DNA from: an uncultured Anaerolineales bacterium
Lineage (GTDB): Bacteria; Chloroflexota; Anaerolineae; B4-G1; SLSP01
DNA length: 61,378 bases
Direction of reading: 5' to 3'
NCBI GenBank assembly: GCA_964508025.1
Contig: CAZDSF010000008.1
Coordinates: 22,088-83,465 of the forward strand
The position numbers and the translations under genes are program-made. The notes beneath the pieces were generated by a model, which did not search any database, was not told the DNA's origin, and worked only from the letters and a program-made list of their open reading frames with translations. Positions 1 through 61,378 of the stretch are shown here, piece by piece; position 1 is the stretch's first letter, and each line of letters begins with the position of its first letter.

Positions 1-1050
1 CGCTGCTCCATATAGGCTTCAGCTTCTTCGATGCGAGCTTCCTCCAGCAGTTGATCCACACGGACGCGGGTTTCGTGCATCGCCGCCCGAAAATCGAAAG
101 CATCGAACACCGTCTCGTCGCGCGGGGGCAGGCTGAGCGGCTCCGGCAAGGGCTTTTCCCATTGCAATGCCGGCGCGTAGAAGCGGCGCACCACTTCCTG
201 ACCGGCCCATTCCCCCATCAGCGAAGCCGTCGTCTCGTTGATGGTGCGTACATCGGCGGATGCGCTGTAGTACCAGCCCAGCGGGGCATGGAGCAGATAA
301 TGGTGCGTCCATTCGTGGGCGATCACGTCCGCCGCCCACGCCAGGTTCGAGGTCTCTTGCAACATCGCCGGATAAGCGGAAAGCCCGCCGATGGCGGTGA
401 CGTAGGCGGAAAGCTCGGTTTCTGCCGTTTCGATGCGCTGCTCTAGCGTTTGTCGTTGCGCGGCATCAAGCCCCGTCACCAGCTCGGCTTGGAAGATACT
501 TTCGATACGCGCGCGGGGGGAAACAATCAGTACGGTGGGCAGCGGGGTAAACGCGCCGCTGACTGGCGGCAGGATTTGTCCCAGCACGCCAAAGCCGCCG
601 CTGCGCAAGACCTGACTCACCTGTTCGCCGAGGATCGCTTCTGCGAGGGGGGCCTGCGCAGCTATCCGGCGGCGTAGCGCTGCCAGCGCCTCTCGCTGCG
701 CGACGGTGGCTTCCAGCGGATCCTTGATCTCCGTGCGGACAAAACTGCGCTCGATGTCGGCGGTCAGCTGTTGCGCCTGCGCGACATTGTCGAGATACGT
801 CAGCACGAAATCTGCCTGCGCTGGATCATCCATGAACCGTTGCGGCGCGAGCAGGCCATAGGCGATTTTGCGCGCGAGCGCTTCGATCTCCCAGGTGATG
901 AAATCGAAGCGCAGCGCGCCGCTGAGTTGCTTTAGCCGCACGCGCTGGTCTTGCGCATTCGGCCCTTCTCCTGTGAGGAGCAACAGCAGCAGTATCAGGG
1001 TCAGGCTGCGTCTGAGCCAGTAGCGTAGGTCATTAAAAAAGGCGTCCATC
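1..1050 (-). CDS. HExxH-motif putative zinc metallopeptidase with N-terminal signal/TM anchor; C-terminus runs off the window start
   Basis: Uninterrupted minus-strand frame from ATG at 1050..1048 down to position 1. It is absent from the ORF track because there is no in-window stop. Translation begins MDAFFNDLRYWLRRSLTLILLLLLLTGEG (hydrophobic anchor). It contains ...DVIAHEWTHHYLLHAPLGW (HExxH), read from the reverse complement of ~285-330. Confidence 0.5.
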
Positions 1051-1189
1051 GTCGAAAAATTCTAGGTCAAAACGGTTGAAAGTCAATGTCAACTGCGCGT
1101 GTTGAGATTTTGAACTGGCGCTTGCGAAAACCGCCCCCTGACGTATAGTTACCACTGATTTTTATTTTTGAGGGAGCAGGTGCAGCGGT

Positions 1190-3628
1190 ATGGAAATTGG
1201 AATCGTGCGACAGGTAGATATCAATTCCGAAGTGCAACGCGCGTATATGGATTACGCGATGAGTGTGATTGTGGCGCGGGCGCTGCCCGATGCGCGGGAT
1301 GGACTCAAACCGGTACAGCGGCGCATCCTGTATGCGATGTACGATATGGGCAATCGCCCCACCGCGCCCTACAAGAAGTCCGCGCGTATCGTCGGCGAGG
1401 TGCTGGGTAAATACCATCCGCATGGAGACGCTGCCGTGTACGAAGCGATGGCGCGCATGGCGCAGGATTTCTCGCTCCGCTGTTTGTTGGTGGATGGACA
1501 GGGGAACTTCGGCTCGGTGGATGGCGATCCCCCGGCGGCGATGCGGTACACCGAGGCGCGCCTCACGCCGCTGGCGATGGAGGCGCTGCGCGACATCGAG
1601 AAAGATACCGTGGCCTGGGATGACAACTTCGATGGCACGCTGAAGGAACCGGCGGTCTTGCCGGCCAACCTGCCCAATCTGCTGGTGAACGGCGCTTCGG
1701 GCATTGCCGTGGGCATGTCCACCAATATCCCGCCGCACAACCTGGGCGAGGTGGTGGATGGGCTGGTGCATCTGCTGGACAATTGGGAAAAGCAGGATGA
1801 CATCGGTGTGGAGGACTTGATGCAGTTCATCCCCGGCCCTGATTTCCCCACCGGCGGATTGGTCTACCGCCGTGATACTGCTGATACGGATGATGGCTTG
1901 CTCAAGGCGTATGCCACGGGGCGTGGACGCATCACCTTGCGGGCGCGGGCGCATCTGGAGGACATCAAGGGCGGGCGCGAGCGCATTGTCATTACCGAGC
2001 TGCCCTACCAAGTGAACAAAGCCTCGCTCATCGAGAGCATCGCCGCGCTGACCCGCGCCGGCAAACTCGATGGCATCGCCGACTTGCGGGACGAATCGGA
2101 TCGCCAGGGAATGCGCCTGGTGATTGATCTCAGTCGGGGGACGGATCCCGACAAGCTGTTGCGCGATCTGTACAAGCACACGGCGCTGGAGACGCGCTAC
2201 GGCATCATTATCCTGGCGTTGGTCAACGGCGAGCCGCGCACGCTGGCGCTCAAGAAGGCGCTGCTGGTATTCCTGGAGCATCGCCTGGAGGTGTTGCAGC
2301 GGCGCGCGCGTCACGATCTGGAGCAGGCGCGCGCGCGGGCGCACATCGTCGAAGGGCTGCTCATCGCGCTGGACAACCTCGACGCGGTGATTGATCTGAT
2401 CCGCCGCTCGCGCACGGTGGAGACGGCCCGCGAGAATCTGTGCAAGCGCTTCAAGCTCAGCGAAATCCAGGCGCAGGCGATTCTGGATATGCCGCTCAAG
2501 CGGCTCGCGGCATTGGAGCGCAAGAAGTTGCAGGATGAATTCAAGGAGTTGAAGGCGCTCATCAAGGAGTTGGAGACGCTGTTGCGGACGCCGGCGTTGC
2601 AGCGCGCGGCAATCCGAGAGGAACTGGCGACGCTCAAGCAACAGTACGGCGACGCGCGGCGCTCGCACATTCTCGATGTGAAGGGGGACCAGGTGGAGTT
2701 TGGGGCGCTGATCCCCGATCAACCGGTGTGGGTGGCGACGACGCGCAAGGGCTATATCGCGCGGACGCCCGATGACGGCAAGGCGCCGCGTGTGCCCTCG
2801 CGGCCCGCGGATGTGCCGGTGAGCGTGGTTGGCGCTTCGACGCGCGATACGCTCTATCTGTTCACCGCGGCGGGGATGGCGGTGGCGTTGCCGGTCCATC
2901 AAGTGCCAGAAGGGCAAGCCTGGGAGGGGGAAGGCGCCCCGTGCAGCCAGCTCACGCGCTTCGAAGGGGCCGAGGTGCTGACATCGCTGGCGCTGCCGGC
3001 GACCCTGCCCGAAGGCGGCTCGGTCTGTTTTGTGACGGCGCAGGGCCAGGTGAAGCGACTGCTGGCGGAGGAATTGCCCGGCGTGGGACGTGAACCCATG
3101 GCGGTGCTTCGGCTCGACGCGGGCGATTGGCTCGTGGATGTGGTCTGGGTTAACGAGAACGAGGAGCTGGTTGTTGGCGCAGCGAGCGGGCAGGGGATTC
3201 GCTTTGCGGCGGCGGAGGTGCGCCCCACCGGCAGCGGCGCGGGCGGGATGGCGGGCATCAAGCTCGAAGGCGAGGACGTGGCGGTTGGCGTCACCGTGGT
3301 CAATCCCAAAGCCAAACTGTTCACCATCACGGATCACGGCATGGCGAAGCTGACGGCGTTTACGGAGATGCCGAGTCAACGGCGCGGCGGCAAAGGGGTG
3401 CAAATCATCAAGCCCGCGGCGGATGAACGGCTGATGGGGGTCCGCACGGTCAAGGGGACCTCGAATGTGATTATGGTGACGCAGCGCGGCGCAGCCAAGA
3501 CGCTGACCGGGCGTTCGATCAAGGAGCAGGGGCGCGCGACCCGTGGCGTTTCGGTCATTGCGTTGCAAGGGCGGGATCTGGTGGCTGCGGTGGTGGTGCC
3601 AGAGTCGCGGGTAGAGGGAAGCGCCTAA
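1190..3628 (+). CDS. gyrA: DNA gyrase subunit A
   Basis: 812 aa. [10 protein letters not shown]...[12 protein letters not shown]...[20 protein letters not shown], active-site region, and C-terminal beta-pinwheel with GyrA box [11 protein letters not shown] gagggagcagg upstream of the ATG. Confidence 0.97.
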
Positions 3629-3713
3629 CTGAGACGCTGGCCCTCCGTTTACAGCTCACTGATTTTTTATCTCTCTGGGGACACTCCGGTGCTAACACAC
3701 ACCATGCGAGCAA

Positions 3714-3808
3714 GAAAAAAGTGAGTCGAGAGCAGTGAGCAGTCAAGGCAGCGAAGTCTGCTCACTACTTACTGCTCTCTGTTCACCAGTTACTATTTTT
3801 GCAGGAGG
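3714..3808 (+). promoter_or_regulatory. Conserved 5'-leader element, copy A: gaaaaaaGTGAGTCGAGAGCAGTGAGCAG..CTGCTCAC..CTGCTCTCTGTTCACCAGTTACTATTTTTGCAGGAGG, 6 nt before the start codon
   Basis: Nested inverted repeats GAGAGCAG/CTGCTCTC and GTGAGCAG/CTGCTCAC, followed by TCACCAGTTACTATTTT and a GGAGG Shine-Dalgarno. Near-identical copies occur at 16238-16330 and (minus strand) 45051-45140, each directly upstream of a start codon. Confidence 0.55.
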
Positions 3809-3814
3809 TATCGA

Positions 3815-4174
3815 ATGATGACGTTTCGTGATGAGTTGCGCGCTTGCGAGGCGTGCGGCAAGGCTTTTGTGTTTACTGTGGAGGAACAACGGCGACAGGA
3901 TCAACTGGGATTTCCGGTTGTAGCGCCCGATCGCTGTCCGGCATGTCGTGAGAGCGCCAAACCACAGCCGGGATTGCATCCGGGCATTGTCAAGTGGTAC
4001 AGCCAGGAGAAAGCGTATGGCTTTCTGACGCGGGCTGAGGGAGCGGAAATCTTCTTTCACCGGACGGGCGTATCCGGGGATCCAGAAAAGACCCTGTGCG
4101 AGGGCGCGCATGTCTGGTACGAGATTCAGGAGACGGATCGCGGGCTGCAAGCCTACAACGTTCACGAGCGGTGA
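3815..4174 (+). CDS. Zinc-ribbon (CxxC...CxxC) plus cold-shock domain protein
   Basis: 119 aa. CEACGKAFVF...CPACRE is a 4-Cys ribbon. GIVKWYSQEKAYGFLTRAEGAEIFFHRTGV is a CspA-type RNP1/RNP2 cold-shock fold. The stop overlaps the next start (GTGATG). Confidence 0.8.
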   Translation: MMTFRDELRACEACGKAFVFTVEEQRRQDQLGFPVVAPDRCPACRESAKPQPGLHPGIVKWYSQEKAYGFLTRAEGAEIFFHRTGVSGDPEKTLCEGAHVWYEIQETDRGLQAYNVHER

Positions 4175-5304
4175 TGCGCGTTGCGTTAAACGGCTGGTTT
4201 TGGGAGCGCCCGGAGACGGGCAGCGGGCAATATCTGCGGCGGCTGGTGCAGGCGTTGGCGCGCACCCAGCCGGCTCTCGCCTTGACGCTCTTCACACCGG
4301 GGACGCAGGCGCCTGCCGATGCTCCGCCGGGCGTGGAGACGGCGTTGCTGCCGGCGCCGCCCGGCGCGTGGGGCAAAGTCTGGTGGGAGCAATGCGCCCT
4401 GCCGCGCGCGGTGCGCCGGCGGGGCGCGGATCTGCTGCATGTCCCCTACTGGGGTTCTCCCTGGCGGGCTGTTTGCCCCATCGTCGTCACCGTTCACGAT
4501 TTGATTCCGCTGCTGTTGCCTGCCTATCGCGGCGGGCTGCTGGTGCGCCTGTACACGGCGCTGGTCAGCGCTACGGCGCGCCGCGCGGCGCTGGTGTTGA
4601 CGGATTCCGAGGCGGCGCGGCCCGATATCGTGCGGCATCTGCGCCTGCCGGAAACGCGCGTGCGGGCGATCTGGCTCGCGGCGGACGCGGATTTCTGCCC
4701 CACTGCCGCCGCTGAGGATGCTGCGCAGCGCGACGCGCTGGGACTGGCGCCGGGCTATGCGCTCTATCTGGGCGGCTTCGACGTGCGGAAGAATCTGGCG
4801 GCGGTCTTTGCCGCGTTTGCGCGCGTGCGTGAGCAACTTCCGCAGGCGCGGCTGGTGATCGCGGGGCGCTTGCCCGCGCAGGATAGCGCCTTCACCCCCG
4901 ACCCGCGCCGGTTGTGGCGCGAAGCGGGGCTGCCGGAGACGGCGGTGCATTTCACCGGCTTCATTCCTGATGCCGCGAAGCCGGCTCTGTACCGGGGTGC
5001 GCGCGCTTTCATCTTCCTCTCGCGCTACGAGGGTTTCGGGCTGCCGCCATTGGAGGCGTTGGCTTGCGGCGTCCCGGTGGTGGGCAGCGACGCCGCCAGC
5101 CTGCCGGAAGTGATCGGTGAAGCCGGGGTGCTGGTCGCGCCGGATGATGTCGCGGGGGCGGCAGCGGCGTTGACGCGGTTGCTGCGCGATGCGGCTTTCC
5201 ACGGGACATTGCGGGAGCGCGCCTTGCAGCAGGCGGCGCGCTTCTCGTGGGAGCGGACGGCGGCGGAGACGGCGGCGGCATATCGGCAGGCGTTGAGCAG
5301 CTAA
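4174..5304 (+). CDS. Glycosyltransferase family 1 (GT4-like)
   Basis: Internal ATG at 4174 gives MRVALNGWFWERPETGSGQYLRRL. C-terminal EGFGLPPLEALACGVPVVGSDAASLPEVIGEAG matches the GT1 E-x7-E region. Confidence 0.85.
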   Translation: MRVALNGWFWERPETGSGQYLRRLVQALARTQPALALTLFTPGTQAPADAPPGVETALLPAPPGAWGKVWWEQCALPRAVRRRGADLLHVPYWGSPWRAVCPIVVTVHDLIPLLLPAYRGGLLVRLYTALVSATARRAALVLTDSEAARPDIVRHLRLPETRVRAIWLAADADFCPTAAAEDAAQRDALGLAPGYALYLGGFDVRKNLAAVFAAFARVREQLPQARLVIAGRLPAQDSAFTPDPRRLWREAGLPETAVHFTGFIPDAAKPALYRGARAFIFLSRYEGFGLPPLEALACGVPVVGSDAASLPEVIGEAGVLVAPDDVAGAAAALTRLLRDAAFHGTLRERALQQAARFSWERTAAETAAAYRQALSS

Positions 5305-5336
5305 TGGCGATGTGCGCCTTCAAACTTGACTGAAGT

Positions 5337-6293
5337 TCATCGTCGCAACAACGCCCGTGGAATCCCGACAAAACCCTGCCCCGTTCGCTGCGGATCACGC
5401 AGTGCGAGCGTTCCATCCGGGCGGCGGGTGAAGGGCTGCATTCCGCTGCCCCACGCGGGATCATCGGTCAATGCCATGGGCGTGAGCGCCTCTACCAGGA
5501 TGATGTCGCCGGCGCGGCTGTGGGGCGTCAGCGTTTCGTCGGCGTCCACCCGCACCCCAAAGAAGTAGGCGCCGGGACGCACGTCGAGCAGGGGCAGGGT
5601 GCTCACTTCCAGGGGCAGCCATTCGGGGGCGGCCAAGAAATCGAAATCCAGCACGCGGGTGGGGACGCGCAGCCTGTCCAGGGAGATTGCCAGGGCTTCG
5701 ATGGGGATTTCGGAAACGCCGGCGCAGTACGGATAGACGGGGACGATGAGCGCGTGGCTGCCCGGCGGCGTTTGCCCGCGCAGCGGCGTGAGCGCCGCAA
5801 TCCATTGCGCTACCTGCCCACAGGCATCGAAATACTCGCGTCCGGTATGCACCGCCCAATAGCGCCGGCTCACATCGAGTTGGGATTGGGCTTCCATGAG
5901 CAGCGGCAACGCGCGGGCGTCATCATGCAGGCAGAAGTACAGCAGCCCGGCGAAATAGACGGCGATGGCTTCGTTGTAGCGCGCGATGGGGCTGGATTGT
6001 ACCTTGAGCCAGCTCGCTGCTGCCGTGGTCAACTCTAGCGCCTCCAACCAGCGCTCGGAACGCCACAAGAGATCGGCCTTGTACAGGCTGAGCAACGCTT
6101 CGGCGTGGCGCTCGCGTTGATTCCGCACCGCCGTGAGCGCGTTTTCGGCCATGGTGAGCGCCTCATCGAAAGCGAGGTGTTGCGTTGCCGGGGGCGCATC
6201 GAGGGCAAGCCAGGCGCGCAACGGTGCGGGCACGTCCTGAAACTCTGCCAGCTGTAGCGGGACCAATGCAGGAGGCACGCAGATATGGCGCAT
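5337..6293 (-). CDS. Hypothetical protein, helical N-terminal half
   Basis: 318-aa ORF with codon usage consistent with neighbours. No motif recognised with confidence. Confidence 0.45.
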   Translation of the reverse strand: MRHICVPPALVPLQLAEFQDVPAPLRAWLALDAPPATQHLAFDEALTMAENALTAVRNQRERHAEALLSLYKADLLWRSERWLEALELTTAAASWLKVQSSPIARYNEAIAVYFAGLLYFCLHDDARALPLLMEAQSQLDVSRRYWAVHTGREYFDACGQVAQWIAALTPLRGQTPPGSHALIVPVYPYCAGVSEIPIEALAISLDRLRVPTRVLDFDFLAAPEWLPLEVSTLPLLDVRPGAYFFGVRVDADETLTPHSRAGDIILVEALTPMALTDDPAWGSGMQPFTRRPDGTLALRDPQRTGQGFVGIPRALLRR

Positions 6294-6294
6294 A

Positions 6295-7626
6295 TCAGAC
6301 CTTGGCGGGCAGTTTGGGCAGGGCTGGTGGCGTGTCGCCGGCGCCTTCGAGAATCTGGGTGATCATCAGGTTCAGGCTTTCCAGCTGTTGGAACATGGTG
6401 CTTTGGACGAGCGGATCCTTTTCGGCCATGCTCTGCATCACGTGCAGGAATTCGAGCAGCACCTCGGTGGAGAAGCCCTGCGCGTTCTCGACGGTGATTT
6501 TCTTGAGCGGCTCCAACAGCGCGTCGAGCAGCTCGGCGCGGGCGCGGATGCGCGCGAGTTCGTACTCTTTCTCCGGCAGCACCAGCGCCTTGGCTTCATC
6601 CTGTGCCGCCCGGAATTGCCATTCGCTGCGCCACAGTTCCAGCCATTGCTCGGAGATGGCGTTCACATCGGGCAGGATGGAGATCAGGTGGACGTGATCA
6701 ATTTTGACGCCGTGTTCCCAGGCTTGCTCGCGGATGGCTTGCTGCACCTGTTCCTCGATGATCGTGAGCAATGAGGGGCCAGACCGGGTGGGATCGAAAA
6801 GTTCATCCGTGCGATATTGCTCAATGTAGTTGCGCACCTCGCCATCAATCGTGCCATTGGTGACGCGCCGCATCCAATCCGTCACCGCCTGCTTCCCACC
6901 TGGCTCCAAAGCCACTTTACTCGTCGTAAGTTTCAGCACGGTGGCGCGGTCCTGATCGGTGAATGCCATGGGCAGGGGGGCGACGCCAGTGAGCGTGTCA
7001 TTTTCCCGGCGCATTCGGAAGCGCGCTTCCACCTTGCATGTGACAGGGATGCCATCGCGGGTGTTGGCAGACACTTCGAATTCACGGTTCTGAGGGCGCA
7101 AGTCTACTTTGTCCCAAATCCGTTCAAAGGCTTCGAGCCGGCACAGGCTGGCACATTCCACCCGTGTGATCGTTCCTCCCCGCGCCAGAACGATCGCCGT
7201 ATCATGCCCAACACTCAAATGTCCAGGCCCGCCGACTTTGTACAGGATTTCTGGGCCATCGGGATGGGGTCGCCCTTCGGTTACGGGCATGATCGGATCG
7301 AGAGGCGGCGTTTTGTAGACGCCGACCATGATGCGCCAGACCAGTTTGGTGGCTTCTTCGGGAGAGAGTGCGTAAAGCGATTGAACGAATTGGATCAGAA
7401 GCGCCTGGGCGCCCAGAAAGGCGAGCAACAGCGCGATGAACATCCCGACGGGGAGGCTGCCTGCAAGCGCCAGCGCTCCTTGTACAGGCGTCTCGCTGTT
7501 GATGATCGGTTGGAAAGCTTCCGGCGTGGTGACGGCGAGCAGGAGCGTGAACGCTGCAGTAAGCAAGAGCATCACGCCCAGCATGAGGATGCCAACAATG
7601 AGTCGGTCCGTGCTTCGCGTAGGCAT
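6295..7626 (-). CDS. SPFH/band-7 domain membrane protein
   Basis: N-terminal TM segments (LIVGILMLGVMLLLTAAFTLLLAV..). SPFH-like core ...LRPQNREFEVSANTRDGIPVTCKVEARFRMR, then a coiled C-terminal region (EQVQQAIREQAWEHGVKIDHVHLISILPD). Confidence 0.6.
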   Translation of the reverse strand: MPTRSTDRLIVGILMLGVMLLLTAAFTLLLAVTTPEAFQPIINSETPVQGALALAGSLPVGMFIALLLAFLGAQALLIQFVQSLYALSPEEATKLVWRIMVGVYKTPPLDPIMPVTEGRPHPDGPEILYKVGGPGHLSVGHDTAIVLARGGTITRVECASLCRLEAFERIWDKVDLRPQNREFEVSANTRDGIPVTCKVEARFRMRRENDTLTGVAPLPMAFTDQDRATVLKLTTSKVALEPGGKQAVTDWMRRVTNGTIDGEVRNYIEQYRTDELFDPTRSGPSLLTIIEEQVQQAIREQAWEHGVKIDHVHLISILPDVNAISEQWLELWRSEWQFRAAQDEAKALVLPEKEYELARIRARAELLDALLEPLKKITVENAQGFSTEVLLEFLHVMQSMAEKDPLVQSTMFQQLESLNLMITQILEGAGDTPPALPKLPAKV

Positions 7627-7635
7627 AGGCGATCC

Positions 7636-9156
7636 TTAATCCTCCTCCCTGGCGCGTCGCTGCAAGACGGTTAGGATTTCGGAGGTTGGTTTTGACAGGC
7701 TGGCTTTGACTTCGGGCTGTTGTGCAATCTTATCCAACGTCTCTAGCAATTGCAGGACGATAAAGCTCAATCTTGCTTGCGCGCTGGTTTGCTGTAGCGT
7801 GTTGTACTGCTGAAGGATCAATTCTAGCAGTTCTCGTAGCACATCGCTGCGCGCGCGACCCTGTTCGCGCACATATTCGGCTTTGATTTTGCCGCGATTG
7901 CTTTCGAGTATGTGCAGTTTGTGCGCTTTCCAATTTTCGATGCGTTGTTCTACGACTGTTGGATCTGCGGGGATGATTCGGTTCCCCACGCCGCCGCCGT
8001 AAACCTTGATACCGTTATTTGCCATCTGTTGCTCAACGTGTTGTCGCACCTCGCGGGCAATGGTCAGGCGCGGCAGTTCGCCCGGACGCGGTTCGATAAT
8101 GGCATAGAGCTCATCCAGAGAGTAGCGTTTTACGAGATGTCGCAGATGATGGGAAGCTTCTTGCAGAGGGAGCTTGGTCCACGAGTGCGCCTCGTGGGCA
8201 TCGAGGGGGGTAGCGCGCTTATCCGGGTTGACTTCGGCGGCGAGGTAAGCCTGCAAGGCGGCGTTGCGATCATACTCCCACGGAACGCCGGGCTGGGTGG
8301 GCGGTTTGCTATCCTTCAACTTGAAGATAGAGGAGCAGGGCACAAGCACTTCGATATTGTCGCGGGTTTGCGCCGTGATGCCTTTATCCGGTCGAAACTG
8401 ACCTTGCAGATCCATGACGTATTTGGGGATTTCGCCTCTTTCGATGAAGATAACGCCCGGCCCGATGACATCTTTGACGCTGGTTCCCTGGTAGCGCACC
8501 ACGGCGTATTCAGGCTCCGTAATCAGCAGACCCGGCCCGGTGCCGACGAAGGGGTTACCCTGGATGCGGGTCTCTAATTTGCGATCCACAATCATGACGG
8601 CGGGACGCGGTCCGGTGGTGAGAAAACCGGTGAGCAGCTGCGCCGCTTTGTGCTGTGAGGTGCGGATTTCGGCGGGACTCAGCGGCAGCATTCGCGGCGC
8701 CCAGTGGTAGAGCAGCGCCAGGGTAAACGCAGGCGGTGCAAGGATGAAGAAGAGCAATGGCAGAAGGGAAAAGGTCAGCGCTGATTTTCCTTCTGCCAAC
8801 AGCAGCCAGTACAGTATTGGCGCCGCCGAAAAAACGACCACAAAGGACATGGCTAAGATAAAAAAAGGGTGGGTTGGGACTTTCATCACCCGCATCCAGG
8901 GAATGTAGAGCAGGCATACTGGCAACAAAACAGCCAGTATCACGATGATGGCCGGATGCAGCGGCGAGTAATCTATCCAGAGATAGACGCTGAGCGGGGT
9001 AATCAGGGGCATCGCCAGCGCCAGGATGAAGTGGAAATTCCGCGCCACAGGATGGACGTGGGCTGCGCCGATTTTGGGAGGATTGTGCAGCATGTAGCGT
9101 TGTGCAACTGCGGCTGCAACAACGTATCCGACGAGGATGAGCAGGCGTATGAGCAT
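7636..9156 (-). CDS. Polytopic membrane protein with C-terminal SPFH/band-7 domain
   Basis: Probable start MLIRLLILVGYVV at 9156, preceded by aaggag. About 7 TM helices. Then EPEYAVVRYQGTSVKDVIGPGVIFIERGE...ITAQTRDNIEVLVPCSSIFKLKD and ...GIKVYGGGVGNRIIPADP, SPFH-like. The track ORF extends to 9276. Confidence 0.6.
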   Translation of the reverse strand: MLIRLLILVGYVVAAAVAQRYMLHNPPKIGAAHVHPVARNFHFILALAMPLITPLSVYLWIDYSPLHPAIIVILAVLLPVCLLYIPWMRVMKVPTHPFFILAMSFVVVFSAAPILYWLLLAEGKSALTFSLLPLLFFILAPPAFTLALLYHWAPRMLPLSPAEIRTSQHKAAQLLTGFLTTGPRPAVMIVDRKLETRIQGNPFVGTGPGLLITEPEYAVVRYQGTSVKDVIGPGVIFIERGEIPKYVMDLQGQFRPDKGITAQTRDNIEVLVPCSSIFKLKDSKPPTQPGVPWEYDRNAALQAYLAAEVNPDKRATPLDAHEAHSWTKLPLQEASHHLRHLVKRYSLDELYAIIEPRPGELPRLTIAREVRQHVEQQMANNGIKVYGGGVGNRIIPADPTVVEQRIENWKAHKLHILESNRGKIKAEYVREQGRARSDVLRELLELILQQYNTLQQTSAQARLSFIVLQLLETLDKIAQQPEVKASLSKPTSEILTVLQRRAREED

Positions 9157-9298
9157 AGCCGTTCTCCTTAAACGGGCACATGATTTCAATTTCAATGTAG
9201 CACAAAAGTGGAAAAAAGGAAATGTGGTGTGGTATAATCTATTCAGATGATGGAACACCCAAGTGGCGTCAAACATTTGTAGCAGGTTCTACACGCAC

Positions 9299-10990
9299 AT
9301 GGAAATCAAAGAAATCGCCAAACACCTACACCAGATTCCGTTGTTCCAGGGTTTGAAGGATGACCGCGACGAGCTAGAGCTCTATCGGGTCGCTGCGTTA
9401 GCTAAAGAGGCGGAGTATGCTCCTGGAGAGCGGCTGTTCGGGCAAGGAGAATCCGCCGATCGGCTGTATTATGTGTTGCGCGGCCGGATCCAGTTGACGC
9501 GCCTGGGCGCCGATGGTGTCCGCGCCGACCTGGGGATGAAGCGTCCGGGAGATGCCTTCGGCGAGACTGGGCTGCTGGTCGGCGACTTCCACGACGCCAC
9601 CGCTGAAGCGCTTTCGCCGGTGCGCTTGTTGTATCTGGAGCGTGGGGAATTCCTCACGCTCTTGGAGCAGCGTCCTCGATTGCGGCAGCGGTTGGCGCTC
9701 AGCCCGGAGACGCTGCGAAAGCAGCACATTCCGCGCTTTTCCTGGATGCGCGATGACGAGTGGGCGGTGCATCTGGGTCGCCGGCATCTGATGGGGCTGA
9801 TGCGGCGGATCATGCTGCCTGTGTTGGCGCTGGTGCTGGTTGTAGTGCTCGCCTATATGCTGGCGCGAGTCTCGGCAACTGCGGCGCTGGTCGTGGGGCT
9901 GCTTTTGAGCCTTTTCCCGGCGGGGCTGTTGGCCTGGGACTATATTGACTGGTACGATGATCGCTTCATCCTCACCACGCAGCGGGTAGTTCATCTGGAG
10001 CGCAAAGGCCCTTTTGGCAGTATGTCCGAGGAAGCGGCGCTGGATGACATTCAGGATGTCCTCGAAGTGCGCTCGAATGTGGTGGCGAATCTGTTGGATT
10101 ACGGCGACATCATCCTCCAAACGGCGGGCGGCACCGTGAAGATTGACTTCACCGAAGTGGGGCAGCCTAGCTTGTGGCGCCAGCTGATCCTGCGGGAGAT
10201 GGGGCGGATTCAGGCGCGCCGCGTGGTGCGGATGCGCGGCGAGACGCGCCAACAGCTCGAGGCCCGGCTGAATCTGGCGCCGCCGCCGGAACCAACGGTC
10301 GTACAGACCGAGCCGCCGAAGCCGCCTTCTCCGGTGACGTTTTTCGCTAAAACCTTTCTGGAATTGCTGTTCCCGGCGAGTTGGGTGGAAAGTCCTGATA
10401 AGCTCACGATCAGATGGCGGCGTTTCTGGCTGCCGGGATTTTTCCACTACTGGTGGGTCTCCATGCTTTTCTTGCTCATCACTTTTGGCGGTCTGATCGT
10501 GTTGGCATCGCTAGAGCCGGCAGATATGGCATACTGGCTGATTCCCTGGCTGTTTGCGGAAGTGGTTTTGCTGTGTGTGGTGCTGTGGTACATCGAGGAC
10601 TGGCGCAACGACTTCTTCGAGATCACGCCGACCCACATCATTCATGTGGATCGCAAGCCGCTGTGGGGGCGCATCACCCGCCGCGAGGCGCGGTTGGATC
10701 GCATCCAGAACATCACCTCAGATGTGCCGAGTATCTGGGCGCGAATGTTGAAATACGGCTCAGTGACGCTGGAGACCGCCGGCGCCGAAGGGCAGTTCAA
10801 GATTTGCTACGTGCGGGATCCGGAGCGCGTGCGCGCCGAAATCTCCCGGCGGCAGCAGGAATTCCGCAAGCGCGACCTGACTCGCCAGGCGGCCCAGCGT
10901 CAAGACGAGCTGCTCAGCTGGTTTGCGATTTATGATTCGCTGCGTCATCCGCAGACCTATCCAGGTATGGAGGATGAGAATCTGGCATGA
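9299..10990 (+). CDS. cNMP-binding domain fused to a YdbT-like membrane protein with two bacterial PH (bPH_2) domains
   Basis: MEIKEIAKHLHQIPLFQGL...FGQGESADRLYYVLRGRI...GDAFGETGLL is a CAP/cNMP-binding fold. Two TM hairpins are each followed by WDYIDWYDDRFILTTQRVVHLERKGPFG.. and WYIEDWRNDFFEITPTHIIHVDRKPLWG.. (bPH_2/YdbS-YdbT-like). Confidence 0.7.
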   Translation: MEIKEIAKHLHQIPLFQGLKDDRDELELYRVAALAKEAEYAPGERLFGQGESADRLYYVLRGRIQLTRLGADGVRADLGMKRPGDAFGETGLLVGDFHDATAEALSPVRLLYLERGEFLTLLEQRPRLRQRLALSPETLRKQHIPRFSWMRDDEWAVHLGRRHLMGLMRRIMLPVLALVLVVVLAYMLARVSATAALVVGLLLSLFPAGLLAWDYIDWYDDRFILTTQRVVHLERKGPFGSMSEEAALDDIQDVLEVRSNVVANLLDYGDIILQTAGGTVKIDFTEVGQPSLWRQLILREMGRIQARRVVRMRGETRQQLEARLNLAPPPEPTVVQTEPPKPPSPVTFFAKTFLELLFPASWVESPDKLTIRWRRFWLPGFFHYWWVSMLFLLITFGGLIVLASLEPADMAYWLIPWLFAEVVLLCVVLWYIEDWRNDFFEITPTHIIHVDRKPLWGRITRREARLDRIQNITSDVPSIWARMLKYGSVTLETAGAEGQFKICYVRDPERVRAEISRRQQEFRKRDLTRQAAQRQDELLSWFAIYDSLRHPQTYPGMEDENLA

Positions 10991-11039
10991 GCGCCTGCCA
11001 AATCGAAGAGTGGATAATGTTTGGGGGAGGTAAGGGATT

Positions 11040-11588
11040 GTGACCGTGCGACCTGTGATTACAGTGGGCGATCCGCGCTTGCGACAGCGCTCGCGGACGG
11101 TGGATAAAATCACGCCGGATGTGCAGCAGTTGATTGATGACATGATCGAGACGATGCACGCCAGCGATGGCATTGGCCTGGCGGCGGTGCAGGTGGGCGT
11201 GCTGCAACAGATCATCGTGGTCGAGGTGCCGGAGGATGAAGAAATCCCCGGCAGCGGGCAGCGCTACATCGTCATCAACCCGGAGATCGTGCGCGCCTCG
11301 CAAGATGCGGAGATAGGGATTGAGGGGTGCCTTTCGGTGCCTGGGTACGTGGGTGATGTGGAGCGCTCGGTCTCCATCTTTGTGCGGGGCCTGGATCGGC
11401 GTGGACAGAAATTGCGCCTGCGGCTCAACGGTTTTCTGGCGCGTGTTTTCCAACATGAGATTGATCACACGCGAGGCGTATTGTACATTGATCGGTTGGT
11501 TGCGCCAGATCGTATCTGGCGGGTGAAAGAGGGGACTGAGGAACAGGTGGAGAAGGAAGGCGCCTTGCCCGCTGAAGCGCACGCTTGA
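11040..11588 (+). CDS. def: Peptide deformylase
   Basis: GIGLAAVQVG, EGCLSVPG and HEIDH motifs. GTG start. Confidence 0.95.
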   Translation: MTVRPVITVGDPRLRQRSRTVDKITPDVQQLIDDMIETMHASDGIGLAAVQVGVLQQIIVVEVPEDEEIPGSGQRYIVINPEIVRASQDAEIGIEGCLSVPGYVGDVERSVSIFVRGLDRRGQKLRLRLNGFLARVFQHEIDHTRGVLYIDRLVAPDRIWRVKEGTEEQVEKEGALPAEAHA

Positions 11589-11652
11589 GTGAGCGTTGCG
11601 CAAAACGAGGCTCTTGATCCTTCATCCTTATATTTTTTGGGGATGCAAGTGT

Positions 11653-12717
11653 ATGGTTTCGGTTCAACAAGTAATGCAAGCCCTGGCGCAGGTGATGGAT
11701 CCTGTAATCCGTCGTGATATTGTGGATTTGGGGATGGTGCGCGAGGTGCAAGTCAAGGGGCAGGTTGTTCATGTGACGGTGGCATTGACGGTGCCCAATT
11801 GCCCGATGCAGGGCAGCATTGCCGCCGATGTGCAGCAGGCGGTCGAGGCGTTGGAGGATGGCTTGCAGGCGCAGGTGACGATGACGGCGATGACGCCGCA
11901 AGAGAAAGAGCGTTTGCTCTCCAAGTTGCGTCAGGGGCGCCCTGAGCAGAAGCAACAGTCGTTGGCCGGGCAGATGAATAAGGTCAAGGCCGTCATCGCG
12001 GTACTAAGCGGCAAAGGCGGGGTGGGCAAATCCACCACCGCGGCGCTCCTCGCGGCGGGGCTGCGGCAGCAGGGCTTGCGCGTGGGCATCCTCGACGCTG
12101 ACATTACCGGGCCGAGCATTCCCAAGTTGCTCGGCGTGGACGAGGTCCCCGTGATGGGGCCGCTGGGCATTGTGCCGCCGCTTAGCGCGGGCGGTATCAA
12201 GCTCATGTCCATCAACTTGCTACTGCAAGAGCAGGATGACGCCGTAATCTGGCGCGGGCCGCTAATCTCCGGCGCGATTCAGCAATTCTGGAACGACGTG
12301 TTTTGGGGCGACCTGGATGTGCTGCTGGTGGATCTCCCGCCTGGCACCTCGGATGCGGCATTGACGGTGATGCAGGCATTGCCGGTGAACGGCGTGGTCA
12401 TCGTCACCTCGCCGCAGGATTTGGCGGATATGGTGGTGCGCAAAGCGGCGCGGATGGCGGAACAGTTGCGCGTGCCCATCCTGGGCATTGTGGAGAACAT
12501 GAGCTACGTGATCTGCCCGCATTGCGGCGAACGGCATGAGATTTTCGGCAAGGGCCGCGCTGAGACGCTGGCGACGGCCTTCAATACGAAATTCCTGGGG
12601 CATCTGGGATTGGATGCCGAACTCACGCGGCTTTCCGACGCCGGTCAAATCGAGGCTTATAGCAGCCCGGAAGTGGCGCACGTCATTGCGCAGGTGCGCG
12701 CGGCGTTGCCGGCATAA
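11653..12717 (+). CDS. apbC: Fe-S cluster carrier ATPase Mrp/ApbC with N-terminal DUF59 (MIP18) domain
   Basis: MVSVQQVMQALAQVMDPVIRRDIVDLGMV is DUF59. AVLSGKGGVGKSTTAALLA is a deviant Walker A. CPHCGERHEIFG. Confidence 0.9.
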   Translation: MVSVQQVMQALAQVMDPVIRRDIVDLGMVREVQVKGQVVHVTVALTVPNCPMQGSIAADVQQAVEALEDGLQAQVTMTAMTPQEKERLLSKLRQGRPEQKQQSLAGQMNKVKAVIAVLSGKGGVGKSTTAALLAAGLRQQGLRVGILDADITGPSIPKLLGVDEVPVMGPLGIVPPLSAGGIKLMSINLLLQEQDDAVIWRGPLISGAIQQFWNDVFWGDLDVLLVDLPPGTSDAALTVMQALPVNGVVIVTSPQDLADMVVRKAARMAEQLRVPILGIVENMSYVICPHCGERHEIFGKGRAETLATAFNTKFLGHLGLDAELTRLSDAGQIEAYSSPEVAHVIAQVRAALPA

Positions 12718-12734
12718 GCCGTATGTGGGCACCA

Positions 12735-12771
12735 GTGTTTTTGGGACGTGCTTCGCGCGTCCCAAAAACAC
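12735..12771 (+). terminator. Perfect 14-bp stem hairpin (gtgtttttgggacg / cgtcccaaaaacac, 9-nt loop) just after apbC
   Basis: Inverted repeat read directly. No classic U tract (followed by taataaag), so its terminator function is not established. Confidence 0.45.
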
Positions 12772-12856
12772 TAATAAAGAATCCTCTACACCTGTTTGCA
12801 AAACCTCTTCGGATTTTCTCCAAAGACCTGTGCTCCTGTATCCGAATTTCTGCCCA

Positions 12857-12885
12857 TTGACACTTTGTTGTTCTATGTTAGAATA
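12857..12885 (+). promoter_or_regulatory. Sigma70-like promoter: TTGACA-N16-TAGAAT upstream of the tetR gene
   Basis: ttgacactttgttgttctatgttagaat, read directly. Confidence 0.5.
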
Positions 12886-12928
12886 AAACTGACTGGTCGG
12901 TATTTTTCCTTCTTTTTGATTGGCACTT

Positions 12929-13534
12929 ATGGCAACACAACAGCGCAGCGAAGAAACCTACACCCGCATTCTGGATGCTGCAGCAGCGAGCTTTTCCCGC
13001 AACGGCTACGATGCCACAGGCGTGGCGGAGATCTGCCGCGCTGCCGGGGTCAGCAAGGGCGCATTCTACTACCACTTCCCTTCCAAACAGGCGCTCTTTA
13101 TCGCATTGTTGCAGCGGTGGCTCGATGAGCTCGACGTGAACATTGCCACTTTGCAGGCTGAAGCCTCCAGTGTGCCGGAGGCGCTCACCCGCATGGCGGA
13201 GGCGTTCCAGGCGGTGTTGCACACCGCCGATGGCAACCTCCCGATGTTCATGGAGTTCTTGTCCGCTGCGCAACGGGATCCCGTGGTCTGGGCTGCGACC
13301 GTGCAACCCTATCGCCGTTATCAACTCTGGTTTGCGGAGCTGATCGGGCGGGGCGTGGCCGAAGGCTCACTGCGACCGATGGCGCCGCAGCTCGCTTCGC
13401 AGCTGTTGGTCTCCTGGGCGGTGGGGATGCTGTTGCAGAGTATGTTGGATCCACAGGCGACGGATTGGGCTGGCGTGGCGCGGGAAAGCATCCAGTTGAT
13501 GCTGACGGGCCTGCTGGCTACTGCTGACGCCTGA
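12929..13534 (+). CDS. TetR/AcrR family transcriptional regulator
   Basis: TYTRILDAAAASFSRNGYDATGVAEICRAAGVSKGAFYYHFPSKQALF is the TetR HTH. The track starts at a TTG at 12920; the ATG at 12929 is used here. Confidence 0.85.
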   Translation: MATQQRSEETYTRILDAAAASFSRNGYDATGVAEICRAAGVSKGAFYYHFPSKQALFIALLQRWLDELDVNIATLQAEASSVPEALTRMAEAFQAVLHTADGNLPMFMEFLSAAQRDPVVWAATVQPYRRYQLWFAELIGRGVAEGSLRPMAPQLASQLLVSWAVGMLLQSMLDPQATDWAGVARESIQLMLTGLLATADA

Positions 13535-13575
13535 ATCCGATTTTGTGTGCCCATCAATCAAGAAGGAGTGTTCGC

Positions 13576-14586
13576 ATGAACGTGTTACTAACCGGCGCTT
13601 TTGGCAATATTGGCATGAGCGCGCTTGAGGCGCTTCTGGATCGCTGGCATCACGTGCGCTGCTTCGATGTGCCCACCGAGGCCAATCGTGCGCGCGCGGC
13701 GCGCTTCGGCGACAAGATCGAGGTGGTGTGGGGCGATCTGCGCAAGGCGGAGGATGTCAACGCCGCCGTGGTGGGGCAGGATGTGGTGGCGCATCTGGCT
13801 TTTATCATCCCCAAACTCTCCGTCACCGGCGCGGGCAGCGAGGAGCAGCCCGATCTGGCGTGGGAGGTGAACGTGGGCGGCACGCATCGCCTCATCGAGG
13901 CTATCCGCGCGCAGCCGCGCCCCCCAAAGCTGCTGTTCTCTTCCTCGTATCATGTCTTCGGTGTGACGCAGCATCTCCCCCCGCCGCGCACCGTGAATGA
14001 TCCGGTGGACCCCATCGAGCACTATTCCCGGCATAAGGTGGCCTGCGAGTGGATGGTGAAGGCTTCCAATTTGCAGTGGACGATTTTGCGTTTCTCGGCG
14101 ACGTTGCCTGTTGCGCTGACCCTGGATCCCTACATGTTCACCATCCCGTTGGATAACCGCATGGAGTTCACGCACACGCGCGATGTGGGCGTGGCGGTTG
14201 CCAACGCGGTGACTGCGGAGGCGGTGTGGGGCAAGACGTTGTTGATCGGCGGCGGGCCGCGTTGCCAGTTGCTCTACGGCGAGATCGTCTCCAAGGTGTT
14301 GGAGGCGGTCGGGGTGGGGATGCTGCCGGAACGGGCTTTCGGCGGCGGCTATTTTCCCACAGATTGGGTGGATAGCACGGAAAGCCAGCGCATTTTGCAG
14401 TACCAGCAGCGCACTTTCGATGACTATATCGCCGATTTGAAGGCGCTGCTTGGCGCGCGGCGGCATCTGGTGCGCTTGGGGCGGCCTCTTGTGCGCTCGT
14501 GGCTGCTGCGGAAGTCGCCCTTCTGGCAGGCGCGCCGGAAAGCGCGCGCCATCCCTGCTGTTGCGCCTCGTCCGGCGACGTTGTAG
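13576..14586 (+). CDS. NAD-dependent epimerase/dehydratase (extended SDR)
   Basis: MNVLLTGAFGNIGMSALEAL (GxxGxxG). YSRHK (YxxxK). Confidence 0.8.
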   Translation: MNVLLTGAFGNIGMSALEALLDRWHHVRCFDVPTEANRARAARFGDKIEVVWGDLRKAEDVNAAVVGQDVVAHLAFIIPKLSVTGAGSEEQPDLAWEVNVGGTHRLIEAIRAQPRPPKLLFSSSYHVFGVTQHLPPPRTVNDPVDPIEHYSRHKVACEWMVKASNLQWTILRFSATLPVALTLDPYMFTIPLDNRMEFTHTRDVGVAVANAVTAEAVWGKTLLIGGGPRCQLLYGEIVSKVLEAVGVGMLPERAFGGGYFPTDWVDSTESQRILQYQQRTFDDYIADLKALLGARRHLVRLGRPLVRSWLLRKSPFWQARRKARAIPAVAPRPATL

Positions 14587-14721
14587 GGTCTTCGCTTCTC
14601 AAGCGCTCTTGTCTGGCGTTCTCGAATTGCCGGACGGGGCGCTTTTTGCGTGCATTCTCATTTGTGCTACACTGACGGTGTGTGTTGACGGATGGCCGCT
14701 TAACGCTTTTGGGAGTCGAAC

Positions 14722-16137
14722 ATGGATACATACGACGCTTCTTCAAAACCTCGAAACTCTGTGTGGCTGGGGCTAGGCATCGCTGCGGGTTTGGCGACAG
14801 GATTGCACTTTCTGCGGCGGGCGTTGGCGCGCCGCGCTTTGCCGCCGCTGATCAAGGCGCGAGAAAGCGCCGGCGTTGCGCTGATTACGGGCGCGTCGAG
14901 CGGCATCGGCGCGGGGTATGCCCGCGCGTTGGCGCGGGCGGGCTACGATCTGATCCTGGTGGCGCGGCGCCAGGATCGGCTGGCGGCGCTGGCGGAGACG
15001 TTGCGCGCCGAGCACGGCATCATGGTGGAAGTGTTGCCTGCCGATCTCGGCGTTGCCGAGGATGTGGCGCGGGTCGCGGCGCGAATTGCGGGGCTGCCGG
15101 CGTTGGATTTCCTCATCAACAACGCGGGTTTTGGACGGGGGGAGCCTTTTGCTACGAGCGATATTGCAGGGCAGTTGGCGATGGTGCGCGTGCATCTGGA
15201 TGCGACGATGCAACTGACGCGCGCGGCGCTGCCCGGCATGATCGCGCGCGGGCGCGGCGCCGTGGTCAATGTGGCGTCGGTGATGGCGTTCTATCCGCTC
15301 CCTGGCAGCGCGACGTATGCGGCGACCAAGAGCGCGCTCAAGGTCTTCACGCAAGGGTTGCATCAGGAATTGCTGGGGACGGGCGTGCGTGTGCAGGTGC
15401 TCTGCCCCGGTCTCACCCGCACGGAGTTCCACGAGGCGGCGAATATGTCGGTGGATCAGGCGCCGCCGCTGGCGTGGCTGACGGCGGAGAAGGTGGCGGC
15501 GCATTCGCTGCGCGATCTCGCCGCCGATGCCGTTATCTCTGTGCCGGGCGCGGGCTACGCGGCGCTGACATGGATCGCCGGGTTGCTGCCGGCGGCGCTC
15601 TTCGATGGGATTGGGCGGGCTTACACGGCGCTGCGGCGTAGCAAGCCGCGCGGCGCTTTCGGCGGCTTTTCGCGGCGGACTTACGCCAGTGTGGGAGCGG
15701 CGTTAGCGGATTTGCGCGCGATTGTTCAGCAGCGCGCGCAGGTGCGCCGGGCCTTCGCGCTGCTGGAGCCGGCTTTCCGTGAGCGGCTGATGCTGACGGT
15801 GACGCAGGTGAACGGCTGCCGCTATTGCGCCCAGGCGCACGCGCGGATGGCGCTCGAAGGCGGGCTGGAGCAGGAGGAAATTGACGCGCTGCTCAGCGGG
15901 GCGGTGAATGCCTGTCCGCTGGATGAGGTGACGGCGTTGCTCTACGCGCAGCACTGGGCCGAGACCGCGGGAAATCCGACGCTGGCGGCGCGAGCCAAAG
16001 TGCGCGAGTGTTACGGCGAGGAGAAGACGGCAGCCATCGAGATGACGCTGCGCATGATCCAGGCCGGGAATCTGTTGGGCAACAGCTTTGATTATGTGTT
16101 GTACCGGCTCTCAGGGGGACGCTGGGGCGTTGGGTAG
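14722..16137 (+). CDS. Fusion of a classical SDR oxidoreductase (N-terminal) with a carboxymuconolactone decarboxylase / AhpD-like domain (C-terminal)
   Basis: ALITGASSGIGAGYARALA and YAATKSALKVF are the SDR motifs. The C-terminal TQVNGCRYCAQAHARMALEGG is CMD/AhpD-like (CxxC...H). Confidence 0.8.
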   Translation: MDTYDASSKPRNSVWLGLGIAAGLATGLHFLRRALARRALPPLIKARESAGVALITGASSGIGAGYARALARAGYDLILVARRQDRLAALAETLRAEHGIMVEVLPADLGVAEDVARVAARIAGLPALDFLINNAGFGRGEPFATSDIAGQLAMVRVHLDATMQLTRAALPGMIARGRGAVVNVASVMAFYPLPGSATYAATKSALKVFTQGLHQELLGTGVRVQVLCPGLTRTEFHEAANMSVDQAPPLAWLTAEKVAAHSLRDLAADAVISVPGAGYAALTWIAGLLPAALFDGIGRAYTALRRSKPRGAFGGFSRRTYASVGAALADLRAIVQQRAQVRRAFALLEPAFRERLMLTVTQVNGCRYCAQAHARMALEGGLEQEEIDALLSGAVNACPLDEVTALLYAQHWAETAGNPTLAARAKVRECYGEEKTAAIEMTLRMIQAGNLLGNSFDYVLYRLSGGRWGVG

Positions 16138-16237
16138 ATGGGGAGTTGGGGAGATGGGGAGCAGAGGAGCTGGGGGGCAGAGGAGCAACCAATAACTGTT
16201 TTCCAAGATCCTGGTGCTGGCGCATATTAATGAGGAC

Positions 16238-16330
16238 GAAAACAGTGAGTAGAGAGCCGTGAGCGGGAGAGAGGTATACCCTGCCTACTACGACCTGCTC
16301 TCTGCTCACCAGTTACTACTTTCACAGGAG
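16238..16330 (+). promoter_or_regulatory. Conserved 5'-leader element, copy B: gaaaacaGTGAGTAGAGAGCCGTGAGCGG...CTGCTCTCTGCTCACCAGTTACTACTTTCACAGGAG
   Basis: Identical 3' module and near-identical 5' module to copy A. Ends 8 nt before the S9 peptidase ATG. Confidence 0.55.
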
Positions 16331-16338
16331 ATTGCGGA

Positions 16339-18342
16339 ATGGCAAAAGAGAAACGTTTGGTGCGGGCGCGGGATTTGTACCGCCTGGAGTTGACGACGTA
16401 TGCGGAGCTTTCGCCGGATGGGCAGCATGTGGTCTATGCGGTGTCGCAGGTAGATGCGAAGACGCAGAAGAAATCCTCAAATCTGTGGATTGCGCCGACG
16501 AATGGCGGCGCCCCGTATCGCTTCACTTTTGGGAAGCAAGTGGACGCGATGCCGCGCTGGTCGCCGGATGGGACGCGCATCGCTTTCTTTTCCAATCGGG
16601 GTGAGGCGACGCAGATGCAGCTCTACATCATCCCCTTTGCCGGCGGAGAGGCGCGCCCACTCACGACCCTGAAGGGCGATTTCGACAGCTTTGAGTGGGC
16701 GCCCGATGGCAAGTCGCTGGTCATCCAGTTTCGCAAACAGGATGCCGAGGTCGCCGCGCGGGAGCAAGATCCGCAGAAGAAGGAATTGGGCGTGGTCGCC
16801 CGCCACATCACGCGCCTCTTCTACGCCCTCGATGGCGTGGGCTACTTGCCCCAGGAACGCTGGCATCTTTGGATCGTGGATGCGGAAAGCGGCGAGGCGC
16901 AGCAGTTGACCGAGGGGGCGATTCACGATGAGATTGGGCCGCGCTGGTCGCCGGATGGCGCCTCGATTGCGTTCTTCTCCAACCGCGCCGCCGACCCGGA
17001 TATGGAGCCGGCATTGGTGGATCTGTTTGTCGTCCCGGCAGAAGGCGGCGAGCCGCGTCGCCTGGAGACGCCAGTCGGGGAGAAATACGCACTCAGCTGG
17101 TCGCCGGATGGGCAGCAGATCGCCTATCTGGGGCGCGAAGGGGCCAAGGATTGGTGGAAACCGCAGCGTTTGTGGGTGGTCCCCGCCGATGGGAGCGCGC
17201 CGGCGTCTTGCCTTACCGCTGCCCATGATGTGAGCTTCGAAGCGGCGACGCTCACCGATACCGCAGGTTCGATGAATCTGCCGCCGGTTTGGTCGAACGA
17301 TGGGACGCGGCTCTATGCGCAGGCTTCGCGGCATGGCGGCACGGGACTTTACGCTGTCACTGTCGCGGATGGGGCGTTAGAGCCGGTGCTTGCCGGCGCG
17401 GAAGTGGTGGGCGCGTGGAGCTTCGATGCTTCACAGACGCGGTTGGCGTATCTGCGCAGCACGCTGCAAGACCCGGTGCAGGTGTGGATGCTGGATGTGG
17501 CTTCGCGGGCGACCTGGCAGTTGACGGCACTGAATGCGAAGTGGTTGCGCCGGGTGGCATTGGGCGAGATCGAGGAGGTGTGGTTCAAGGGACCAGATGG
17601 CAACGATCTCCAGGGTTGGATTCTCACGCCGCCGAATTTTGATCCCGGCAAGCGCTATCCCTCGATCATGGAAATTCACGGCGGGCCGCTGGCGCAGTAC
17701 GGCTACAGCTTCATGCATGAGTTCTACTATCTGGCGGCGCAGGGTTACGTCGTCTACTTCTGTAATCCGCGCGGCGGGCAGGGCTACGGCGAAGCGCATG
17801 CGGGGGCGATTTGGGGCGCGTGGGGCAGCGTGGATTACGCCGACCTCATGGCGTGGGCGGATTATGTCGCCGCGCTGCCGTACATTGACCCGGAGCGGAT
17901 GGGCGTCACCGGCGGGAGCTATGGCGGCTACATGACGGCGTGGATCATCGGGCACACGCAGCGCTTCAAGGGCGCGGTGGCGCAGCGTTGTGTAAGCAAT
18001 CTCATCAGCATGTGGGGCACGAGCGACTTCAACTGGACGTTCCAGGAGCCGTTTGGCGATCAGCCGCCCTACGAGAGCATCGAGACGCTGTGGGCGTGCT
18101 CGCCGGTGCGTTACATCGGCAACGCGACGACGCCGACGCTCGTGATCCACAGCGAGCGCGATTTACGCTGTCCTATCGAGCAGGGGCAACAGCTGTTCAC
18201 GGCGTTGAAGCGGGCGGGCGTGGAGACGGAATTTGTCATCTTTCCAGAAGAGTCGCACGGGCTATCGCGCGGTGGACGCACGGATCGGCGCATTGCGCGG
18301 CTCAAGCACATTCGGCGGTGGTTCGACCATCATCTGGCGTGA
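16339..18342 (+). CDS. S9 family serine peptidase (acylaminoacyl-peptidase / prolyl oligopeptidase type) with N-terminal beta-propeller
   Basis: Repeated WSPDG blades. GGSYGGYMTAW (nucleophile elbow), HSERDLRCP and EESHGL complete the triad. Confidence 0.9.
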   Translation: MAKEKRLVRARDLYRLELTTYAELSPDGQHVVYAVSQVDAKTQKKSSNLWIAPTNGGAPYRFTFGKQVDAMPRWSPDGTRIAFFSNRGEATQMQLYIIPFAGGEARPLTTLKGDFDSFEWAPDGKSLVIQFRKQDAEVAAREQDPQKKELGVVARHITRLFYALDGVGYLPQERWHLWIVDAESGEAQQLTEGAIHDEIGPRWSPDGASIAFFSNRAADPDMEPALVDLFVVPAEGGEPRRLETPVGEKYALSWSPDGQQIAYLGREGAKDWWKPQRLWVVPADGSAPASCLTAAHDVSFEAATLTDTAGSMNLPPVWSNDGTRLYAQASRHGGTGLYAVTVADGALEPVLAGAEVVGAWSFDASQTRLAYLRSTLQDPVQVWMLDVASRATWQLTALNAKWLRRVALGEIEEVWFKGPDGNDLQGWILTPPNFDPGKRYPSIMEIHGGPLAQYGYSFMHEFYYLAAQGYVVYFCNPRGGQGYGEAHAGAIWGAWGSVDYADLMAWADYVAALPYIDPERMGVTGGSYGGYMTAWIIGHTQRFKGAVAQRCVSNLISMWGTSDFNWTFQEPFGDQPPYESIETLWACSPVRYIGNATTPTLVIHSERDLRCPIEQGQQLFTALKRAGVETEFVIFPEESHGLSRGGRTDRRIARLKHIRRWFDHHLA

Positions 18343-18366
18343 GTTTTGAGCCTGGGGCCAATTTGA

Positions 18367-18416
18367 GGGATTCTTGCCAGGACGTTTTGCGTCCTGACAA
18401 GAATCCCTTTTTCTTT
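18367..18416 (+). terminator. Rho-independent terminator
   Basis: gggattcttgccaggacg-ttttg-cgtcctgacaagaatccc, an 18-bp stem with 1 mismatch, followed by tttttcttt. Confidence 0.75.
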
Positions 18417-18558
18417 GTCGCGTTGGCAGCAGTTGACGGAAGTCCGCCTGTTCCTATCCCTTTGGGTAGTTCGAATCTGTCCGTCCGGCTGATGGCAAAC
18501 TGGCTATGATTCGCTATGATGAAACCATAGCTGGATACAGTTACGATTTAACTCGTAC

Positions 18559-18587
18559 TTGACAAGATTTAAGATATGAATTAAGAT
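18559..18587 (+). promoter_or_regulatory. Candidate promoter TTGACA-N17-TAAGAT inside a ~170-bp AT-rich leader of the MFS gene
   Basis: ttgacaagatttaagatatgaattaagat. The surrounding 18480-18650 region is markedly AT-rich relative to the window. Confidence 0.35.
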
Positions 18588-18653
18588 TATCAAGTGTTTC
18601 TGGAATAAAGATAAAGAAATCAAAGTGGAATCTTAATTCTTATGAGGTGAGAC

Positions 18654-19973
18654 ATGGAGCGACAACAGAAAGGGTGGGCAACGCCATTTTTCACGATTTG
18701 GACCGGGCAGGCGCTCTCGCTATTTGGAAGCCGCCTGGCGCAGTTTGCGCTGGTCTGGTGGGTTACTGAAACCACGGGTTCGGCGACGATTTTGGCGACG
18801 GCGACGCTCGCGGCGTTATTGCCGGAGGTGCTGCTGGGGCCGTTCGCTGGCGCGCTGGTAGATCGCTGGAATCGGCGCTTGGTGATGATCATCTCTGATG
18901 GCTGCATTGCGCTGCTATCTCTGTGGGTGGTGTATCTGTTCTGGGCTGGCAGTATCCAAATCTGGCACATCTATCTCATTATGATTGCGCGCTCACTGGG
19001 GGGCATTTTCCACTGGCCCGCGATGCAATCTTCGACCTCGTTGATGGTGCCTCAGGAGCATCTGGCGCGGGTGGCGGGGATGAATCAGACGTTGTTCGGC
19101 GCGATGAACGTGGTCGCACCGCCGCTGGGGGCGTTGCTGATGGCGGCATTGCCGTTGTACGGCGTGATGGCGATTGATGTGGTCACGGCATTGCTCGCTA
19201 TTTTCCCGTTGCTCTTTGTCGCCATTCCCCAGCCGCGACGCGTTGCGGAGGAGAGCGGGATCGAAGATGCGCCATTGCGCGTGTTGTGGGGCGATGTCAA
19301 AGGGGGGTTCCGGTATATCTGGAACTGGAAGGGGCTGTTGGGAGTCTGCCTTTTGGCGATGCTGCTCAACTTCTTTGTGTCGCCAGCGATGCAACTGTTG
19401 CCCATTCTCGTGACTTCACATTTTGAGGGCGGCGCGCTGCAATTGGGTTGGCTCAATTCCTCCTGGGGGGTGGGGCTGCTCACTGGTGGGCTGCTGCTGG
19501 CGGTCTCCGGCGGTTTTCGGCGGCGTTTGGTCACCGCCATGCTAGGGGTCATTGGCCTGGGTGTGGGGCTGTTGCTGGTAGGCTTGACGCCGGCGCAGGT
19601 GTTCCCCATGGCGCTTGGCGGCTTGCTTTTAGGCGGCGTGATGAACGCGCTGTGTAATGGCTCGTTCATGGCGGTCATGCAGGGCGCGGTTGCGCCGGAG
19701 ATGCAGGGACGGGTGTTCACGGTAGTCGGCAGCCTCTGCGCGGCTATGGCGCCGCTGAGCATGGCGATTGCCGGCCCGCTGGCGGATGCCGTGGGTGTGC
19801 GTACCCTGTTTTGGGTCGGCGGCGGGGCGCAGATCATATTGGGGGTGGTGGGCTTTTTTATTCCGGCGATCATGCGGCTGGAAGAGGATGCGCGCGCCCT
19901 CGCGCAAATTCGTGAAGGGTTTGCTGTGTCAGAACTGGCGCCGGTGCTGGTGGAATCTGAGCGGGTTCGCTGA
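18654..19973 (+). CDS. MFS transporter
   Basis: 439 aa with 12 predicted TM helices. Motifs LVDRWNRRLVMI and GMNQTLFGAMNVVAPPLGA are typical of the MFS_3/EntS-like group. Confidence 0.85.
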   Translation: MERQQKGWATPFFTIWTGQALSLFGSRLAQFALVWWVTETTGSATILATATLAALLPEVLLGPFAGALVDRWNRRLVMIISDGCIALLSLWVVYLFWAGSIQIWHIYLIMIARSLGGIFHWPAMQSSTSLMVPQEHLARVAGMNQTLFGAMNVVAPPLGALLMAALPLYGVMAIDVVTALLAIFPLLFVAIPQPRRVAEESGIEDAPLRVLWGDVKGGFRYIWNWKGLLGVCLLAMLLNFFVSPAMQLLPILVTSHFEGGALQLGWLNSSWGVGLLTGGLLLAVSGGFRRRLVTAMLGVIGLGVGLLLVGLTPAQVFPMALGGLLLGGVMNALCNGSFMAVMQGAVAPEMQGRVFTVVGSLCAAMAPLSMAIAGPLADAVGVRTLFWVGGGAQIILGVVGFFIPAIMRLEEDARALAQIREGFAVSELAPVLVESERVR

Positions 19974-20060
19974 GTGCAACTTCTACCTGGAACAGGCGTA
20001 TACATGAAAGAGGATGTTTAACTTCATGCGTACGAGACTATTTTCCAGGGGGTAGAGATC

Positions 20061-20573
20061 ATGAATCGCAGACGGCGTTCCAATCTGGTAGCTGGTTTTC
20101 TATTGATCTTTGTCGGCGTGTTGATGTTGGCGACGCGCATGGTGCCCGCGATGCGCGGTTGGAAGGAGGTCTGGTCGTGGCCCTTCTATGTTGTGGCTGC
20201 CGGCGCGGGGCTTTTCTTTTTGGGGCTGTTGTTGGGGGAGCCGGATATGGCGGTGCCCGCCTGCATCGTTGCCGGTATCGGCGGTATCCTCTATTGGCAA
20301 AATGCCACTGGTGATTGGGCCAGTTGGGCTTATGCCTGGACGTTGATTCCCGGTTTTGCCGGCGTGGGCACGGTGATTTCGGGCCTTCTGGGGAGCGATG
20401 CCCGGCGGCGCAAGGTGGTGGGCGATGGCTTGCAGACGATGCTGGTGAGTGCAGTGATGTTTCTCATCTTCGCCTCGTTCTTCGGGCGCGCACTGCTGGG
20501 CGATTACTGGCCGGTGCTGTTGATCCTGTTGGGGTTGGTGTTGATGGGACGGACGTTGTTCCGTCGTTCGTGA
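20061..20573 (+). CDS. Small polytopic membrane protein (LiaI/LiaF-TM-like, DUF5668-type)
   Basis: 170 aa, 4-5 TM helices. The N-terminus resembles the N-terminal TM part of the next gene. Confidence 0.5.
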   Translation: MNRRRRSNLVAGFLLIFVGVLMLATRMVPAMRGWKEVWSWPFYVVAAGAGLFFLGLLLGEPDMAVPACIVAGIGGILYWQNATGDWASWAYAWTLIPGFAGVGTVISGLLGSDARRRKVVGDGLQTMLVSAVMFLIFASFFGRALLGDYWPVLLILLGLVLMGRTLFRRS

Positions 20574-20606
20574 GGTAAGCGCGGCAAACACGCTGGGAGG
20601 TTGAGG

Positions 20607-21401
20607 ATGCGTCGTAATCAACTGTTTTGGGGCCTAGTGTTGATGGTGTTCGGGGCGGCGCTGTTGTTGGGCAATATTTTCGAGTTCAATGTGTGGGATT
20701 ACTTATGGCCGTTGATTTTTATCGCTTTGGGCGTGTGGATTTTGTGGGGCGCCATGCGTCGCCCCAAGTTCGCATCCGAGACGCTCGTCATCCCTTTCGA
20801 GGGCGGTGAGCGGGCGCGGATCAAGCTGCAATACGGCGGGGGGAAGCTCACGGTGCATGGCGATCCCGGCGCCGCCGATCTGGTGGTGGGCAATTTCTCC
20901 GGCGGCGTGGAGCATACGGTGCGGCAGGAAGGCGAGCTCACGACGGTGACGTTGCGCTCGCCGACGCCGCATCTGGTGTTAGGCCCCTGGAGCTGGTGGG
21001 ATGAGGGGCAACATCGCAAATGGTCTGTGGGGCTAACCGATCGGGCGCCGTTGGAGCTCGATCTGGAGACGGGGGCGTGCGATGCGCATCTGAATCTCGG
21101 CCCGTTGCCCGTAACGCGGCTGCGCTTGCAGACCGGCGCCAGCTCGACAACGGTGCGTTTGCCAGAGCGCGCCGGCCACACACAAGTGCGGATCGAATCC
21201 GGCGCGGCATCGGTCTCGTTGCGGGTGCCGGAGGGCGTGGCGGCGCGCATCGAAGGGCGCGGCGGACTGGCTTCAATTGTGGTGGATACGGCGCGCTTTC
21301 CGCGCAGCGGGGGTGTGTATCAATCGCCGGATTACGAGACGGCGTCTGACCGGGTGGATATTAGCGTCGAAACCGGCGTCGGTTCGGTGGACATTCGGTA
21401 G
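20607..21401 (+). CDS. LiaF-like membrane protein with C-terminal beta-rich (DUF4097/toast-rack-like) domain
   Basis: ATG at 20607 after gggagg. Two N-terminal TM helices, then beta-strand repeats (KLTVHGDPGAADLVVGNFSGGVEHTV...). Confidence 0.55.
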   Translation: MRRNQLFWGLVLMVFGAALLLGNIFEFNVWDYLWPLIFIALGVWILWGAMRRPKFASETLVIPFEGGERARIKLQYGGGKLTVHGDPGAADLVVGNFSGGVEHTVRQEGELTTVTLRSPTPHLVLGPWSWWDEGQHRKWSVGLTDRAPLELDLETGACDAHLNLGPLPVTRLRLQTGASSTTVRLPERAGHTQVRIESGAASVSLRVPEGVAARIEGRGGLASIVVDTARFPRSGGVYQSPDYETASDRVDISVETGVGSVDIR

Positions 21402-21417
21402 CAGTGTGCTGAGGTTG

Positions 21418-21456
21418 CGGCCCGATAGGCATGTCCTATCGGGCCGTTCTGTTTTG
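21418..21456 (+). terminator. Rho-independent terminator
   Basis: cggcccgatagg-catgt-cctatcgggccg, a perfect 12-bp stem, followed by ttctgttttg. Confidence 0.65.
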
Positions 21457-21529
21457 CGGCGGGTTGTCTATCTCCCCAACTATGGTTAAATGCTGGTGAG
21501 AACGTTTATCGAGATGGTGGGGAGGTGAG

Positions 21530-22363
21530 GTGATGAAGGCAAGTTGGCGGTGGAGCGTGGCGTTCGGCCTGGCAGCGGCGCTCTTGGGCGGCGCGGTATT
21601 GTGGATGGGCCCTGCATCCCATGATGTTGCATTGGCTGAATTGGAATTGTTGCGAACAGCGGATGAGGTGATCACCGATGTTCAAGAGTCCCTGGTTTTC
21701 TTGCCGTTGGTGCTTTCGGCTCACAATCCGGCCTGCGAGCCGATTCCAGGCGTCAGCTACGTTGCGCTTTCGGTGGTCAATCCGCACAACCCCGATGCCG
21801 AAAATGATCCCGGCTACAACTTGGGCCTGTTGGGCTACGAGCTCACGGATGCCTATCGCGGGCTGGTAGATTATGATGGCGGCGAGGATCTCAATGCGCC
21901 GCAGTTTCCGTATCTGTTCAGCGATCAGCGCGTGCCGGACTTCCCTAACGTCTACCGTCTGTATCACGGCTGGGGTGAACCCGTGACGGATTGGCCGGTG
22001 ACGATGCTGGGCATGGAAGTGACGCCTGCTGAGCCGCTGGCCGTTCCTGAGAGCGGTTATCGTATTGATCCGCAAGGGCATCAGGTTATGGTGATTTACG
22101 CCAGCGAACAGCGCATTGCGCTCAATTATACACGGGGCGACAATCTTCTGGGGTACACGATTTATGTCGAAAATGTGTGCGTCGAGCCGTCGCTGCTGGC
22201 GTTGTACCGGCAGCTCGATGCTGCCGGGCGCACACTCCTCCCGGCATTGTACGGCAGCCAGCCGTTTGGGCGAGCCACGGGGCAGGAGATTCGCGTGGTG
22301 ATTCGGGATACCGGCGCAGCGTTGGATCCGCGCTCGCGCAAGGATTGGTGGCGCGGGCGCTGA
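21530..22363 (+). CDS. Secreted hypothetical protein (signal peptide), carries a post-signal LVFLPLVLSAHNP motif
   Basis: MMKASWRWSVAFGLAAALLGGAVLWMG is a signal peptide. RBS gggaggtgaggtg. Confidence 0.55.
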   Translation: MMKASWRWSVAFGLAAALLGGAVLWMGPASHDVALAELELLRTADEVITDVQESLVFLPLVLSAHNPACEPIPGVSYVALSVVNPHNPDAENDPGYNLGLLGYELTDAYRGLVDYDGGEDLNAPQFPYLFSDQRVPDFPNVYRLYHGWGEPVTDWPVTMLGMEVTPAEPLAVPESGYRIDPQGHQVMVIYASEQRIALNYTRGDNLLGYTIYVENVCVEPSLLALYRQLDAAGRTLLPALYGSQPFGRATGQEIRVVIRDTGAALDPRSRKDWWRGR

Positions 22364-22452
22364 ATGGCTTGAACCGGCATCCGGGTGTACAATGAGCGGG
22401 GTGAGTCACAAGTCATGAGTCTTGACTTCTGACTTTAGATGCAGGAGGCAGA

Positions 22453-23445
22453 ATGGCACAACGTGTGGCAAAGATAGACATTGATTCGGAAGCGCCAGTG
22501 CGGGAATTTGCGCAGCAGGTGCTTGACAATGTCGAAACGGTGATCGTCGGGAAGCGCGCGCGGATTGAGTTGTTGTTGGTCGCGCTGTTGTGTCAGGGGC
22601 ATGTGTTGCTGGAGGATGTGCCTGGCACGGGCAAGACGATGCTCGCGCGCGCGGTAGCGGCGAGCATGGGGCTGCAATTCAAGCGTCTGCAATGCACACC
22701 CGATTTGCTACCCAATGATATTACCGGCGTCAGCATCTTCAACCAGCAGACCGGGGATTTCGAGTTCCGACCGGGCCCAGTTTTTGTGAATATCCTGCTG
22801 GCAGACGAGATCAACCGCGCGACGCCGCGCACGCAGGCGGCGCTGTTGGAAGCAATGCAGGAAGCGCAGGTGACGAGCGACGGCATCACCCGTCCGCTGC
22901 CGACGCCATTTTTGGTGCTGGCAACGCAGAATCCCATTGAATATGAGGGCACTTTTCCCCTGCCCGAAGCGCAGTTGGATCGCTTCTTGATGCGGCTTTC
23001 GCTGGGCTACCCTGATGCGCACGATGAGATCACCATGCTGCGACGCTTACGGCGGCAGCACCCTATCGAGACGGTAGGGCAGGTGGTGGATAGCGCTAGT
23101 CTGGCGACGCTTCAGCCGTACATCGCCGAGATCCACGTGGATGAGACGGTGGAGCGTTACATTCTCGGCATCATTCAGGCGACGCGGGAGCACCGCGATC
23201 TGACGTTGGGCGCCAGCCCGCGCGGCTCGTTGGCGCTGTACAAGACGGCGCAGGCGCTGGCGGCATTGCGCGGACGCGATTACGTCAAGCCTGATGATGT
23301 CAAATTGCTGGCGCCCTTCACCCTGGCGCATCGTTTGATGGTGCGACCGGAGAGCGAGCTGCGTGGCCGCACGGCGCAGCATATTCTGGATGAGATTTTG
23401 GAAGCGGTTGCGCTCGATTTGGGGCGTCTGGATGCTGAGGACTGA
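22453..23445 (+). CDS. MoxR-family AAA+ ATPase
   Basis: LLEDVPGTGKT (Walker A), ILLADEINRATPRTQAALLEAMQE (Walker B and sensor). Confidence 0.92.
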   Translation: MAQRVAKIDIDSEAPVREFAQQVLDNVETVIVGKRARIELLLVALLCQGHVLLEDVPGTGKTMLARAVAASMGLQFKRLQCTPDLLPNDITGVSIFNQQTGDFEFRPGPVFVNILLADEINRATPRTQAALLEAMQEAQVTSDGITRPLPTPFLVLATQNPIEYEGTFPLPEAQLDRFLMRLSLGYPDAHDEITMLRRLRRQHPIETVGQVVDSASLATLQPYIAEIHVDETVERYILGIIQATREHRDLTLGASPRGSLALYKTAQALAALRGRDYVKPDDVKLLAPFTLAHRLMVRPESELRGRTAQHILDEILEAVALDLGRLDAED

Positions 23446-23459
23446 GCGTTAGTCGCTGT

Positions 23460-24707
23460 GTGAGCGTTGCGGGGAGCCGTGCTGTGCCGAATCTGATCCC
23501 GTTTCTGGTGCTGCTATTCCTGATAGCCGCGTTGCTGCGTGTGGATTTCTTTTTCACCATCGCTTATCTGTTTGCGATTGTGGCGCTCTTCACGCGGCTG
23601 TGGACGCGTTATGCGGCTGACCATTTACAGGTGCGCCGGCGTCTCATTTCTCGCGCTTTCATTGGCGATGAGGTGGATGTGGAAGTGCTGGTACACAACG
23701 CCGGGCGTCTTCCGTTGGTGTGGGTGGATGTGCGGGATTCTTTTCCGGCGGTTCTGGCTTCGCCGCCGTTTCACCGCGAAGTGCTCAGTCTTGGCCCGCG
23801 CGAGGAGCGGCGGCTGCATTATCGGCTCACCTGCCGCCGGCGCGGCTATTATCCGTTAGGGCCGTTGACAGCGCAGACTGGCGATTGGTTGGGGCTACAT
23901 CCTTCCCTCGAAGTCTGTATGCCTGAGCCGCCGGAGGGTGAAGGCGCGTATCTCATCGTGTACCCTCAGGTAGTCGCGTTGACGCAGCTGGGATTGCCGA
24001 CCCACTCGCCGTTGGCGACGTTGCCCGCGCGCGCCGCCCTGATCGAAGACCCGGCGCGAATCATGGGGGTGCGTCCGTACCAGGATGGCGATTCCCTCCG
24101 CCGTGTCCACTGGACGGCCTCGGCGCGCGTCGGGCGCTGGTTGGTCAAACGCTATGAACCCTCGATGGCGCGGGACACGTTGATCTTGCTCGATCTGTGC
24201 GGCGATTCCTACGAGCGGCGCTATCGCTATGATGCGCCGGAGATAGCGATTGTGGCGGCGGCATCGCTGGCAAATCACATCGTTGTGCGTGAAGGGTTGG
24301 CTACAGGGCTGAGCACGTTGGCATGGGATCCCCTCACTGCCGCACAGCAGGTGTTTTCGCTGCCGCCTCGGAATGAACGGGCGCATCTCATCGGCATTCT
24401 GGAAGTGTTGGCGCGGGTGGATCTCATCCCGGCACGCGATACCGCCGAAAGCGACGGCGCGTTCGCGCACTTCCTCCGCCAGGAGACGCTGCATCTGAGC
24501 TGGGGCGCTACGGTGGTTGCTATCAGCGGGCAGGCTTCGCCGCTGCTGCTCGATACGTTGGGACAGTTGCGACGCAGCGGTTTCGCCGTCACCTTGATTC
24601 TGGCGCGCCAGGCGTTGACGCCGCCGCCTTTGCAGGAGCGGGCGAGCGTGCTGGGAATTCCGCTGTATCACGTGTGGCATGAGCGCGATTTGGGGATGCT
24701 GGCATGA
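23460..24707 (+). CDS. DUF58 (vWA-like) protein, MoxR partner
   Basis: VRPYQDGDSLRRVHWTASARVGRWLVKRYE is the diagnostic DUF58 motif. The exact start is uncertain (possibly a GTG slightly downstream). Confidence 0.85.
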   Translation: MSVAGSRAVPNLIPFLVLLFLIAALLRVDFFFTIAYLFAIVALFTRLWTRYAADHLQVRRRLISRAFIGDEVDVEVLVHNAGRLPLVWVDVRDSFPAVLASPPFHREVLSLGPREERRLHYRLTCRRRGYYPLGPLTAQTGDWLGLHPSLEVCMPEPPEGEGAYLIVYPQVVALTQLGLPTHSPLATLPARAALIEDPARIMGVRPYQDGDSLRRVHWTASARVGRWLVKRYEPSMARDTLILLDLCGDSYERRYRYDAPEIAIVAAASLANHIVVREGLATGLSTLAWDPLTAAQQVFSLPPRNERAHLIGILEVLARVDLIPARDTAESDGAFAHFLRQETLHLSWGATVVAISGQASPLLLDTLGQLRRSGFAVTLILARQALTPPPLQERASVLGIPLYHVWHERDLGMLA

Positions 24708-26386
24708 ATGCTACTGCTGACTATCACTCCGCGAGCGACTACGAGGCGCAGCATTCCTGGTTGGAACGCTGGTTCCGTCCCTGGGCGGTAGCGGTGCTGA
24801 TGGGCTGTCTCGCCCAAGGCGTAGCGGAACTACTGGGACTGTTCTATCCGGCGACGGTGAAGGCTTATGTGGTGCTCACTGCTGTGCTGGGCGCGCTGCT
24901 CGGCTATGGCGTGTATCGCCTGAGCATGACCACGATTCCCAGCGACTCTGAGCGGCGTTCGTTACGCCGGCTGGTGCTGGTGATCGCGTTTTTCGGTCTC
25001 AAGGCGTTAAGTTTCCTGGTCGAAGCGTTCACGGCTGTGCAGGCGACGGCGCGCCTGGGGACATCGGGCAATGCCTTTGCGGCGCTGTGGCAGTTCTTGG
25101 GCGCCTGGAGCGCCGAATTGGGGCGCGTGATCGCTGCACATCTGGCGGCGTGGGCCGTGGATCCCCGCGCGTTCTTTGATGTCACAACGCTGGTGGGATT
25201 CGCCTCCTTTGTGCTGTCTTGGGGGGTGGCGCTGACCACGGCGAGTGATTTTGCGCGCATCGGTGTGCCTTCTGAGGATCGGCAGGAGCGTTTGCCGCTG
25301 GCGGCGATTTCCCGGCGTTTTCTCACGGGGGGTGTGCTGCTGTTGATCGTCACGGGGCTGGCGCGCACTGAGATGTGGGACATGGCGTTTGCTGCGCGCC
25401 CGCCGCTTCCCGGTTTGCTGGTCAATGTGTTGCTGTACACGATTTTGGGCTTTGCACTGGTAGCGCACACCCACTTGCTGACCCGCATCCGCCGTTGGCA
25501 GAGTGAGAAAGCGCACATTGCGGATGATCTCGCGGCGCGCTGGCTGCGCTATGCCGTTGTCTTCATGGCGGCGGCGGCGATCCTGGCAGCTGTTTTGCCT
25601 ACAGGTTTTACCGTTCCGCTTCTCGATTGGGGACGTTGGTTCCTCTGGGGGTTGATGCTGGTGGGGACGTTCCTGTTCTACCTGCTGGGATTGCTGTTTT
25701 GGCCTCTCGGCTGGCTGCTCTCGTTGCTGTTCAAGACGCCGCCGCCCGATCCGCCGGAATTGCAGTTGCAGTCGCCGCCTGCGGAGTTCGCTGCTGAGGA
25801 TGCCGCCGCTGAGACAGCGCCGCAGTTCCTGGTACTGCGAACGCTAATTGTTCTGACTTTGTTGATCAGCGGCTTGCTCTTTTGGATCCGCCGTTATTTG
25901 CAGGCGCATCCCGAAGTGCGCGCGCGGTTGGCGGCATGGCGTCCGGTGCTGGTGGCGCGGCAGTGGAGGATGAATGCCGCGCGCTGGTTGCGTGGGTTGT
26001 TCCGGCGTGCGCATTCCCAACTGCGCCAGGGCTTGCGAAATCGCCGCCTGGCGGGGATGCGCTTACCCTCGTTGCCGCGCGCGCGGCGTCTGAGGACGCC
26101 GGAGACGCCGCGCGAACAGGTCATGGTCGCTTACCTCACCACGCTGGAGACGGCGGGCGACTCGGGGGTCTCGCGTCGCGCCAGCCAGACTCCAGACGAG
26201 TATCAGAATATCCTGGCGGTGGAATTGCCGGATGTGCAAGGCAATGTCAGCGACCTGACCGAGATTTTCGACGAGGCGCGTTACAGCCGGCACATGCTTA
26301 CCTCCGCTGATGCGGAGCGTGCGCAACGTCACGCGCAGGCCATCGCCGCGGCGCTAGAGCGCGAGAGGTCGGCAGAGCAAGCGTGA
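24704..26386 (+). CDS. Polytopic membrane protein with C-terminal DUF4129-like domain
   Basis: Multiple TM helices. The C-terminal ...ETPREQVMVAYLTTLETAGDSGVSRRASQTPDEYQNILA...EARYSRH resembles DUF4129, typical of the third gene in MoxR-DUF58 operons. Confidence 0.6.
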   Translation: MNATADYHSASDYEAQHSWLERWFRPWAVAVLMGCLAQGVAELLGLFYPATVKAYVVLTAVLGALLGYGVYRLSMTTIPSDSERRSLRRLVLVIAFFGLKALSFLVEAFTAVQATARLGTSGNAFAALWQFLGAWSAELGRVIAAHLAAWAVDPRAFFDVTTLVGFASFVLSWGVALTTASDFARIGVPSEDRQERLPLAAISRRFLTGGVLLLIVTGLARTEMWDMAFAARPPLPGLLVNVLLYTILGFALVAHTHLLTRIRRWQSEKAHIADDLAARWLRYAVVFMAAAAILAAVLPTGFTVPLLDWGRWFLWGLMLVGTFLFYLLGLLFWPLGWLLSLLFKTPPPDPPELQLQSPPAEFAAEDAAAETAPQFLVLRTLIVLTLLISGLLFWIRRYLQAHPEVRARLAAWRPVLVARQWRMNAARWLRGLFRRAHSQLRQGLRNRRLAGMRLPSLPRARRLRTPETPREQVMVAYLTTLETAGDSGVSRRASQTPDEYQNILAVELPDVQGNVSDLTEIFDEARYSRHMLTSADAERAQRHAQAIAAALERERSAEQA

Positions 26387-26402
26387 TAGTGGGAGGTTTT
26401 TT

Positions 26403-27755
26403 ATGTGTGATACGATGGTCGTTTTGGGTAAAGCGACTGCGGATGGCGTCACGTTGTTTGCCAAAAACAGCGATCGTGAGCCGAATGAAGCCCATACTCT
26501 GTTGTGGACTCCTGCTGCGCATCATGCGCCGGGCGCGGAATTGCGTTGTACGCATTGTAGTGTCCCACAAGCGCAGGAAACCCATACCGTGTTGTTGAGC
26601 AAGCCCTTCTGGATGTGGGGTTGCGAGATGGGCGTTAACGCGCATGGCGTCGCCATTGGCAACGAGGCGGTCTTCACCAAGGAGCCTTACCGCAATGCGG
26701 GCCTGCTCGGCATGGACATGATGCGTCTGGCGCTGGAACGTGCGACCACGGCAACGGCGGCGCTCGATGTGTTGATTGCGCTTCTGGAAACTTATGGGCA
26801 GTATGGCAACGGCGGCTATCAGCATCGGGCGAATTATCACAATGCTTTCCTCATCGCCGATCCACAGCAAGCCTGGGTCTTGGAGACCGCCGGGCGCTAC
26901 TGGGCCGCGTTGCAGGTTCGTGATGTGTATGCCATTTCCAACGGGCTGACCATCGGCAGGGAATGGGATCGCGCCAGTGAGGGGCTGGTGACGCACGCCA
27001 TCGAGAAAGGCTGGTGCCGCTCCGAAGCGGACTTCGATTTTGCGCGTTGTTACGGGGATCCGCTGTACACACACTTCAGTCAATGCGCCGTGCGACGGAC
27101 GCGCGCACTGAAGCTGTTGCAGGCCTCATCGGGGGCGTTGACGGTGAAAAGCTGCTTTGCCTTGTTGCGCGATCACGGGCCGCGCGCCATGGATAATCCG
27201 CAGTGGCATCCGGCGGAGTCTTCCATGGGCAGTGTGTGTATGCACGTTGGTTTCGGGCCGCTGCGCCCTTCGCAGACCACGGGATCGCTGGTCGCGCATC
27301 TGGACTCGCGGTTGACCTCGGCCTGGGTTACGGGGACCTCCGCGCCCTGTACGGGCATTTTCAAGCCCGTGTGGCCTGAAGTGGGGCTGCCTGATCTCGG
27401 CCCCGCACCCGGAGCGACGTTCGATCCGCAGACGTTGTGGTGGCGCCATGAGGTGTTGCACCGCGCAGTGCTGGCCGATTATCCGCGTCGCCTGGCTGCG
27501 TATGCTGATGAACGCAATGCGTTGGAACAGACATTGCTGGAGGAGGCTATCACATTGGCGGAGCAGGTCCGCGCGGAGTCGCCGGAAGCGCGCCGGGAGG
27601 CGCTGGCGGCATGTGCTGCTGCTGCGTTTGCACAAGCGGATGCCGCGACGGCGCATTGGTTGGAGCGGGTGCGGGCGATTCCTCCGCAGCGTTCGTTGCC
27701 GCTGCTGTATCGCCGGGCCTGGCGCAGTTTCGACCGCGCCGCGCAGATGCCATAA
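26403..27755 (+). CDS. Ntn-hydrolase, peptidase C69 (dipeptidase/secernin-like) family
   Basis: MCDTMVVLGKATADGVTLFAKNSDREPNE: a Cys directly after the initiator Met is the C69 nucleophile signature. Confidence 0.65.
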   Translation: MCDTMVVLGKATADGVTLFAKNSDREPNEAHTLLWTPAAHHAPGAELRCTHCSVPQAQETHTVLLSKPFWMWGCEMGVNAHGVAIGNEAVFTKEPYRNAGLLGMDMMRLALERATTATAALDVLIALLETYGQYGNGGYQHRANYHNAFLIADPQQAWVLETAGRYWAALQVRDVYAISNGLTIGREWDRASEGLVTHAIEKGWCRSEADFDFARCYGDPLYTHFSQCAVRRTRALKLLQASSGALTVKSCFALLRDHGPRAMDNPQWHPAESSMGSVCMHVGFGPLRPSQTTGSLVAHLDSRLTSAWVTGTSAPCTGIFKPVWPEVGLPDLGPAPGATFDPQTLWWRHEVLHRAVLADYPRRLAAYADERNALEQTLLEEAITLAEQVRAESPEARREALAACAAAAFAQADAATAHWLERVRAIPPQRSLPLLYRRAWRSFDRAAQMP

Positions 27756-27790
27756 CGAGCCGCGCAGGGACATTCAAAGGAGGCGTTGCT

Positions 27791-28183
27791 GTGAAAAACG
27801 CACAACTGCAAAAACTGCGGTGGATTTTCCTGCTGCTTTTTGGCGTCACCGGTTTGATTCTGGGGGTGTTGTTGGTGCGGCTTGGTGATCCCAAATACAC
27901 GGGTTGGATTCTCGCGCCGGGGCAGACGTCTGCTCCCGCGCCGCCGCTGCCCTCTACCGAGCGGATTGCCTTGATTATCTCCTTGATTTCGACGCTGATC
28001 ACCGCCGCGGGCTTTATCTCCACGACTGCGTTGGCCTGGCGCAAGGAGCTGCGCGAGGGGGAGCAGGCGCTTTTGGAGCGCGAGCGGCATCTGTTGGAGT
28101 TGGAGAAACTGCGGCGCGAGGTTGGTGCGCCGCAATCCGCCAGTGAGAGCGCGGCGTGTGAACCGCAAGATGAGAGGGGCTGA
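27791..28183 (+). CDS. Small two-TM membrane protein with coiled-coil tail
   Basis: GTG start 8 nt after aaggagg. VKNAQLQKLRWIFLLLFGVTGLILGVLLV.... Confidence 0.5.
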   Translation: MKNAQLQKLRWIFLLLFGVTGLILGVLLVRLGDPKYTGWILAPGQTSAPAPPLPSTERIALIISLISTLITAAGFISTTALAWRKELREGEQALLERERHLLELEKLRREVGAPQSASESAACEPQDERG

Positions 28184-28305
28184 ACAATGCGCAGTTTCTC
28201 TTTGGCTGCTTGCGCCTTGGGTCTGCGCATCTCTGAAAAAATCGGCATTGGCTGCTATTGCTCTCTGCTTACGACGAACTGCTCTCTAGCTTTTGGGAGG
28301 TGACT

Positions 28306-29361
28306 ATGACTTTGGAGCGTCCCGATTTGACCGGCGTGGCGCCTGATATTGTGGCTTATATCGAGGCGTTGGAGCTGGCGCTCGAAATGGCATCGGCAGG
28401 CCCGCGCCGCGCGCGCGCGATCACACCGCTTGCCGAGGATGCGCTGGCCGAACTCAGCGAGCCGCCCACCACGCGCCATGTGATCACCCTCAGCCGGGGA
28501 GGGCTGATCAAACGGACGCCCCGGCATCTCTACGGGCGCCAACGCCGGGGCGGCATGGGCATCTTCGATCTGGAATTGCCTGACGATGACGCGCCCGCCT
28601 TGTTGTGCGTATTGGATGAAGCGCAGATTGCGCTGGCGTTTACCAGCGAGGGCCGGGCATTTCGCTTTCCTGTGGCGGAACTGCCTCAGACCGCAGTGCG
28701 GGCGCGAGGTCAGCCGCTTTCACGATGGGCGCCGTTGCGCCCCGGCGAGCGGGTGATTGCGCTGCTCCCCGATCAGGGTGGGGCGCAGGTGGCTTTGCTC
28801 AGCGAGCGGGGGCGCGTCCAGCGCGTGCGAGCCAGTTTTGTGGGCGGGCACATGATCCCCGGTATGCGTTTCCATGAAGTGAAGGATGGCGGCCCCTTGG
28901 TGAGCGCGTGTTGGACTTCAGGGCGCGATGATCTCTTCATTGCTACGCAGCAGGGTTTTGCGGTGCGTTTTCCCGAAGAGCGCGTGCATGACACCGGTTC
29001 CTTGGGGATCCGGTTGGAGCGGAACGACGCGGCCGTGGGGATTGCTGCTGTGACCGATGCGAGCCAGGTCTTTCTGCTCAGCGCCGATGGCAAGGGGGCG
29101 ATCCGCACGATGGAAGGCTTTGCCGCGAACAAGATGCCGGGTGCGGGTGGTAAGGCGGCGCTCAAAACCGAGCAACTGGTGGGGGTGCTCACTGTCATGC
29201 CGGGCGATGATCTGCTGGTGATTTCTCGCCTGAGTAAGATCATCCGCTTCCAGGCTGAAGAGGCGCCGCCGAAAACGGGCGTGGTGCAGGGCGTGAATTG
29301 CATCGCGTTGCGCAGCGATGAAGCAGTAGCCGCGGCGGTTGCTGCTGTGGTCTCCGGTTAG
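28306..29361 (+). CDS. Stand-alone GyrA C-terminal-domain (beta-pinwheel) paralog carrying a GyrA-box-like RQRRGGMG
   Basis: MTLERPDL.. with gggagg RBS. Repeated blades: HVITLSRGGLIKRTPRHLYGRQRRGGMGIF..., GGAQVALLSERGRVQRV..., etc. Confidence 0.7.
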   Translation: MTLERPDLTGVAPDIVAYIEALELALEMASAGPRRARAITPLAEDALAELSEPPTTRHVITLSRGGLIKRTPRHLYGRQRRGGMGIFDLELPDDDAPALLCVLDEAQIALAFTSEGRAFRFPVAELPQTAVRARGQPLSRWAPLRPGERVIALLPDQGGAQVALLSERGRVQRVRASFVGGHMIPGMRFHEVKDGGPLVSACWTSGRDDLFIATQQGFAVRFPEERVHDTGSLGIRLERNDAAVGIAAVTDASQVFLLSADGKGAIRTMEGFAANKMPGAGGKAALKTEQLVGVLTVMPGDDLLVISRLSKIIRFQAEEAPPKTGVVQGVNCIALRSDEAVAAAVAAVVSG

Positions 29362-29377
29362 CTGTGAGGGTGCGCCT

Positions 29378-29980
29378 ATGATTTCGAAGCCGCCATCACA
29401 GGCGATGTTTCCTTATCCACAGGGAAGGGTGCTGCGGGCGTTGATGCGCTCGCCGTTGCTGGCCTGGCGGATGGGGTTGGAGAAGATTCTAGGGCATGTC
29501 TTCGTGCTCATCACGACGACGGGGCGCAAAACCGGTTTGCCGCGCCGCGCTGTGACGGAATATATGACCCATCAGGGTAAACTGATTGCGCCCTGCGCCT
29601 ATGGTCCCAAATCCGATTGGTATCGCAATCTCATGGCTGATCCACGGGTGACGGTGCAGACCTGGCAGGGCGCTGAGTCCATGCGCGCGGAGCGGATCGT
29701 CGCGCCGGAGGAATTCCGCGCACTGTACCCTGTGGCGCTGCGGCGCAACCCGGTCATGGTGCGCGCCTATTTCCGCTCGCTCGGTATTGATCCCGACGAT
29801 GTCGAGGATGTGGTTGCCAGGCGTGAGCGGATCATCTGGTTTCGCTTTGAGCCAACGGACGAAATCACGCCGCCGCCGTTGCCGGCAGATCTGCTGTGGG
29901 TGTGGCCCGTGGCGCTGGGGGCGCTGTTGGCGCTGTTCTGGTGGAAACATGTTCACCGGGATGCGCTCCCAGAGGCGTGA
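29378..29980 (+). CDS. Deazaflavin (F420)-dependent nitroreductase-family protein (DUF385/Ddn-like)
   Basis: LITTTGRKTGLPRRAVTEYM...IAPCAYGPKSDWYRNLMADPRVTVQ matches the DUF385 core. C-terminal TM segment. Confidence 0.55.
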   Translation: MISKPPSQAMFPYPQGRVLRALMRSPLLAWRMGLEKILGHVFVLITTTGRKTGLPRRAVTEYMTHQGKLIAPCAYGPKSDWYRNLMADPRVTVQTWQGAESMRAERIVAPEEFRALYPVALRRNPVMVRAYFRSLGIDPDDVEDVVARRERIIWFRFEPTDEITPPPLPADLLWVWPVALGALLALFWWKHVHRDALPEA

Positions 29981-30100
29981 GGGCGTCGGGGATTAGCGCA
30001 GCGTGATGGTTGACCGGTAATTAGCAACAAGGCATGACGGCGCGGAGACGGTTTATCCTTCCACCTTCATCCTTTATCTTTCTTTCTCAGGAGGTTTTCC

Positions 30101-30616
30101 ATGTCTTTCTCGAAGTTGATTCTTTCGCGTTACAGCGTGCGGGCCTATCTGTCTGATCCTGTCGAAGAAGATAAGCTGCGGCAGGTGTTGGAAGCGGGTC
30201 GGTTGGCGCCGACAGCGGCGAACAAGCAGCCCATCCATATCGTGGTGCTCCGCACGGCGGGCCGCGAGGCGGAGCTCAAGCGCATCTATAGCGCGGAGTG
30301 GTTCAGCCGCGCGCCGCTCGTGCTTGCCGTTTGCGGCGTGGAAGAGGCGGGTTGGAAGCGCACCCGCCACGATGGCAAATCCTATCTCCAGGTGGATGCG
30401 GCGATTGTGATGGATCATGTCATTCTCGCGGCGACGGAGCTGGGGCTGGGGACGTGCTGGATTGCGGCCTTTGACCCGCAGGCGGCGCGGGAGGTGCTGG
30501 CGTTGCCGGAGGGCGTCGAGCCGATCCTCTTCACGCCGCTGGGCTATCCCGCAAGCACGCCCGGTCCCAAGAGCCGCAAGCCGCTTGCGGAGCTCGTCCA
30601 TTACGACCGCTGGTGA
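30101..30616 (+). CDS. Nitroreductase family protein
   Basis: LSRYSVRAYLSDPVEEDKLRQVLEAGRLAPTAANKQP, classical nitroreductase N-terminus. Confidence 0.85.
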   Translation: MSFSKLILSRYSVRAYLSDPVEEDKLRQVLEAGRLAPTAANKQPIHIVVLRTAGREAELKRIYSAEWFSRAPLVLAVCGVEEAGWKRTRHDGKSYLQVDAAIVMDHVILAATELGLGTCWIAAFDPQAAREVLALPEGVEPILFTPLGYPASTPGPKSRKPLAELVHYDRW

Positions 30617-31926
30617 AAGAATCGCTCGTTCGGGTTTTCTACGAAGGCGCTCCCGTGTATGAGTGGGAGCGTATGGAGCGTCATCGCACCGAGTTTGCGG
30701 TGACGTTGCGGGCGCTGGCGGAGCATCTGCCGCCGGCGCCCGCGCGCATACTCGATTGCGGCGGCGGCCCCGGCCGCTATGCGCTGGCGCTGGCTCAGCG
30801 GGGGTATGACGTCACCCTCTTCGATCTCACGCCGGCGTTGTTGGCCCTGGCGCGGGAGAAGGCGGCTGAAGCGGGCGTGGCCCTCGCTGGCTACGAGGTG
30901 GGCACGGCGCTGGATCTCTCGCGTTTCGCGGATGCCAGCTTCGACGCGGTGCTGCTCATGGGGCCGCTCTATCACTTGCTGGAGGAGAGCGAGCGCCGCG
31001 CGGCGTTGGCTGAGGCGGTCCGGGTGCTGAAGCCAGGCGGGGTGCTCTTTGCGGCGTTCATCTCGCGTTATGCAGGGCATCGGGATTGCGCCGTTCGCTA
31101 TCCTGAGCGGTTGCTGGAAGATGGCGCAGTTTACGCTCAGATTCTTGAAAGCGGCATTGTGCTGCCTCAGGTTGAGGGTGGATGGACAGCGTATTTCGCG
31201 CATCCAGATGAGATGTTGCCGCTTTGTCATGGAGCGGGCCTGGAGGTAGCGGCGCTGCTGGCGGTGGAAGGCGTGGTCAGTGGACATGAGGCGGCGGTCA
31301 ACGCGCTGACCGGCGCAGCATGGGAGCAGTGGGTAGAGGTCAGCTACCGGCTGGCGCACGAGCCGGCGCTGAGGGGCGCTGCAGATCATCTCCTGGCGGT
31401 GGCGCGCAAACCGCGTTGGCGGGCGGTGTTGCGCGCGCTGGCGGCGCGGCTGGATGCAGCGGGCATTCCGTACCGCGTGGTGGGTGGGACGGCGGCGGCG
31501 TTTCATGGTGTGCCGGTGCGCGTCAAGGACATTGATTTGGAAACTACGGCGGCGGGCGCGCAGCAAATCGCGGCGCTGTTTGCGGTGCACGTGATACGGC
31601 CCGTGGCGTTCTCCGAAAGCCCTGTGTACCGCTCGCATTTCGGGCAGCTGGACATCGAGGGCGTGCTTGTGGAGATTATGGGCGATTTGGAGCGGCGTGA
31701 GGGCGACGGTTGGGCGCCTTCAGCGGCGCTGACGGAGACCGTGGTCATGCTGGAAGGCGCGCCGGTGCGGGTTTCGTGGCTGGAGGAGGAGACGTTGGCT
31801 TACATGCGGCGAGGGCGATTGGAGCGCGCGGCGCTGTGTCTGCCGCATTGCGATCACGGGCGGCTCATGGCGCTGTTGCGCGGCGATGTGGCGATGGGGG
31901 TTCTGGGCACTCAGGCGTCTCAATAA
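30613..31926 (+). CDS. Class I SAM-dependent methyltransferase fused to a minimal pol-beta-type nucleotidyltransferase domain
   Basis: ARILDCGGGPGRYALALAQRGYDVTLFDL is SAM-binding motif I. The C-terminal GGTAAAFHGVPVRVKDIDLE fits G[GS]-x(9-13)-DxD. Confidence 0.7.
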   Translation: MKESLVRVFYEGAPVYEWERMERHRTEFAVTLRALAEHLPPAPARILDCGGGPGRYALALAQRGYDVTLFDLTPALLALAREKAAEAGVALAGYEVGTALDLSRFADASFDAVLLMGPLYHLLEESERRAALAEAVRVLKPGGVLFAAFISRYAGHRDCAVRYPERLLEDGAVYAQILESGIVLPQVEGGWTAYFAHPDEMLPLCHGAGLEVAALLAVEGVVSGHEAAVNALTGAAWEQWVEVSYRLAHEPALRGAADHLLAVARKPRWRAVLRALAARLDAAGIPYRVVGGTAAAFHGVPVRVKDIDLETTAAGAQQIAALFAVHVIRPVAFSESPVYRSHFGQLDIEGVLVEIMGDLERREGDGWAPSAALTETVVMLEGAPVRVSWLEEETLAYMRRGRLERAALCLPHCDHGRLMALLRGDVAMGVLGTQASQ

Positions 31927-32290
31927 GCTGTAGCGCGGCACTCAATACACTGGCTACATCCATTGGCGATGAGGGGAAAATAGAATCGGCCCAGTTGTGA
32001 AGGTGATTCGGGAAGGTGGCAACGGTTGGGTGATGGGGTGCATTATCCCAGCGACTGATTAAATCGCCCTTTGGGCTTTGAAGATGGTAACGGTATTTAG
32101 GGCGCAAAAGCGTGGGTTCTGTTTCGACGTATTTGGCAATGTGCAACTCGTAATTGCCAATGAGCGTGATTACCCCGCGAATGTAGCATTCACTAGAGTC
32201 AATTTCCTCAAAGTGGAGGTTGGAACTGATGACATGTGGAGCGTTGTGAATTGACTCGAGTAATTGGAGATAGTAAGCGCGGCTGTTCAC
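31865..32290 (-). CDS. Toxin-like protein of a TA-like pair (resembles the DUF6516/TumE-type family; assignment tentative)
   Basis: 141 aa with GTG start overlapping the upstream stop (GTGA). ...ISRWDNAPHHPTVATFPNHLH.... Lies in a low-GC insert. Its last ~20 codons read into the convergent high-GC neighbour. Confidence 0.45.
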   Translation of the reverse strand: MNSRAYYLQLLESIHNAPHVISSNLHFEEIDSSECYIRGVITLIGNYELHIAKYVETEPTLLRPKYRYHLQSPKGDLISRWDNAPHHPTVATFPNHLHNWADSIFPSSPMDVASVLSAALQLIETPECPEPPSPHRRATAP

Positions 32291-32586
32291 ACTTCAACCC
32301 CGGTGAGAATGGTGAATCGCCGTTCCCATAACGTGGCTCCGCGACTTGCCGCGTACCAATCGAAAAAATCGGGAGCATCACCCAATTCACCGGACTCGAA
32401 GCGTGTCATGAACTCATCCGAGGTTAGATTATATTGCTTCTCAAATGTTTGACACAATTGTTGAAAATACTTGCGCCGTGTGTCAGCAATCGCTCGCTCG
32501 CGGCGCAGGGCCTCTCGCAGTGTGTCCTGTATCTCGCGCAGGTTGATGGCCTTGTCGAGGCGTGATTCCAAGGCAATAGTTACCAT
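32287..32586 (-). CDS. Antitoxin-like small protein, upstream partner of the 31865-32290 gene
   Basis: 99 aa, 4-nt overlap with the partner. Low-GC composition. Confidence 0.4.
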   Translation of the reverse strand: MVTIALESRLDKAINLREIQDTLREALRRERAIADTRRKYFQQLCQTFEKQYNLTSDEFMTRFESGELGDAPDFFDWYAASRGATLWERRFTILTGVEV

Positions 32587-32685
32587 TGTTTGCCCCCTTG
32601 TAAAGCACTATTTTCATTCTATCATTGACGGGGTCAGAAGTCAATTTGCGCTCGCGCCGGCGAACTTTTCTCAAGGAGGATCTCC

Positions 32686-33348
32686 TTGGATCCCTGGGAC
32701 TCTCTCAACGCTGAAATCACATCGTGTCGCGCGTGTCCGCGTCTGGCAGCGTGGCGCGAGGAAGTGGCGCGCACCAAGCGCCGCGCGTACCGCGATTGGG
32801 AGTACTGGGGGCGTCCTGTCCCTGGCTTTGGCGACCGGAACGCGCGCATCGTGATTGTCGGGCTGGCGCCGGGGGCGCACGGCTCGAATCGCACCGGGCG
32901 CATGTTCACGGGCGACAGCTCCGGCGAGACGCTCTTCGGCGCGCTGTATCGCGCCGGGTTCGCCAATCAACCCACGTGGGAGCGCGCCGATGATGGCCTG
33001 ATCCTGGGGGATGTCTTCATCACGGCGGTGGGACGCTGCGCGCCGCCCGCTAACAAACCCAGCCGCGAGGAGCTGCGCACCTGCCGTCCCTTTCTGGCGC
33101 GCGAGCTGGCGCTGCTGCCGGTGGAGCGGGTGTTGGCGCTGGGGAAAATCGCTTTCGATGGGCTGCTGGCTCTGTGGCGCGACCAGGGACACGCGATCCC
33201 GACACTCGCGTTTGCCCACGGCGCGCGCTACGATTTGGGCGACGGGTTGCCGCAGCTGTACGCTTCTTACCATCCCAGCCGCCAGAATACCCAAACGGGG
33301 CGGCTCACCCTGGCGATGTTCGACGCGGTTTTCGCCGCTTTGCGGTGA
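32686..33348 (+). CDS. Uracil-DNA glycosylase, family 4/5 (UdgB-like, Fe-S type)
   Basis: CRACPRL...GLAPGAHGSNRTGRMFTGDSSG. TTG start 5 nt after aaggagga. Confidence 0.8.
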   Translation: MDPWDSLNAEITSCRACPRLAAWREEVARTKRRAYRDWEYWGRPVPGFGDRNARIVIVGLAPGAHGSNRTGRMFTGDSSGETLFGALYRAGFANQPTWERADDGLILGDVFITAVGRCAPPANKPSREELRTCRPFLARELALLPVERVLALGKIAFDGLLALWRDQGHAIPTLAFAHGARYDLGDGLPQLYASYHPSRQNTQTGRLTLAMFDAVFAALR

Positions 33349-33369
33349 GCCGCTTTCAGGCCAAGAGGA

Positions 33370-33396
33370 GGGGAGCGGCGCAGCGCACCGCTCCCC
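33370..33396. terminator. GC hairpin between convergent udg and katG (ggggagcgg / ccgctcccc, 9-nt loop)
   Basis: Read directly. No U tract. Function not established. Confidence 0.35.
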
Positions 33397-33407
33397 CAGA
33401 CTGCAAA

Positions 33408-35639
<2,232 letters not shown>

Positions 35640-35702
35640 TTACGTTTGTGTACTGTCCGGCTAATTTGCGCCTATTTGCGGTACTGAATCGTGCTCTCTG
35701 TC

Positions 35703-36167
35703 TCAGGTATCCAGTGGGGTGTTGTGCTCGCTTTCTCGGTTCTGGCAGGTGGGGCAGAGTCCGTAGAAGGTGATCTGATGGCGCGCTACCTGATAACCAG
35801 CCGCCTTCTCAGCAGGCAAGGCGACGTCTGCAAAGTCGTGGTGGATGTCGGTCAGGGTGTGGCAGCGCACACAGAACAGGTGGTGATGCGGGCCGAGGTT
35901 GGCATCGTAACGCATACAGCCTTCACCGCTTTCATACGTCTCGATCAGCCCGCCCAATTGCACCAATTCATGCAGCGTGTTGTACACCGTCGCGCGTGAC
36001 ATATCGGGTATCGTTATCGCCGCACGCTGGTAGATTTCTTCCGCTGTGGGGTGGGACATGCCCTGCGCCAGGACGTCCACAATCGCCCGGCGCTGGGGCG
36101 TGATTTTCCGCCTACTCTGGCGGAATAATTCGATGAGCATTTCAGCCGATGGCATTGCCTGTCTCAT
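35703..36167 (-). CDS. perR: Fur-family peroxide-responsive regulator (PerR-like)
   Basis: ITPQRRAIVDVLAQ...HHHLFCVRCHTLTDIHHDF...CPTC. Same strand and immediately upstream of katG. A perfect PerR box lies in its promoter. Confidence 0.85.
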   Translation of the reverse strand: MRQAMPSAEMLIELFRQSRRKITPQRRAIVDVLAQGMSHPTAEEIYQRAAITIPDMSRATVYNTLHELVQLGGLIETYESGEGCMRYDANLGPHHHLFCVRCHTLTDIHHDFADVALPAEKAAGYQVARHQITFYGLCPTCQNRESEHNTPLDT

Positions 36168-36184
36168 TTAGATTGATTCCTAAT

Positions 36185-36199
36185 TTATAATTATTATAA
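36185..36199. promoter_or_regulatory. Perfect PerR box TTATAATTATTATAA (7-1-7 palindrome), 18 bp upstream of the perR start
   Basis: Read directly from 36185-36199. Matches the Bacillus-type PerR operator consensus TTATAATNATTATAA. Confidence 0.7.
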
Positions 36200-36252
36200 A
36201 ATAAGAGCATCGGTTTGTCAAGGGGCTTTCTTGCTTTTTGACTTTCCGGTTA

Positions 36253-36281
36253 TTGACTTTCATTCCAGTATCTACTACAAT
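36253..36281 (+). promoter_or_regulatory. Sigma70-like promoter TTGACT-N17-TACAAT for the S8 peptidase gene
   Basis: ttgactttcattccagtatctactacaat. Confidence 0.5.
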
Positions 36282-36369
36282 GGAATTAAGCCAGTGCCTC
36301 TCTGTCGGTCTTCTTTACTCTTAACTTGCCCGCTTTCGTGTGTCCTCTTTTCAGCTGGTGGATGAAAGG

Positions 36370-39300
36370 ATGGCGATGATGAAGACGCGATGGCTTTCTT
36401 GTCTGTTCCTCCTTGTGTTATTGGCGGCGGCAGGGACGCCTGTTCTGCCCCTGACCGCCGGACCACTCCCCAACACCAAAATTGCTTCCAACCTTGGATT
36501 GTTGCTCACGTTGCTCGTGCGCCCGGAGTCCCTGGCGGAGGATTCGGCTCTGGCGCGAGAGTTGGAGAGCATCCGCAGCACCGGCGCGGTGGCGGTCACG
36601 GCCCGCTTCGAGCGCGAACTCGCGCCTGCCGAGCGCGCTGCATTCGAGGCGTTGGGTGTGATTTTCGAGGAGGTGGGGGGCGAATTGGCGCATCTCGGCC
36701 CCATCTACGGGGTGCGAATTCCGCCGGCGGCGGTTCCAGCGCTGACGGCGCATCCTTTGGTGGTCTGGCTGGAGGCGGTGTGGCAGCCCGTGGCCCTTTC
36801 GCCGTTGGATCTGAGTGTGAGGAACGCGCCGGGGTTCGGCACGTATGTGGACGCGCCCGCCGTTTGGGGGGGGCCTGCGCCGGGCGCGCCCCTCACGGGG
36901 CAGGGGGTGGTGATCGCCGACTTCGATACCGGCGTGGATGTGCTGCATCCGGCGTTTCTGCGCGGGACGTATGGCCCAGGATACTCGAATTGGGACACGA
37001 ATTTCGATGGCGTCTTTACGCCGGGGGTAGATACGTTGGGCGGTGCGATTCTGCGCTTTTGGGATGCCTTTGGCGATCCTTTGGGGACGCCCGGCGTTCT
37101 CGATCTGACGCAGGACTGGATCTATGGCGATACCAACGGCAACAGCAGCTATGACTGGACTGAGCCAATCTACATGCCCTACGATGCCAACAGCAGCGGC
37201 GTGCTGGAAGCCGGCGAGTTCCTGATCCTGCGCGGCAATCTGGGGCCGGGCATTCCTACGAGCAAAATCGCCGCTACGCTGGACGCGCTGGGGACGACGT
37301 ATCAACGGGGCGTCAATCTGGAGCAGACGCCTCCCGATGTGAGCGGGCATGGCACCAGCGTCTCCGGCATTCTGGGCGCGGGCGCAGTCTATTGGGGATC
37401 GCAATACGTCTGGAACCATGCCCAGCGTTACACCGGTCTGGCGCCCGACGCCGATCTGTTGATGGCGGACGCTTTTGGGCTGAATCTCGATCCCGCGCTC
37501 TACATTCCGTGGGCGCAGCAGCACGGCGCGCAGATTATGCTCTACGAATACGGTTCGTGGATCCAGCAGTATCTGGACGGCTCCTCCAATCATGAGCAAA
37601 TGATGGACCTGGCCTCGCAGCAGGGAATTCTCCAGGTGACACCTACAGGCAACCTTCACTGTGGGGGTACAGCGGGCTGCAATCCTCGCCATCTGCAATA
37701 CAGCATTCCCGCAGGGGCGGCGCCCTTCAACCACGTGTTCAACGTGCCGCCGCTTTCGCCGCACTACAGCGACGTGTGGATCACGATGCTCTGGCTGCAT
37801 CCGGCAAACAATCTCACGGTGCAGCTCACCACGCCCACCGGCGGGATGGGGAATACGGTTGCCTTGCCGTGTGTGTTGCCCGGTACAGGCTGGCAGTATA
37901 TGAATACCGCTGATGGGCATCTCATCGGCTGTGAGCGCGCGGTGGATTCCGGTCGCGGTACGGCGATGTACAACATTTGGATCGGCAGGCCGGGACTGGG
38001 CGTGCTCCCCGGCAACTGGATCATGGGCGTGACGAATCTTGCGTCTGTAGCGGAGGCGACGAATTTCTACATTGCGGATAGCGGCAACCAGTGGGCTTTT
38101 GGCGCGGGCTGGCTCAATGCGGGCGGCGGCGCCGAATTGCATACAGCGACCTGGCCCAGCACGTGCGATTCGTGCGTGGGTGTGGCGTCGTATGCGACGC
38201 GCGCCAACTTCATTGGCGCGCCCGGCGCGCTGAGCTGGTTCAGCGGGCGGGGAACGCGCTTTCTCGATGGCGCGTTGATCGTGGATGTGGCAGCGCCCGG
38301 TCACTACGACATCATCACGCCGGAGAGTCGCGCGGTTACGGGGAGCACTGGCTCGTACAATCCCACCTTCGGCGGCACCAGCGCGGCAGGCCCGCATGTA
38401 GCGGGCGTGGCGGCGCTGCTCTATCAATACGCCCAGGGGCAGACATCGCCGTTCTTCATCACCGAGGCGTTGCGCCGTGGGGCGGTGCAGGATGGCGCGA
38501 CCGGCGGTGTGCCCAACGCGAATTGGGGCTACGGCAAGCTGAGCGCGCCCGGCGCGCTGCGCAACATGCTGCACGACCTCGGTGATGCGCCTGCCAGCGA
38601 CAATCATCATGGGGTGGTGATGACGGCTTATCCGGGCGTCCAGGCCCACTTTCCCACAGTTTTCGGCGCGCCGGTACCCGGCCCCTTGCACTGGGCTTCC
38701 AGTGCGCTGATGTTCGGTCCCTGGGATTCGCAACTGGGCGGCCTGGCTTCAGCGGAGGGGGAGGCGGATCGGTGGTATGATGAGGACGGCTTTAACAACC
38801 TGCAACCGCTGCTCGATCTGGCCGATCTGGATCAGCCCGACGACGGCCTGGTATTCCCCGGCCCGGTAGCGCCATGCATGCCGCTGCTGCTCACCATCCA
38901 CGGCGTCATCCCTGGGTTCACGCCGGGGCCGTGGACGCGCTTCGTGAACGTGTGGATTGATGGGAACGCCGATGGGGATTGGGCTGATGTCCACACGTGT
39001 GTAATGCCTAACGATGCGCCAGAGTGGGCGTTGCAGAATGTTTTGGCGCCAGGCCCGTTCCCAGGCGCTTTTGTTCTGGCAATGCCAGTGATGGTGTATC
39101 AGCAGACAGCGGGCGACCCCTTTTGGATTCGCGTTTCGATTGCGGAACAGCTGGCGCCGCTCGACCCCGTTACCGGGCGCGCCGATGGGCGCGGACCGGT
39201 GCTCGGTTATGCGTTTGGCGAAACGGAGGATTATCTCTATCCGCAGACGAATTTCCAGGCTGCGCCCACGACGCAATGCGGCAGCGGCGCGGTAGCCTTT

Positions 39301-40017
39301 ACGCACGATCCCGCGAGCAGCTGGCCCGTCAACTTCACCTGGGATTTTGGCGACGGCATCACGATGACCAATCCCGGCATCAATCCCACCCACACTTATG
39401 CGCAGCCGGGGGTGTACACGGTAACCCTAACCGGCGACTTGTGGGGTGTAGTCTTCAGCGTTTTTCAGCGCCAGGTCACGCTGTATCCACTGCCAGCGGT
39501 AGCCTTCACCAGCGACAGTCCCGTGTGCCTGGGACAGACGATGCACTTTACCGATACCACGCCGGGCGCGACGGCCTGGCATTGGAACTTCGGCGGTGCG
39601 GGGACGCCGGGCGGCGCGCCGCAACAGCCCACCTTCCACTACGCCGCCGCCGGGACGCTGACGGTGACGCTGACGGTGACGGATGTTCACGGCTGCGCCG
39701 CCTCCACCGCTGCGCCGGTGACGGTGCATGGGCTGCCAACGGCGGGCTTCACCGTATCCAGCGCCGAAGTCATGGTGGGCGCGCCGATCACCTTCACCAA
39801 TACGAGCGTCGGCGCGAATGCGTACTTCTGGAATTTCGGTGATGGGGTAGGCGTCTCAACGCTGATACATCCGACCTACGTGTACCCGGCAGCGGGAACC
39901 TTTACGCCCACCCTCACCGCGACAACGCTTCACGGCTGCTCTGATGTTCACAGCCGAGTGTTGCGGGTTTTAGCGTGGCAGCGCGTTTACCTGCCGCTGT
40001 TGATGAAAGGCCCATAG
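36370..40017 (+). CDS. Secreted subtilisin-like S8 serine peptidase with three C-terminal PKD domains
   Basis: Triad contexts VIADFDTGVD (Asp), GHGTSVSGIL (His), GGTSAAGPHVAGVAALL (Ser). Three W(D/N)FGDG...H(T/Y)Y...G.Y.V.L PKD repeats. Ends ...RVYLPLLMKGP. The start could be the ATG at 36376 or 36379 (track 36340). Confidence 0.9.
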   Translation: MAMMKTRWLSCLFLLVLLAAAGTPVLPLTAGPLPNTKIASNLGLLLTLLVRPESLAEDSALARELESIRSTGAVAVTARFERELAPAERAAFEALGVIFEEVGGELAHLGPIYGVRIPPAAVPALTAHPLVVWLEAVWQPVALSPLDLSVRNAPGFGTYVDAPAVWGGPAPGAPLTGQGVVIADFDTGVDVLHPAFLRGTYGPGYSNWDTNFDGVFTPGVDTLGGAILRFWDAFGDPLGTPGVLDLTQDWIYGDTNGNSSYDWTEPIYMPYDANSSGVLEAGEFLILRGNLGPGIPTSKIAATLDALGTTYQRGVNLEQTPPDVSGHGTSVSGILGAGAVYWGSQYVWNHAQRYTGLAPDADLLMADAFGLNLDPALYIPWAQQHGAQIMLYEYGSWIQQYLDGSSNHEQMMDLASQQGILQVTPTGNLHCGGTAGCNPRHLQYSIPAGAAPFNHVFNVPPLSPHYSDVWITMLWLHPANNLTVQLTTPTGGMGNTVALPCVLPGTGWQYMNTADGHLIGCERAVDSGRGTAMYNIWIGRPGLGVLPGNWIMGVTNLASVAEATNFYIADSGNQWAFGAGWLNAGGGAELHTATWPSTCDSCVGVASYATRANFIGAPGALSWFSGRGTRFLDGALIVDVAAPGHYDIITPESRAVTGSTGSYNPTFGGTSAAGPHVAGVAALLYQYAQGQTSPFFITEALRRGAVQDGATGGVPNANWGYGKLSAPGALRNMLHDLGDAPASDNHHGVVMTAYPGVQAHFPTVFGAPVPGPLHWASSALMFGPWDSQLGGLASAEGEADRWYDEDGFNNLQPLLDLADLDQPDDGLVFPGPVAPCMPLLLTIHGVIPGFTPGPWTRFVNVWIDGNADGDWADVHTCVMPNDAPEWALQNVLAPGPFPGAFVLAMPVMVYQQTAGDPFWIRVSIAEQLAPLDPVTGRADGRGPVLGYAFGETEDYLYPQTNFQAAPTTQCGSGAVAFTHDPASSWPVNFTWDFGDGITMTNPGINPTHTYAQPGVYTVTLTGDLWGVVFSVFQRQVTLYPLPAVAFTSDSPVCLGQTMHFTDTTPGATAWHWNFGGAGTPGGAPQQPTFHYAAAGTLTVTLTVTDVHGCAASTAAPVTVHGLPTAGFTVSSAEVMVGAPITFTNTSVGANAYFWNFGDGVGVSTLIHPTYVYPAAGTFTPTLTATTLHGCSDVHSRVLRVLAWQRVYLPLLMKGP

Positions 40018-40138
40018 CTGCGCCTCCGTGAGGTGTGGAATGTGGTGGAGTGAGCGTCAATGGTTGGTGAATTTACATACTGGCGCTTTGGTGCTATAGT
40101 GTAGATGTTCATTTTACACATGCAAAGGAGATCAACTG

Positions 40139-40471
40139 ATGGAAAAGCGGTTCAAGGTGTTGCGCTTTATTGCGACCCTGTGGAAGATTCTCGCCTGGGT
40201 GAGCCTGGTGCTGGGGATTCTGGGGGCGTTGGGGATGTTGATTGGCGGCCTGGCAGGGGGGCTGCTGAGCGACGCGGTGGTGAACGAGATGGGGCTGCGC
40301 GGCTTTGTCAGCGGCACCTTCCTCGGTATTGCGGGATTTCTGGGTCTGCTCATTGGCGCCGCATTGCAATTTCTGTTCTTGTATGCCGCCGGCGAGGTGA
40401 TCTCGGTATTCCTCTCCATTGAGGAAAATACGCGCGCGACGCGGTTGTGGATCGAGCAGAGCGCCCGATAA
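40139..40471 (+). CDS. Small membrane protein
   Basis: 110 aa, 3 TM helices, RBS aaaggag. Confidence 0.5.
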   Translation: MEKRFKVLRFIATLWKILAWVSLVLGILGALGMLIGGLAGGLLSDAVVNEMGLRGFVSGTFLGIAGFLGLLIGAALQFLFLYAAGEVISVFLSIEENTRATRLWIEQSAR

Positions 40472-40483
40472 GGGTGAAGCGAC

Positions 40484-40536
40484 AGGCGGCCCCTGTTCCA
40501 CATGGAGCGGGGGCCGCCTCTTGTTGGTCCTTTTCA
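40484..40536. terminator. Hairpin aggcggcccc / ggggccgcct (15-nt loop) followed by cttgttggtccttttc, between convergent genes
   Basis: Read directly. Confidence 0.5.
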
Positions 40537-41817
40537 GGGCAGGATCAGCGATTCGCGCTCTGGGCCCACGCCGATGAAGCTGATGGGCGTTTCTATCAGC
40601 GCCTCAATGCGTGCGACGTAGGTTTGCGCCTCTATGGGCAGGTCCTCGCGCCGGCGGATGAGGCGGAGATCAGCCTCCCATCCTGGCAGCTCCTCGTAGA
40701 TAGGCGTCGCCGCAGCGATGACCTCGTTGCCCCATTCGGCGGGGAAATGCAGCGTGCGCTCGCCGGCAATGTCGTAAGCCACGGCAATCTTCAGCGTGGG
40801 AATGCCGCTTAACACATCGAGTTTGGTCAACGCGATCTCCGTCAGCCCGTTGATGCGGGTCGCATAGCGCAGAATGACCGCGTCGAGCCAGCCGCACCGT
40901 CGCGGGCGGCCCGTGGTCACGCCGTACTCATGGCCCACCTGGCGCAACTGCTCGCCGGTTTCATCCAACAGCTCTGTGGGGAAGGCGCCCGCACCGACGC
41001 GGGTGGTGTACGCTTTGGCAACGCCGACCACGCGCGTGACCTCTTTGGGGCCGAAGCCCAATCCCGTGAGCGCGCCGCCCGCGATGGGCGAGGAGCTGGT
41101 GACGAAGGGATAGGTTCCGCGATCCAGATCGAGCAATGTGCCCTGCGCCCCTTCACAGAGGATGCGTTTCCCGGCAGTCAGCGCCTCGGCGATCAACGCC
41201 GCGCCATCTATGAGATAGGGCGCCAGTTCCATGGCGGCTTGATGCAGCTGCTCGATTTGCGGCCCCACGAGCTGCGGTTTGAGGTGGAAGAGGTTGATCA
41301 GCCGCTCGTTATGCGCCACCATCAGCGCGCGCGCCTTCACAACGAAGGCATCGGGATTGCGCAACAGGGCCGCGCGCAAGCCGATGCGCCGCGCCTTGTC
41401 GGCATAGGTCGGGCCGATGCCGCGCGCTGTGGTGCCGATAGCATGTTCGCCCAAGGTCTGCTCCTGAGCGCCATCGAGCGCGCGGTGCGTGGGCAGAATC
41501 AGGTGGGCGCCGGCGGCGATCTTCAGGCGCTCGGGCGTCACCTCGATGCCGGCCTCGCGCAGCATCGCCATCTCCTCTAGCAGCCGCAGCGGATTGATGA
41601 CGGTTCCGGCGCCGATCAGGCATACGGCATCGGGGTTGAGGATGCCGGAGGGGACGAGATGCAGGCCCAGCGTGTGCCCCTCGGCGATGACCGTGTGCCC
41701 GGCGTTGTCGCCGCCGTTGTAGCGGGCTACGATATCGGCGCGGCTTGCCAGGTCATCCACGACCCGGCCCTTGCCCTCGTCGCCCCACTGAGTTCCGACA
41801 ATGATGGTAACAGGCAT
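40534..41817 (-). CDS. purA: Adenylosuccinate synthetase
   Basis: MPVTIIVGTQWGDEGKGRVVD...GGDNAGHTV. Confidence 0.97.
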   Translation of the reverse strand: MPVTIIVGTQWGDEGKGRVVDDLASRADIVARYNGGDNAGHTVIAEGHTLGLHLVPSGILNPDAVCLIGAGTVINPLRLLEEMAMLREAGIEVTPERLKIAAGAHLILPTHRALDGAQEQTLGEHAIGTTARGIGPTYADKARRIGLRAALLRNPDAFVVKARALMVAHNERLINLFHLKPQLVGPQIEQLHQAAMELAPYLIDGAALIAEALTAGKRILCEGAQGTLLDLDRGTYPFVTSSSPIAGGALTGLGFGPKEVTRVVGVAKAYTTRVGAGAFPTELLDETGEQLRQVGHEYGVTTGRPRRCGWLDAVILRYATRINGLTEIALTKLDVLSGIPTLKIAVAYDIAGERTLHFPAEWGNEVIAAATPIYEELPGWEADLRLIRRREDLPIEAQTYVARIEALIETPISFIGVGPERESLILP

Positions 41818-41898
41818 GAGCTACCTCCTATGAAAGTATGAAGGCTGAAAGCGGAAGGATGAATAAATGCCGAGCATACACCCATTACGCAGTACGCA

Positions 41899-42318
41899 TT
41901 ACTCGTTACTGTGACTGGGCAGGTCGGCGACGGAGAAACTTTCGGGCAGCAGGTCGGCGAGCCGCAATTCGCGGTACGCGCCATCGGGTGTCCCGATGAG
42001 CACGGGCGTGTCCACGTCGGCGAATTCGCGCAGCACTTGCCGGCAGGCGCCGCAGGGTGTGCCGCCGTTAGCGGTGATGACTGCCAGCGCCAGCACCCGC
42101 CGCGCGCCTGCCGCGACCGCAGAAGTGATGGCGACCTGCTCGGCGCAGAATCCCAGAGGATAGACGGCATTCTCCACGTTGCTGCCGGTGAAAGTTTGCG
42201 CTTCCTCTGTGAGTAGCGCTGCGCCCACTTGATAATGCGAGTAGGGCGCGTAGGCCCGTTCCCGCGCCTGAATGGCTGCGTGGATGAGTTGGGTGCGTTG
42301 TGCTGCAGAAAGGCTCAT
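41899..42318 (-). CDS. cdd: Cytidine deaminase
   Basis: CAEQVAI...PCGACRQVLREF, zinc-binding CDA motifs. Confidence 0.9.
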   Translation of the reverse strand: MSLSAAQRTQLIHAAIQARERAYAPYSHYQVGAALLTEEAQTFTGSNVENAVYPLGFCAEQVAITSAVAAGARRVLALAVITANGGTPCGACRQVLREFADVDTPVLIGTPDGAYRELRLADLLPESFSVADLPSHSNE

Positions 42319-43640
42319 AGCTCCTCCTTGTCTCCGGTCTCTTCCGATGTAGTGGGAATGGCAGTGGCGCGCACCTTACGGATGCGGCGACCATCTGTGG
42401 CGACCACTTGAAAAATGATGCCCTCGTAGGGCAGACTTTCTCCGGTAGTGGGAATATGGCCCAGTTCATTGTAGATGAAGCCGCCCAGAGAATCCGCCTC
42501 TTCCAATGGCAGCGGGATGTTGAGTAGCTCTTGCACATCGTCCAGCGGAATCCGCGCATCGAAGAGATAGCCGCCATCTGCTTCGGGCGTCATTTCCGGT
42601 TCTTCATGATCGTATTCATCTTGAATTTCGCCGACAATTTCCTCGACCAGATCTTCTAGCGTGACCAGCCCGGCGACGCCGCCGTATTCATCTACCACGA
42701 TGGCGAGCTGCACTTTGCGCGCCTGCATCTCTTTGAGCAGCGTATCCAGCCGTTTGAACTCTGGGACGAAGTAAGCCGGGCGCAATATTTCGCGTAGCGA
42801 GGGTGGATTGCGGCGGGTGGCGTAATACTGGAGCAGATCTTTCACATAAAGGATGCCGATGATATTGTCAATGGTCTCAGCATAGACGGGAATCCGCGAG
42901 TGCCCGCTGTTGGCGATCACCTCTAACATCTGCTCTTCTGGCGTGTTGACTTCCAGAGCGATGATGTCAATGCGCGGCAGCATTACTTCACGGGTGATCA
43001 TGTCATCGAGGCGGAAGATGGAATAGATCATGGCACGGGCCTCTTCTTCGATCAGGCCCTCTTGCTCTCCCGCCGTGACCAGGGTCTTGATTTCCTCTTC
43101 GGTAATGAAGGCGGTGCGTTGCAGGGAGACTTCGCCTATCCGTTGTGAGAGGCTGTTAGCGAGTGCGAGCGCCGAGAGGGTGAGGGGTTGGAGCAGAAAG
43201 TGCAGGGCGCGGCTGAAGCTGGCGACGCGTCCATGCCAGCGGGCGGCAAAGGCGCTGCCGAGGGCTTCGGGCAGGAGGTAGCCCAAACTCAGACTGATCC
43301 AGCCGAGGACGAGCGCGGCGAGGATGCGGCCGACCGGAGCCGCCCAGGCCAGTGATGACGCGCCCAGGGTGTTGAGGTAGTTGGCGATGGGGGGCGTGAG
43401 GGCGTTCATGCCAAGATCGAAGTAGAGGCCCGTCACCAGCAGCAGAGGTAGATCCAGCGCCACGCTGAGCCGGGTGATGTCGGGCGGAGGTTTGATGGCG
43501 GGGCGTGTGAGGGGCTCCTCGAGGCCATTCTCTTCCAACTCCCAGCGGGAATAGGTGAGGATAGTGCGCGCGAAGACGAGAAGTCCCAGCAGCACGAACA
43601 TCACTGCGCTCCACCAACCTTCATTCGTTGCAGCAGGCAT
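42315..43640 (-). CDS. HlyC/CorC (CNNM) family transporter: DUF21 TM domain, CBS pair and CorC_HlyC
   Basis: N-terminal DUF21 TM helices, CBS pair (..MLPRIDIIALEV..IPVYAETIDNIIGIL..), C-terminal GEIQDEYDHEE. Confidence 0.88.
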   Translation of the reverse strand: MPAATNEGWWSAVMFVLLGLLVFARTILTYSRWELEENGLEEPLTRPAIKPPPDITRLSVALDLPLLLVTGLYFDLGMNALTPPIANYLNTLGASSLAWAAPVGRILAALVLGWISLSLGYLLPEALGSAFAARWHGRVASFSRALHFLLQPLTLSALALANSLSQRIGEVSLQRTAFITEEEIKTLVTAGEQEGLIEEEARAMIYSIFRLDDMITREVMLPRIDIIALEVNTPEEQMLEVIANSGHSRIPVYAETIDNIIGILYVKDLLQYYATRRNPPSLREILRPAYFVPEFKRLDTLLKEMQARKVQLAIVVDEYGGVAGLVTLEDLVEEIVGEIQDEYDHEEPEMTPEADGGYLFDARIPLDDVQELLNIPLPLEEADSLGGFIYNELGHIPTTGESLPYEGIIFQVVATDGRRIRKVRATAIPTTSEETGDKEEL

Positions 43641-43662
43641 TATACTTCCTTACTCGTGTGAA

Positions 43663-45042
43663 TCACTCGTTTTCATTCCCGCTTGCGTTTGTTTTCTCGC
43701 GCACGCGGGCAGGGACGCCGTAGGCGAGGCTCCCGGGCGGCACATCATGGGTGACAACGCTGCCGGCGCCCGTCTTCGCGCCGGCGCCGATTTCGACGGG
43801 TGCGACCAGTAGCGTGTCGGAACCGATGAACGCGCCTGCGCCAATGACGGTGGGATGTTTGCGCCGGCCATCGTAGTTGCAGGTGATGGTTCCCGCGCCG
43901 ATGTTGGCTTCTGCGCCCACGGTGGCATCGCCCAGGTAGCTGAAATGGCCCATCTTGGCGCCGGGGCCAAGGGTGCTGTTCTTCATCTCGCCGAAGTTGC
44001 CCATGTGCGCGCCCTGGCACAAGCGCGCCCCTTTGCGCAAGTGGCCGAAGGGTCCAATCTCGCTGGCTTCTTCCATCACGGCGTCTTCCAAGACCGAAGC
44101 GGTCACGCGGCAGCGATCGCCGATTTCGCAATTCTCGATGCTGCTGTTGGGACCGATCTCACAGCCGGCGCCGATGGTCGTCGCGCCGCGCAGGTGCGTG
44201 TTGGGCAGGATGATGGTGTCGCGTTCAATGCGGACCGCGCTATCCACATAGGTTGTGGCCGGATCCATGATGGTGACGCCTTCTAACATCCAGTGCTCGT
44301 TGATGCGCTGTTGCAGGGCCTTCGCCGCCACGGCCAGCTCCACGCGGGTATTGATGCCCAAGGTCTCCAACGGATCATCCGTTTCCAGGCTCTCGATAGG
44401 CAACCCATCAGCGACAGCCATACTGATCAGGTCGGTGAGGTAGTATTCGCCTTTGCGGGGGCTGGGTTGGAGTCGCGAAAGGCGCGTCCAGAGGAAGTCG
44501 GCGTCGAAGGCGTAGATGCCGACGTTGAGTTCGCGGATGGCGGCGATTTCCGGCGTGGCTTCTGCTTCTTCGACGATTGCCTGGATGCGCCCGGCGCTAT
44601 CGCGGACGATGCGCCCGAAGCCTTGCGGATCGGCGCGGGTGACGGTCATCATAGTGATGGCGGCGCCGGCGGCGGTATGGCGCGCGCTCAGCTCGCGGAG
44701 CGTGGCGGGGCGCAGCAACGGCATATCGCCGTAGAGGACTAACACATGCGCGGCGCGCCCCTGAAGCAGGGACGACGTCTGCATGACCGCGTGACCTGTA
44801 CCGCGACGTTCGTGTTGCACGACCAGCTGGGCGCGGTCGCCCAACCAGGTGCGAATTTCCGCTTCCGTTTCCGGGCCAACGACGACCACGGGCGGGGTGG
44901 GTGTGAGCTGTGCAGCGAGTTCGAGGCTGTAGGCGAGCAACGGTTTGCCGGCCAGGGGGTGTAGCACTTTCGGCGTGGCGGATTTGAAGCGGGTGCTCAG
45001 TCCGGCGGCAAGAATCACAACGGCGAGAGCATCTTCGTGCAT
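43663..45042 (-). CDS. glmU: Bifunctional GlcNAc-1-P uridyltransferase / GlcN-1-P acetyltransferase
   Basis: Start MHEDALAVVILAAGLSTRFKS at 45042 after ggagga. C-terminal left-handed beta-helix hexapeptide repeats. The track ORF extends to 45231 over the leader. Confidence 0.93.
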   Translation of the reverse strand: MHEDALAVVILAAGLSTRFKSATPKVLHPLAGKPLLAYSLELAAQLTPTPPVVVVGPETEAEIRTWLGDRAQLVVQHERRGTGHAVMQTSSLLQGRAAHVLVLYGDMPLLRPATLRELSARHTAAGAAITMMTVTRADPQGFGRIVRDSAGRIQAIVEEAEATPEIAAIRELNVGIYAFDADFLWTRLSRLQPSPRKGEYYLTDLISMAVADGLPIESLETDDPLETLGINTRVELAVAAKALQQRINEHWMLEGVTIMDPATTYVDSAVRIERDTIILPNTHLRGATTIGAGCEIGPNSSIENCEIGDRCRVTASVLEDAVMEEASEIGPFGHLRKGARLCQGAHMGNFGEMKNSTLGPGAKMGHFSYLGDATVGAEANIGAGTITCNYDGRRKHPTVIGAGAFIGSDTLLVAPVEIGAGAKTGAGSVVTHDVPPGSLAYGVPARVREKTNASGNENE

Positions 45043-45050
45043 GAGGGCGT

Positions 45051-45140
45051 CTCCTCCAAAATAGTAATTGGTGAGCCGTGAGGGGGTGAGCAGTTTGGGC
45101 ACGGTGAACTGCGTTCTGCTCACTGCGCTCCGCGCTCTGC
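45051..45140 (-). promoter_or_regulatory. Conserved 5'-leader element, copy C (minus strand): ..GCGCAGTGAGCAG..CTGCTCAC..TCACCAATTACTATTTTGGAGGAG, 8 nt before the glmU ATG
   Basis: The reverse complement of 45051-45140 aligns with copies A and B (identical GCAGTGAGCAG, CTGCTCAC, TCACCA(G/A)TTACTATTTT). It heads the glmU-corC-cdd-purA gene string. Confidence 0.5.
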
Positions 45141-45306
45141 GAACTATTTCATCATAAACAAAAAAAGACCCGTTCGCCAGCCATCCACTGGTGTTTCCAG
45201 GTCTTATGGAATCCTCACTCTGTTGGTTCATGTGATTTTAGAATTACCTTGAGTCAAATTATAGCATACTGGAAGGGAAGCGCAACTATAAGGCGGTGTT
45301 TTGGTA

Positions 45307-45334
45307 TTGCTCAGGTCTTTCTTTCAGGTATAAT
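45307..45334 (+). promoter_or_regulatory. Candidate promoter TTGCTC-N16-TATAAT
   Basis: ttgctcaggtctttctttcaggtataat, in an AT-rich intergenic region. Confidence 0.4.
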
Positions 45335-45467
45335 ACTGCGATGCTGGCAGGCAAGTGGCGTGTAGTACCCGGCGCTGAAGAAAAACACAGCTCAGGGATG
45401 TCGGTCATTCTACAGTGTGCAGCACTCGTAGTTCCGAATGCCCTTGCTGCCTTGTGAAGTGAGATTG

Positions 45468-46706
45468 ATGCAGCCGAATCGCAAACAGATTTTTTATGGC
45501 GCTGCTGCCCTGTTGATTATAGCCGGGGCGGCATTGATGTTGTTGGGCGCGCTCTCACCGCGCAGTAACGCTCCGGGTGCGCCGCCCTCATCTGTTACGC
45601 TTACACCGGAGATCGGCGTTGATGTTCCCCTTGCGCCCACTTCGGCAGGTACAGCCACGCCTGAGCCGCTTGTCCCTACGCCGACCGCTACACCCGTGGT
45701 GCTTGCAGAATCTCTTCTGACTGTTACAGTCGCGCCGCCGCCGGCCGATGTCATAGCTGGCTCTTTCCGCATGCCAGAACGCGAGCGCTGGCGCGTGGGG
45801 ATTTCGCTGCCGCAGCTCGCAACAACGCTCGATCCTGCCACGGAAATGCATTTGCGCGCCTTGCGCGTGGGTTGGGTGATGAACTGGTGGGGGGATTTAC
45901 CGCCCGCAATGCCGCTGGGAGTGCGCTACGCGCGCACGGTGCGTTTCAAGTACGGTGTGCTGATGCCGGAGGCGCATCAGCTAATAGACCTCGCCCGTGA
46001 GAATCCCGGTGCGCTCTGGCTCATCAGTAACGAGGCTGATGTACGCTGGCAGGATAATGTGGATGCCGTGACCTATGCGCGGCTCTATCACGAGGCTTAT
46101 ACCGCGATCAAGGCGGGCGATTCCAGTGCGGTCGTCGCCGCCGGCGGCATAGCGCAGCCCTCGCCGCTACGATTGCGCTATCTGGATGCCGTTCGCGCGG
46201 CGTATCTGGAGATTTACGGCGCGCCTCTGCCGATGGATGCCTGGCATATCCACAACTATATGTTACGCGAGGAGCGCGATTCCTGGGGAGTAGATATTCC
46301 GCCGGGAATGCCCGATGATCGCGGCGTTCTTTATGAGATTGAAGATTCAGGCAATCTGGAGCTTTTTCAGGAGCAGATTGTGGCTTTTCGCGCCTGGATG
46401 GCGGCGCATGGGTATCGGGATTTGCCGCTGATCATCTCGGAATTTGGCATTGCGATGCCGGAGGATTACGGCTTCTCGCCGGAGCGGGTACAGGTGTTTC
46501 TGCGCGAGACATGGCGCTTTTTTGCTACGGCAACGGATACCGAACTTGGGCATCCCGGTGATGGGTATCGGTTGGTACAACAGTGGTGCTGGTATGGATT
46601 GACTGACACCATGTACCCAACAGGCAACCTTATCGAACCGGAAACGGGTGCATGGACGCATCTTGGGCGGGCGTGGCTGGCGATTGTTGGCGTGCCGCTG
46701 GATTGA
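45468..46706 (+). CDS. Membrane-anchored clan GH-A glycoside-hydrolase-like protein (Glyco_hydro_cc-like) with PT-rich linker
   Basis: N-terminal TM, TPEPLVPTPTATP linker, ISNEAD (acid/base NE), IISEFG (nucleophile). Clear paralog of the 55328 gene. Confidence 0.6.
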   Translation: MQPNRKQIFYGAAALLIIAGAALMLLGALSPRSNAPGAPPSSVTLTPEIGVDVPLAPTSAGTATPEPLVPTPTATPVVLAESLLTVTVAPPPADVIAGSFRMPERERWRVGISLPQLATTLDPATEMHLRALRVGWVMNWWGDLPPAMPLGVRYARTVRFKYGVLMPEAHQLIDLARENPGALWLISNEADVRWQDNVDAVTYARLYHEAYTAIKAGDSSAVVAAGGIAQPSPLRLRYLDAVRAAYLEIYGAPLPMDAWHIHNYMLREERDSWGVDIPPGMPDDRGVLYEIEDSGNLELFQEQIVAFRAWMAAHGYRDLPLIISEFGIAMPEDYGFSPERVQVFLRETWRFFATATDTELGHPGDGYRLVQQWCWYGLTDTMYPTGNLIEPETGAWTHLGRAWLAIVGVPLD

Positions 46707-46715
46707 GAGGCCAGG

Positions 46716-47753
46716 GTGGAGGGAAACGGTATTCACGCATCGAAAACGGCTCCCGGCGCCGGATGGCTGCGGGTAGCGCGCTGGCTGCTGGCACTTGTGG
46801 TCGCCGCGCTCTCAATCTGGTGGCTATTGACCCGTGATCTGGATTGGCGCGAGGTCATGGCGGCGCTCCGCACGGCCAATTATGGCTGGGTATTGCTCGG
46901 CGTGGGGGCGGTGATAGGGACGGCATTGGCGCGGGCGCAGCGGTGGCGGTTGCTGCTGTGGCAGGCAGATGTGGGGCTGAAAGCCGCGTTGACGGGGCTG
47001 TTGGTGGGGCAGGTTGGCAATATGATTGTGCCTCGCGGCGGCGATGTGGTGCGGGCGGTGTGGATCGCCCCGGAGAAGCGCACCGGCGCGCCGGAGGCGC
47101 TGGGAGCTATCGTGGTGGAGAAATTCGCCGATCTGTTGGCGCTGTTTGGTTGCGGCTTATTGCTCTTGTTATGGGGCCCTTCCCCGGACTGGTTAACGCG
47201 CTCGACGGAACGGCTGGCTGTTGTGTTGGCGGTGGGGTTGCTAGGGTTGCTGGTGATCTTCTATTGGCGCCCGACGTTGTTGGAACGTATCGCGGGGAAG
47301 CTTGCGGCGCCGCTGGGCGCTTGGGGCCACAAGGGGCTACACCTGGCTCGCCGAATGGGGCGCGGATTGGCCTCGGTGCGCCAACCGGCAATCGTTGCGC
47401 AGGTGTTAGTGTGGACGGTGTTCTACTGGGGGCTGGGCATTGCTACGAATTGGTTGGTGTTGCAGGCTTTCGATGCGCCGAATAGTTTTGGCATTCCGGC
47501 GCTGTCTACCGCGGTGTTGCTGATGGTGGCGCTGATGGCGGGCGCAGCGATTCCCGTGCCCGTTGGTCTGGGGGTGTTCGAAGGAATCTGTGTGGCGGTG
47601 TTGACTGCGGCGGGCATTTCGCCGGATGTGGCGTTAGCGGCGGGAGTGGTGCTGCATGTGACGGTGATGGGGCCGCCGGTACTCCTGGCGCTGCTGCTGG
47701 CGCTGCTTTCGGGACGCAATCTCTATAGAAGGACGGCGCATGAAAGAGCCTGA
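46716..47753 (+). CDS. Flippase-like membrane protein (lysylphosphatidylglycerol-synthase TM region / UPF0104 family)
   Basis: GTG start. 8 TM helices. LRTANYGWVLLGVGAVIGTALARAQRWRLLL pattern typical of PF03706. Confidence 0.6.
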   Translation: MEGNGIHASKTAPGAGWLRVARWLLALVVAALSIWWLLTRDLDWREVMAALRTANYGWVLLGVGAVIGTALARAQRWRLLLWQADVGLKAALTGLLVGQVGNMIVPRGGDVVRAVWIAPEKRTGAPEALGAIVVEKFADLLALFGCGLLLLLWGPSPDWLTRSTERLAVVLAVGLLGLLVIFYWRPTLLERIAGKLAAPLGAWGHKGLHLARRMGRGLASVRQPAIVAQVLVWTVFYWGLGIATNWLVLQAFDAPNSFGIPALSTAVLLMVALMAGAAIPVPVGLGVFEGICVAVLTAAGISPDVALAAGVVLHVTVMGPPVLLALLLALLSGRNLYRRTAHERA

Positions 47754-48726
47754 GATTTCGATCATCATTCCCGCGTATCAGGCGGCGGATATTATTGGGG
47801 ACTGTGTTGCCGCGTTGCATCAACAGACGTTTCCGCGGGCGCGTTATGAGATTTTGGTCGTAGATGACGCTTCGACGGATGGGACGGCAGCGGCAGCGCA
47901 AGCAGCGGGCGCGGATCGGGTGCTGACGATTGCGCATCAAGGGCCTTCGGGGGCGCGGAATGCCGGCGTCGCGGCGGCGCGGGGTGGGATTGTGCTGTTC
48001 ACGGATGCGGACTGTGTTCCCGGCCCGGAGTGGGTGGCGCGCATGGCTGCGCCTTTCGACGATCCGGCGGTGATGGGCGCCAAGGGCACCTATCGCACCC
48101 GGCAACCGGGGCTGATGGCGCATCTGGTGCAGCTGGAATTTGAGATCCGCTACGCGCGCATGGCGCGCTTGCCGCAGATTGACTTTGTGGATACCTACGC
48201 GGCGGCGTATCGCCGGGCGTTGTTGCAGGCGTGCGGCGGCTTCGATACCGCTTTTCCGATCCCTTCTGCGGAGGATGTGGAGCTCTCGTTCCGGCTGGCG
48301 CGGCAGGGGAATCGTTTTGTCTTTGTTTCTGATGCGTGGGTGTGGCATCGGCATCCCAGCCGGTTGCGCCAGTACCTGCTGCGCAAGGGACGCTATGGTT
48401 ACTGGCGCGCGCTGCTCTATCTGCGCTATCCCGACAAAGCCGGCGGCGATGCGCATACGGATCCCATGCTTAAATGGCAGCTGTTGCTGGCAGCGCTGCT
48501 GTTGTTGCTGCTGGCGGGCGGCGCGCTATGGTCGCCGCTCTGGATTGGCGCGCTGGCGGCGTTGCTGGGTTTTCTGCTCACCACGCTTCCTTTTGTGCGC
48601 TGGGCCTGGACGCGGGATCGCGCGGTGGCGCTGGTCTGGCCCTGGGTCACGCTGATACGCTCGGTGGTGCAGGGCGTTGGGTTGGCCTGGGGACTGTTGC
48701 GGCACGGCTTGTTATCCAGAGTATGA
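47740..48726 (+). CDS. GT2 glycosyltransferase with C-terminal TM helices (polyprenyl-phosphate sugar synthase-like, GtrB/Ppm1 type)
   Basis: ISIIIPAYQ...ILVVDDASTDGT...LFTDADCVP, then two C-terminal TM helices. Confidence 0.85.
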   Translation: MKEPEISIIIPAYQAADIIGDCVAALHQQTFPRARYEILVVDDASTDGTAAAAQAAGADRVLTIAHQGPSGARNAGVAAARGGIVLFTDADCVPGPEWVARMAAPFDDPAVMGAKGTYRTRQPGLMAHLVQLEFEIRYARMARLPQIDFVDTYAAAYRRALLQACGGFDTAFPIPSAEDVELSFRLARQGNRFVFVSDAWVWHRHPSRLRQYLLRKGRYGYWRALLYLRYPDKAGGDAHTDPMLKWQLLLAALLLLLLAGGALWSPLWIGALAALLGFLLTTLPFVRWAWTRDRAVALVWPWVTLIRSVVQGVGLAWGLLRHGLLSRV

Positions 48727-50105
48727 TGAGGCGCGGCGAGGCGGCAGCAAGCGGCGCTGTAAGACGAGCGGGTGGGATTATCGGCGGGGTCGCCGGAGCC
48801 GCGCTGACAGTCTTCATCCTCACGGGGGCGCGGGATCTCACATGGGCGCACTGGGGCGCGGATGGCGGGGATTTTATCGCGGCGGCGGTCATGGGACGCG
48901 CGCCCCATCCGCCGGGATTTCCGGTCTACATGGCGCTGGCGCGGTTGGCGATGCGGTTGCCCTTTGGGACGTCGGCCTGGCGCATGAATCTGCTCTCGGC
49001 AGTGATGGCAGCCGCAACTGTGGGGCTTTTCGCTGCTCTGGTGTTGCGCCGTGGGAAGGATCCCGTTGTTGCCGTTGTGTCCGCGCTGGCGCTTGCTTTT
49101 GCGCCGCTTCTGTGGTCGCAAGCCCTCATCACGGAAGTGTACACCACAGCCGCTTTCTTCGCCGTTCTGACCCTATTCCTGGCATGGACATTGCCGCGCG
49201 AGAATCCAGGCATCTTTGTGGGTGGTCTGGCGTGGGGCTTGGGGCTGGCGGCGCATCCTACGCTGATTTTTCTCGCGCCGTTGTGGTGGGGGATACCGCG
49301 ACGCTCCATCCCGGCGTTGGTCGGCGGCGTAGCGATTGCTCTGCTGCCTTATGCGTTGCTGCCGTTATGGGTTTCTGGGCCGCAGCCGTGGGGGGATTTG
49401 CGCACCGTTGCAGGTTGGTGGGAGTTTGTGACAGCGCGCTTGTATTGGGGCTATGCTTTCGCGCTACCGTTGCCGGATTGGCCCCGGCGACTGTTGGCAT
49501 GGGGCGCGTTGCTGGCGCGGCAGTTCACGCCACCGGGCGCGTTGTTGGGGGTGCTGGGTCTTGGGGCTTTGTGGCAGCAGGAGAAGACGTTGCTATGGCG
49601 CACCGGTTTGGCTTTCGGCGCGGCGAGCCTGTATGCCGTTGGTTACAATACCGCCGATTCACTGGTATATCTAGTGGTGTTTCTGGCGTTGCCGGCGCTG
49701 TGGCTGGCAGAGGGGCTGGCATGGCTTGCGCGGCAACCGGGATGGGGGAACGCGCGGTGGGGCGCGGTGGTGCTGCCGTTGGCGGCATTGCTTTGGCATT
49801 GGGGGCCGCTTGACGTGCGCCAGGATGTAGCGGCGCGCCAGTGGTGGGAAGCGGTCATGGCTCAGGCGCCTGCGGAGGCGGTGCTGGTGACGGCGGAAGA
49901 TGCGCATACCTTCACGCTCTGGTATGCACAAGAGGTCTTGGGGGTGCGGCCCGACGTCACTGTGGTGGATCGGGATCTGTGGGCGCAGCCGGGTTATCGT
50001 GACTTCATCGCGTCGCAGCGGGGGCAGCCGGCGATATCTCTGGAGGCCCTGGCGGTGGGACGCGCTTTGTGTGATGTGACAGCTACAGGAGTGACGTGCC
50101 CGTGA
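48723..50105 (+). CDS. DUF2723 (TMEM260-like) GT-C fold membrane glycosyltransferase
   Basis: ATGA overlap with the GT2 stop. DFIAAAVMGRAPHPPGFPVYMALARL...WRMNLLSA. 10+ TM helices. Confidence 0.65.
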   Translation: MMRRGEAAASGAVRRAGGIIGGVAGAALTVFILTGARDLTWAHWGADGGDFIAAAVMGRAPHPPGFPVYMALARLAMRLPFGTSAWRMNLLSAVMAAATVGLFAALVLRRGKDPVVAVVSALALAFAPLLWSQALITEVYTTAAFFAVLTLFLAWTLPRENPGIFVGGLAWGLGLAAHPTLIFLAPLWWGIPRRSIPALVGGVAIALLPYALLPLWVSGPQPWGDLRTVAGWWEFVTARLYWGYAFALPLPDWPRRLLAWGALLARQFTPPGALLGVLGLGALWQQEKTLLWRTGLAFGAASLYAVGYNTADSLVYLVVFLALPALWLAEGLAWLARQPGWGNARWGAVVLPLAALLWHWGPLDVRQDVAARQWWEAVMAQAPAEAVLVTAEDAHTFTLWYAQEVLGVRPDVTVVDRDLWAQPGYRDFIASQRGQPAISLEALAVGRALCDVTATGVTCP

Positions 50106-52102
50106 GGGCGTCATGGAGGTGCAGGGTGGGGCAATGGGATCGCTGGCGCGAGACGCTGTTGGATCCACGCAATCTCAAGCGGATTGCGTGGGCTTGTGTG
50201 GTGCTGGGCGTACTGCTGGTGGGTGTCTGGGGGGTACAAGTGCTGCGGGCGGCGTGGTCGCTGCAAGCCCGTCTGAACGAAGTGGAGGCTCTGATCGAAG
50301 GCGATCCTCTGGAGACGCTCAAGGCGGAGCCTCAACGTTTCGAGACGCTGCTCTATGCCTTGCGGCGTGATGTGGTGACCTTGCGCTCGGCGCGTGGGTT
50401 GACGCCGCTGGGACGGGCTTTCGGCTGGCTGCCCAAGGTCGGCCCGCTGTTGGCGCAGGCGACGCCGCTTCTGGATCTGGCGGATGGGTTGAGCGAAGCG
50501 GGGGTGCTGGCCTGGACGGGCTATCGTCCGCTGCTTGAGGATTGGCAGGCGGGGCGACTTTCAATCGAAGGGCTGGCGGCGCGGGTGACGGCGGGGACGC
50601 CTTACGCAGTGGCGGCGCAGCGTCCGGCGCAACGCGCGCTGGCGGCGCGCCAACAGCTCGATGTCACTGCTTTGCCGTATCGCTTCCAGGGGCCGTTGAC
50701 CCAATTGGATGCCCTGTTGCCTTTGCTGGCGGATGGGCTGATGCTGGCGGAGCACGCGCCGGATTTGTTGGGGATGGCAGGGCCGCGCACCTACCTGATT
50801 CTGGCCTTGAATGAAGATGAGCTCCGTCCTGGCGGTGGATTCATTACCGCGGTTGGAGAGGTGCGCCTCGAATCTGGAAGGATTGTTGGTCTGGAGTTCC
50901 GCGATAGCTATGCGGTGGATGATTTTTCACAACCTTATCCCAGCCCGCCGGAACCGCTACAGCGTTTCATGGGCGTGCAGCTGTGGGTTTTTCGGGATAG
51001 CAACTGGTCGCCGGACTTTCCTACCGCCATGCGGGATGGGCTGCCCCTCTATCGTCCGCAACACGCGCCCACGGTTGACGGCGTGATTGCATTGGATCAG
51101 CGCGCGGTGCAGCGGCTTGTGGGCGCCTTCAGTCCCCTGACCGTGGCCGGGGTGGATGAAGCCGTAACAGAAGAGAACATCGTGGCGTTTATGCAAGCAG
51201 CGTGGGCGCCGGATGATGGGGTGCTTGACCGGGAGTGGTGGCAGCAACGTAAATCGTTCATGGGCGATCTTGCGGCGGCGGTGCTGGCGCGCGCGGAACG
51301 CGGTGATGTGAATTGGCCGCAGCTGTTGCGGGAATTGATGACGGTGCTGAATCAGAAACACATACAGGTCTATTTGGAAGGCTCAGCAGCGGCAGTTTTG
51401 CGGCAACGTGGTTGGGATGGTGCGCTCCGCGAGCCGGCGGGGGATTTGCTGTTGCTGGCCGAGGCGAATGTGGGGTACAATAAGGTCACGCCCCGAATCC
51501 GCCGCTCGGCGCAGTATGGGGTGGATTTGAGCCTCGCGCCGCCCCGCGCGCAGTTGCAGGTGACGTACACGCACACTGGCAAGGTTCCTTATCCCTGTAC
51601 GCCTGAGGTGCGTTATGATCCTGTGTACGAAGCGATGATGAATCGCTGCTATTGGGCTTATGTGCAGGTATTCGCGCCGGCAGGGATCACCTTGTTGGAA
51701 GCGAGCCGCCATCCGATTGCCGCAGAGGCGGTGTGGACGCGGGAGGCGTGGGACGGCGCCCCCATCGTGACCTCCGTCGCCGACGGATACACACGAGTGG
51801 AGCAGGCGTTCTTGCTGGCGCCGGGCGAGACTACGACGCTCGCTTTGGATTACGAACTATTGGTTTCAGTGTTGCAACGCGAGGGCCAACAGGTTACGTA
51901 CCGCTTGGACTTCCAAAAGCAGGCGGGACTGGCCGAGTTGCCGTTCGAGATAACCTTGCGCCTGCCGGAGAATGCGGTATTATGGTCAGCGCAGCCGGCG
52001 CCGACCGCGACGATGGGCAATGTGCTGTTGTTCAAAGGGCTAATGGTGCAGGATTTGGATTTCCGTGTGCAATACCTTGAGGGAGAGAGAGCATCGCCAT
52101 GA
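50096..52102 (+). CDS. DUF4012-like membrane-anchored periplasmic protein
   Basis: N-terminal TM. LILALNEDELRPGGGFITAVGEVRLESGRIVGLEFRDSY resembles the DUF4012 core. The start is per the track; the printed sequence near 50096-50101 could not be reconciled to the base. Confidence 0.5.
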   Translation: MPVRASWRCRVGQWDRWRETLLDPRNLKRIAWACVVLGVLLVGVWGVQVLRAAWSLQARLNEVEALIEGDPLETLKAEPQRFETLLYALRRDVVTLRSARGLTPLGRAFGWLPKVGPLLAQATPLLDLADGLSEAGVLAWTGYRPLLEDWQAGRLSIEGLAARVTAGTPYAVAAQRPAQRALAARQQLDVTALPYRFQGPLTQLDALLPLLADGLMLAEHAPDLLGMAGPRTYLILALNEDELRPGGGFITAVGEVRLESGRIVGLEFRDSYAVDDFSQPYPSPPEPLQRFMGVQLWVFRDSNWSPDFPTAMRDGLPLYRPQHAPTVDGVIALDQRAVQRLVGAFSPLTVAGVDEAVTEENIVAFMQAAWAPDDGVLDREWWQQRKSFMGDLAAAVLARAERGDVNWPQLLRELMTVLNQKHIQVYLEGSAAAVLRQRGWDGALREPAGDLLLLAEANVGYNKVTPRIRRSAQYGVDLSLAPPRAQLQVTYTHTGKVPYPCTPEVRYDPVYEAMMNRCYWAYVQVFAPAGITLLEASRHPIAAEAVWTREAWDGAPIVTSVADGYTRVEQAFLLAPGETTTLALDYELLVSVLQREGQQVTYRLDFQKQAGLAELPFEITLRLPENAVLWSAQPAPTATMGNVLLFKGLMVQDLDFRVQYLEGERASP

Positions 52103-52665
52103 AGTTGAAGCTGGGTTTGGGATTGGGGCTGTTGGTCGTGTTGTTGTCCTACCTGGCATTGCTGCCGGTGGCCTGGGCCAGTCCGGGGCAATCTGAAGTG
52201 CGGCAGACGGTGCCTACGCCTACGCCTCCCCGAACGCCGGAGCCTGAACCTCCGCCGACGGAGGAGCCGCCTTCGCCACCAACGGAGGAGCCGCCTCTGC
52301 CGACGCCAACGGGAACGCCGGCGCCCGTCTTGCCGACCGCGACGCCGACGCTTGCGGCAACGGCGGTACCGGCGACACCCTCGCCGTCGCCAACGGTTGC
52401 ATTGCTGACACCAACGCTAACAGTCACGCCGGCGCCTTCTGCGACGCCGACGGTAACGCAACCTGCGCCCACGGCAACGCCTGCGGCATCTCCCACGCTC
52501 GTTCTTACAACGCCAGCTCCTACGTTACCGGCGCCGGCCGCAACGCCAACGCCGGTACTCCCATCGTCGGAACGTGGCTTCTCGCCGTTGGTATTTGGGG
52601 GTGGGTTCCTTATGCTTCTTGGCCTGGGTGCGTTCTTGCTATCCCGGCGCCGTTCCGATGGGTGA
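52099..52665 (+). CDS. Pro/Thr-rich surface protein with signal peptide and C-terminal TM plus RRRSDG tail
   Basis: MKLKLGLGLGLLVVLLSYLALLPVAWA; about 120 aa of PT repeats; ...LPSSERGFSPLVFGGGFLMLLGLGAFLLSRRRSDG. Confidence 0.6.
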   Translation: MKLKLGLGLGLLVVLLSYLALLPVAWASPGQSEVRQTVPTPTPPRTPEPEPPPTEEPPSPPTEEPPLPTPTGTPAPVLPTATPTLAATAVPATPSPSPTVALLTPTLTVTPAPSATPTVTQPAPTATPAASPTLVLTTPAPTLPAPAATPTPVLPSSERGFSPLVFGGGFLMLLGLGAFLLSRRRSDG

Positions 52666-52695
52666 GTGCTGTGTTGTTAAATCCAGAGGTGTGAT

Positions 52696-53757
52696 ATGAG
52701 AAAGCATCGTATTGCAGTTGTTGTTTGCTTGTTGCTGGCAATATTGGCGGGAATTCCGGCTGAGAGCACGCTGGCGAATGCGGTGACGCCGTTCCTCGCT
52801 GAGTATCCTGTGCCTGGTAAGCCGCAAGCTGTCGCCGTCGAGGCGCCGAATCGCGTGTGGTTCACGTTGCCGGAAGCAAATCTGATTGGACGGCTGGTGG
52901 TGACTTCGACCACGCAGTTTGCGGTGACAACGTTCCCCGTACCTACGGCTGCGAGCCAGCCCTACGACTTGAAAGTTGCAGGTGGCTATGTGTGGTTCAC
53001 GCAACGCACTGGCAACAAGATCGGGCGGCTACAGCCGACGACGGGCGTGATCACCGAGTATCCTGTTCCCACATCTGGCAGCGAGCCGACGGGGATCGCG
53101 GTCTTGACAGGAGCCTCTGTGACGAACGTATGGTTCACCCAACGCACTGCCAATCAACTGGGACGATTGGTCATCACCGGCACGACTACCTCTAAGATGT
53201 ATGAGTACCCGCTGCCGGCGGCGTTCCCCAATGCGTACCCGCAGGATGTGGCAATTTATGGGGCCGATAGCATTTGGTTTACTGCGCCTGGGGTAGGGCG
53301 TGTGGGGGAATTCAAGCCCTCGTTGGTGGGAGGGATGTTCAATCCTTTTGAGATGTTGTTGAGCGGCGGGGAGCCGTGGTCTATTGCAACGGGCGGCGGC
53401 AGCCTGGCGGTCTGGTTCACGGATCGTAGCGGCAATCGGCTCGGCGCTTACTATCCGCAGACGATCTCCAATTTCTTCTGGTATCCGTTGCCGGCAAATA
53501 ATAGCAATCCGTATGATGTGGTGGTCAGGCAAGGGCGTATCTGGTTCACACAGGAGACCGGCTGGCGTGTGGGCGAGGTGAACGCGCAGTCTGGCGCAAT
53601 CTATGAATATGGCGTTGGCGCCACGTTGCGCGGCCTCGATGTGGATGCTAACGGGCATGTGTGGTTTGCTGAACATGGCGCAAACAAGATCGGTGAGTGG
53701 CGTCCTCCGTATTTCTACCGGGTGATGTTGCCGCTCGTGCTCAGAGCATATCCGTAA
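52696..53757 (+). CDS. Secreted Vgb-like (streptogramin-lyase-type) beta-propeller repeat protein
   Basis: Signal peptide. About 7 repeats of ..VWFTQRTGNKIGRL / VWFTLPEANLIGRL / IWFTQETGWRVGEV. Ends ...YRVMLPLVLRAYP. Confidence 0.55.
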   Translation: MRKHRIAVVVCLLLAILAGIPAESTLANAVTPFLAEYPVPGKPQAVAVEAPNRVWFTLPEANLIGRLVVTSTTQFAVTTFPVPTAASQPYDLKVAGGYVWFTQRTGNKIGRLQPTTGVITEYPVPTSGSEPTGIAVLTGASVTNVWFTQRTANQLGRLVITGTTTSKMYEYPLPAAFPNAYPQDVAIYGADSIWFTAPGVGRVGEFKPSLVGGMFNPFEMLLSGGEPWSIATGGGSLAVWFTDRSGNRLGAYYPQTISNFFWYPLPANNSNPYDVVVRQGRIWFTQETGWRVGEVNAQSGAIYEYGVGATLRGLDVDANGHVWFAEHGANKIGEWRPPYFYRVMLPLVLRAYP

Positions 53758-53867
53758 TGCCTTTTCAGAGGACACGAGATTGCAGGTGGGACTGGAGAAT
53801 ACGTTAGCGTTCTCCGGTGTCCTTGTGCATTTCGAAAGACAGTAAGGTGTAGTTTTAGGAGATTGTG

Positions 53868-55334
53868 ATGCGGTTTCTATGGCGTGGTTACAAATCGGCT
53901 GCTGTGGCTCTGTTCCTCGTGGGATTATGTGTGGCGTTATCGGCGCCGGCGACACCGACAGTAGGGCTGAATGGCATTCCAATTGAGTCTGAATGGCTGC
54001 CGACGGAGATTGAATCTGGGCCGGTTCTGGGGCACAAGTTGTTTCTGCCTTTCATTTTCAAAAATCACGCTCCTACTCCTCCGGAAACGTTGTTTGGAGT
54101 TCAGATGTACGGTTCGTGGGTTACGAATGACAACTCTCTCGGTCTGGCTCGTGTAGCGCGGGTATCATGGATACGCTGGCCGATCTCCTGGTCGCAAATC
54201 GAACCGGTTAATGTCAGCCCGAGTCAGTACAGCTGGGCAGCAACGGATGCGGCGATTGCCAAAGTTATTGCTTCAGGACACCGGCCGATTATAACGATTG
54301 CGAGCAACCCATCCTGGGCAGCGACTTATGCACAAGGGCCAATAGATAGGGTTAGTCTTTTGGAGTTTGCTGAATTTGTTGAAGAACTCGTGGAACGCTA
54401 TGACGGTGATGGCTACTGTGACGCTCCTGGATCACCAGTAGTTCGCTACTGGGAGTTTTACAATGAGCCAGATGCGTACAATCGTTGGGCAGCGGAGCAA
54501 GGATATGGGGCATATTGGGGAATGCATGGTGACCAATATGCAGAAATGTTATGCGCGGTTTATCCGATGATTAAACATGTAAGCCCTGATGCTAAGGTTG
54601 TTCTTGGCGGTATTGCTTATGACTCGTTTCTGGATGAGGGAGGGTCATTTTATCGTAGATTTATAGATGATGTGCTGGATCATGGCGGTGGGAATTGTTT
54701 TGATTATATGAATTTCCACTATTACCCGTCATTTGAGTCGCGTTGGAATGAATACGGTAATGGATTAGTTGGCAAGACTAACTATATGCGTAACAAATTG
54801 GCCCAATACAATCTATCCAAACCCATGATGGTTACAGAGGCTGGTTGGCATAGTAATTTCTACAACAGTCAATTTCCTGGATCCCCAGAAATCCAGAGCC
54901 GTTATGTAGTTAAGCTCTTTGCTCAGGGTGCTGCAGCGCAATTAAACTCTCTCATTTGGTGGTCCTGGATTGATCCCGGTTTGCCTTATGGAGAGAATGG
55001 CTTGCTAAATCAACAATTCGAACCCAAGCCTTCTTTCACTGCTTACCAATTTGCAGCAGAGAAAATCGGGTTAGCACAATTTGATCGCATTGAGCCAACA
55101 GCTTCTGGAGTGGAAGGTTACCGTTTCACAGCTATAAATGGTCGAAAGATTTATGTTTTTTGGTCTGGTGATGGGCAACCGCGCGCTGTAACAGTATCTG
55201 CTACGCAGGCACAATTGAAGAATATGTATGGGCAGCTCGTCCGTATTGTTCGGGATGGAGATGATGGCGTTCTCGATGGCCGGATTCGGGTGGCGGTGGA
55301 TGCGAATCCGGTGTATGTGGAGGTAGATTGGTGA
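53868..55334 (+). CDS. Secreted clan GH-A glycoside-hydrolase-like protein
   Basis: Signal peptide. FYNEPD (acid/base), MMVTEAGW (nucleophile). Post-signal KLFLPFIFKNHAP motif. Moderate-GC composition. Confidence 0.55.
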   Translation: MRFLWRGYKSAAVALFLVGLCVALSAPATPTVGLNGIPIESEWLPTEIESGPVLGHKLFLPFIFKNHAPTPPETLFGVQMYGSWVTNDNSLGLARVARVSWIRWPISWSQIEPVNVSPSQYSWAATDAAIAKVIASGHRPIITIASNPSWAATYAQGPIDRVSLLEFAEFVEELVERYDGDGYCDAPGSPVVRYWEFYNEPDAYNRWAAEQGYGAYWGMHGDQYAEMLCAVYPMIKHVSPDAKVVLGGIAYDSFLDEGGSFYRRFIDDVLDHGGGNCFDYMNFHYYPSFESRWNEYGNGLVGKTNYMRNKLAQYNLSKPMMVTEAGWHSNFYNSQFPGSPEIQSRYVVKLFAQGAAAQLNSLIWWSWIDPGLPYGENGLLNQQFEPKPSFTAYQFAAEKIGLAQFDRIEPTASGVEGYRFTAINGRKIYVFWSGDGQPRAVTVSATQAQLKNMYGQLVRIVRDGDDGVLDGRIRVAVDANPVYVEVDW

Positions 55335-56794
55335 AACGACTATCTGCCGGTATGTGGCGCGTTGCCCTTGCCGGGGTGATGTTGTGGCTGCTCATATCGG
55401 GCATAGCGACGGAGCGTGCATCCGTGGCGGGGAACGCCGGAGATATATTCACCGCGACGACACAAGCCGCGCCCTTGTGTCGCTTTGGCGTGGGCGGCCC
55501 TGGGAACACGCTCAGCTATCCGATTCAGCCGCTGCAACTTGGCTGGTATGTGGATTGGCGGGTGAATAGCAATGCTTCGCCGCCGGCTGGTATGGACTAT
55601 CTACCCATGGTGCGCCTGTCGCAGACCGGCCCCGATTCTTACAGCTACGCGCCGGATCAGAGCGTGCTGGCGACGCTGGCAACCAATCGTCCCGGTATGA
55701 CGTGGTTGATTGGCAATGAGCCGGATCGCCGCCGGTGGCAGGATGATCTTGAGCCGCATGTGTATGCGAAAGCTTATCATGATTTGTATCATATTCTCAA
55801 GGCGGCAGATCCGACAGCGCAGATTGCCGCTGGTGGTATCGTGCAGCCCACCCCCGTGCGCTTGCTTTATCTGGACATGATTCTGGATAACTACCGCCAA
55901 CGCTATGGCGCGCCCATGCCCATAGATGTCTGGAATATTCACGCCTTTATTCTCCGGGAGCGCAGTTGTCAATACTACCCGGAGGATTGTTGGGGGGCCG
56001 AAATTCCTCCCGGCATTGATTGGCCGCAGGGTGAGCTATACGACATTCAAGACAATGACAATCTGGACATCTTCAAGCAGTTTGTGCAGAATTTCCGCGC
56101 CTGGATGGCCTCGCGGGGCTACCAGGATCGGCCTTTGATTATCACCGAGTTTGGCGTGCAGATGCCGGCAATGTATGGCTTCACCGCGCAGCGCGTGAAT
56201 GCCTATATGAACGCCACCTTCGACTATTTGCGTACTGCAACCGGCTCTACAGGCTATCCCGCAGATGGTTATCGTCTGGTTCAGCGGTGGGCCTGGTACA
56301 GTCTGACGGATAACACTTTCAATGGCTGGTTGTTCGACTCGCCGACGCAGCGCACGGTGTTTGGCGACAACTGGGCCGCCTATGTGGCGCAGATTGACCC
56401 TCAAGTGAACCTGGCGCCGGTTAAGCTATGGACCTCGCCCTCGGCGCCTTTCTCGCCCACGGATCCTGTCACGCTCACGTTGGGAGCAACTGTCGTGAAT
56501 AACGGCGACGTGGCATTCACCGGACCTGTAGTGGTGCGTTTCTACGCAGGTACGCCTTCTAGTGGTCAGCAAATTGGCGCGGATCAACTGGTGATGGCGT
56601 TACCTGGGTGCGCAGCAACGACTACGGTCAGCGTGACGATGCCCAACGTGCCTCCCGGCAGGCATCCGGTCTATGTGGTGGTGGATCCTGAGGGGCAGAT
56701 TTCTGAGAGCGATAAGACGGATAATGTGTTGGTCGGGCATGTGCTGGTCGCCACACAACGCTTGTTTTTACCTTTGGTGTCAAGATCGTGGTGA
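55328..56794 (+). CDS. Secreted clan GH-A glycoside-hydrolase-like protein (paralog of 45468) with C-terminal CARDB domain
   Basis: LIGNEPD / LIITEFG. CARDB-like ...VVNNGDVAFTGPVVVRFYAG...VVVDPEGQISESDKTDN. Ends ...RLFLPLVSRSW. Confidence 0.6.
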   Translation: MVKRLSAGMWRVALAGVMLWLLISGIATERASVAGNAGDIFTATTQAAPLCRFGVGGPGNTLSYPIQPLQLGWYVDWRVNSNASPPAGMDYLPMVRLSQTGPDSYSYAPDQSVLATLATNRPGMTWLIGNEPDRRRWQDDLEPHVYAKAYHDLYHILKAADPTAQIAAGGIVQPTPVRLLYLDMILDNYRQRYGAPMPIDVWNIHAFILRERSCQYYPEDCWGAEIPPGIDWPQGELYDIQDNDNLDIFKQFVQNFRAWMASRGYQDRPLIITEFGVQMPAMYGFTAQRVNAYMNATFDYLRTATGSTGYPADGYRLVQRWAWYSLTDNTFNGWLFDSPTQRTVFGDNWAAYVAQIDPQVNLAPVKLWTSPSAPFSPTDPVTLTLGATVVNNGDVAFTGPVVVRFYAGTPSSGQQIGADQLVMALPGCAATTTVSVTMPNVPPGRHPVYVVVDPEGQISESDKTDNVLVGHVLVATQRLFLPLVSRSW

Positions 56795-56806
56795 TCTAAT
56801 CTTTCG

Positions 56807-58417
56807 ATGTCTAACTCTGGCGGGTTTTGTTGTCGAGTGTACTCATTTCGGCACAACAAAGATTTTCTTCGGTTTTATGTATGGGATTTAGCAGCTCTTG
56901 TTTTGATTTTGGCTGCCTTCCTGATGTATACATGGCACACTCAACTTGTTGTAGAAGGATGGGATTCTCTTGCGTATTTATATGCGGCAGAAAGAATAGC
57001 TTCTGGCGAGATTCCTGCTTTATGTAATCGTTATAATGAAACAATTGGCCCGTACTTTACTCTGGCAGGTTTTAACGTAGCGACAAAATTCCCTGGATGT
57101 TTGTTATTGAATTATCCTCCTGGCTTTCCTCTTCTCTTGGCTGCTTTCAAACATGCCTTACCTTTGAATAATGTTGTGTTTTTTGTTCCGGCATTGTTTG
57201 GTGCATTGGGTGTGGCGTTGGTATATTTTATGGGGAGGTTATTGTTTGATGCAAGAATAGGCCTAACATCGGCATTTTTACTTATGTTAGCACCAACTTA
57301 TGTGGAATTTTCTACTGCTTTGTGGTCTGATGTTCCAGTAGCTGTGCTCCTCTTGGCTGGGGGAGTGATATTGATTTGGGGCTATCAGTCGTTGAGTCGT
57401 GTTCGTGCTGGAATTGTGGGATTTGTTGCAAGTATCTTTATCGGCTGGGCTATTCTGTCTCGATATACAGCTGTTGTATATGTTATCCCTTTAGCGTTCT
57501 TTTTCGTTTCCAAGCATTCTCCTAAACAGCTCCTTCGTTTTCTGTCTCTCAGGGTTTTCGTTATTGGTCTTTTTCTAGTGATGATCGGGATATTACTATT
57601 CAATAATGCAGCTTATGGCGGTTATTTGATTACTCCTTACAGTAGTGTTCACGGATGGTATACATTCCCCAAGTTTAGTTGGCGCTATATAGTAGAGTCG
57701 CCGGTTGGGGGTAGTAGTTTAATTGCTGTCATGAGGACTTTATGGAATAACTACCATGTTTTACTTCTGATGGCGATTTTGGGTTTGTTTTGTATGCAGG
57801 GCTCAAGCGGAATACTCGCTGTAAGTGGTCTTGTTGTGCATTTGGGACTTTATATACTTTACGCATTTCCTGCCGAAGGTATTAATTCGAGATTTATTGT
57901 TCCCGCGCTTCCTTTTCTATCTATTGCAATAGGTTGTGGCATTTGGCACTCCTTCGTTTTGCCGCGACGCTGGCTTTGGATGTGGCGAGTGGTATGTTTA
58001 ACCGCATTCCTGTTTTGTCTCCTTTTTCCATTCCCAGCCGTGTTGCACAGATTAGATGGTCGCAATATGGCGGTTGACTCTTATGTGAAATGGATATCTA
58101 ATCTTGCTGCGCAAACCGAACCAGATGCAGTTATTCTGGCGTATTATACTAACGATCCAATATTCTATCATGGAGAACGTCTCACGCTTTTTTACCGACG
58201 GATACCGGGAAAAGACCCTGAAGGTATTGCTACTCCTGCACAAATGTTCGAAAGACGCTTGGTTTTTGCGGTGGATGCTTTGCTGTTAGAAGGTCGTCCG
58301 GTGTATTACGTGATAGATGCTGATCCTCCATTTATGGACAGTTTTACGATTCTTCAAGAGCACTTTAATTTGTCTCTTGTAAACTCAACTTATTCTCTGT
58401 ACAAAATTGATTACTAG
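56807..58417 (+). CDS. GT-C fold membrane glycosyltransferase (ArnT/PMT-like, GT39/GT83-type)
   Basis: Low-GC gene. NYPPGFPLLLAAFKHALPLNNVVFFVPALFGALGVALVYFMGRLLF is the typical GT-C N-terminal loop/TM pattern. 12+ TM helices. Confidence 0.6.
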   Translation: MSNSGGFCCRVYSFRHNKDFLRFYVWDLAALVLILAAFLMYTWHTQLVVEGWDSLAYLYAAERIASGEIPALCNRYNETIGPYFTLAGFNVATKFPGCLLLNYPPGFPLLLAAFKHALPLNNVVFFVPALFGALGVALVYFMGRLLFDARIGLTSAFLLMLAPTYVEFSTALWSDVPVAVLLLAGGVILIWGYQSLSRVRAGIVGFVASIFIGWAILSRYTAVVYVIPLAFFFVSKHSPKQLLRFLSLRVFVIGLFLVMIGILLFNNAAYGGYLITPYSSVHGWYTFPKFSWRYIVESPVGGSSLIAVMRTLWNNYHVLLLMAILGLFCMQGSSGILAVSGLVVHLGLYILYAFPAEGINSRFIVPALPFLSIAIGCGIWHSFVLPRRWLWMWRVVCLTAFLFCLLFPFPAVLHRLDGRNMAVDSYVKWISNLAAQTEPDAVILAYYTNDPIFYHGERLTLFYRRIPGKDPEGIATPAQMFERRLVFAVDALLLEGRPVYYVIDADPPFMDSFTILQEHFNLSLVNSTYSLYKIDY

Positions 58418-58444
58418 ATCTTGTCGGAGAACTTTTAACTTCTG

Positions 58445-59710
58445 GTGACTGGAATGGTTATCTTGATATTAGCTTTGGCATGGATTCTAATTTGTTCGTG
58501 TATGTTCTTCCTTGTGCTAAAAACACCTTTGGATCATTTTGCCAAACTTCGTATTTCTTCGATTCTTGGAATTGCATTAATGTTGCGTTTTGTTCCTGCA
58601 ATTCTTCTCCAGCAAGGTGCAAGCTATGAGATGAATTTGTTTCAAGAAATAGCTGCACAAGCACTTGCGGGTGAGAATGTATTAACGCAATTGCCTTATT
58701 TGCCATTCTTTGTTTATTGGATGGCCATTGCCGAATGGCTTAGCCGGACAACCGGAGTCCATTTTACATTTTGGTTAAAGCTTCCTTCTATTCTTGCAGA
58801 TGTTATGATCATCGCTGTTTTGTATTGGCGCATGGTTAAGTCAGGCGATTCCTATGCAAGGATCAATAAATCTTTGTGGTTGTACGTGTTTAATCCTGTT
58901 ACTATATTGGTTGTGAGCTATCATGGACAATTTGATGTGTTAGCATTGTTATTTTTGATTTTATCCATTGTTGTTTTGGAACTGTATGATTCGAAGAGAT
59001 ATAGTTTCCTGGCGGGTCTTATCCTCGGTGTAGGGATTCTGATTAAGACCTGGCCTGGGATTTTTATTTTGACAGTGATTGCAAGCAGGAACCTTAAAGA
59101 GAAGCTTGGGTTTGTGTTAGCTGCCGCTATTGTCCCCTTCGTTAGTATGTGTGCAAGCATTCTGGTTTTTGGTGGTGAACTGGAGCTGCTTTTTCGAATA
59201 CCTCGTCGCGCTCTACAAGCGGGGGCGATACCTGGTTGGTGGGGTTATACGGGGTTAGCAAATGGTGTGTCATGGCTATTAGGGCAATCAGAAATAAACT
59301 TTGACGGGTTAATGCGCTTTAAATTGCTGATTGTGTTTTTGCCGGTTATGTTAATGGTTTTTTTCTCGCGTAGGAAACCGATATCTATAGCGCTTTTAAA
59401 TGCACTCTTTGCGCTCTTCATTTTTGCTCCTGGGTTTGGTTTGCAATCTTTGAGTTGGCTTATTCCATTTTTTATATGTTTTGCTCGCCGAAATTCTCTG
59501 GGCTGGTATGTAGGTCTGAGTTTCCTGCATATGCTGGTTAGCTATTGGGGAGTTCATTTCACGCCTGCATTATATACAGTGTTTTCATGGGATATAATAC
59601 GGGGGATAGTGCAATTATCGGCTGTGCCTGTGTGGTTGCTGCTAATAGTCCTTGTGCTTAAACGCGAGATGGAAAATGGTGTTTTGGAAGCGAAGAGATG
59701 CAGTCTGTGA
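58445..59710 (+). CDS. Polytopic membrane protein, probable GT-C glycosyltransferase (GT87/DUF2029-like)
   Basis: Low-GC gene, ~11 TM helices. LIKTWPGIFIL-type segment. Confidence 0.45.
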   Translation: MTGMVILILALAWILICSCMFFLVLKTPLDHFAKLRISSILGIALMLRFVPAILLQQGASYEMNLFQEIAAQALAGENVLTQLPYLPFFVYWMAIAEWLSRTTGVHFTFWLKLPSILADVMIIAVLYWRMVKSGDSYARINKSLWLYVFNPVTILVVSYHGQFDVLALLFLILSIVVLELYDSKRYSFLAGLILGVGILIKTWPGIFILTVIASRNLKEKLGFVLAAAIVPFVSMCASILVFGGELELLFRIPRRALQAGAIPGWWGYTGLANGVSWLLGQSEINFDGLMRFKLLIVFLPVMLMVFFSRRKPISIALLNALFALFIFAPGFGLQSLSWLIPFFICFARRNSLGWYVGLSFLHMLVSYWGVHFTPALYTVFSWDIIRGIVQLSAVPVWLLLIVLVLKREMENGVLEAKRCSL

Positions 59711-60918
59711 TACAGTTTGACCAAGTATTCAAGCGTTTTCATCTGGAACGCGCGCGCGCACGTTCGTTCCAGGAATTGTTGCATACCGTCATCAAAGGCT
59801 CGCGACCGCAATCACAGGAAGATTTCTGGGCGCTGCGCAATGTGAGCTTTGGAATTGCGCCCGGCGAGACGGTTGGCTTTATTGGGGCGAATGGCGCAGG
59901 CAAAAGCAGTATCCTCAAACTCATCGCGCGAATTCTGGAGCCGACTTCGGGGCGGGTGCAGGTGAATGGACGAGTTTCGGCGCTGCTGGAGCTCGGCGCG
60001 GGGTTCCACCCCGATTTGACCGGGCGGGAGAATGTGTTCCTGAATGGTGCAATCCTGGGCTTGGAGCGCGCGGATATTCGGCGGCGATTGGACGACATCA
60101 TCGCGTTCGCGGAACTGGAGCGCTTCATTGATGTGCCGGTGCGCAACTACTCCTCTGGCATGTTGGTGCGCCTTGGCTTTTCCGTGGCGACGGCTTTCCG
60201 GCCCGATATTTTGCTCATTGATGAGGTACTGGCTGTTGGTGATCAGGCGTTCCAAGGGCGGTGTCTGCAACGGATCGCGCAAATTCAGCGCGAAGGCGCG
60301 ACTATTGTGTTAGTTTCCCACGATTTGCATACAACGCGCCAGTTATGTCAGCGTGCATTGTGGTTGGATGATGGTGAGATCAAGGCTGATGGTGATACTG
60401 ATGGCGTGATTACAACATACATGCAGCATCTCTGGCAGAAAGATAGCGCACGAAAGTCCTCGGATGATACATTGGGTAGTCGCTGGGGATCTGGAGAAGC
60501 GTTGATCGAGCGTGTGGAATTTCTCGATGCGCAGGGACGTGTTACGGAAGTTTTTCATACGGGCGAGCGCTTCACCGCTAGAATTTGGTATAATGCGCGT
60601 GAACAGGTGGCTATTCCGACATTTGGTGTGGCAATATATCGTGAGGATAATACCCATATTACCGGGCCTAATACCGCGTTGTCTAAATTCCCGATTGATC
60701 AGATTATTGGACGCGGTTATGTAGATTATATAGTGGAGCAGCTACCGCTTTTGCCGGGACGTTATGAGTTTACTGCAGCAATCTATGATTATTATTCGGT
60801 GCATCCGTATGATCATCGCCATCGGCAGTTTGTGTTTGAAGTGCGGGCCGTTGGTGATATCAATCAAAAAGAAGGGGTTATTTATTTGCCATGTCATTGG
60901 GATCATGTGGCGCTATGA
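59698..60918 (+). CDS. wzt: ABC transporter ATP-binding protein, Wzt/TagH type with C-terminal carbohydrate-binding domain
   Basis: GANGAGKSS (Walker A), LSGGM-like NYSSGMLVRLGF, ILLIDEVLAVGD (Walker B). About 150-aa C-terminal beta-sandwich extension. Confidence 0.85.
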   Translation: MQSVIQFDQVFKRFHLERARARSFQELLHTVIKGSRPQSQEDFWALRNVSFGIAPGETVGFIGANGAGKSSILKLIARILEPTSGRVQVNGRVSALLELGAGFHPDLTGRENVFLNGAILGLERADIRRRLDDIIAFAELERFIDVPVRNYSSGMLVRLGFSVATAFRPDILLIDEVLAVGDQAFQGRCLQRIAQIQREGATIVLVSHDLHTTRQLCQRALWLDDGEIKADGDTDGVITTYMQHLWQKDSARKSSDDTLGSRWGSGEALIERVEFLDAQGRVTEVFHTGERFTARIWYNAREQVAIPTFGVAIYREDNTHITGPNTALSKFPIDQIIGRGYVDYIVEQLPLLPGRYEFTAAIYDYYSVHPYDHRHRQFVFEVRAVGDINQKEGVIYLPCHWDHVAL

Positions 60919-61378
60919 GAAAGTCCGGTAATTTGCTAGCTGAAAGTATTGCTGCTATTATAGTTTTTATCGCGGCATATTTCGTGATAACTTTCCCTTT
61001 ACTCACGCGACCTGGTTATTTGGTCTGGGGACGGCCGTTTGAGGATGCTTGGGAAAGCATTGGATTCTTGGAGTGGTACAAGCATTCTCTATTTGATTTG
61101 CATGTTTCCCCGTTGTTTCGAACCGATGTGTTTTATCCTGGCGGCTGGGATTTACGTTACGCGATTCTTCCGCCATTATTCCCTACGTTGTTGGCGCCAA
61201 TCACATATTTTTTAGGTTCGGTGTTAACTTATAATATTACATTATTATTTACAACTGTTGTTGCTGCCTATGGTACGTTTTTGTTAGCTAATACATTACG
61301 CCCTGGTTGGTGGGCCGGATTGATAGCGGGTTTTTTGTACGCATTTTGCCCGCAACGAGAGGTGTATCTCGGTGTGCA
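60915..61378 (+). CDS. Membrane protein, 5' part only (runs off window end)
   Basis: ATG at 60915 overlaps the wzt stop (ATGA). Open frame to 61378: MRKSGNLLAESIAAIIVFIAAYFVITFPLL.... Confidence 0.4.
   Translation, partial: MRKSGNLLAESIAAIIVFIAAYFVITFPLLTRPGYLVWGRPFEDAWESIGFLEWYKHSLFDLHVSPLFRTDVFYPGGWDLRYAILPPLFPTLLAPITYFLGSVLTYNITLLFTTVVAAYGTFLLANTLRPGWWAGLIAGFLYAFCPQREVYLGV

Follow-up and report, generated by a model that had tools for sequence, protein, structure and literature searches.

Several described systems co-encode a lipid-phosphate-sugar synthase, a flippase and a GT-C glycosyltransferase, among them GtrA/GtrB/Gtr*, ArnC/E/F/T, CsbB/GtcA/YfhO, GacI-L and the GT136 pentofuranose systems, and such three-component systems tolerate differing synthase and flippase families. 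In the AglD/AglR/AglS system of Haloferax volcanii, AglD, a GT2 fused to a UPF0104 domain, makes Dol-P-Man, and this mannose on dolichyl phosphate is used outside the cell by the polytopic transferase AglS on a glycoprotein. Human TMEM260 (PDB 9RQL/9RQM/9RQN; PF11028) has a GT-C membrane module with its active site on the non-cytoplasmic side of the membrane. Its residues D52, H67 and D441 are essential, D52 and H67 forming a donor-binding, sugar-recognition motif and D441 serving as the catalytic base in a Rossmann-like domain (bioRxiv 10.64898/2026.03.17.711096). The TPR domain of the human enzyme is necessary and sufficient for peptide binding.

Here we describe a six-gene operon that is conserved in Anaerolineae/Thermoflexales and lies in a window of 61,378 nucleotides from an uncultured Anaerolineales bacterium. 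At its centre is an enzyme homologous to, but shorter than, human TMEM260, a protein O-mannosyltransferase, and the cluster is probably a variant of the three-component extracytoplasmic glycosylation scheme that acts on proteins. The GT-C membrane module is homologous to that of TMEM260; unlike the human protein, the enzyme has 460 rather than 707 residues, the candidate motif (V/I)PTRTP lies in disordered PT-rich tracts rather than forming an IPT-domain sequon, and a DUF4012 partner gene is almost always adjacent. The locus departs from the three-component systems in its candidate synthase (a minimal cellulose/hyaluronan-synthase-like GT2, not a GtrB type), its candidate flippase (UPF0104, not GtrA/SMR, MATE or Wzx), its TMEM260-type GT-C, its candidate protein rather than polysaccharide acceptor, and the extra conserved components DUF4012, GHa and PTsmall. 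Physical coupling of a GT2 to a UPF0104 domain recalls AglD, in which the GT2 is N-terminal, whereas UPF0104 comes first in the fusions found here; the acceptor of AglS is an N-linked glycan, unlike the candidate acceptors of this locus. Finally, O-glycosylation of P/T-rich exported proteins, a polyprenyl-phosphate sugar donor and a monoderm envelope, all proposed here, are features of actinobacterial Pmt (GT39)/Ppm1. That system is general and Sec-coupled, in contrast to the short motif and operon-encoded candidate substrates of this locus, which has a TMEM260-type GT-C and no Ppm1-like synthase.

Results

A six-gene unit with a conserved order

The first-pass annotation had described four consecutive, overlapping genes as a lipid-linked glycosylation module. 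These ORFs are present on the + strand, and all four products pass the cut-offs of PF03706, PF00535, PF11028 and PF13196. The genes are indeed linked, but the unit was drawn too small, since the upstream hydrolase and the downstream small PT-rich protein are also members. The unit comprises six genes (45438-52665), listed here with their motifs and with the genes that follow:

45438-46706, + strand: GHa, membrane-anchored clan GH-A hydrolase-like protein with a PT-rich linker (homolog profile, TM prediction)
45663-45686, + strand: GHa linker motif EPLVPTPT, residues 76-83 (family consensus TPTPEP(L/I)(V/I)PTRTP)
46716-47753, + strand: UPF0104/LPG_synthase_TM polytopic protein, MprF flippase-domain family (PF03706, E 3.3e-44)
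47740-48726, + strand: membrane-embedded GT2, 328 aa (PF00535, E 2e-28; PF13641, E 2e-28; PF13632; PF13506)
48723-50105 (ORF from 48474), + strand: short-form TMEM260/DUF2723-type GT-C, 460 aa (PF11028, E 1.5e-17)
50096-52102, + strand: DUF4012 protein, 668 aa (PF13196, E 7e-30)
52099-52665, + strand: PTsmall, 188-aa mucin-like type I membrane protein (sequence, composition)
52201-52227, + strand: PTsmall motif RQTVPTPTP, residues 35-43, at the mature N-terminal tip (position frequencies)
52696-56794, + strand: accessory secreted enzymes, often cluster-linked (Pfam), comprising the next three
52696-53757, + strand: Vgb-lyase-like beta-propeller (PF24684, E 4.5e-60)
53865-55334, + strand: GH5-like enzyme (PF00150, E 8e-6)
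55328-56794, + strand: GHa paralog with a CARDB domain (PF07705, E 3e-7)
56807-61378, + strand: further envelope glycan genes (Pfam, translation of window end), comprising the next four
56807-58417, + strand: PMT_2-type GT-C (PF13231, E 1.8e-11)
58445-59710, + strand: GT87-like GT-C (PF09594, E 9e-7)
59698-60918, + strand: Wzt ABC ATPase with Wzt_C (PF14524, E 3e-29)
60915 onwards, + strand: polytopic membrane protein, start only (translation of window end)

Within the unit, UPF0104 and GT2 overlap by 14 nt and GT-C and DUF4012 by 10 nt, while ATGA overlaps join GT2 to GT-C (48723-48726), as had been noted, and DUF4012 to PTsmall (52099-52102). Pfam also bore out the PMT_2, GT87 and Wzt assignments further downstream. 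The trio of Vgb-lyase-like, GH5-like and GHa-paralog genes recurs in about 10 loci.

Synteny was examined in 80 Chloroflexota species representatives, and the suggested Chloroflexi-type origin of the DNA is supported. At least 56 of 60 loci have DUF4012 following GT-C, at least 53 of 67 have GT2 ahead of it, and 52 of 63 have UPF0104 either upstream or fused. In 25 of 31 loci flanked by at least 6 kb per side, GHa is the gene immediately before UPF0104 or immediately after PTsmall. When a strict motif rule is applied, 41 of the 53 loci with room have a PTsmall ortholog of matching layout behind DUF4012, and four further orthologs carry variant motifs. Dozens of species-level genomes repeat this gene order, so the arrangement is not due to chance; conservation in some 50 or more species, the translational overlaps and UPF0104-GT2 fusions in three genomes (L026, L052 and L057, with UPF0104 as the N-terminal part) together support the functional linkage of the genes. 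In four loci (L003, L009, L010 and L049), a methyltransferase and a very divergent pair take the place of UPF0104 and GT2, with GT-C still orthologous; the GT2 of the variant clusters is PgaC-like, and GT2 is absent altogether from L064, L025 and L072. The genomes of these four variant loci are the nearest relatives of the window after L007.

The GT-C enzyme and its DUF4012 neighbour

The DUF2723 assignment of the GT-C held, and its homologs carry both PF11028 and PF28495 (TMEM260_2). Residues 6-236 match human TMEM260 (9rql, E 1.6e-18); a second matching stretch, 358-426, is weak, the alignment over D393 scoring 7.9 bits on its own. All 43 homologs share D47 and H62, and at least 90% of them share D393; these residues are the equivalents of human D52, H67 and D441. 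By this alignment, the first outward loop still has its donor-binding Asp and His, and the Rossmann-like domain its Asp. The enzyme consists of the GT-C membrane module and a Rossmann-like extracytoplasmic domain, and lacks the TPR "finger", the peptide-binding domain of human TMEM260, which counts against a role in protein glycosylation. The positive-inside rule places the GT-C loop, DUF4012, the catalytic domain of GHa and the PT-rich tract outside, in line with the outward catalytic centre proposed earlier.

The DUF4012 protein, likewise outside the cytoplasm and better termed extracytoplasmic than periplasmic, has an N-in TM anchor (32-50), a TPR-like extracytoplasmic helical domain (about 24-224), an alpha/beta DUF4012 core (229-440) and a C-terminal beta-sandwich region resembling Ost1/ribophorin (about 450-662). 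Resemblance to Ost1 and to LCP proteins is confined to the fold: there is no sequence similarity to Ost1/ribophorin I, a non-catalytic subunit of eukaryotic oligosaccharyltransferase (OST) that lacks the extra helical and alpha/beta domains, and the beta-sandwich fold is also common to the N-domains of M1 aminopeptidases. We propose DUF4012 as a candidate partner or accessory subunit of GT-C.

GT2 and the UPF0104 protein

An AlphaFold2 model of GT2 (pLDDT 93.2) comprises a cytoplasmic GT-A domain, interface helices and about three C-terminal membrane helices in a minimal cellulose/hyaluronan-synthase-like fold, rather than the two C-terminal TM helices of a GtrB/Ppm1 layout that had been assigned to it. 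Invariant residues are DD42-43, D89xD91, E178-D179 and R215-K216-x-R218...W222-R223, and the QxxRW motif is degenerate (RKGRY). The best NCBIfam matches, MftF and EpsD, are both below cut-off. The best full-length PDB sequence match is PcManGT of Pyrobaculum calidifontis (6YV7), which likewise combines a GT-A domain with three C-terminal membrane helices in a "minimal cellulose-synthase-like fold"; identity is about 23%, and PcManGT belongs to an N-glycan cluster, without a UPF0104 partner. PcManGT, hyaluronan synthases (TMq 0.71-0.75) and BcsA head the Foldseek matches, with GtrB, DPMS and ArnC absent from the top 50. ArnC and DPMS align with residues 5-128 at most, a generic similarity over roughly the first 100 residues, and we therefore rejected a GtrB/Ppm1-like identity. 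PcManGT is reportedly a dolichyl-phosphate-dependent mannosyltransferase, with three helices that are said to make up just "half" of the tunnel of a synthase. Among small cellulose-synthase-like GT2/GT21 enzymes, glycosylation of lipid hydroxyls and assembly of oligomers are common activities. A role for GT2 as a polyprenyl-phosphate-sugar donor synthase is plausible, inferred rather than assigned by family; to our knowledge, every known polyprenyl-phosphate-hexose donor is made by an enzyme of the GtrB/DPM1/ArnC type, which counts against it.

The UPF0104 protein has seven hydrophobic segments and matches the TIGR00374 "flippase-like domain" model (59.8 bits, cut-off 43.2); the HpnL and MprF NCBIfam models score below their cut-offs, and none of the AglD-related models reaches its own. 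It shares its Pfam family with the MprF flippase domain, GpgF and E. coli YbhN ("PplT"), which have an adjoining or fused lipid-modifying enzyme at the cytoplasmic face, comparable to GT2. Their known or proposed cargos are aminoacyl- or glucosaminyl-phosphatidylglycerol, whereas here the neighbour is a GT2 and a GT-C lies downstream. We propose the protein as a candidate lipid-linked sugar flippase.

GHa and PTsmall share a cluster-specific motif

The presence of PT-rich proteins at 45438 and 52099 was borne out by their sequences. GHa has an N-terminal TM segment (18-36) and invariant NEP/NEA and SEFG-type motifs. Alone it has no Pfam match; a profile of 22 homologs partially matches the GH128 structures 6uas/6uaq (E 3e-5), and homologs match PF11790 faintly. 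By these comparisons, GHa is a distant relative of GH128 (Glyco_hydro_cc) and a paralog of the protein at 55328-56794. PTsmall, which has no Pfam or NCBIfam match, begins with a signal peptide (...VAWA/SP) and a conserved tip, PGQSxxRQTVPTPTP, continues for about 120 P/T-rich residues and ends in a G-rich TM helix and an RRR tail; the hydrophobic-plus-basic C-terminus is found in 41 of 44 complete copies.

We newly found that PTsmall and GHa have (V/I)PTRTP in common. The PTsmall consensus reads W-A-(A/M)-P-G-Q-S-P-x-R-Q-T-V-P-T-R-T-P, with position frequencies T42 V42 P47 T47 R36 T40 P35 (n=47). GHa orthologs carry [LIVFT][LIV]PT in 49 of 51 cases and P[LIVF][LIV]PT in 42 of 51. Of the ORFs assigned to the two families, 27 of 40 for PTsmall and 29 of 51 for GHa contain the string [VI]PTRT (56/91 together), vs 8 of 8,741 other six-frame ORFs of the same loci, six of the eight being unlabelled PTsmall orthologs. 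The register is fixed relative to the signal peptide or TM, and the 48 motif instances derive from 47 distinct 18-mers, which indicates selection at the protein level. Its near-absence from other ORFs and its many different codons point to (V/I)PTRTP as a candidate O-glycosylation sequon. The shared motif makes both proteins candidate GT-C targets and PTsmall a candidate dedicated acceptor, a stronger link to PT-rich proteins than had been proposed.

Discussion

We tentatively favor, at a little below an even chance, a model in which the operon glycosylates on the outer face of the cytoplasmic membrane. GT2 would transfer sugar from a nucleotide sugar to a membrane lipid, most likely polyprenyl phosphate, at the cytoplasmic face, and the UPF0104 protein would flip the product. 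GT-C and DUF4012 would then place the sugar onto Thr of the exported PTsmall and GHa, with (V/I)PTRTP as recognition or priming site and the adjoining PT-rich tracts as possible further sites. Based on its TPR-like helical domain and Ost1/ribophorin-like region, DUF4012 may provide in trans the acceptor handling done by the TPR domain in TMEM260. The earlier interpretation thus stands as to domains, linkage, outward GT-C and PT-rich proteins, but not as to the GtrB/Ppm1 layout; the comparison with actinobacterial PMT (GT39) is an analogy, as the enzyme is of TMEM260 type.

Some loci keep GT-C, DUF4012 and PTsmall but have a different UPF0104+GT2 pair or none, which suggests an exchangeable or dispensable donor module and counts against this model. 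This pattern would fit a separate membrane-glycolipid unit, performing GpgSDF/MprF-type head-group modification and flipping or glycosyl-diacylglycerol synthesis and yielding an anchor, an acceptor or some unrelated membrane lipid, while a housekeeping GtrB/Ppm1-type synthase encoded elsewhere supplies GT-C. We consider this somewhat unlikely. The cellulose/hyaluronan-synthase/GT21-like fold and sequence of GT2, the PgaC-like variants and the flipping of modified glycerolipids by UPF0104 in MprF (predicted likewise in GpgSDF) speak for it; however, the pair lies immediately 5' of GT-C with overlapping codons in most species, the 61-kb window holds no GtrB-like gene, and AglD exemplifies a GT2-UPF0104 combination able to serve a polyprenyl-phosphate-sugar pathway. 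The hyaluronan-synthase matches, the reported half tunnel, the fusions and the GH genes of the unit could also reflect a synthase-dependent exopolysaccharide machine, in which a glycan polymer made by GT2 is translocated along a path that UPF0104 completes and is trimmed by GHa, as is done by BcsZ and PslG, and DUF4012 and GT-C attach or prime it on an anchored PT-rich protein, yielding a bacterial proteoglycan. The degenerate QxxRW motif and the mere three or so membrane helices of GT2 make this highly improbable; moreover, we know of no UPF0104 protein that conducts polymer and of no GT-C donor that is not lipid-phosphate linked.

The acceptor, too, could differ. DUF4012 is found elsewhere in polysaccharide loci, and this, with the adjacent Wzt and other GT-C genes, fits a glycan acceptor: GT-C, with the PMT_2 and GT87 enzymes, would add sugar from a lipid-phosphate donor to an exported polysaccharide, teichoic-acid-like polymer or lipoglycan of the Wzt pathway, resembling Gtr, GacI-L or CsbB/YfhO side-chain addition or mycobacterial LM/LAM elongation, and the PT-rich proteins would be envelope proteins merely travelling with the locus. 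We regard this as unlikely. The sole characterised member of the GT-C family is a protein O-mannosyltransferase whose protein-directed catalytic Asp is conserved here, and Wzt lies near the cluster in only 17 of 31 well-covered loci, whereas 29 of 32 have at least one gene for a motif-bearing protein no more than 8 kb away. A glycan acceptor also leaves unexplained why the otherwise near-absent (V/I)PTRTP occurs in two unrelated cluster proteins. The PT-rich pair GHa and PTsmall provides candidate targets for a bacterial member of the TMEM260 family.

Gene order and conservation of the envelope cluster

From position 45438 to the end of the window, the plus strand carries a single dense stretch of envelope genes, from which glmU (43663-45231, minus strand) and corC diverge. 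The first-pass annotation had proposed a lipid-linked glycosylation module of four consecutive genes in this stretch, and we found all four in place, each with a Pfam match:

46716-47753, plus strand: UPF0104 protein (PF03706 LPG_synthase_TM, E 3.3e-44)
47740-48726, plus strand: GT2 (PF00535 and PF13641, E 2e-28 each)
48723-50105, plus strand: GT-C (PF11028 TMEM260-like, E 1.5e-17)
50096-52102, plus strand: DUF4012 protein (PF13196, E 7e-30)

The overlaps between the genes are genuine, with ATGA at 48723-48726 and 52099-52102 and overlaps of 14 nt and 10 nt at the other two junctions. Two PT-rich proteins (45438 and 52099) are likewise confirmed, as are the PMT_2 and GT87-like GT-C genes and a Wzt gene with a Wzt_C domain. 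The four genes do belong together, yet the conserved unit extends beyond them. A promoter/terminator scan of 45000-54000 returned sites no commoner than in shuffles and thus does not mark the operon ends.

Homologs of GT-C come almost exclusively from Anaerolineae MAGs. Pfam-annotated neighbourhoods at 66%, 58% and 53% identity share the order hydrolase-like, UPF0104, GT2, TMEM260-like, DUF4012 and a small protein without a Pfam match, with Wzt a few genes off. Our synteny sample comprised 80 loci, one genome per species, annotated by phmmer with the window proteins as queries; their titles are nearly all Anaerolineae, Anaerolineales, Thermoflexales or Chloroflexota, the exceptions being three labelled Chloroflexia and three others (Armatimonadota, Verrucomicrobiota and 'uncultured bacterium'). 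Among loci with enough flank, DUF4012 lies immediately 3' of GT-C in at least 56 of 60, GT2 immediately 5' in at least 53 of 67, and UPF0104 5' or fused in 52 of 63, counts that are lower bounds because, under strict rules, stop-to-stop ORF limits misclassified three loci (L016, L023 and L034) as negatives. UPF0104 and GT2 are joined in a single ORF in L026 (7685-9904), L052 (2589-4679) and L057 (6931-8811), and Pfam confirmed the two-domain layout in L026 and L057, the two fusions tested. In these fusions LPG_synthase_TM is N-terminal and GT2 C-terminal, whereas archaeal AglD has the reverse domain order. The conserved synteny rules out a chance juxtaposition of the cluster genes.

In the closest relatives of the window after locus L007, the UPF0104 and GT2 pair has been swapped out while GT-C is still orthologous. 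Such variant clusters (L003, 6053-9044; also L009, L010, L049 and L077) carry a divergent UPF0104, a SAM methyltransferase and a PgaC-like GT2 (best NCBIfam match PgaC/IcaA, 120 bits), together with an extra TMEM260_N/PMT_2 GT-C 3' of the small protein; GT2 is missing from L064, L025 and L072. The pair is exchangeable among loci.

Towards the window end, Wzt (59698-60918) is an ABC ATPase with a Wzt_C glycan-cap-binding domain, and its stop overlaps by ATGA the gene of a polytopic membrane protein (60915-61378, extending past the window end) that has no Pfam match. An 877-aa PMT_2-type GT-C gene comes next after Wzt in L001. Neither in the window nor in the close loci inspected (L001 and L005) is Wzt flanked by a Wzm/ABC-2 permease gene. 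The remainder of the window (GyrA, MoxR/DUF58, catalase-peroxidase and others) holds neither a GtrB-like synthase nor a Wzm permease; its trio of MoxR-type AAA_3 ATPase, DUF58 and DUF4129 (22453-26386) has no connection with the glycosylation cluster.

GT-C is a short-form homolog of human TMEM260

The GT-C enzyme (460 aa) scores 64.4 bits with PF11028 (cut-off 24.2), and its homologs also match the newer Pfam model PF28495 TMEM260_2. Residues 6-236 align with residues 14-262 of the human protein O-mannosyltransferase TMEM260 (9rql_A, E 1.6e-18). Donor binding by the human enzyme requires D52 and H67 of its sugar-recognition motif, and the catalytic base is D441, in the luminal Rossmann-like domain (bioRxiv 10.64898/2026.03.17.711096). 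We found that D52 aligns to D47 (GADGGDF) and H67 to H62 (PHPPGFP), both invariant in 43 homologs, and that D441 aligns to D393 (TAEDAHT), which is at least 90% conserved in the same homologs and lies in a stretch that scores just 7.9 bits alone. The positive-inside rule places the N-terminus in the cytoplasm and the D47 loop on the outside.

According to the cryo-EM preprint, the C-terminal TPR domain of TMEM260 is necessary and sufficient for binding of the acceptor peptide. Beyond the alignment, which reaches TMEM260 residue 474, the window GT-C has only about 35 further residues; it thus stops soon after the Rossmann-like domain and, with no TPR Pfam match, differs from the human enzyme in this recruiting domain while still belonging to the TMEM260 family. 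HMMER related 10,288 representative clusters (50% identity) at E ≤0.001, 379 of them, the close short-form relatives, at E ≤1e-30. As the best 150 relatives are mostly of 450-550 aa, the short form is a sizeable family. Actinobacterial and fungal PMT (GT39) enzymes, in contrast, are defined by PF02366, for which the window GT-C gave no match and precomputed matches exist in some homologs only. In the searched literature, bacterial TMEM260 homologs are mentioned solely as 'distant homologs'.

GT2 and UPF0104 as candidate donor machinery

The layout of a GtrB/Ppm1-type synthase, which the first-pass annotation had assigned to GT2, was not borne out, because sequence and fold matches favour PcManGT and hyaluronan synthases. 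The best full-length PDB sequence match is PcManGT (6yv7, residues 3-218), whereas ArnC and DPMS structures align over residues 5-128 at most (E 1.8e-5 to 2e-3). NCBIfam models of ArnC and PpgS cover the first ~100 residues, far under their cut-offs; MftF and EpsD matches are partial and sub-threshold, and PgaC, NodC and CelA models also stay far under cut-off. The AF2 model (pLDDT 93.2) comprises a GT-A domain, interface helices (209-235) and three C-terminal helices (244-261, 266-281 and 294-327); it was used for helix assignment, as a Kyte-Doolittle scan at a threshold of 1.6 returned one TM. Foldseek ranked PcManGT at the top, followed by hyaluronan synthases (query TM-score 0.71-0.75) and BcsA, with no GtrB, DPMS or ArnC in the top 50. 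Invariant residues comprise DD, DxD, ED and a degenerate QxxRW (RKGRY). With RKGRY in place of QxxRW and about three helices in place of a 6-8-helix channel, GT2 does not show the features of a processive cellulose, hyaluronan or PNAG synthase.

PcManGT is reportedly a dolichyl-phosphate-dependent mannosyltransferase with three membrane helices, a helix number that we confirmed. In Haloferax volcanii, AglD, a GT2 fused to UPF0104, transfers mannose onto dolichyl phosphate for use outside the cell by AglS. Because these two proteins offer precedents, it is plausible by analogy that GT2 acts as a lipid-linked sugar synthase despite its non-GtrB fold. The UPF0104 protein passes the NCBIfam model TIGR00374 'flippase-like domain' and falls under the cut-offs of HpnL and MprF.

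The cluster would work like three-component extracytoplasmic glycosylation systems and like AglD/AglS. As in Gtr-type systems, GT-C is encoded together with candidate donor genes, in overlapping genes of conserved order. Unlike in these systems, GT2 is not a GtrB/DPM1/ArnC-type synthase and there is no small GtrA/SMR, MATE or Wzx flippase in the cluster, the sole candidate being the UPF0104/PF03706 protein. The coupling of GT2 with UPF0104, by gene overlap here and by fusion in L026, L052 and L057, is that of AglD; the DPM1-like catalytic domain of these Dol-P-hexose synthases is not found in GT2, which scores ≤36.8 bits (AglG) against haloarchaeal Agl GT2 models with cut-offs of 325-440.

DUF4012 is a possible partner of GT-C

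The literature knows DUF4012 only as an uncharacterised protein of Gram-positive CPS/EPS loci. Its AF2 model (pLDDT 90.3) consists of an N-in anchor, a long helical domain, an alpha/beta core and a C-terminal beta-rich region. Searches against the PDB gave nothing useful with the single sequence and helical noise with a profile. An assignment as LytR-CpsA-Psr (LCP) phosphotransferase was rejected, as neither a PF03816 match nor profile similarity was found. Because its gene trails, and here overlaps, that of a GT-C without an acceptor-binding domain of its own, DUF4012 may be a partner subunit of GT-C, a suggestion that we regard as a lead rather than an established result.

A threonine motif recurs in two unrelated exported proteins

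The gene following DUF4012 encodes a small mucin-like protein (PTsmall, 52099-52665) and is nearly universal in clusters of this type. Its product has a signal peptide whose last residues are WA; (A/M)P comes next, then the conserved tip PGQSPxRQTVPTRTP, 100-150 P/T-rich residues and, at the C-terminus, a hydrophobic G-rich helix with an RR(R) tail. A strict motif rule finds it in 41 of the 53 loci with room, and variant motifs add four more; the anchor is kept in 41 of 44 complete copies. The conserved element is the tip and not the composition of the tract: the ortholog in L058 keeps the tip (LQTVPTRS) with the P/T-rich tract replaced by long poly-Ser/Lys repeats. The C-terminus (FGGGFLMLLGLGAFLLSRRRSDG, 52560-52665, and orthologs) resembles GlyGly-CTERM/PEP-CTERM-type sorting signals in its G-rich start, hydrophobic helix and Arg cluster; it matches no NCBIfam model, and no sortase-like gene lies in the cluster.

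In the hydrolase at the other end of the cluster (GHa, 45438-46706), a PT-rich linker joins an N-terminal TM to a clan GH-A barrel that is a remote relative of GH128 (E 3e-5); a PDB search with its single sequence gave nothing useful. The linker reads TPTPEP(L/I)(V/I)PTRTP in 42-49 of 51 orthologs. In the window itself, the two motifs are:

45663-45686, plus strand: GHa linker motif EPLVPTPT (window sequence)
52201-52227, plus strand: PTsmall motif RQTVPTPTP (window sequence)

The motif is nearly confined to these two genes: [VI]PTRT occurs in 27/40 PTsmall ORFs and 29/51 GHa ORFs and in 8 of the 8,741 further ORFs read in six frames from these loci, six of these eight being unlabelled PTsmall orthologs. 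The 48 instances of [VI]PTRTP use 47 different 18-mers, and it is therefore the peptide, not the DNA, that is under selection. In 29 of 32 well-covered loci, one or more genes with the motif are found no further than 8 kb from GT-C. That a Thr motif is common to two unrelated exported proteins, both encoded next to a homolog of a sequon-reading protein O-mannosyltransferase, is the best, though indirect, argument for protein glycosylation. The (V/I)PTRTP motif may instead be a processing or sorting signal; a literature search on the motif string returned nothing relevant.

Accessory genes may have been acquired laterally

Between 54000 and 60000, G+C drops from about 0.62 to 0.44-0.51 across the Vgb-like, GH5-like, GHb-CARDB (a CARDB-containing GHa paralog), PMT_2, GT87 and Wzt genes. 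In the 'Chloroflexia' MAG loci L025 and L042, genes of this block score much higher (e.g. GHb 784 and GH5 674 bits) than GT-C (322-355 bits). Both observations suggest acquisition of the block by lateral transfer. A secreted beta-propeller of the virginiamycin B lyase family (52696-53757; PF24684, E 4.5e-60) falls far under the cut-offs for Vgb(A/B) resistance proteins. Because this Vgb-like gene co-travels with the GH5-like and GHb-CARDB genes, which it accompanies in about 10 loci, we favour an envelope-glycan enzyme over an antibiotic lyase as its product.

Working model and alternatives

We propose that GT2 would make a lipid-linked sugar inside the cell, that UPF0104 would flip it, and that GT-C with DUF4012 would move the sugar outside onto Thr of proteins bearing (V/I)PTRTP. 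We tentatively consider this whole chain the most likely explanation, although we would not assert it. Within it, homology, the conservation of catalytic residues, topology, gene linkage and the specificity of the motif are shown; the lipid carrier, the sugar, flipping, the acceptor and the part played by DUF4012 are inferred. Founded entirely on genomics and modelling, the protein-glycosylation operon is a well-supported and experimentally tractable hypothesis. A bolder version, which we put forward as a possibility on the doubtful side, takes the cluster as the first TMEM260-type system of protein O-glycosylation in bacteria for which genetics defines the substrates. TPR-less GT-C would then form a complex with DUF4012 as an Ost1/TPR-like acceptor-handling subunit, Thr of the sequon would be glycosylated at the PTsmall tip and in the GHa linker, and the donor would come from the cellulose-synthase-like GT2 via the MprF-type (UPF0104) flippase. 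In the searched literature we found neither the operon nor the motif described, and no function for a bacterial DUF2723 protein.

The shared motif speaks for protein acceptors; the nearby Wzt gene would fit a GT-C that decorates a polysaccharide or lipoglycan of the adjoining Wzt pathway, which we judge unlikely. GT2 and UPF0104 might also make and flip a separate glycolipid, with the GT-C donor coming from elsewhere, an arrangement compatible with protein acceptors. UPF0104 proteins also serve head-group modification of glycerolipids, in MprF and, by prediction, in GpgSDF, which counts against a polyprenyl donor role, and the AglD precedent counts for it; we hold a separate glycolipid to be rather doubtful. 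The fold likeness of GT2 to hyaluronan synthases would suit a synthase-type exopolysaccharide or proteoglycan machine, which its degenerate motif and few helices make very improbable.

The bolder version, if true, would assign a function to DUF4012 and bacterial DUF2723, establish a sequon for O-glycosylation in bacteria and demonstrate that UPF0104 flips a polyprenyl-P-sugar. The operon offers a testable enzyme-substrate hypothesis with a candidate sequon, donor machinery and accessory subunit. Confirmation would bring new families of synthase and flippase into the three-component glycosylation paradigm and provide an evolutionary and mechanistic counterpart of human TMEM260, an enzyme whose loss leads to a congenital syndrome of heart and kidney. 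It would also show in what way envelope proteins are decorated in filamentous Chloroflexota, organisms that abound in sludge, sediments and hot springs.
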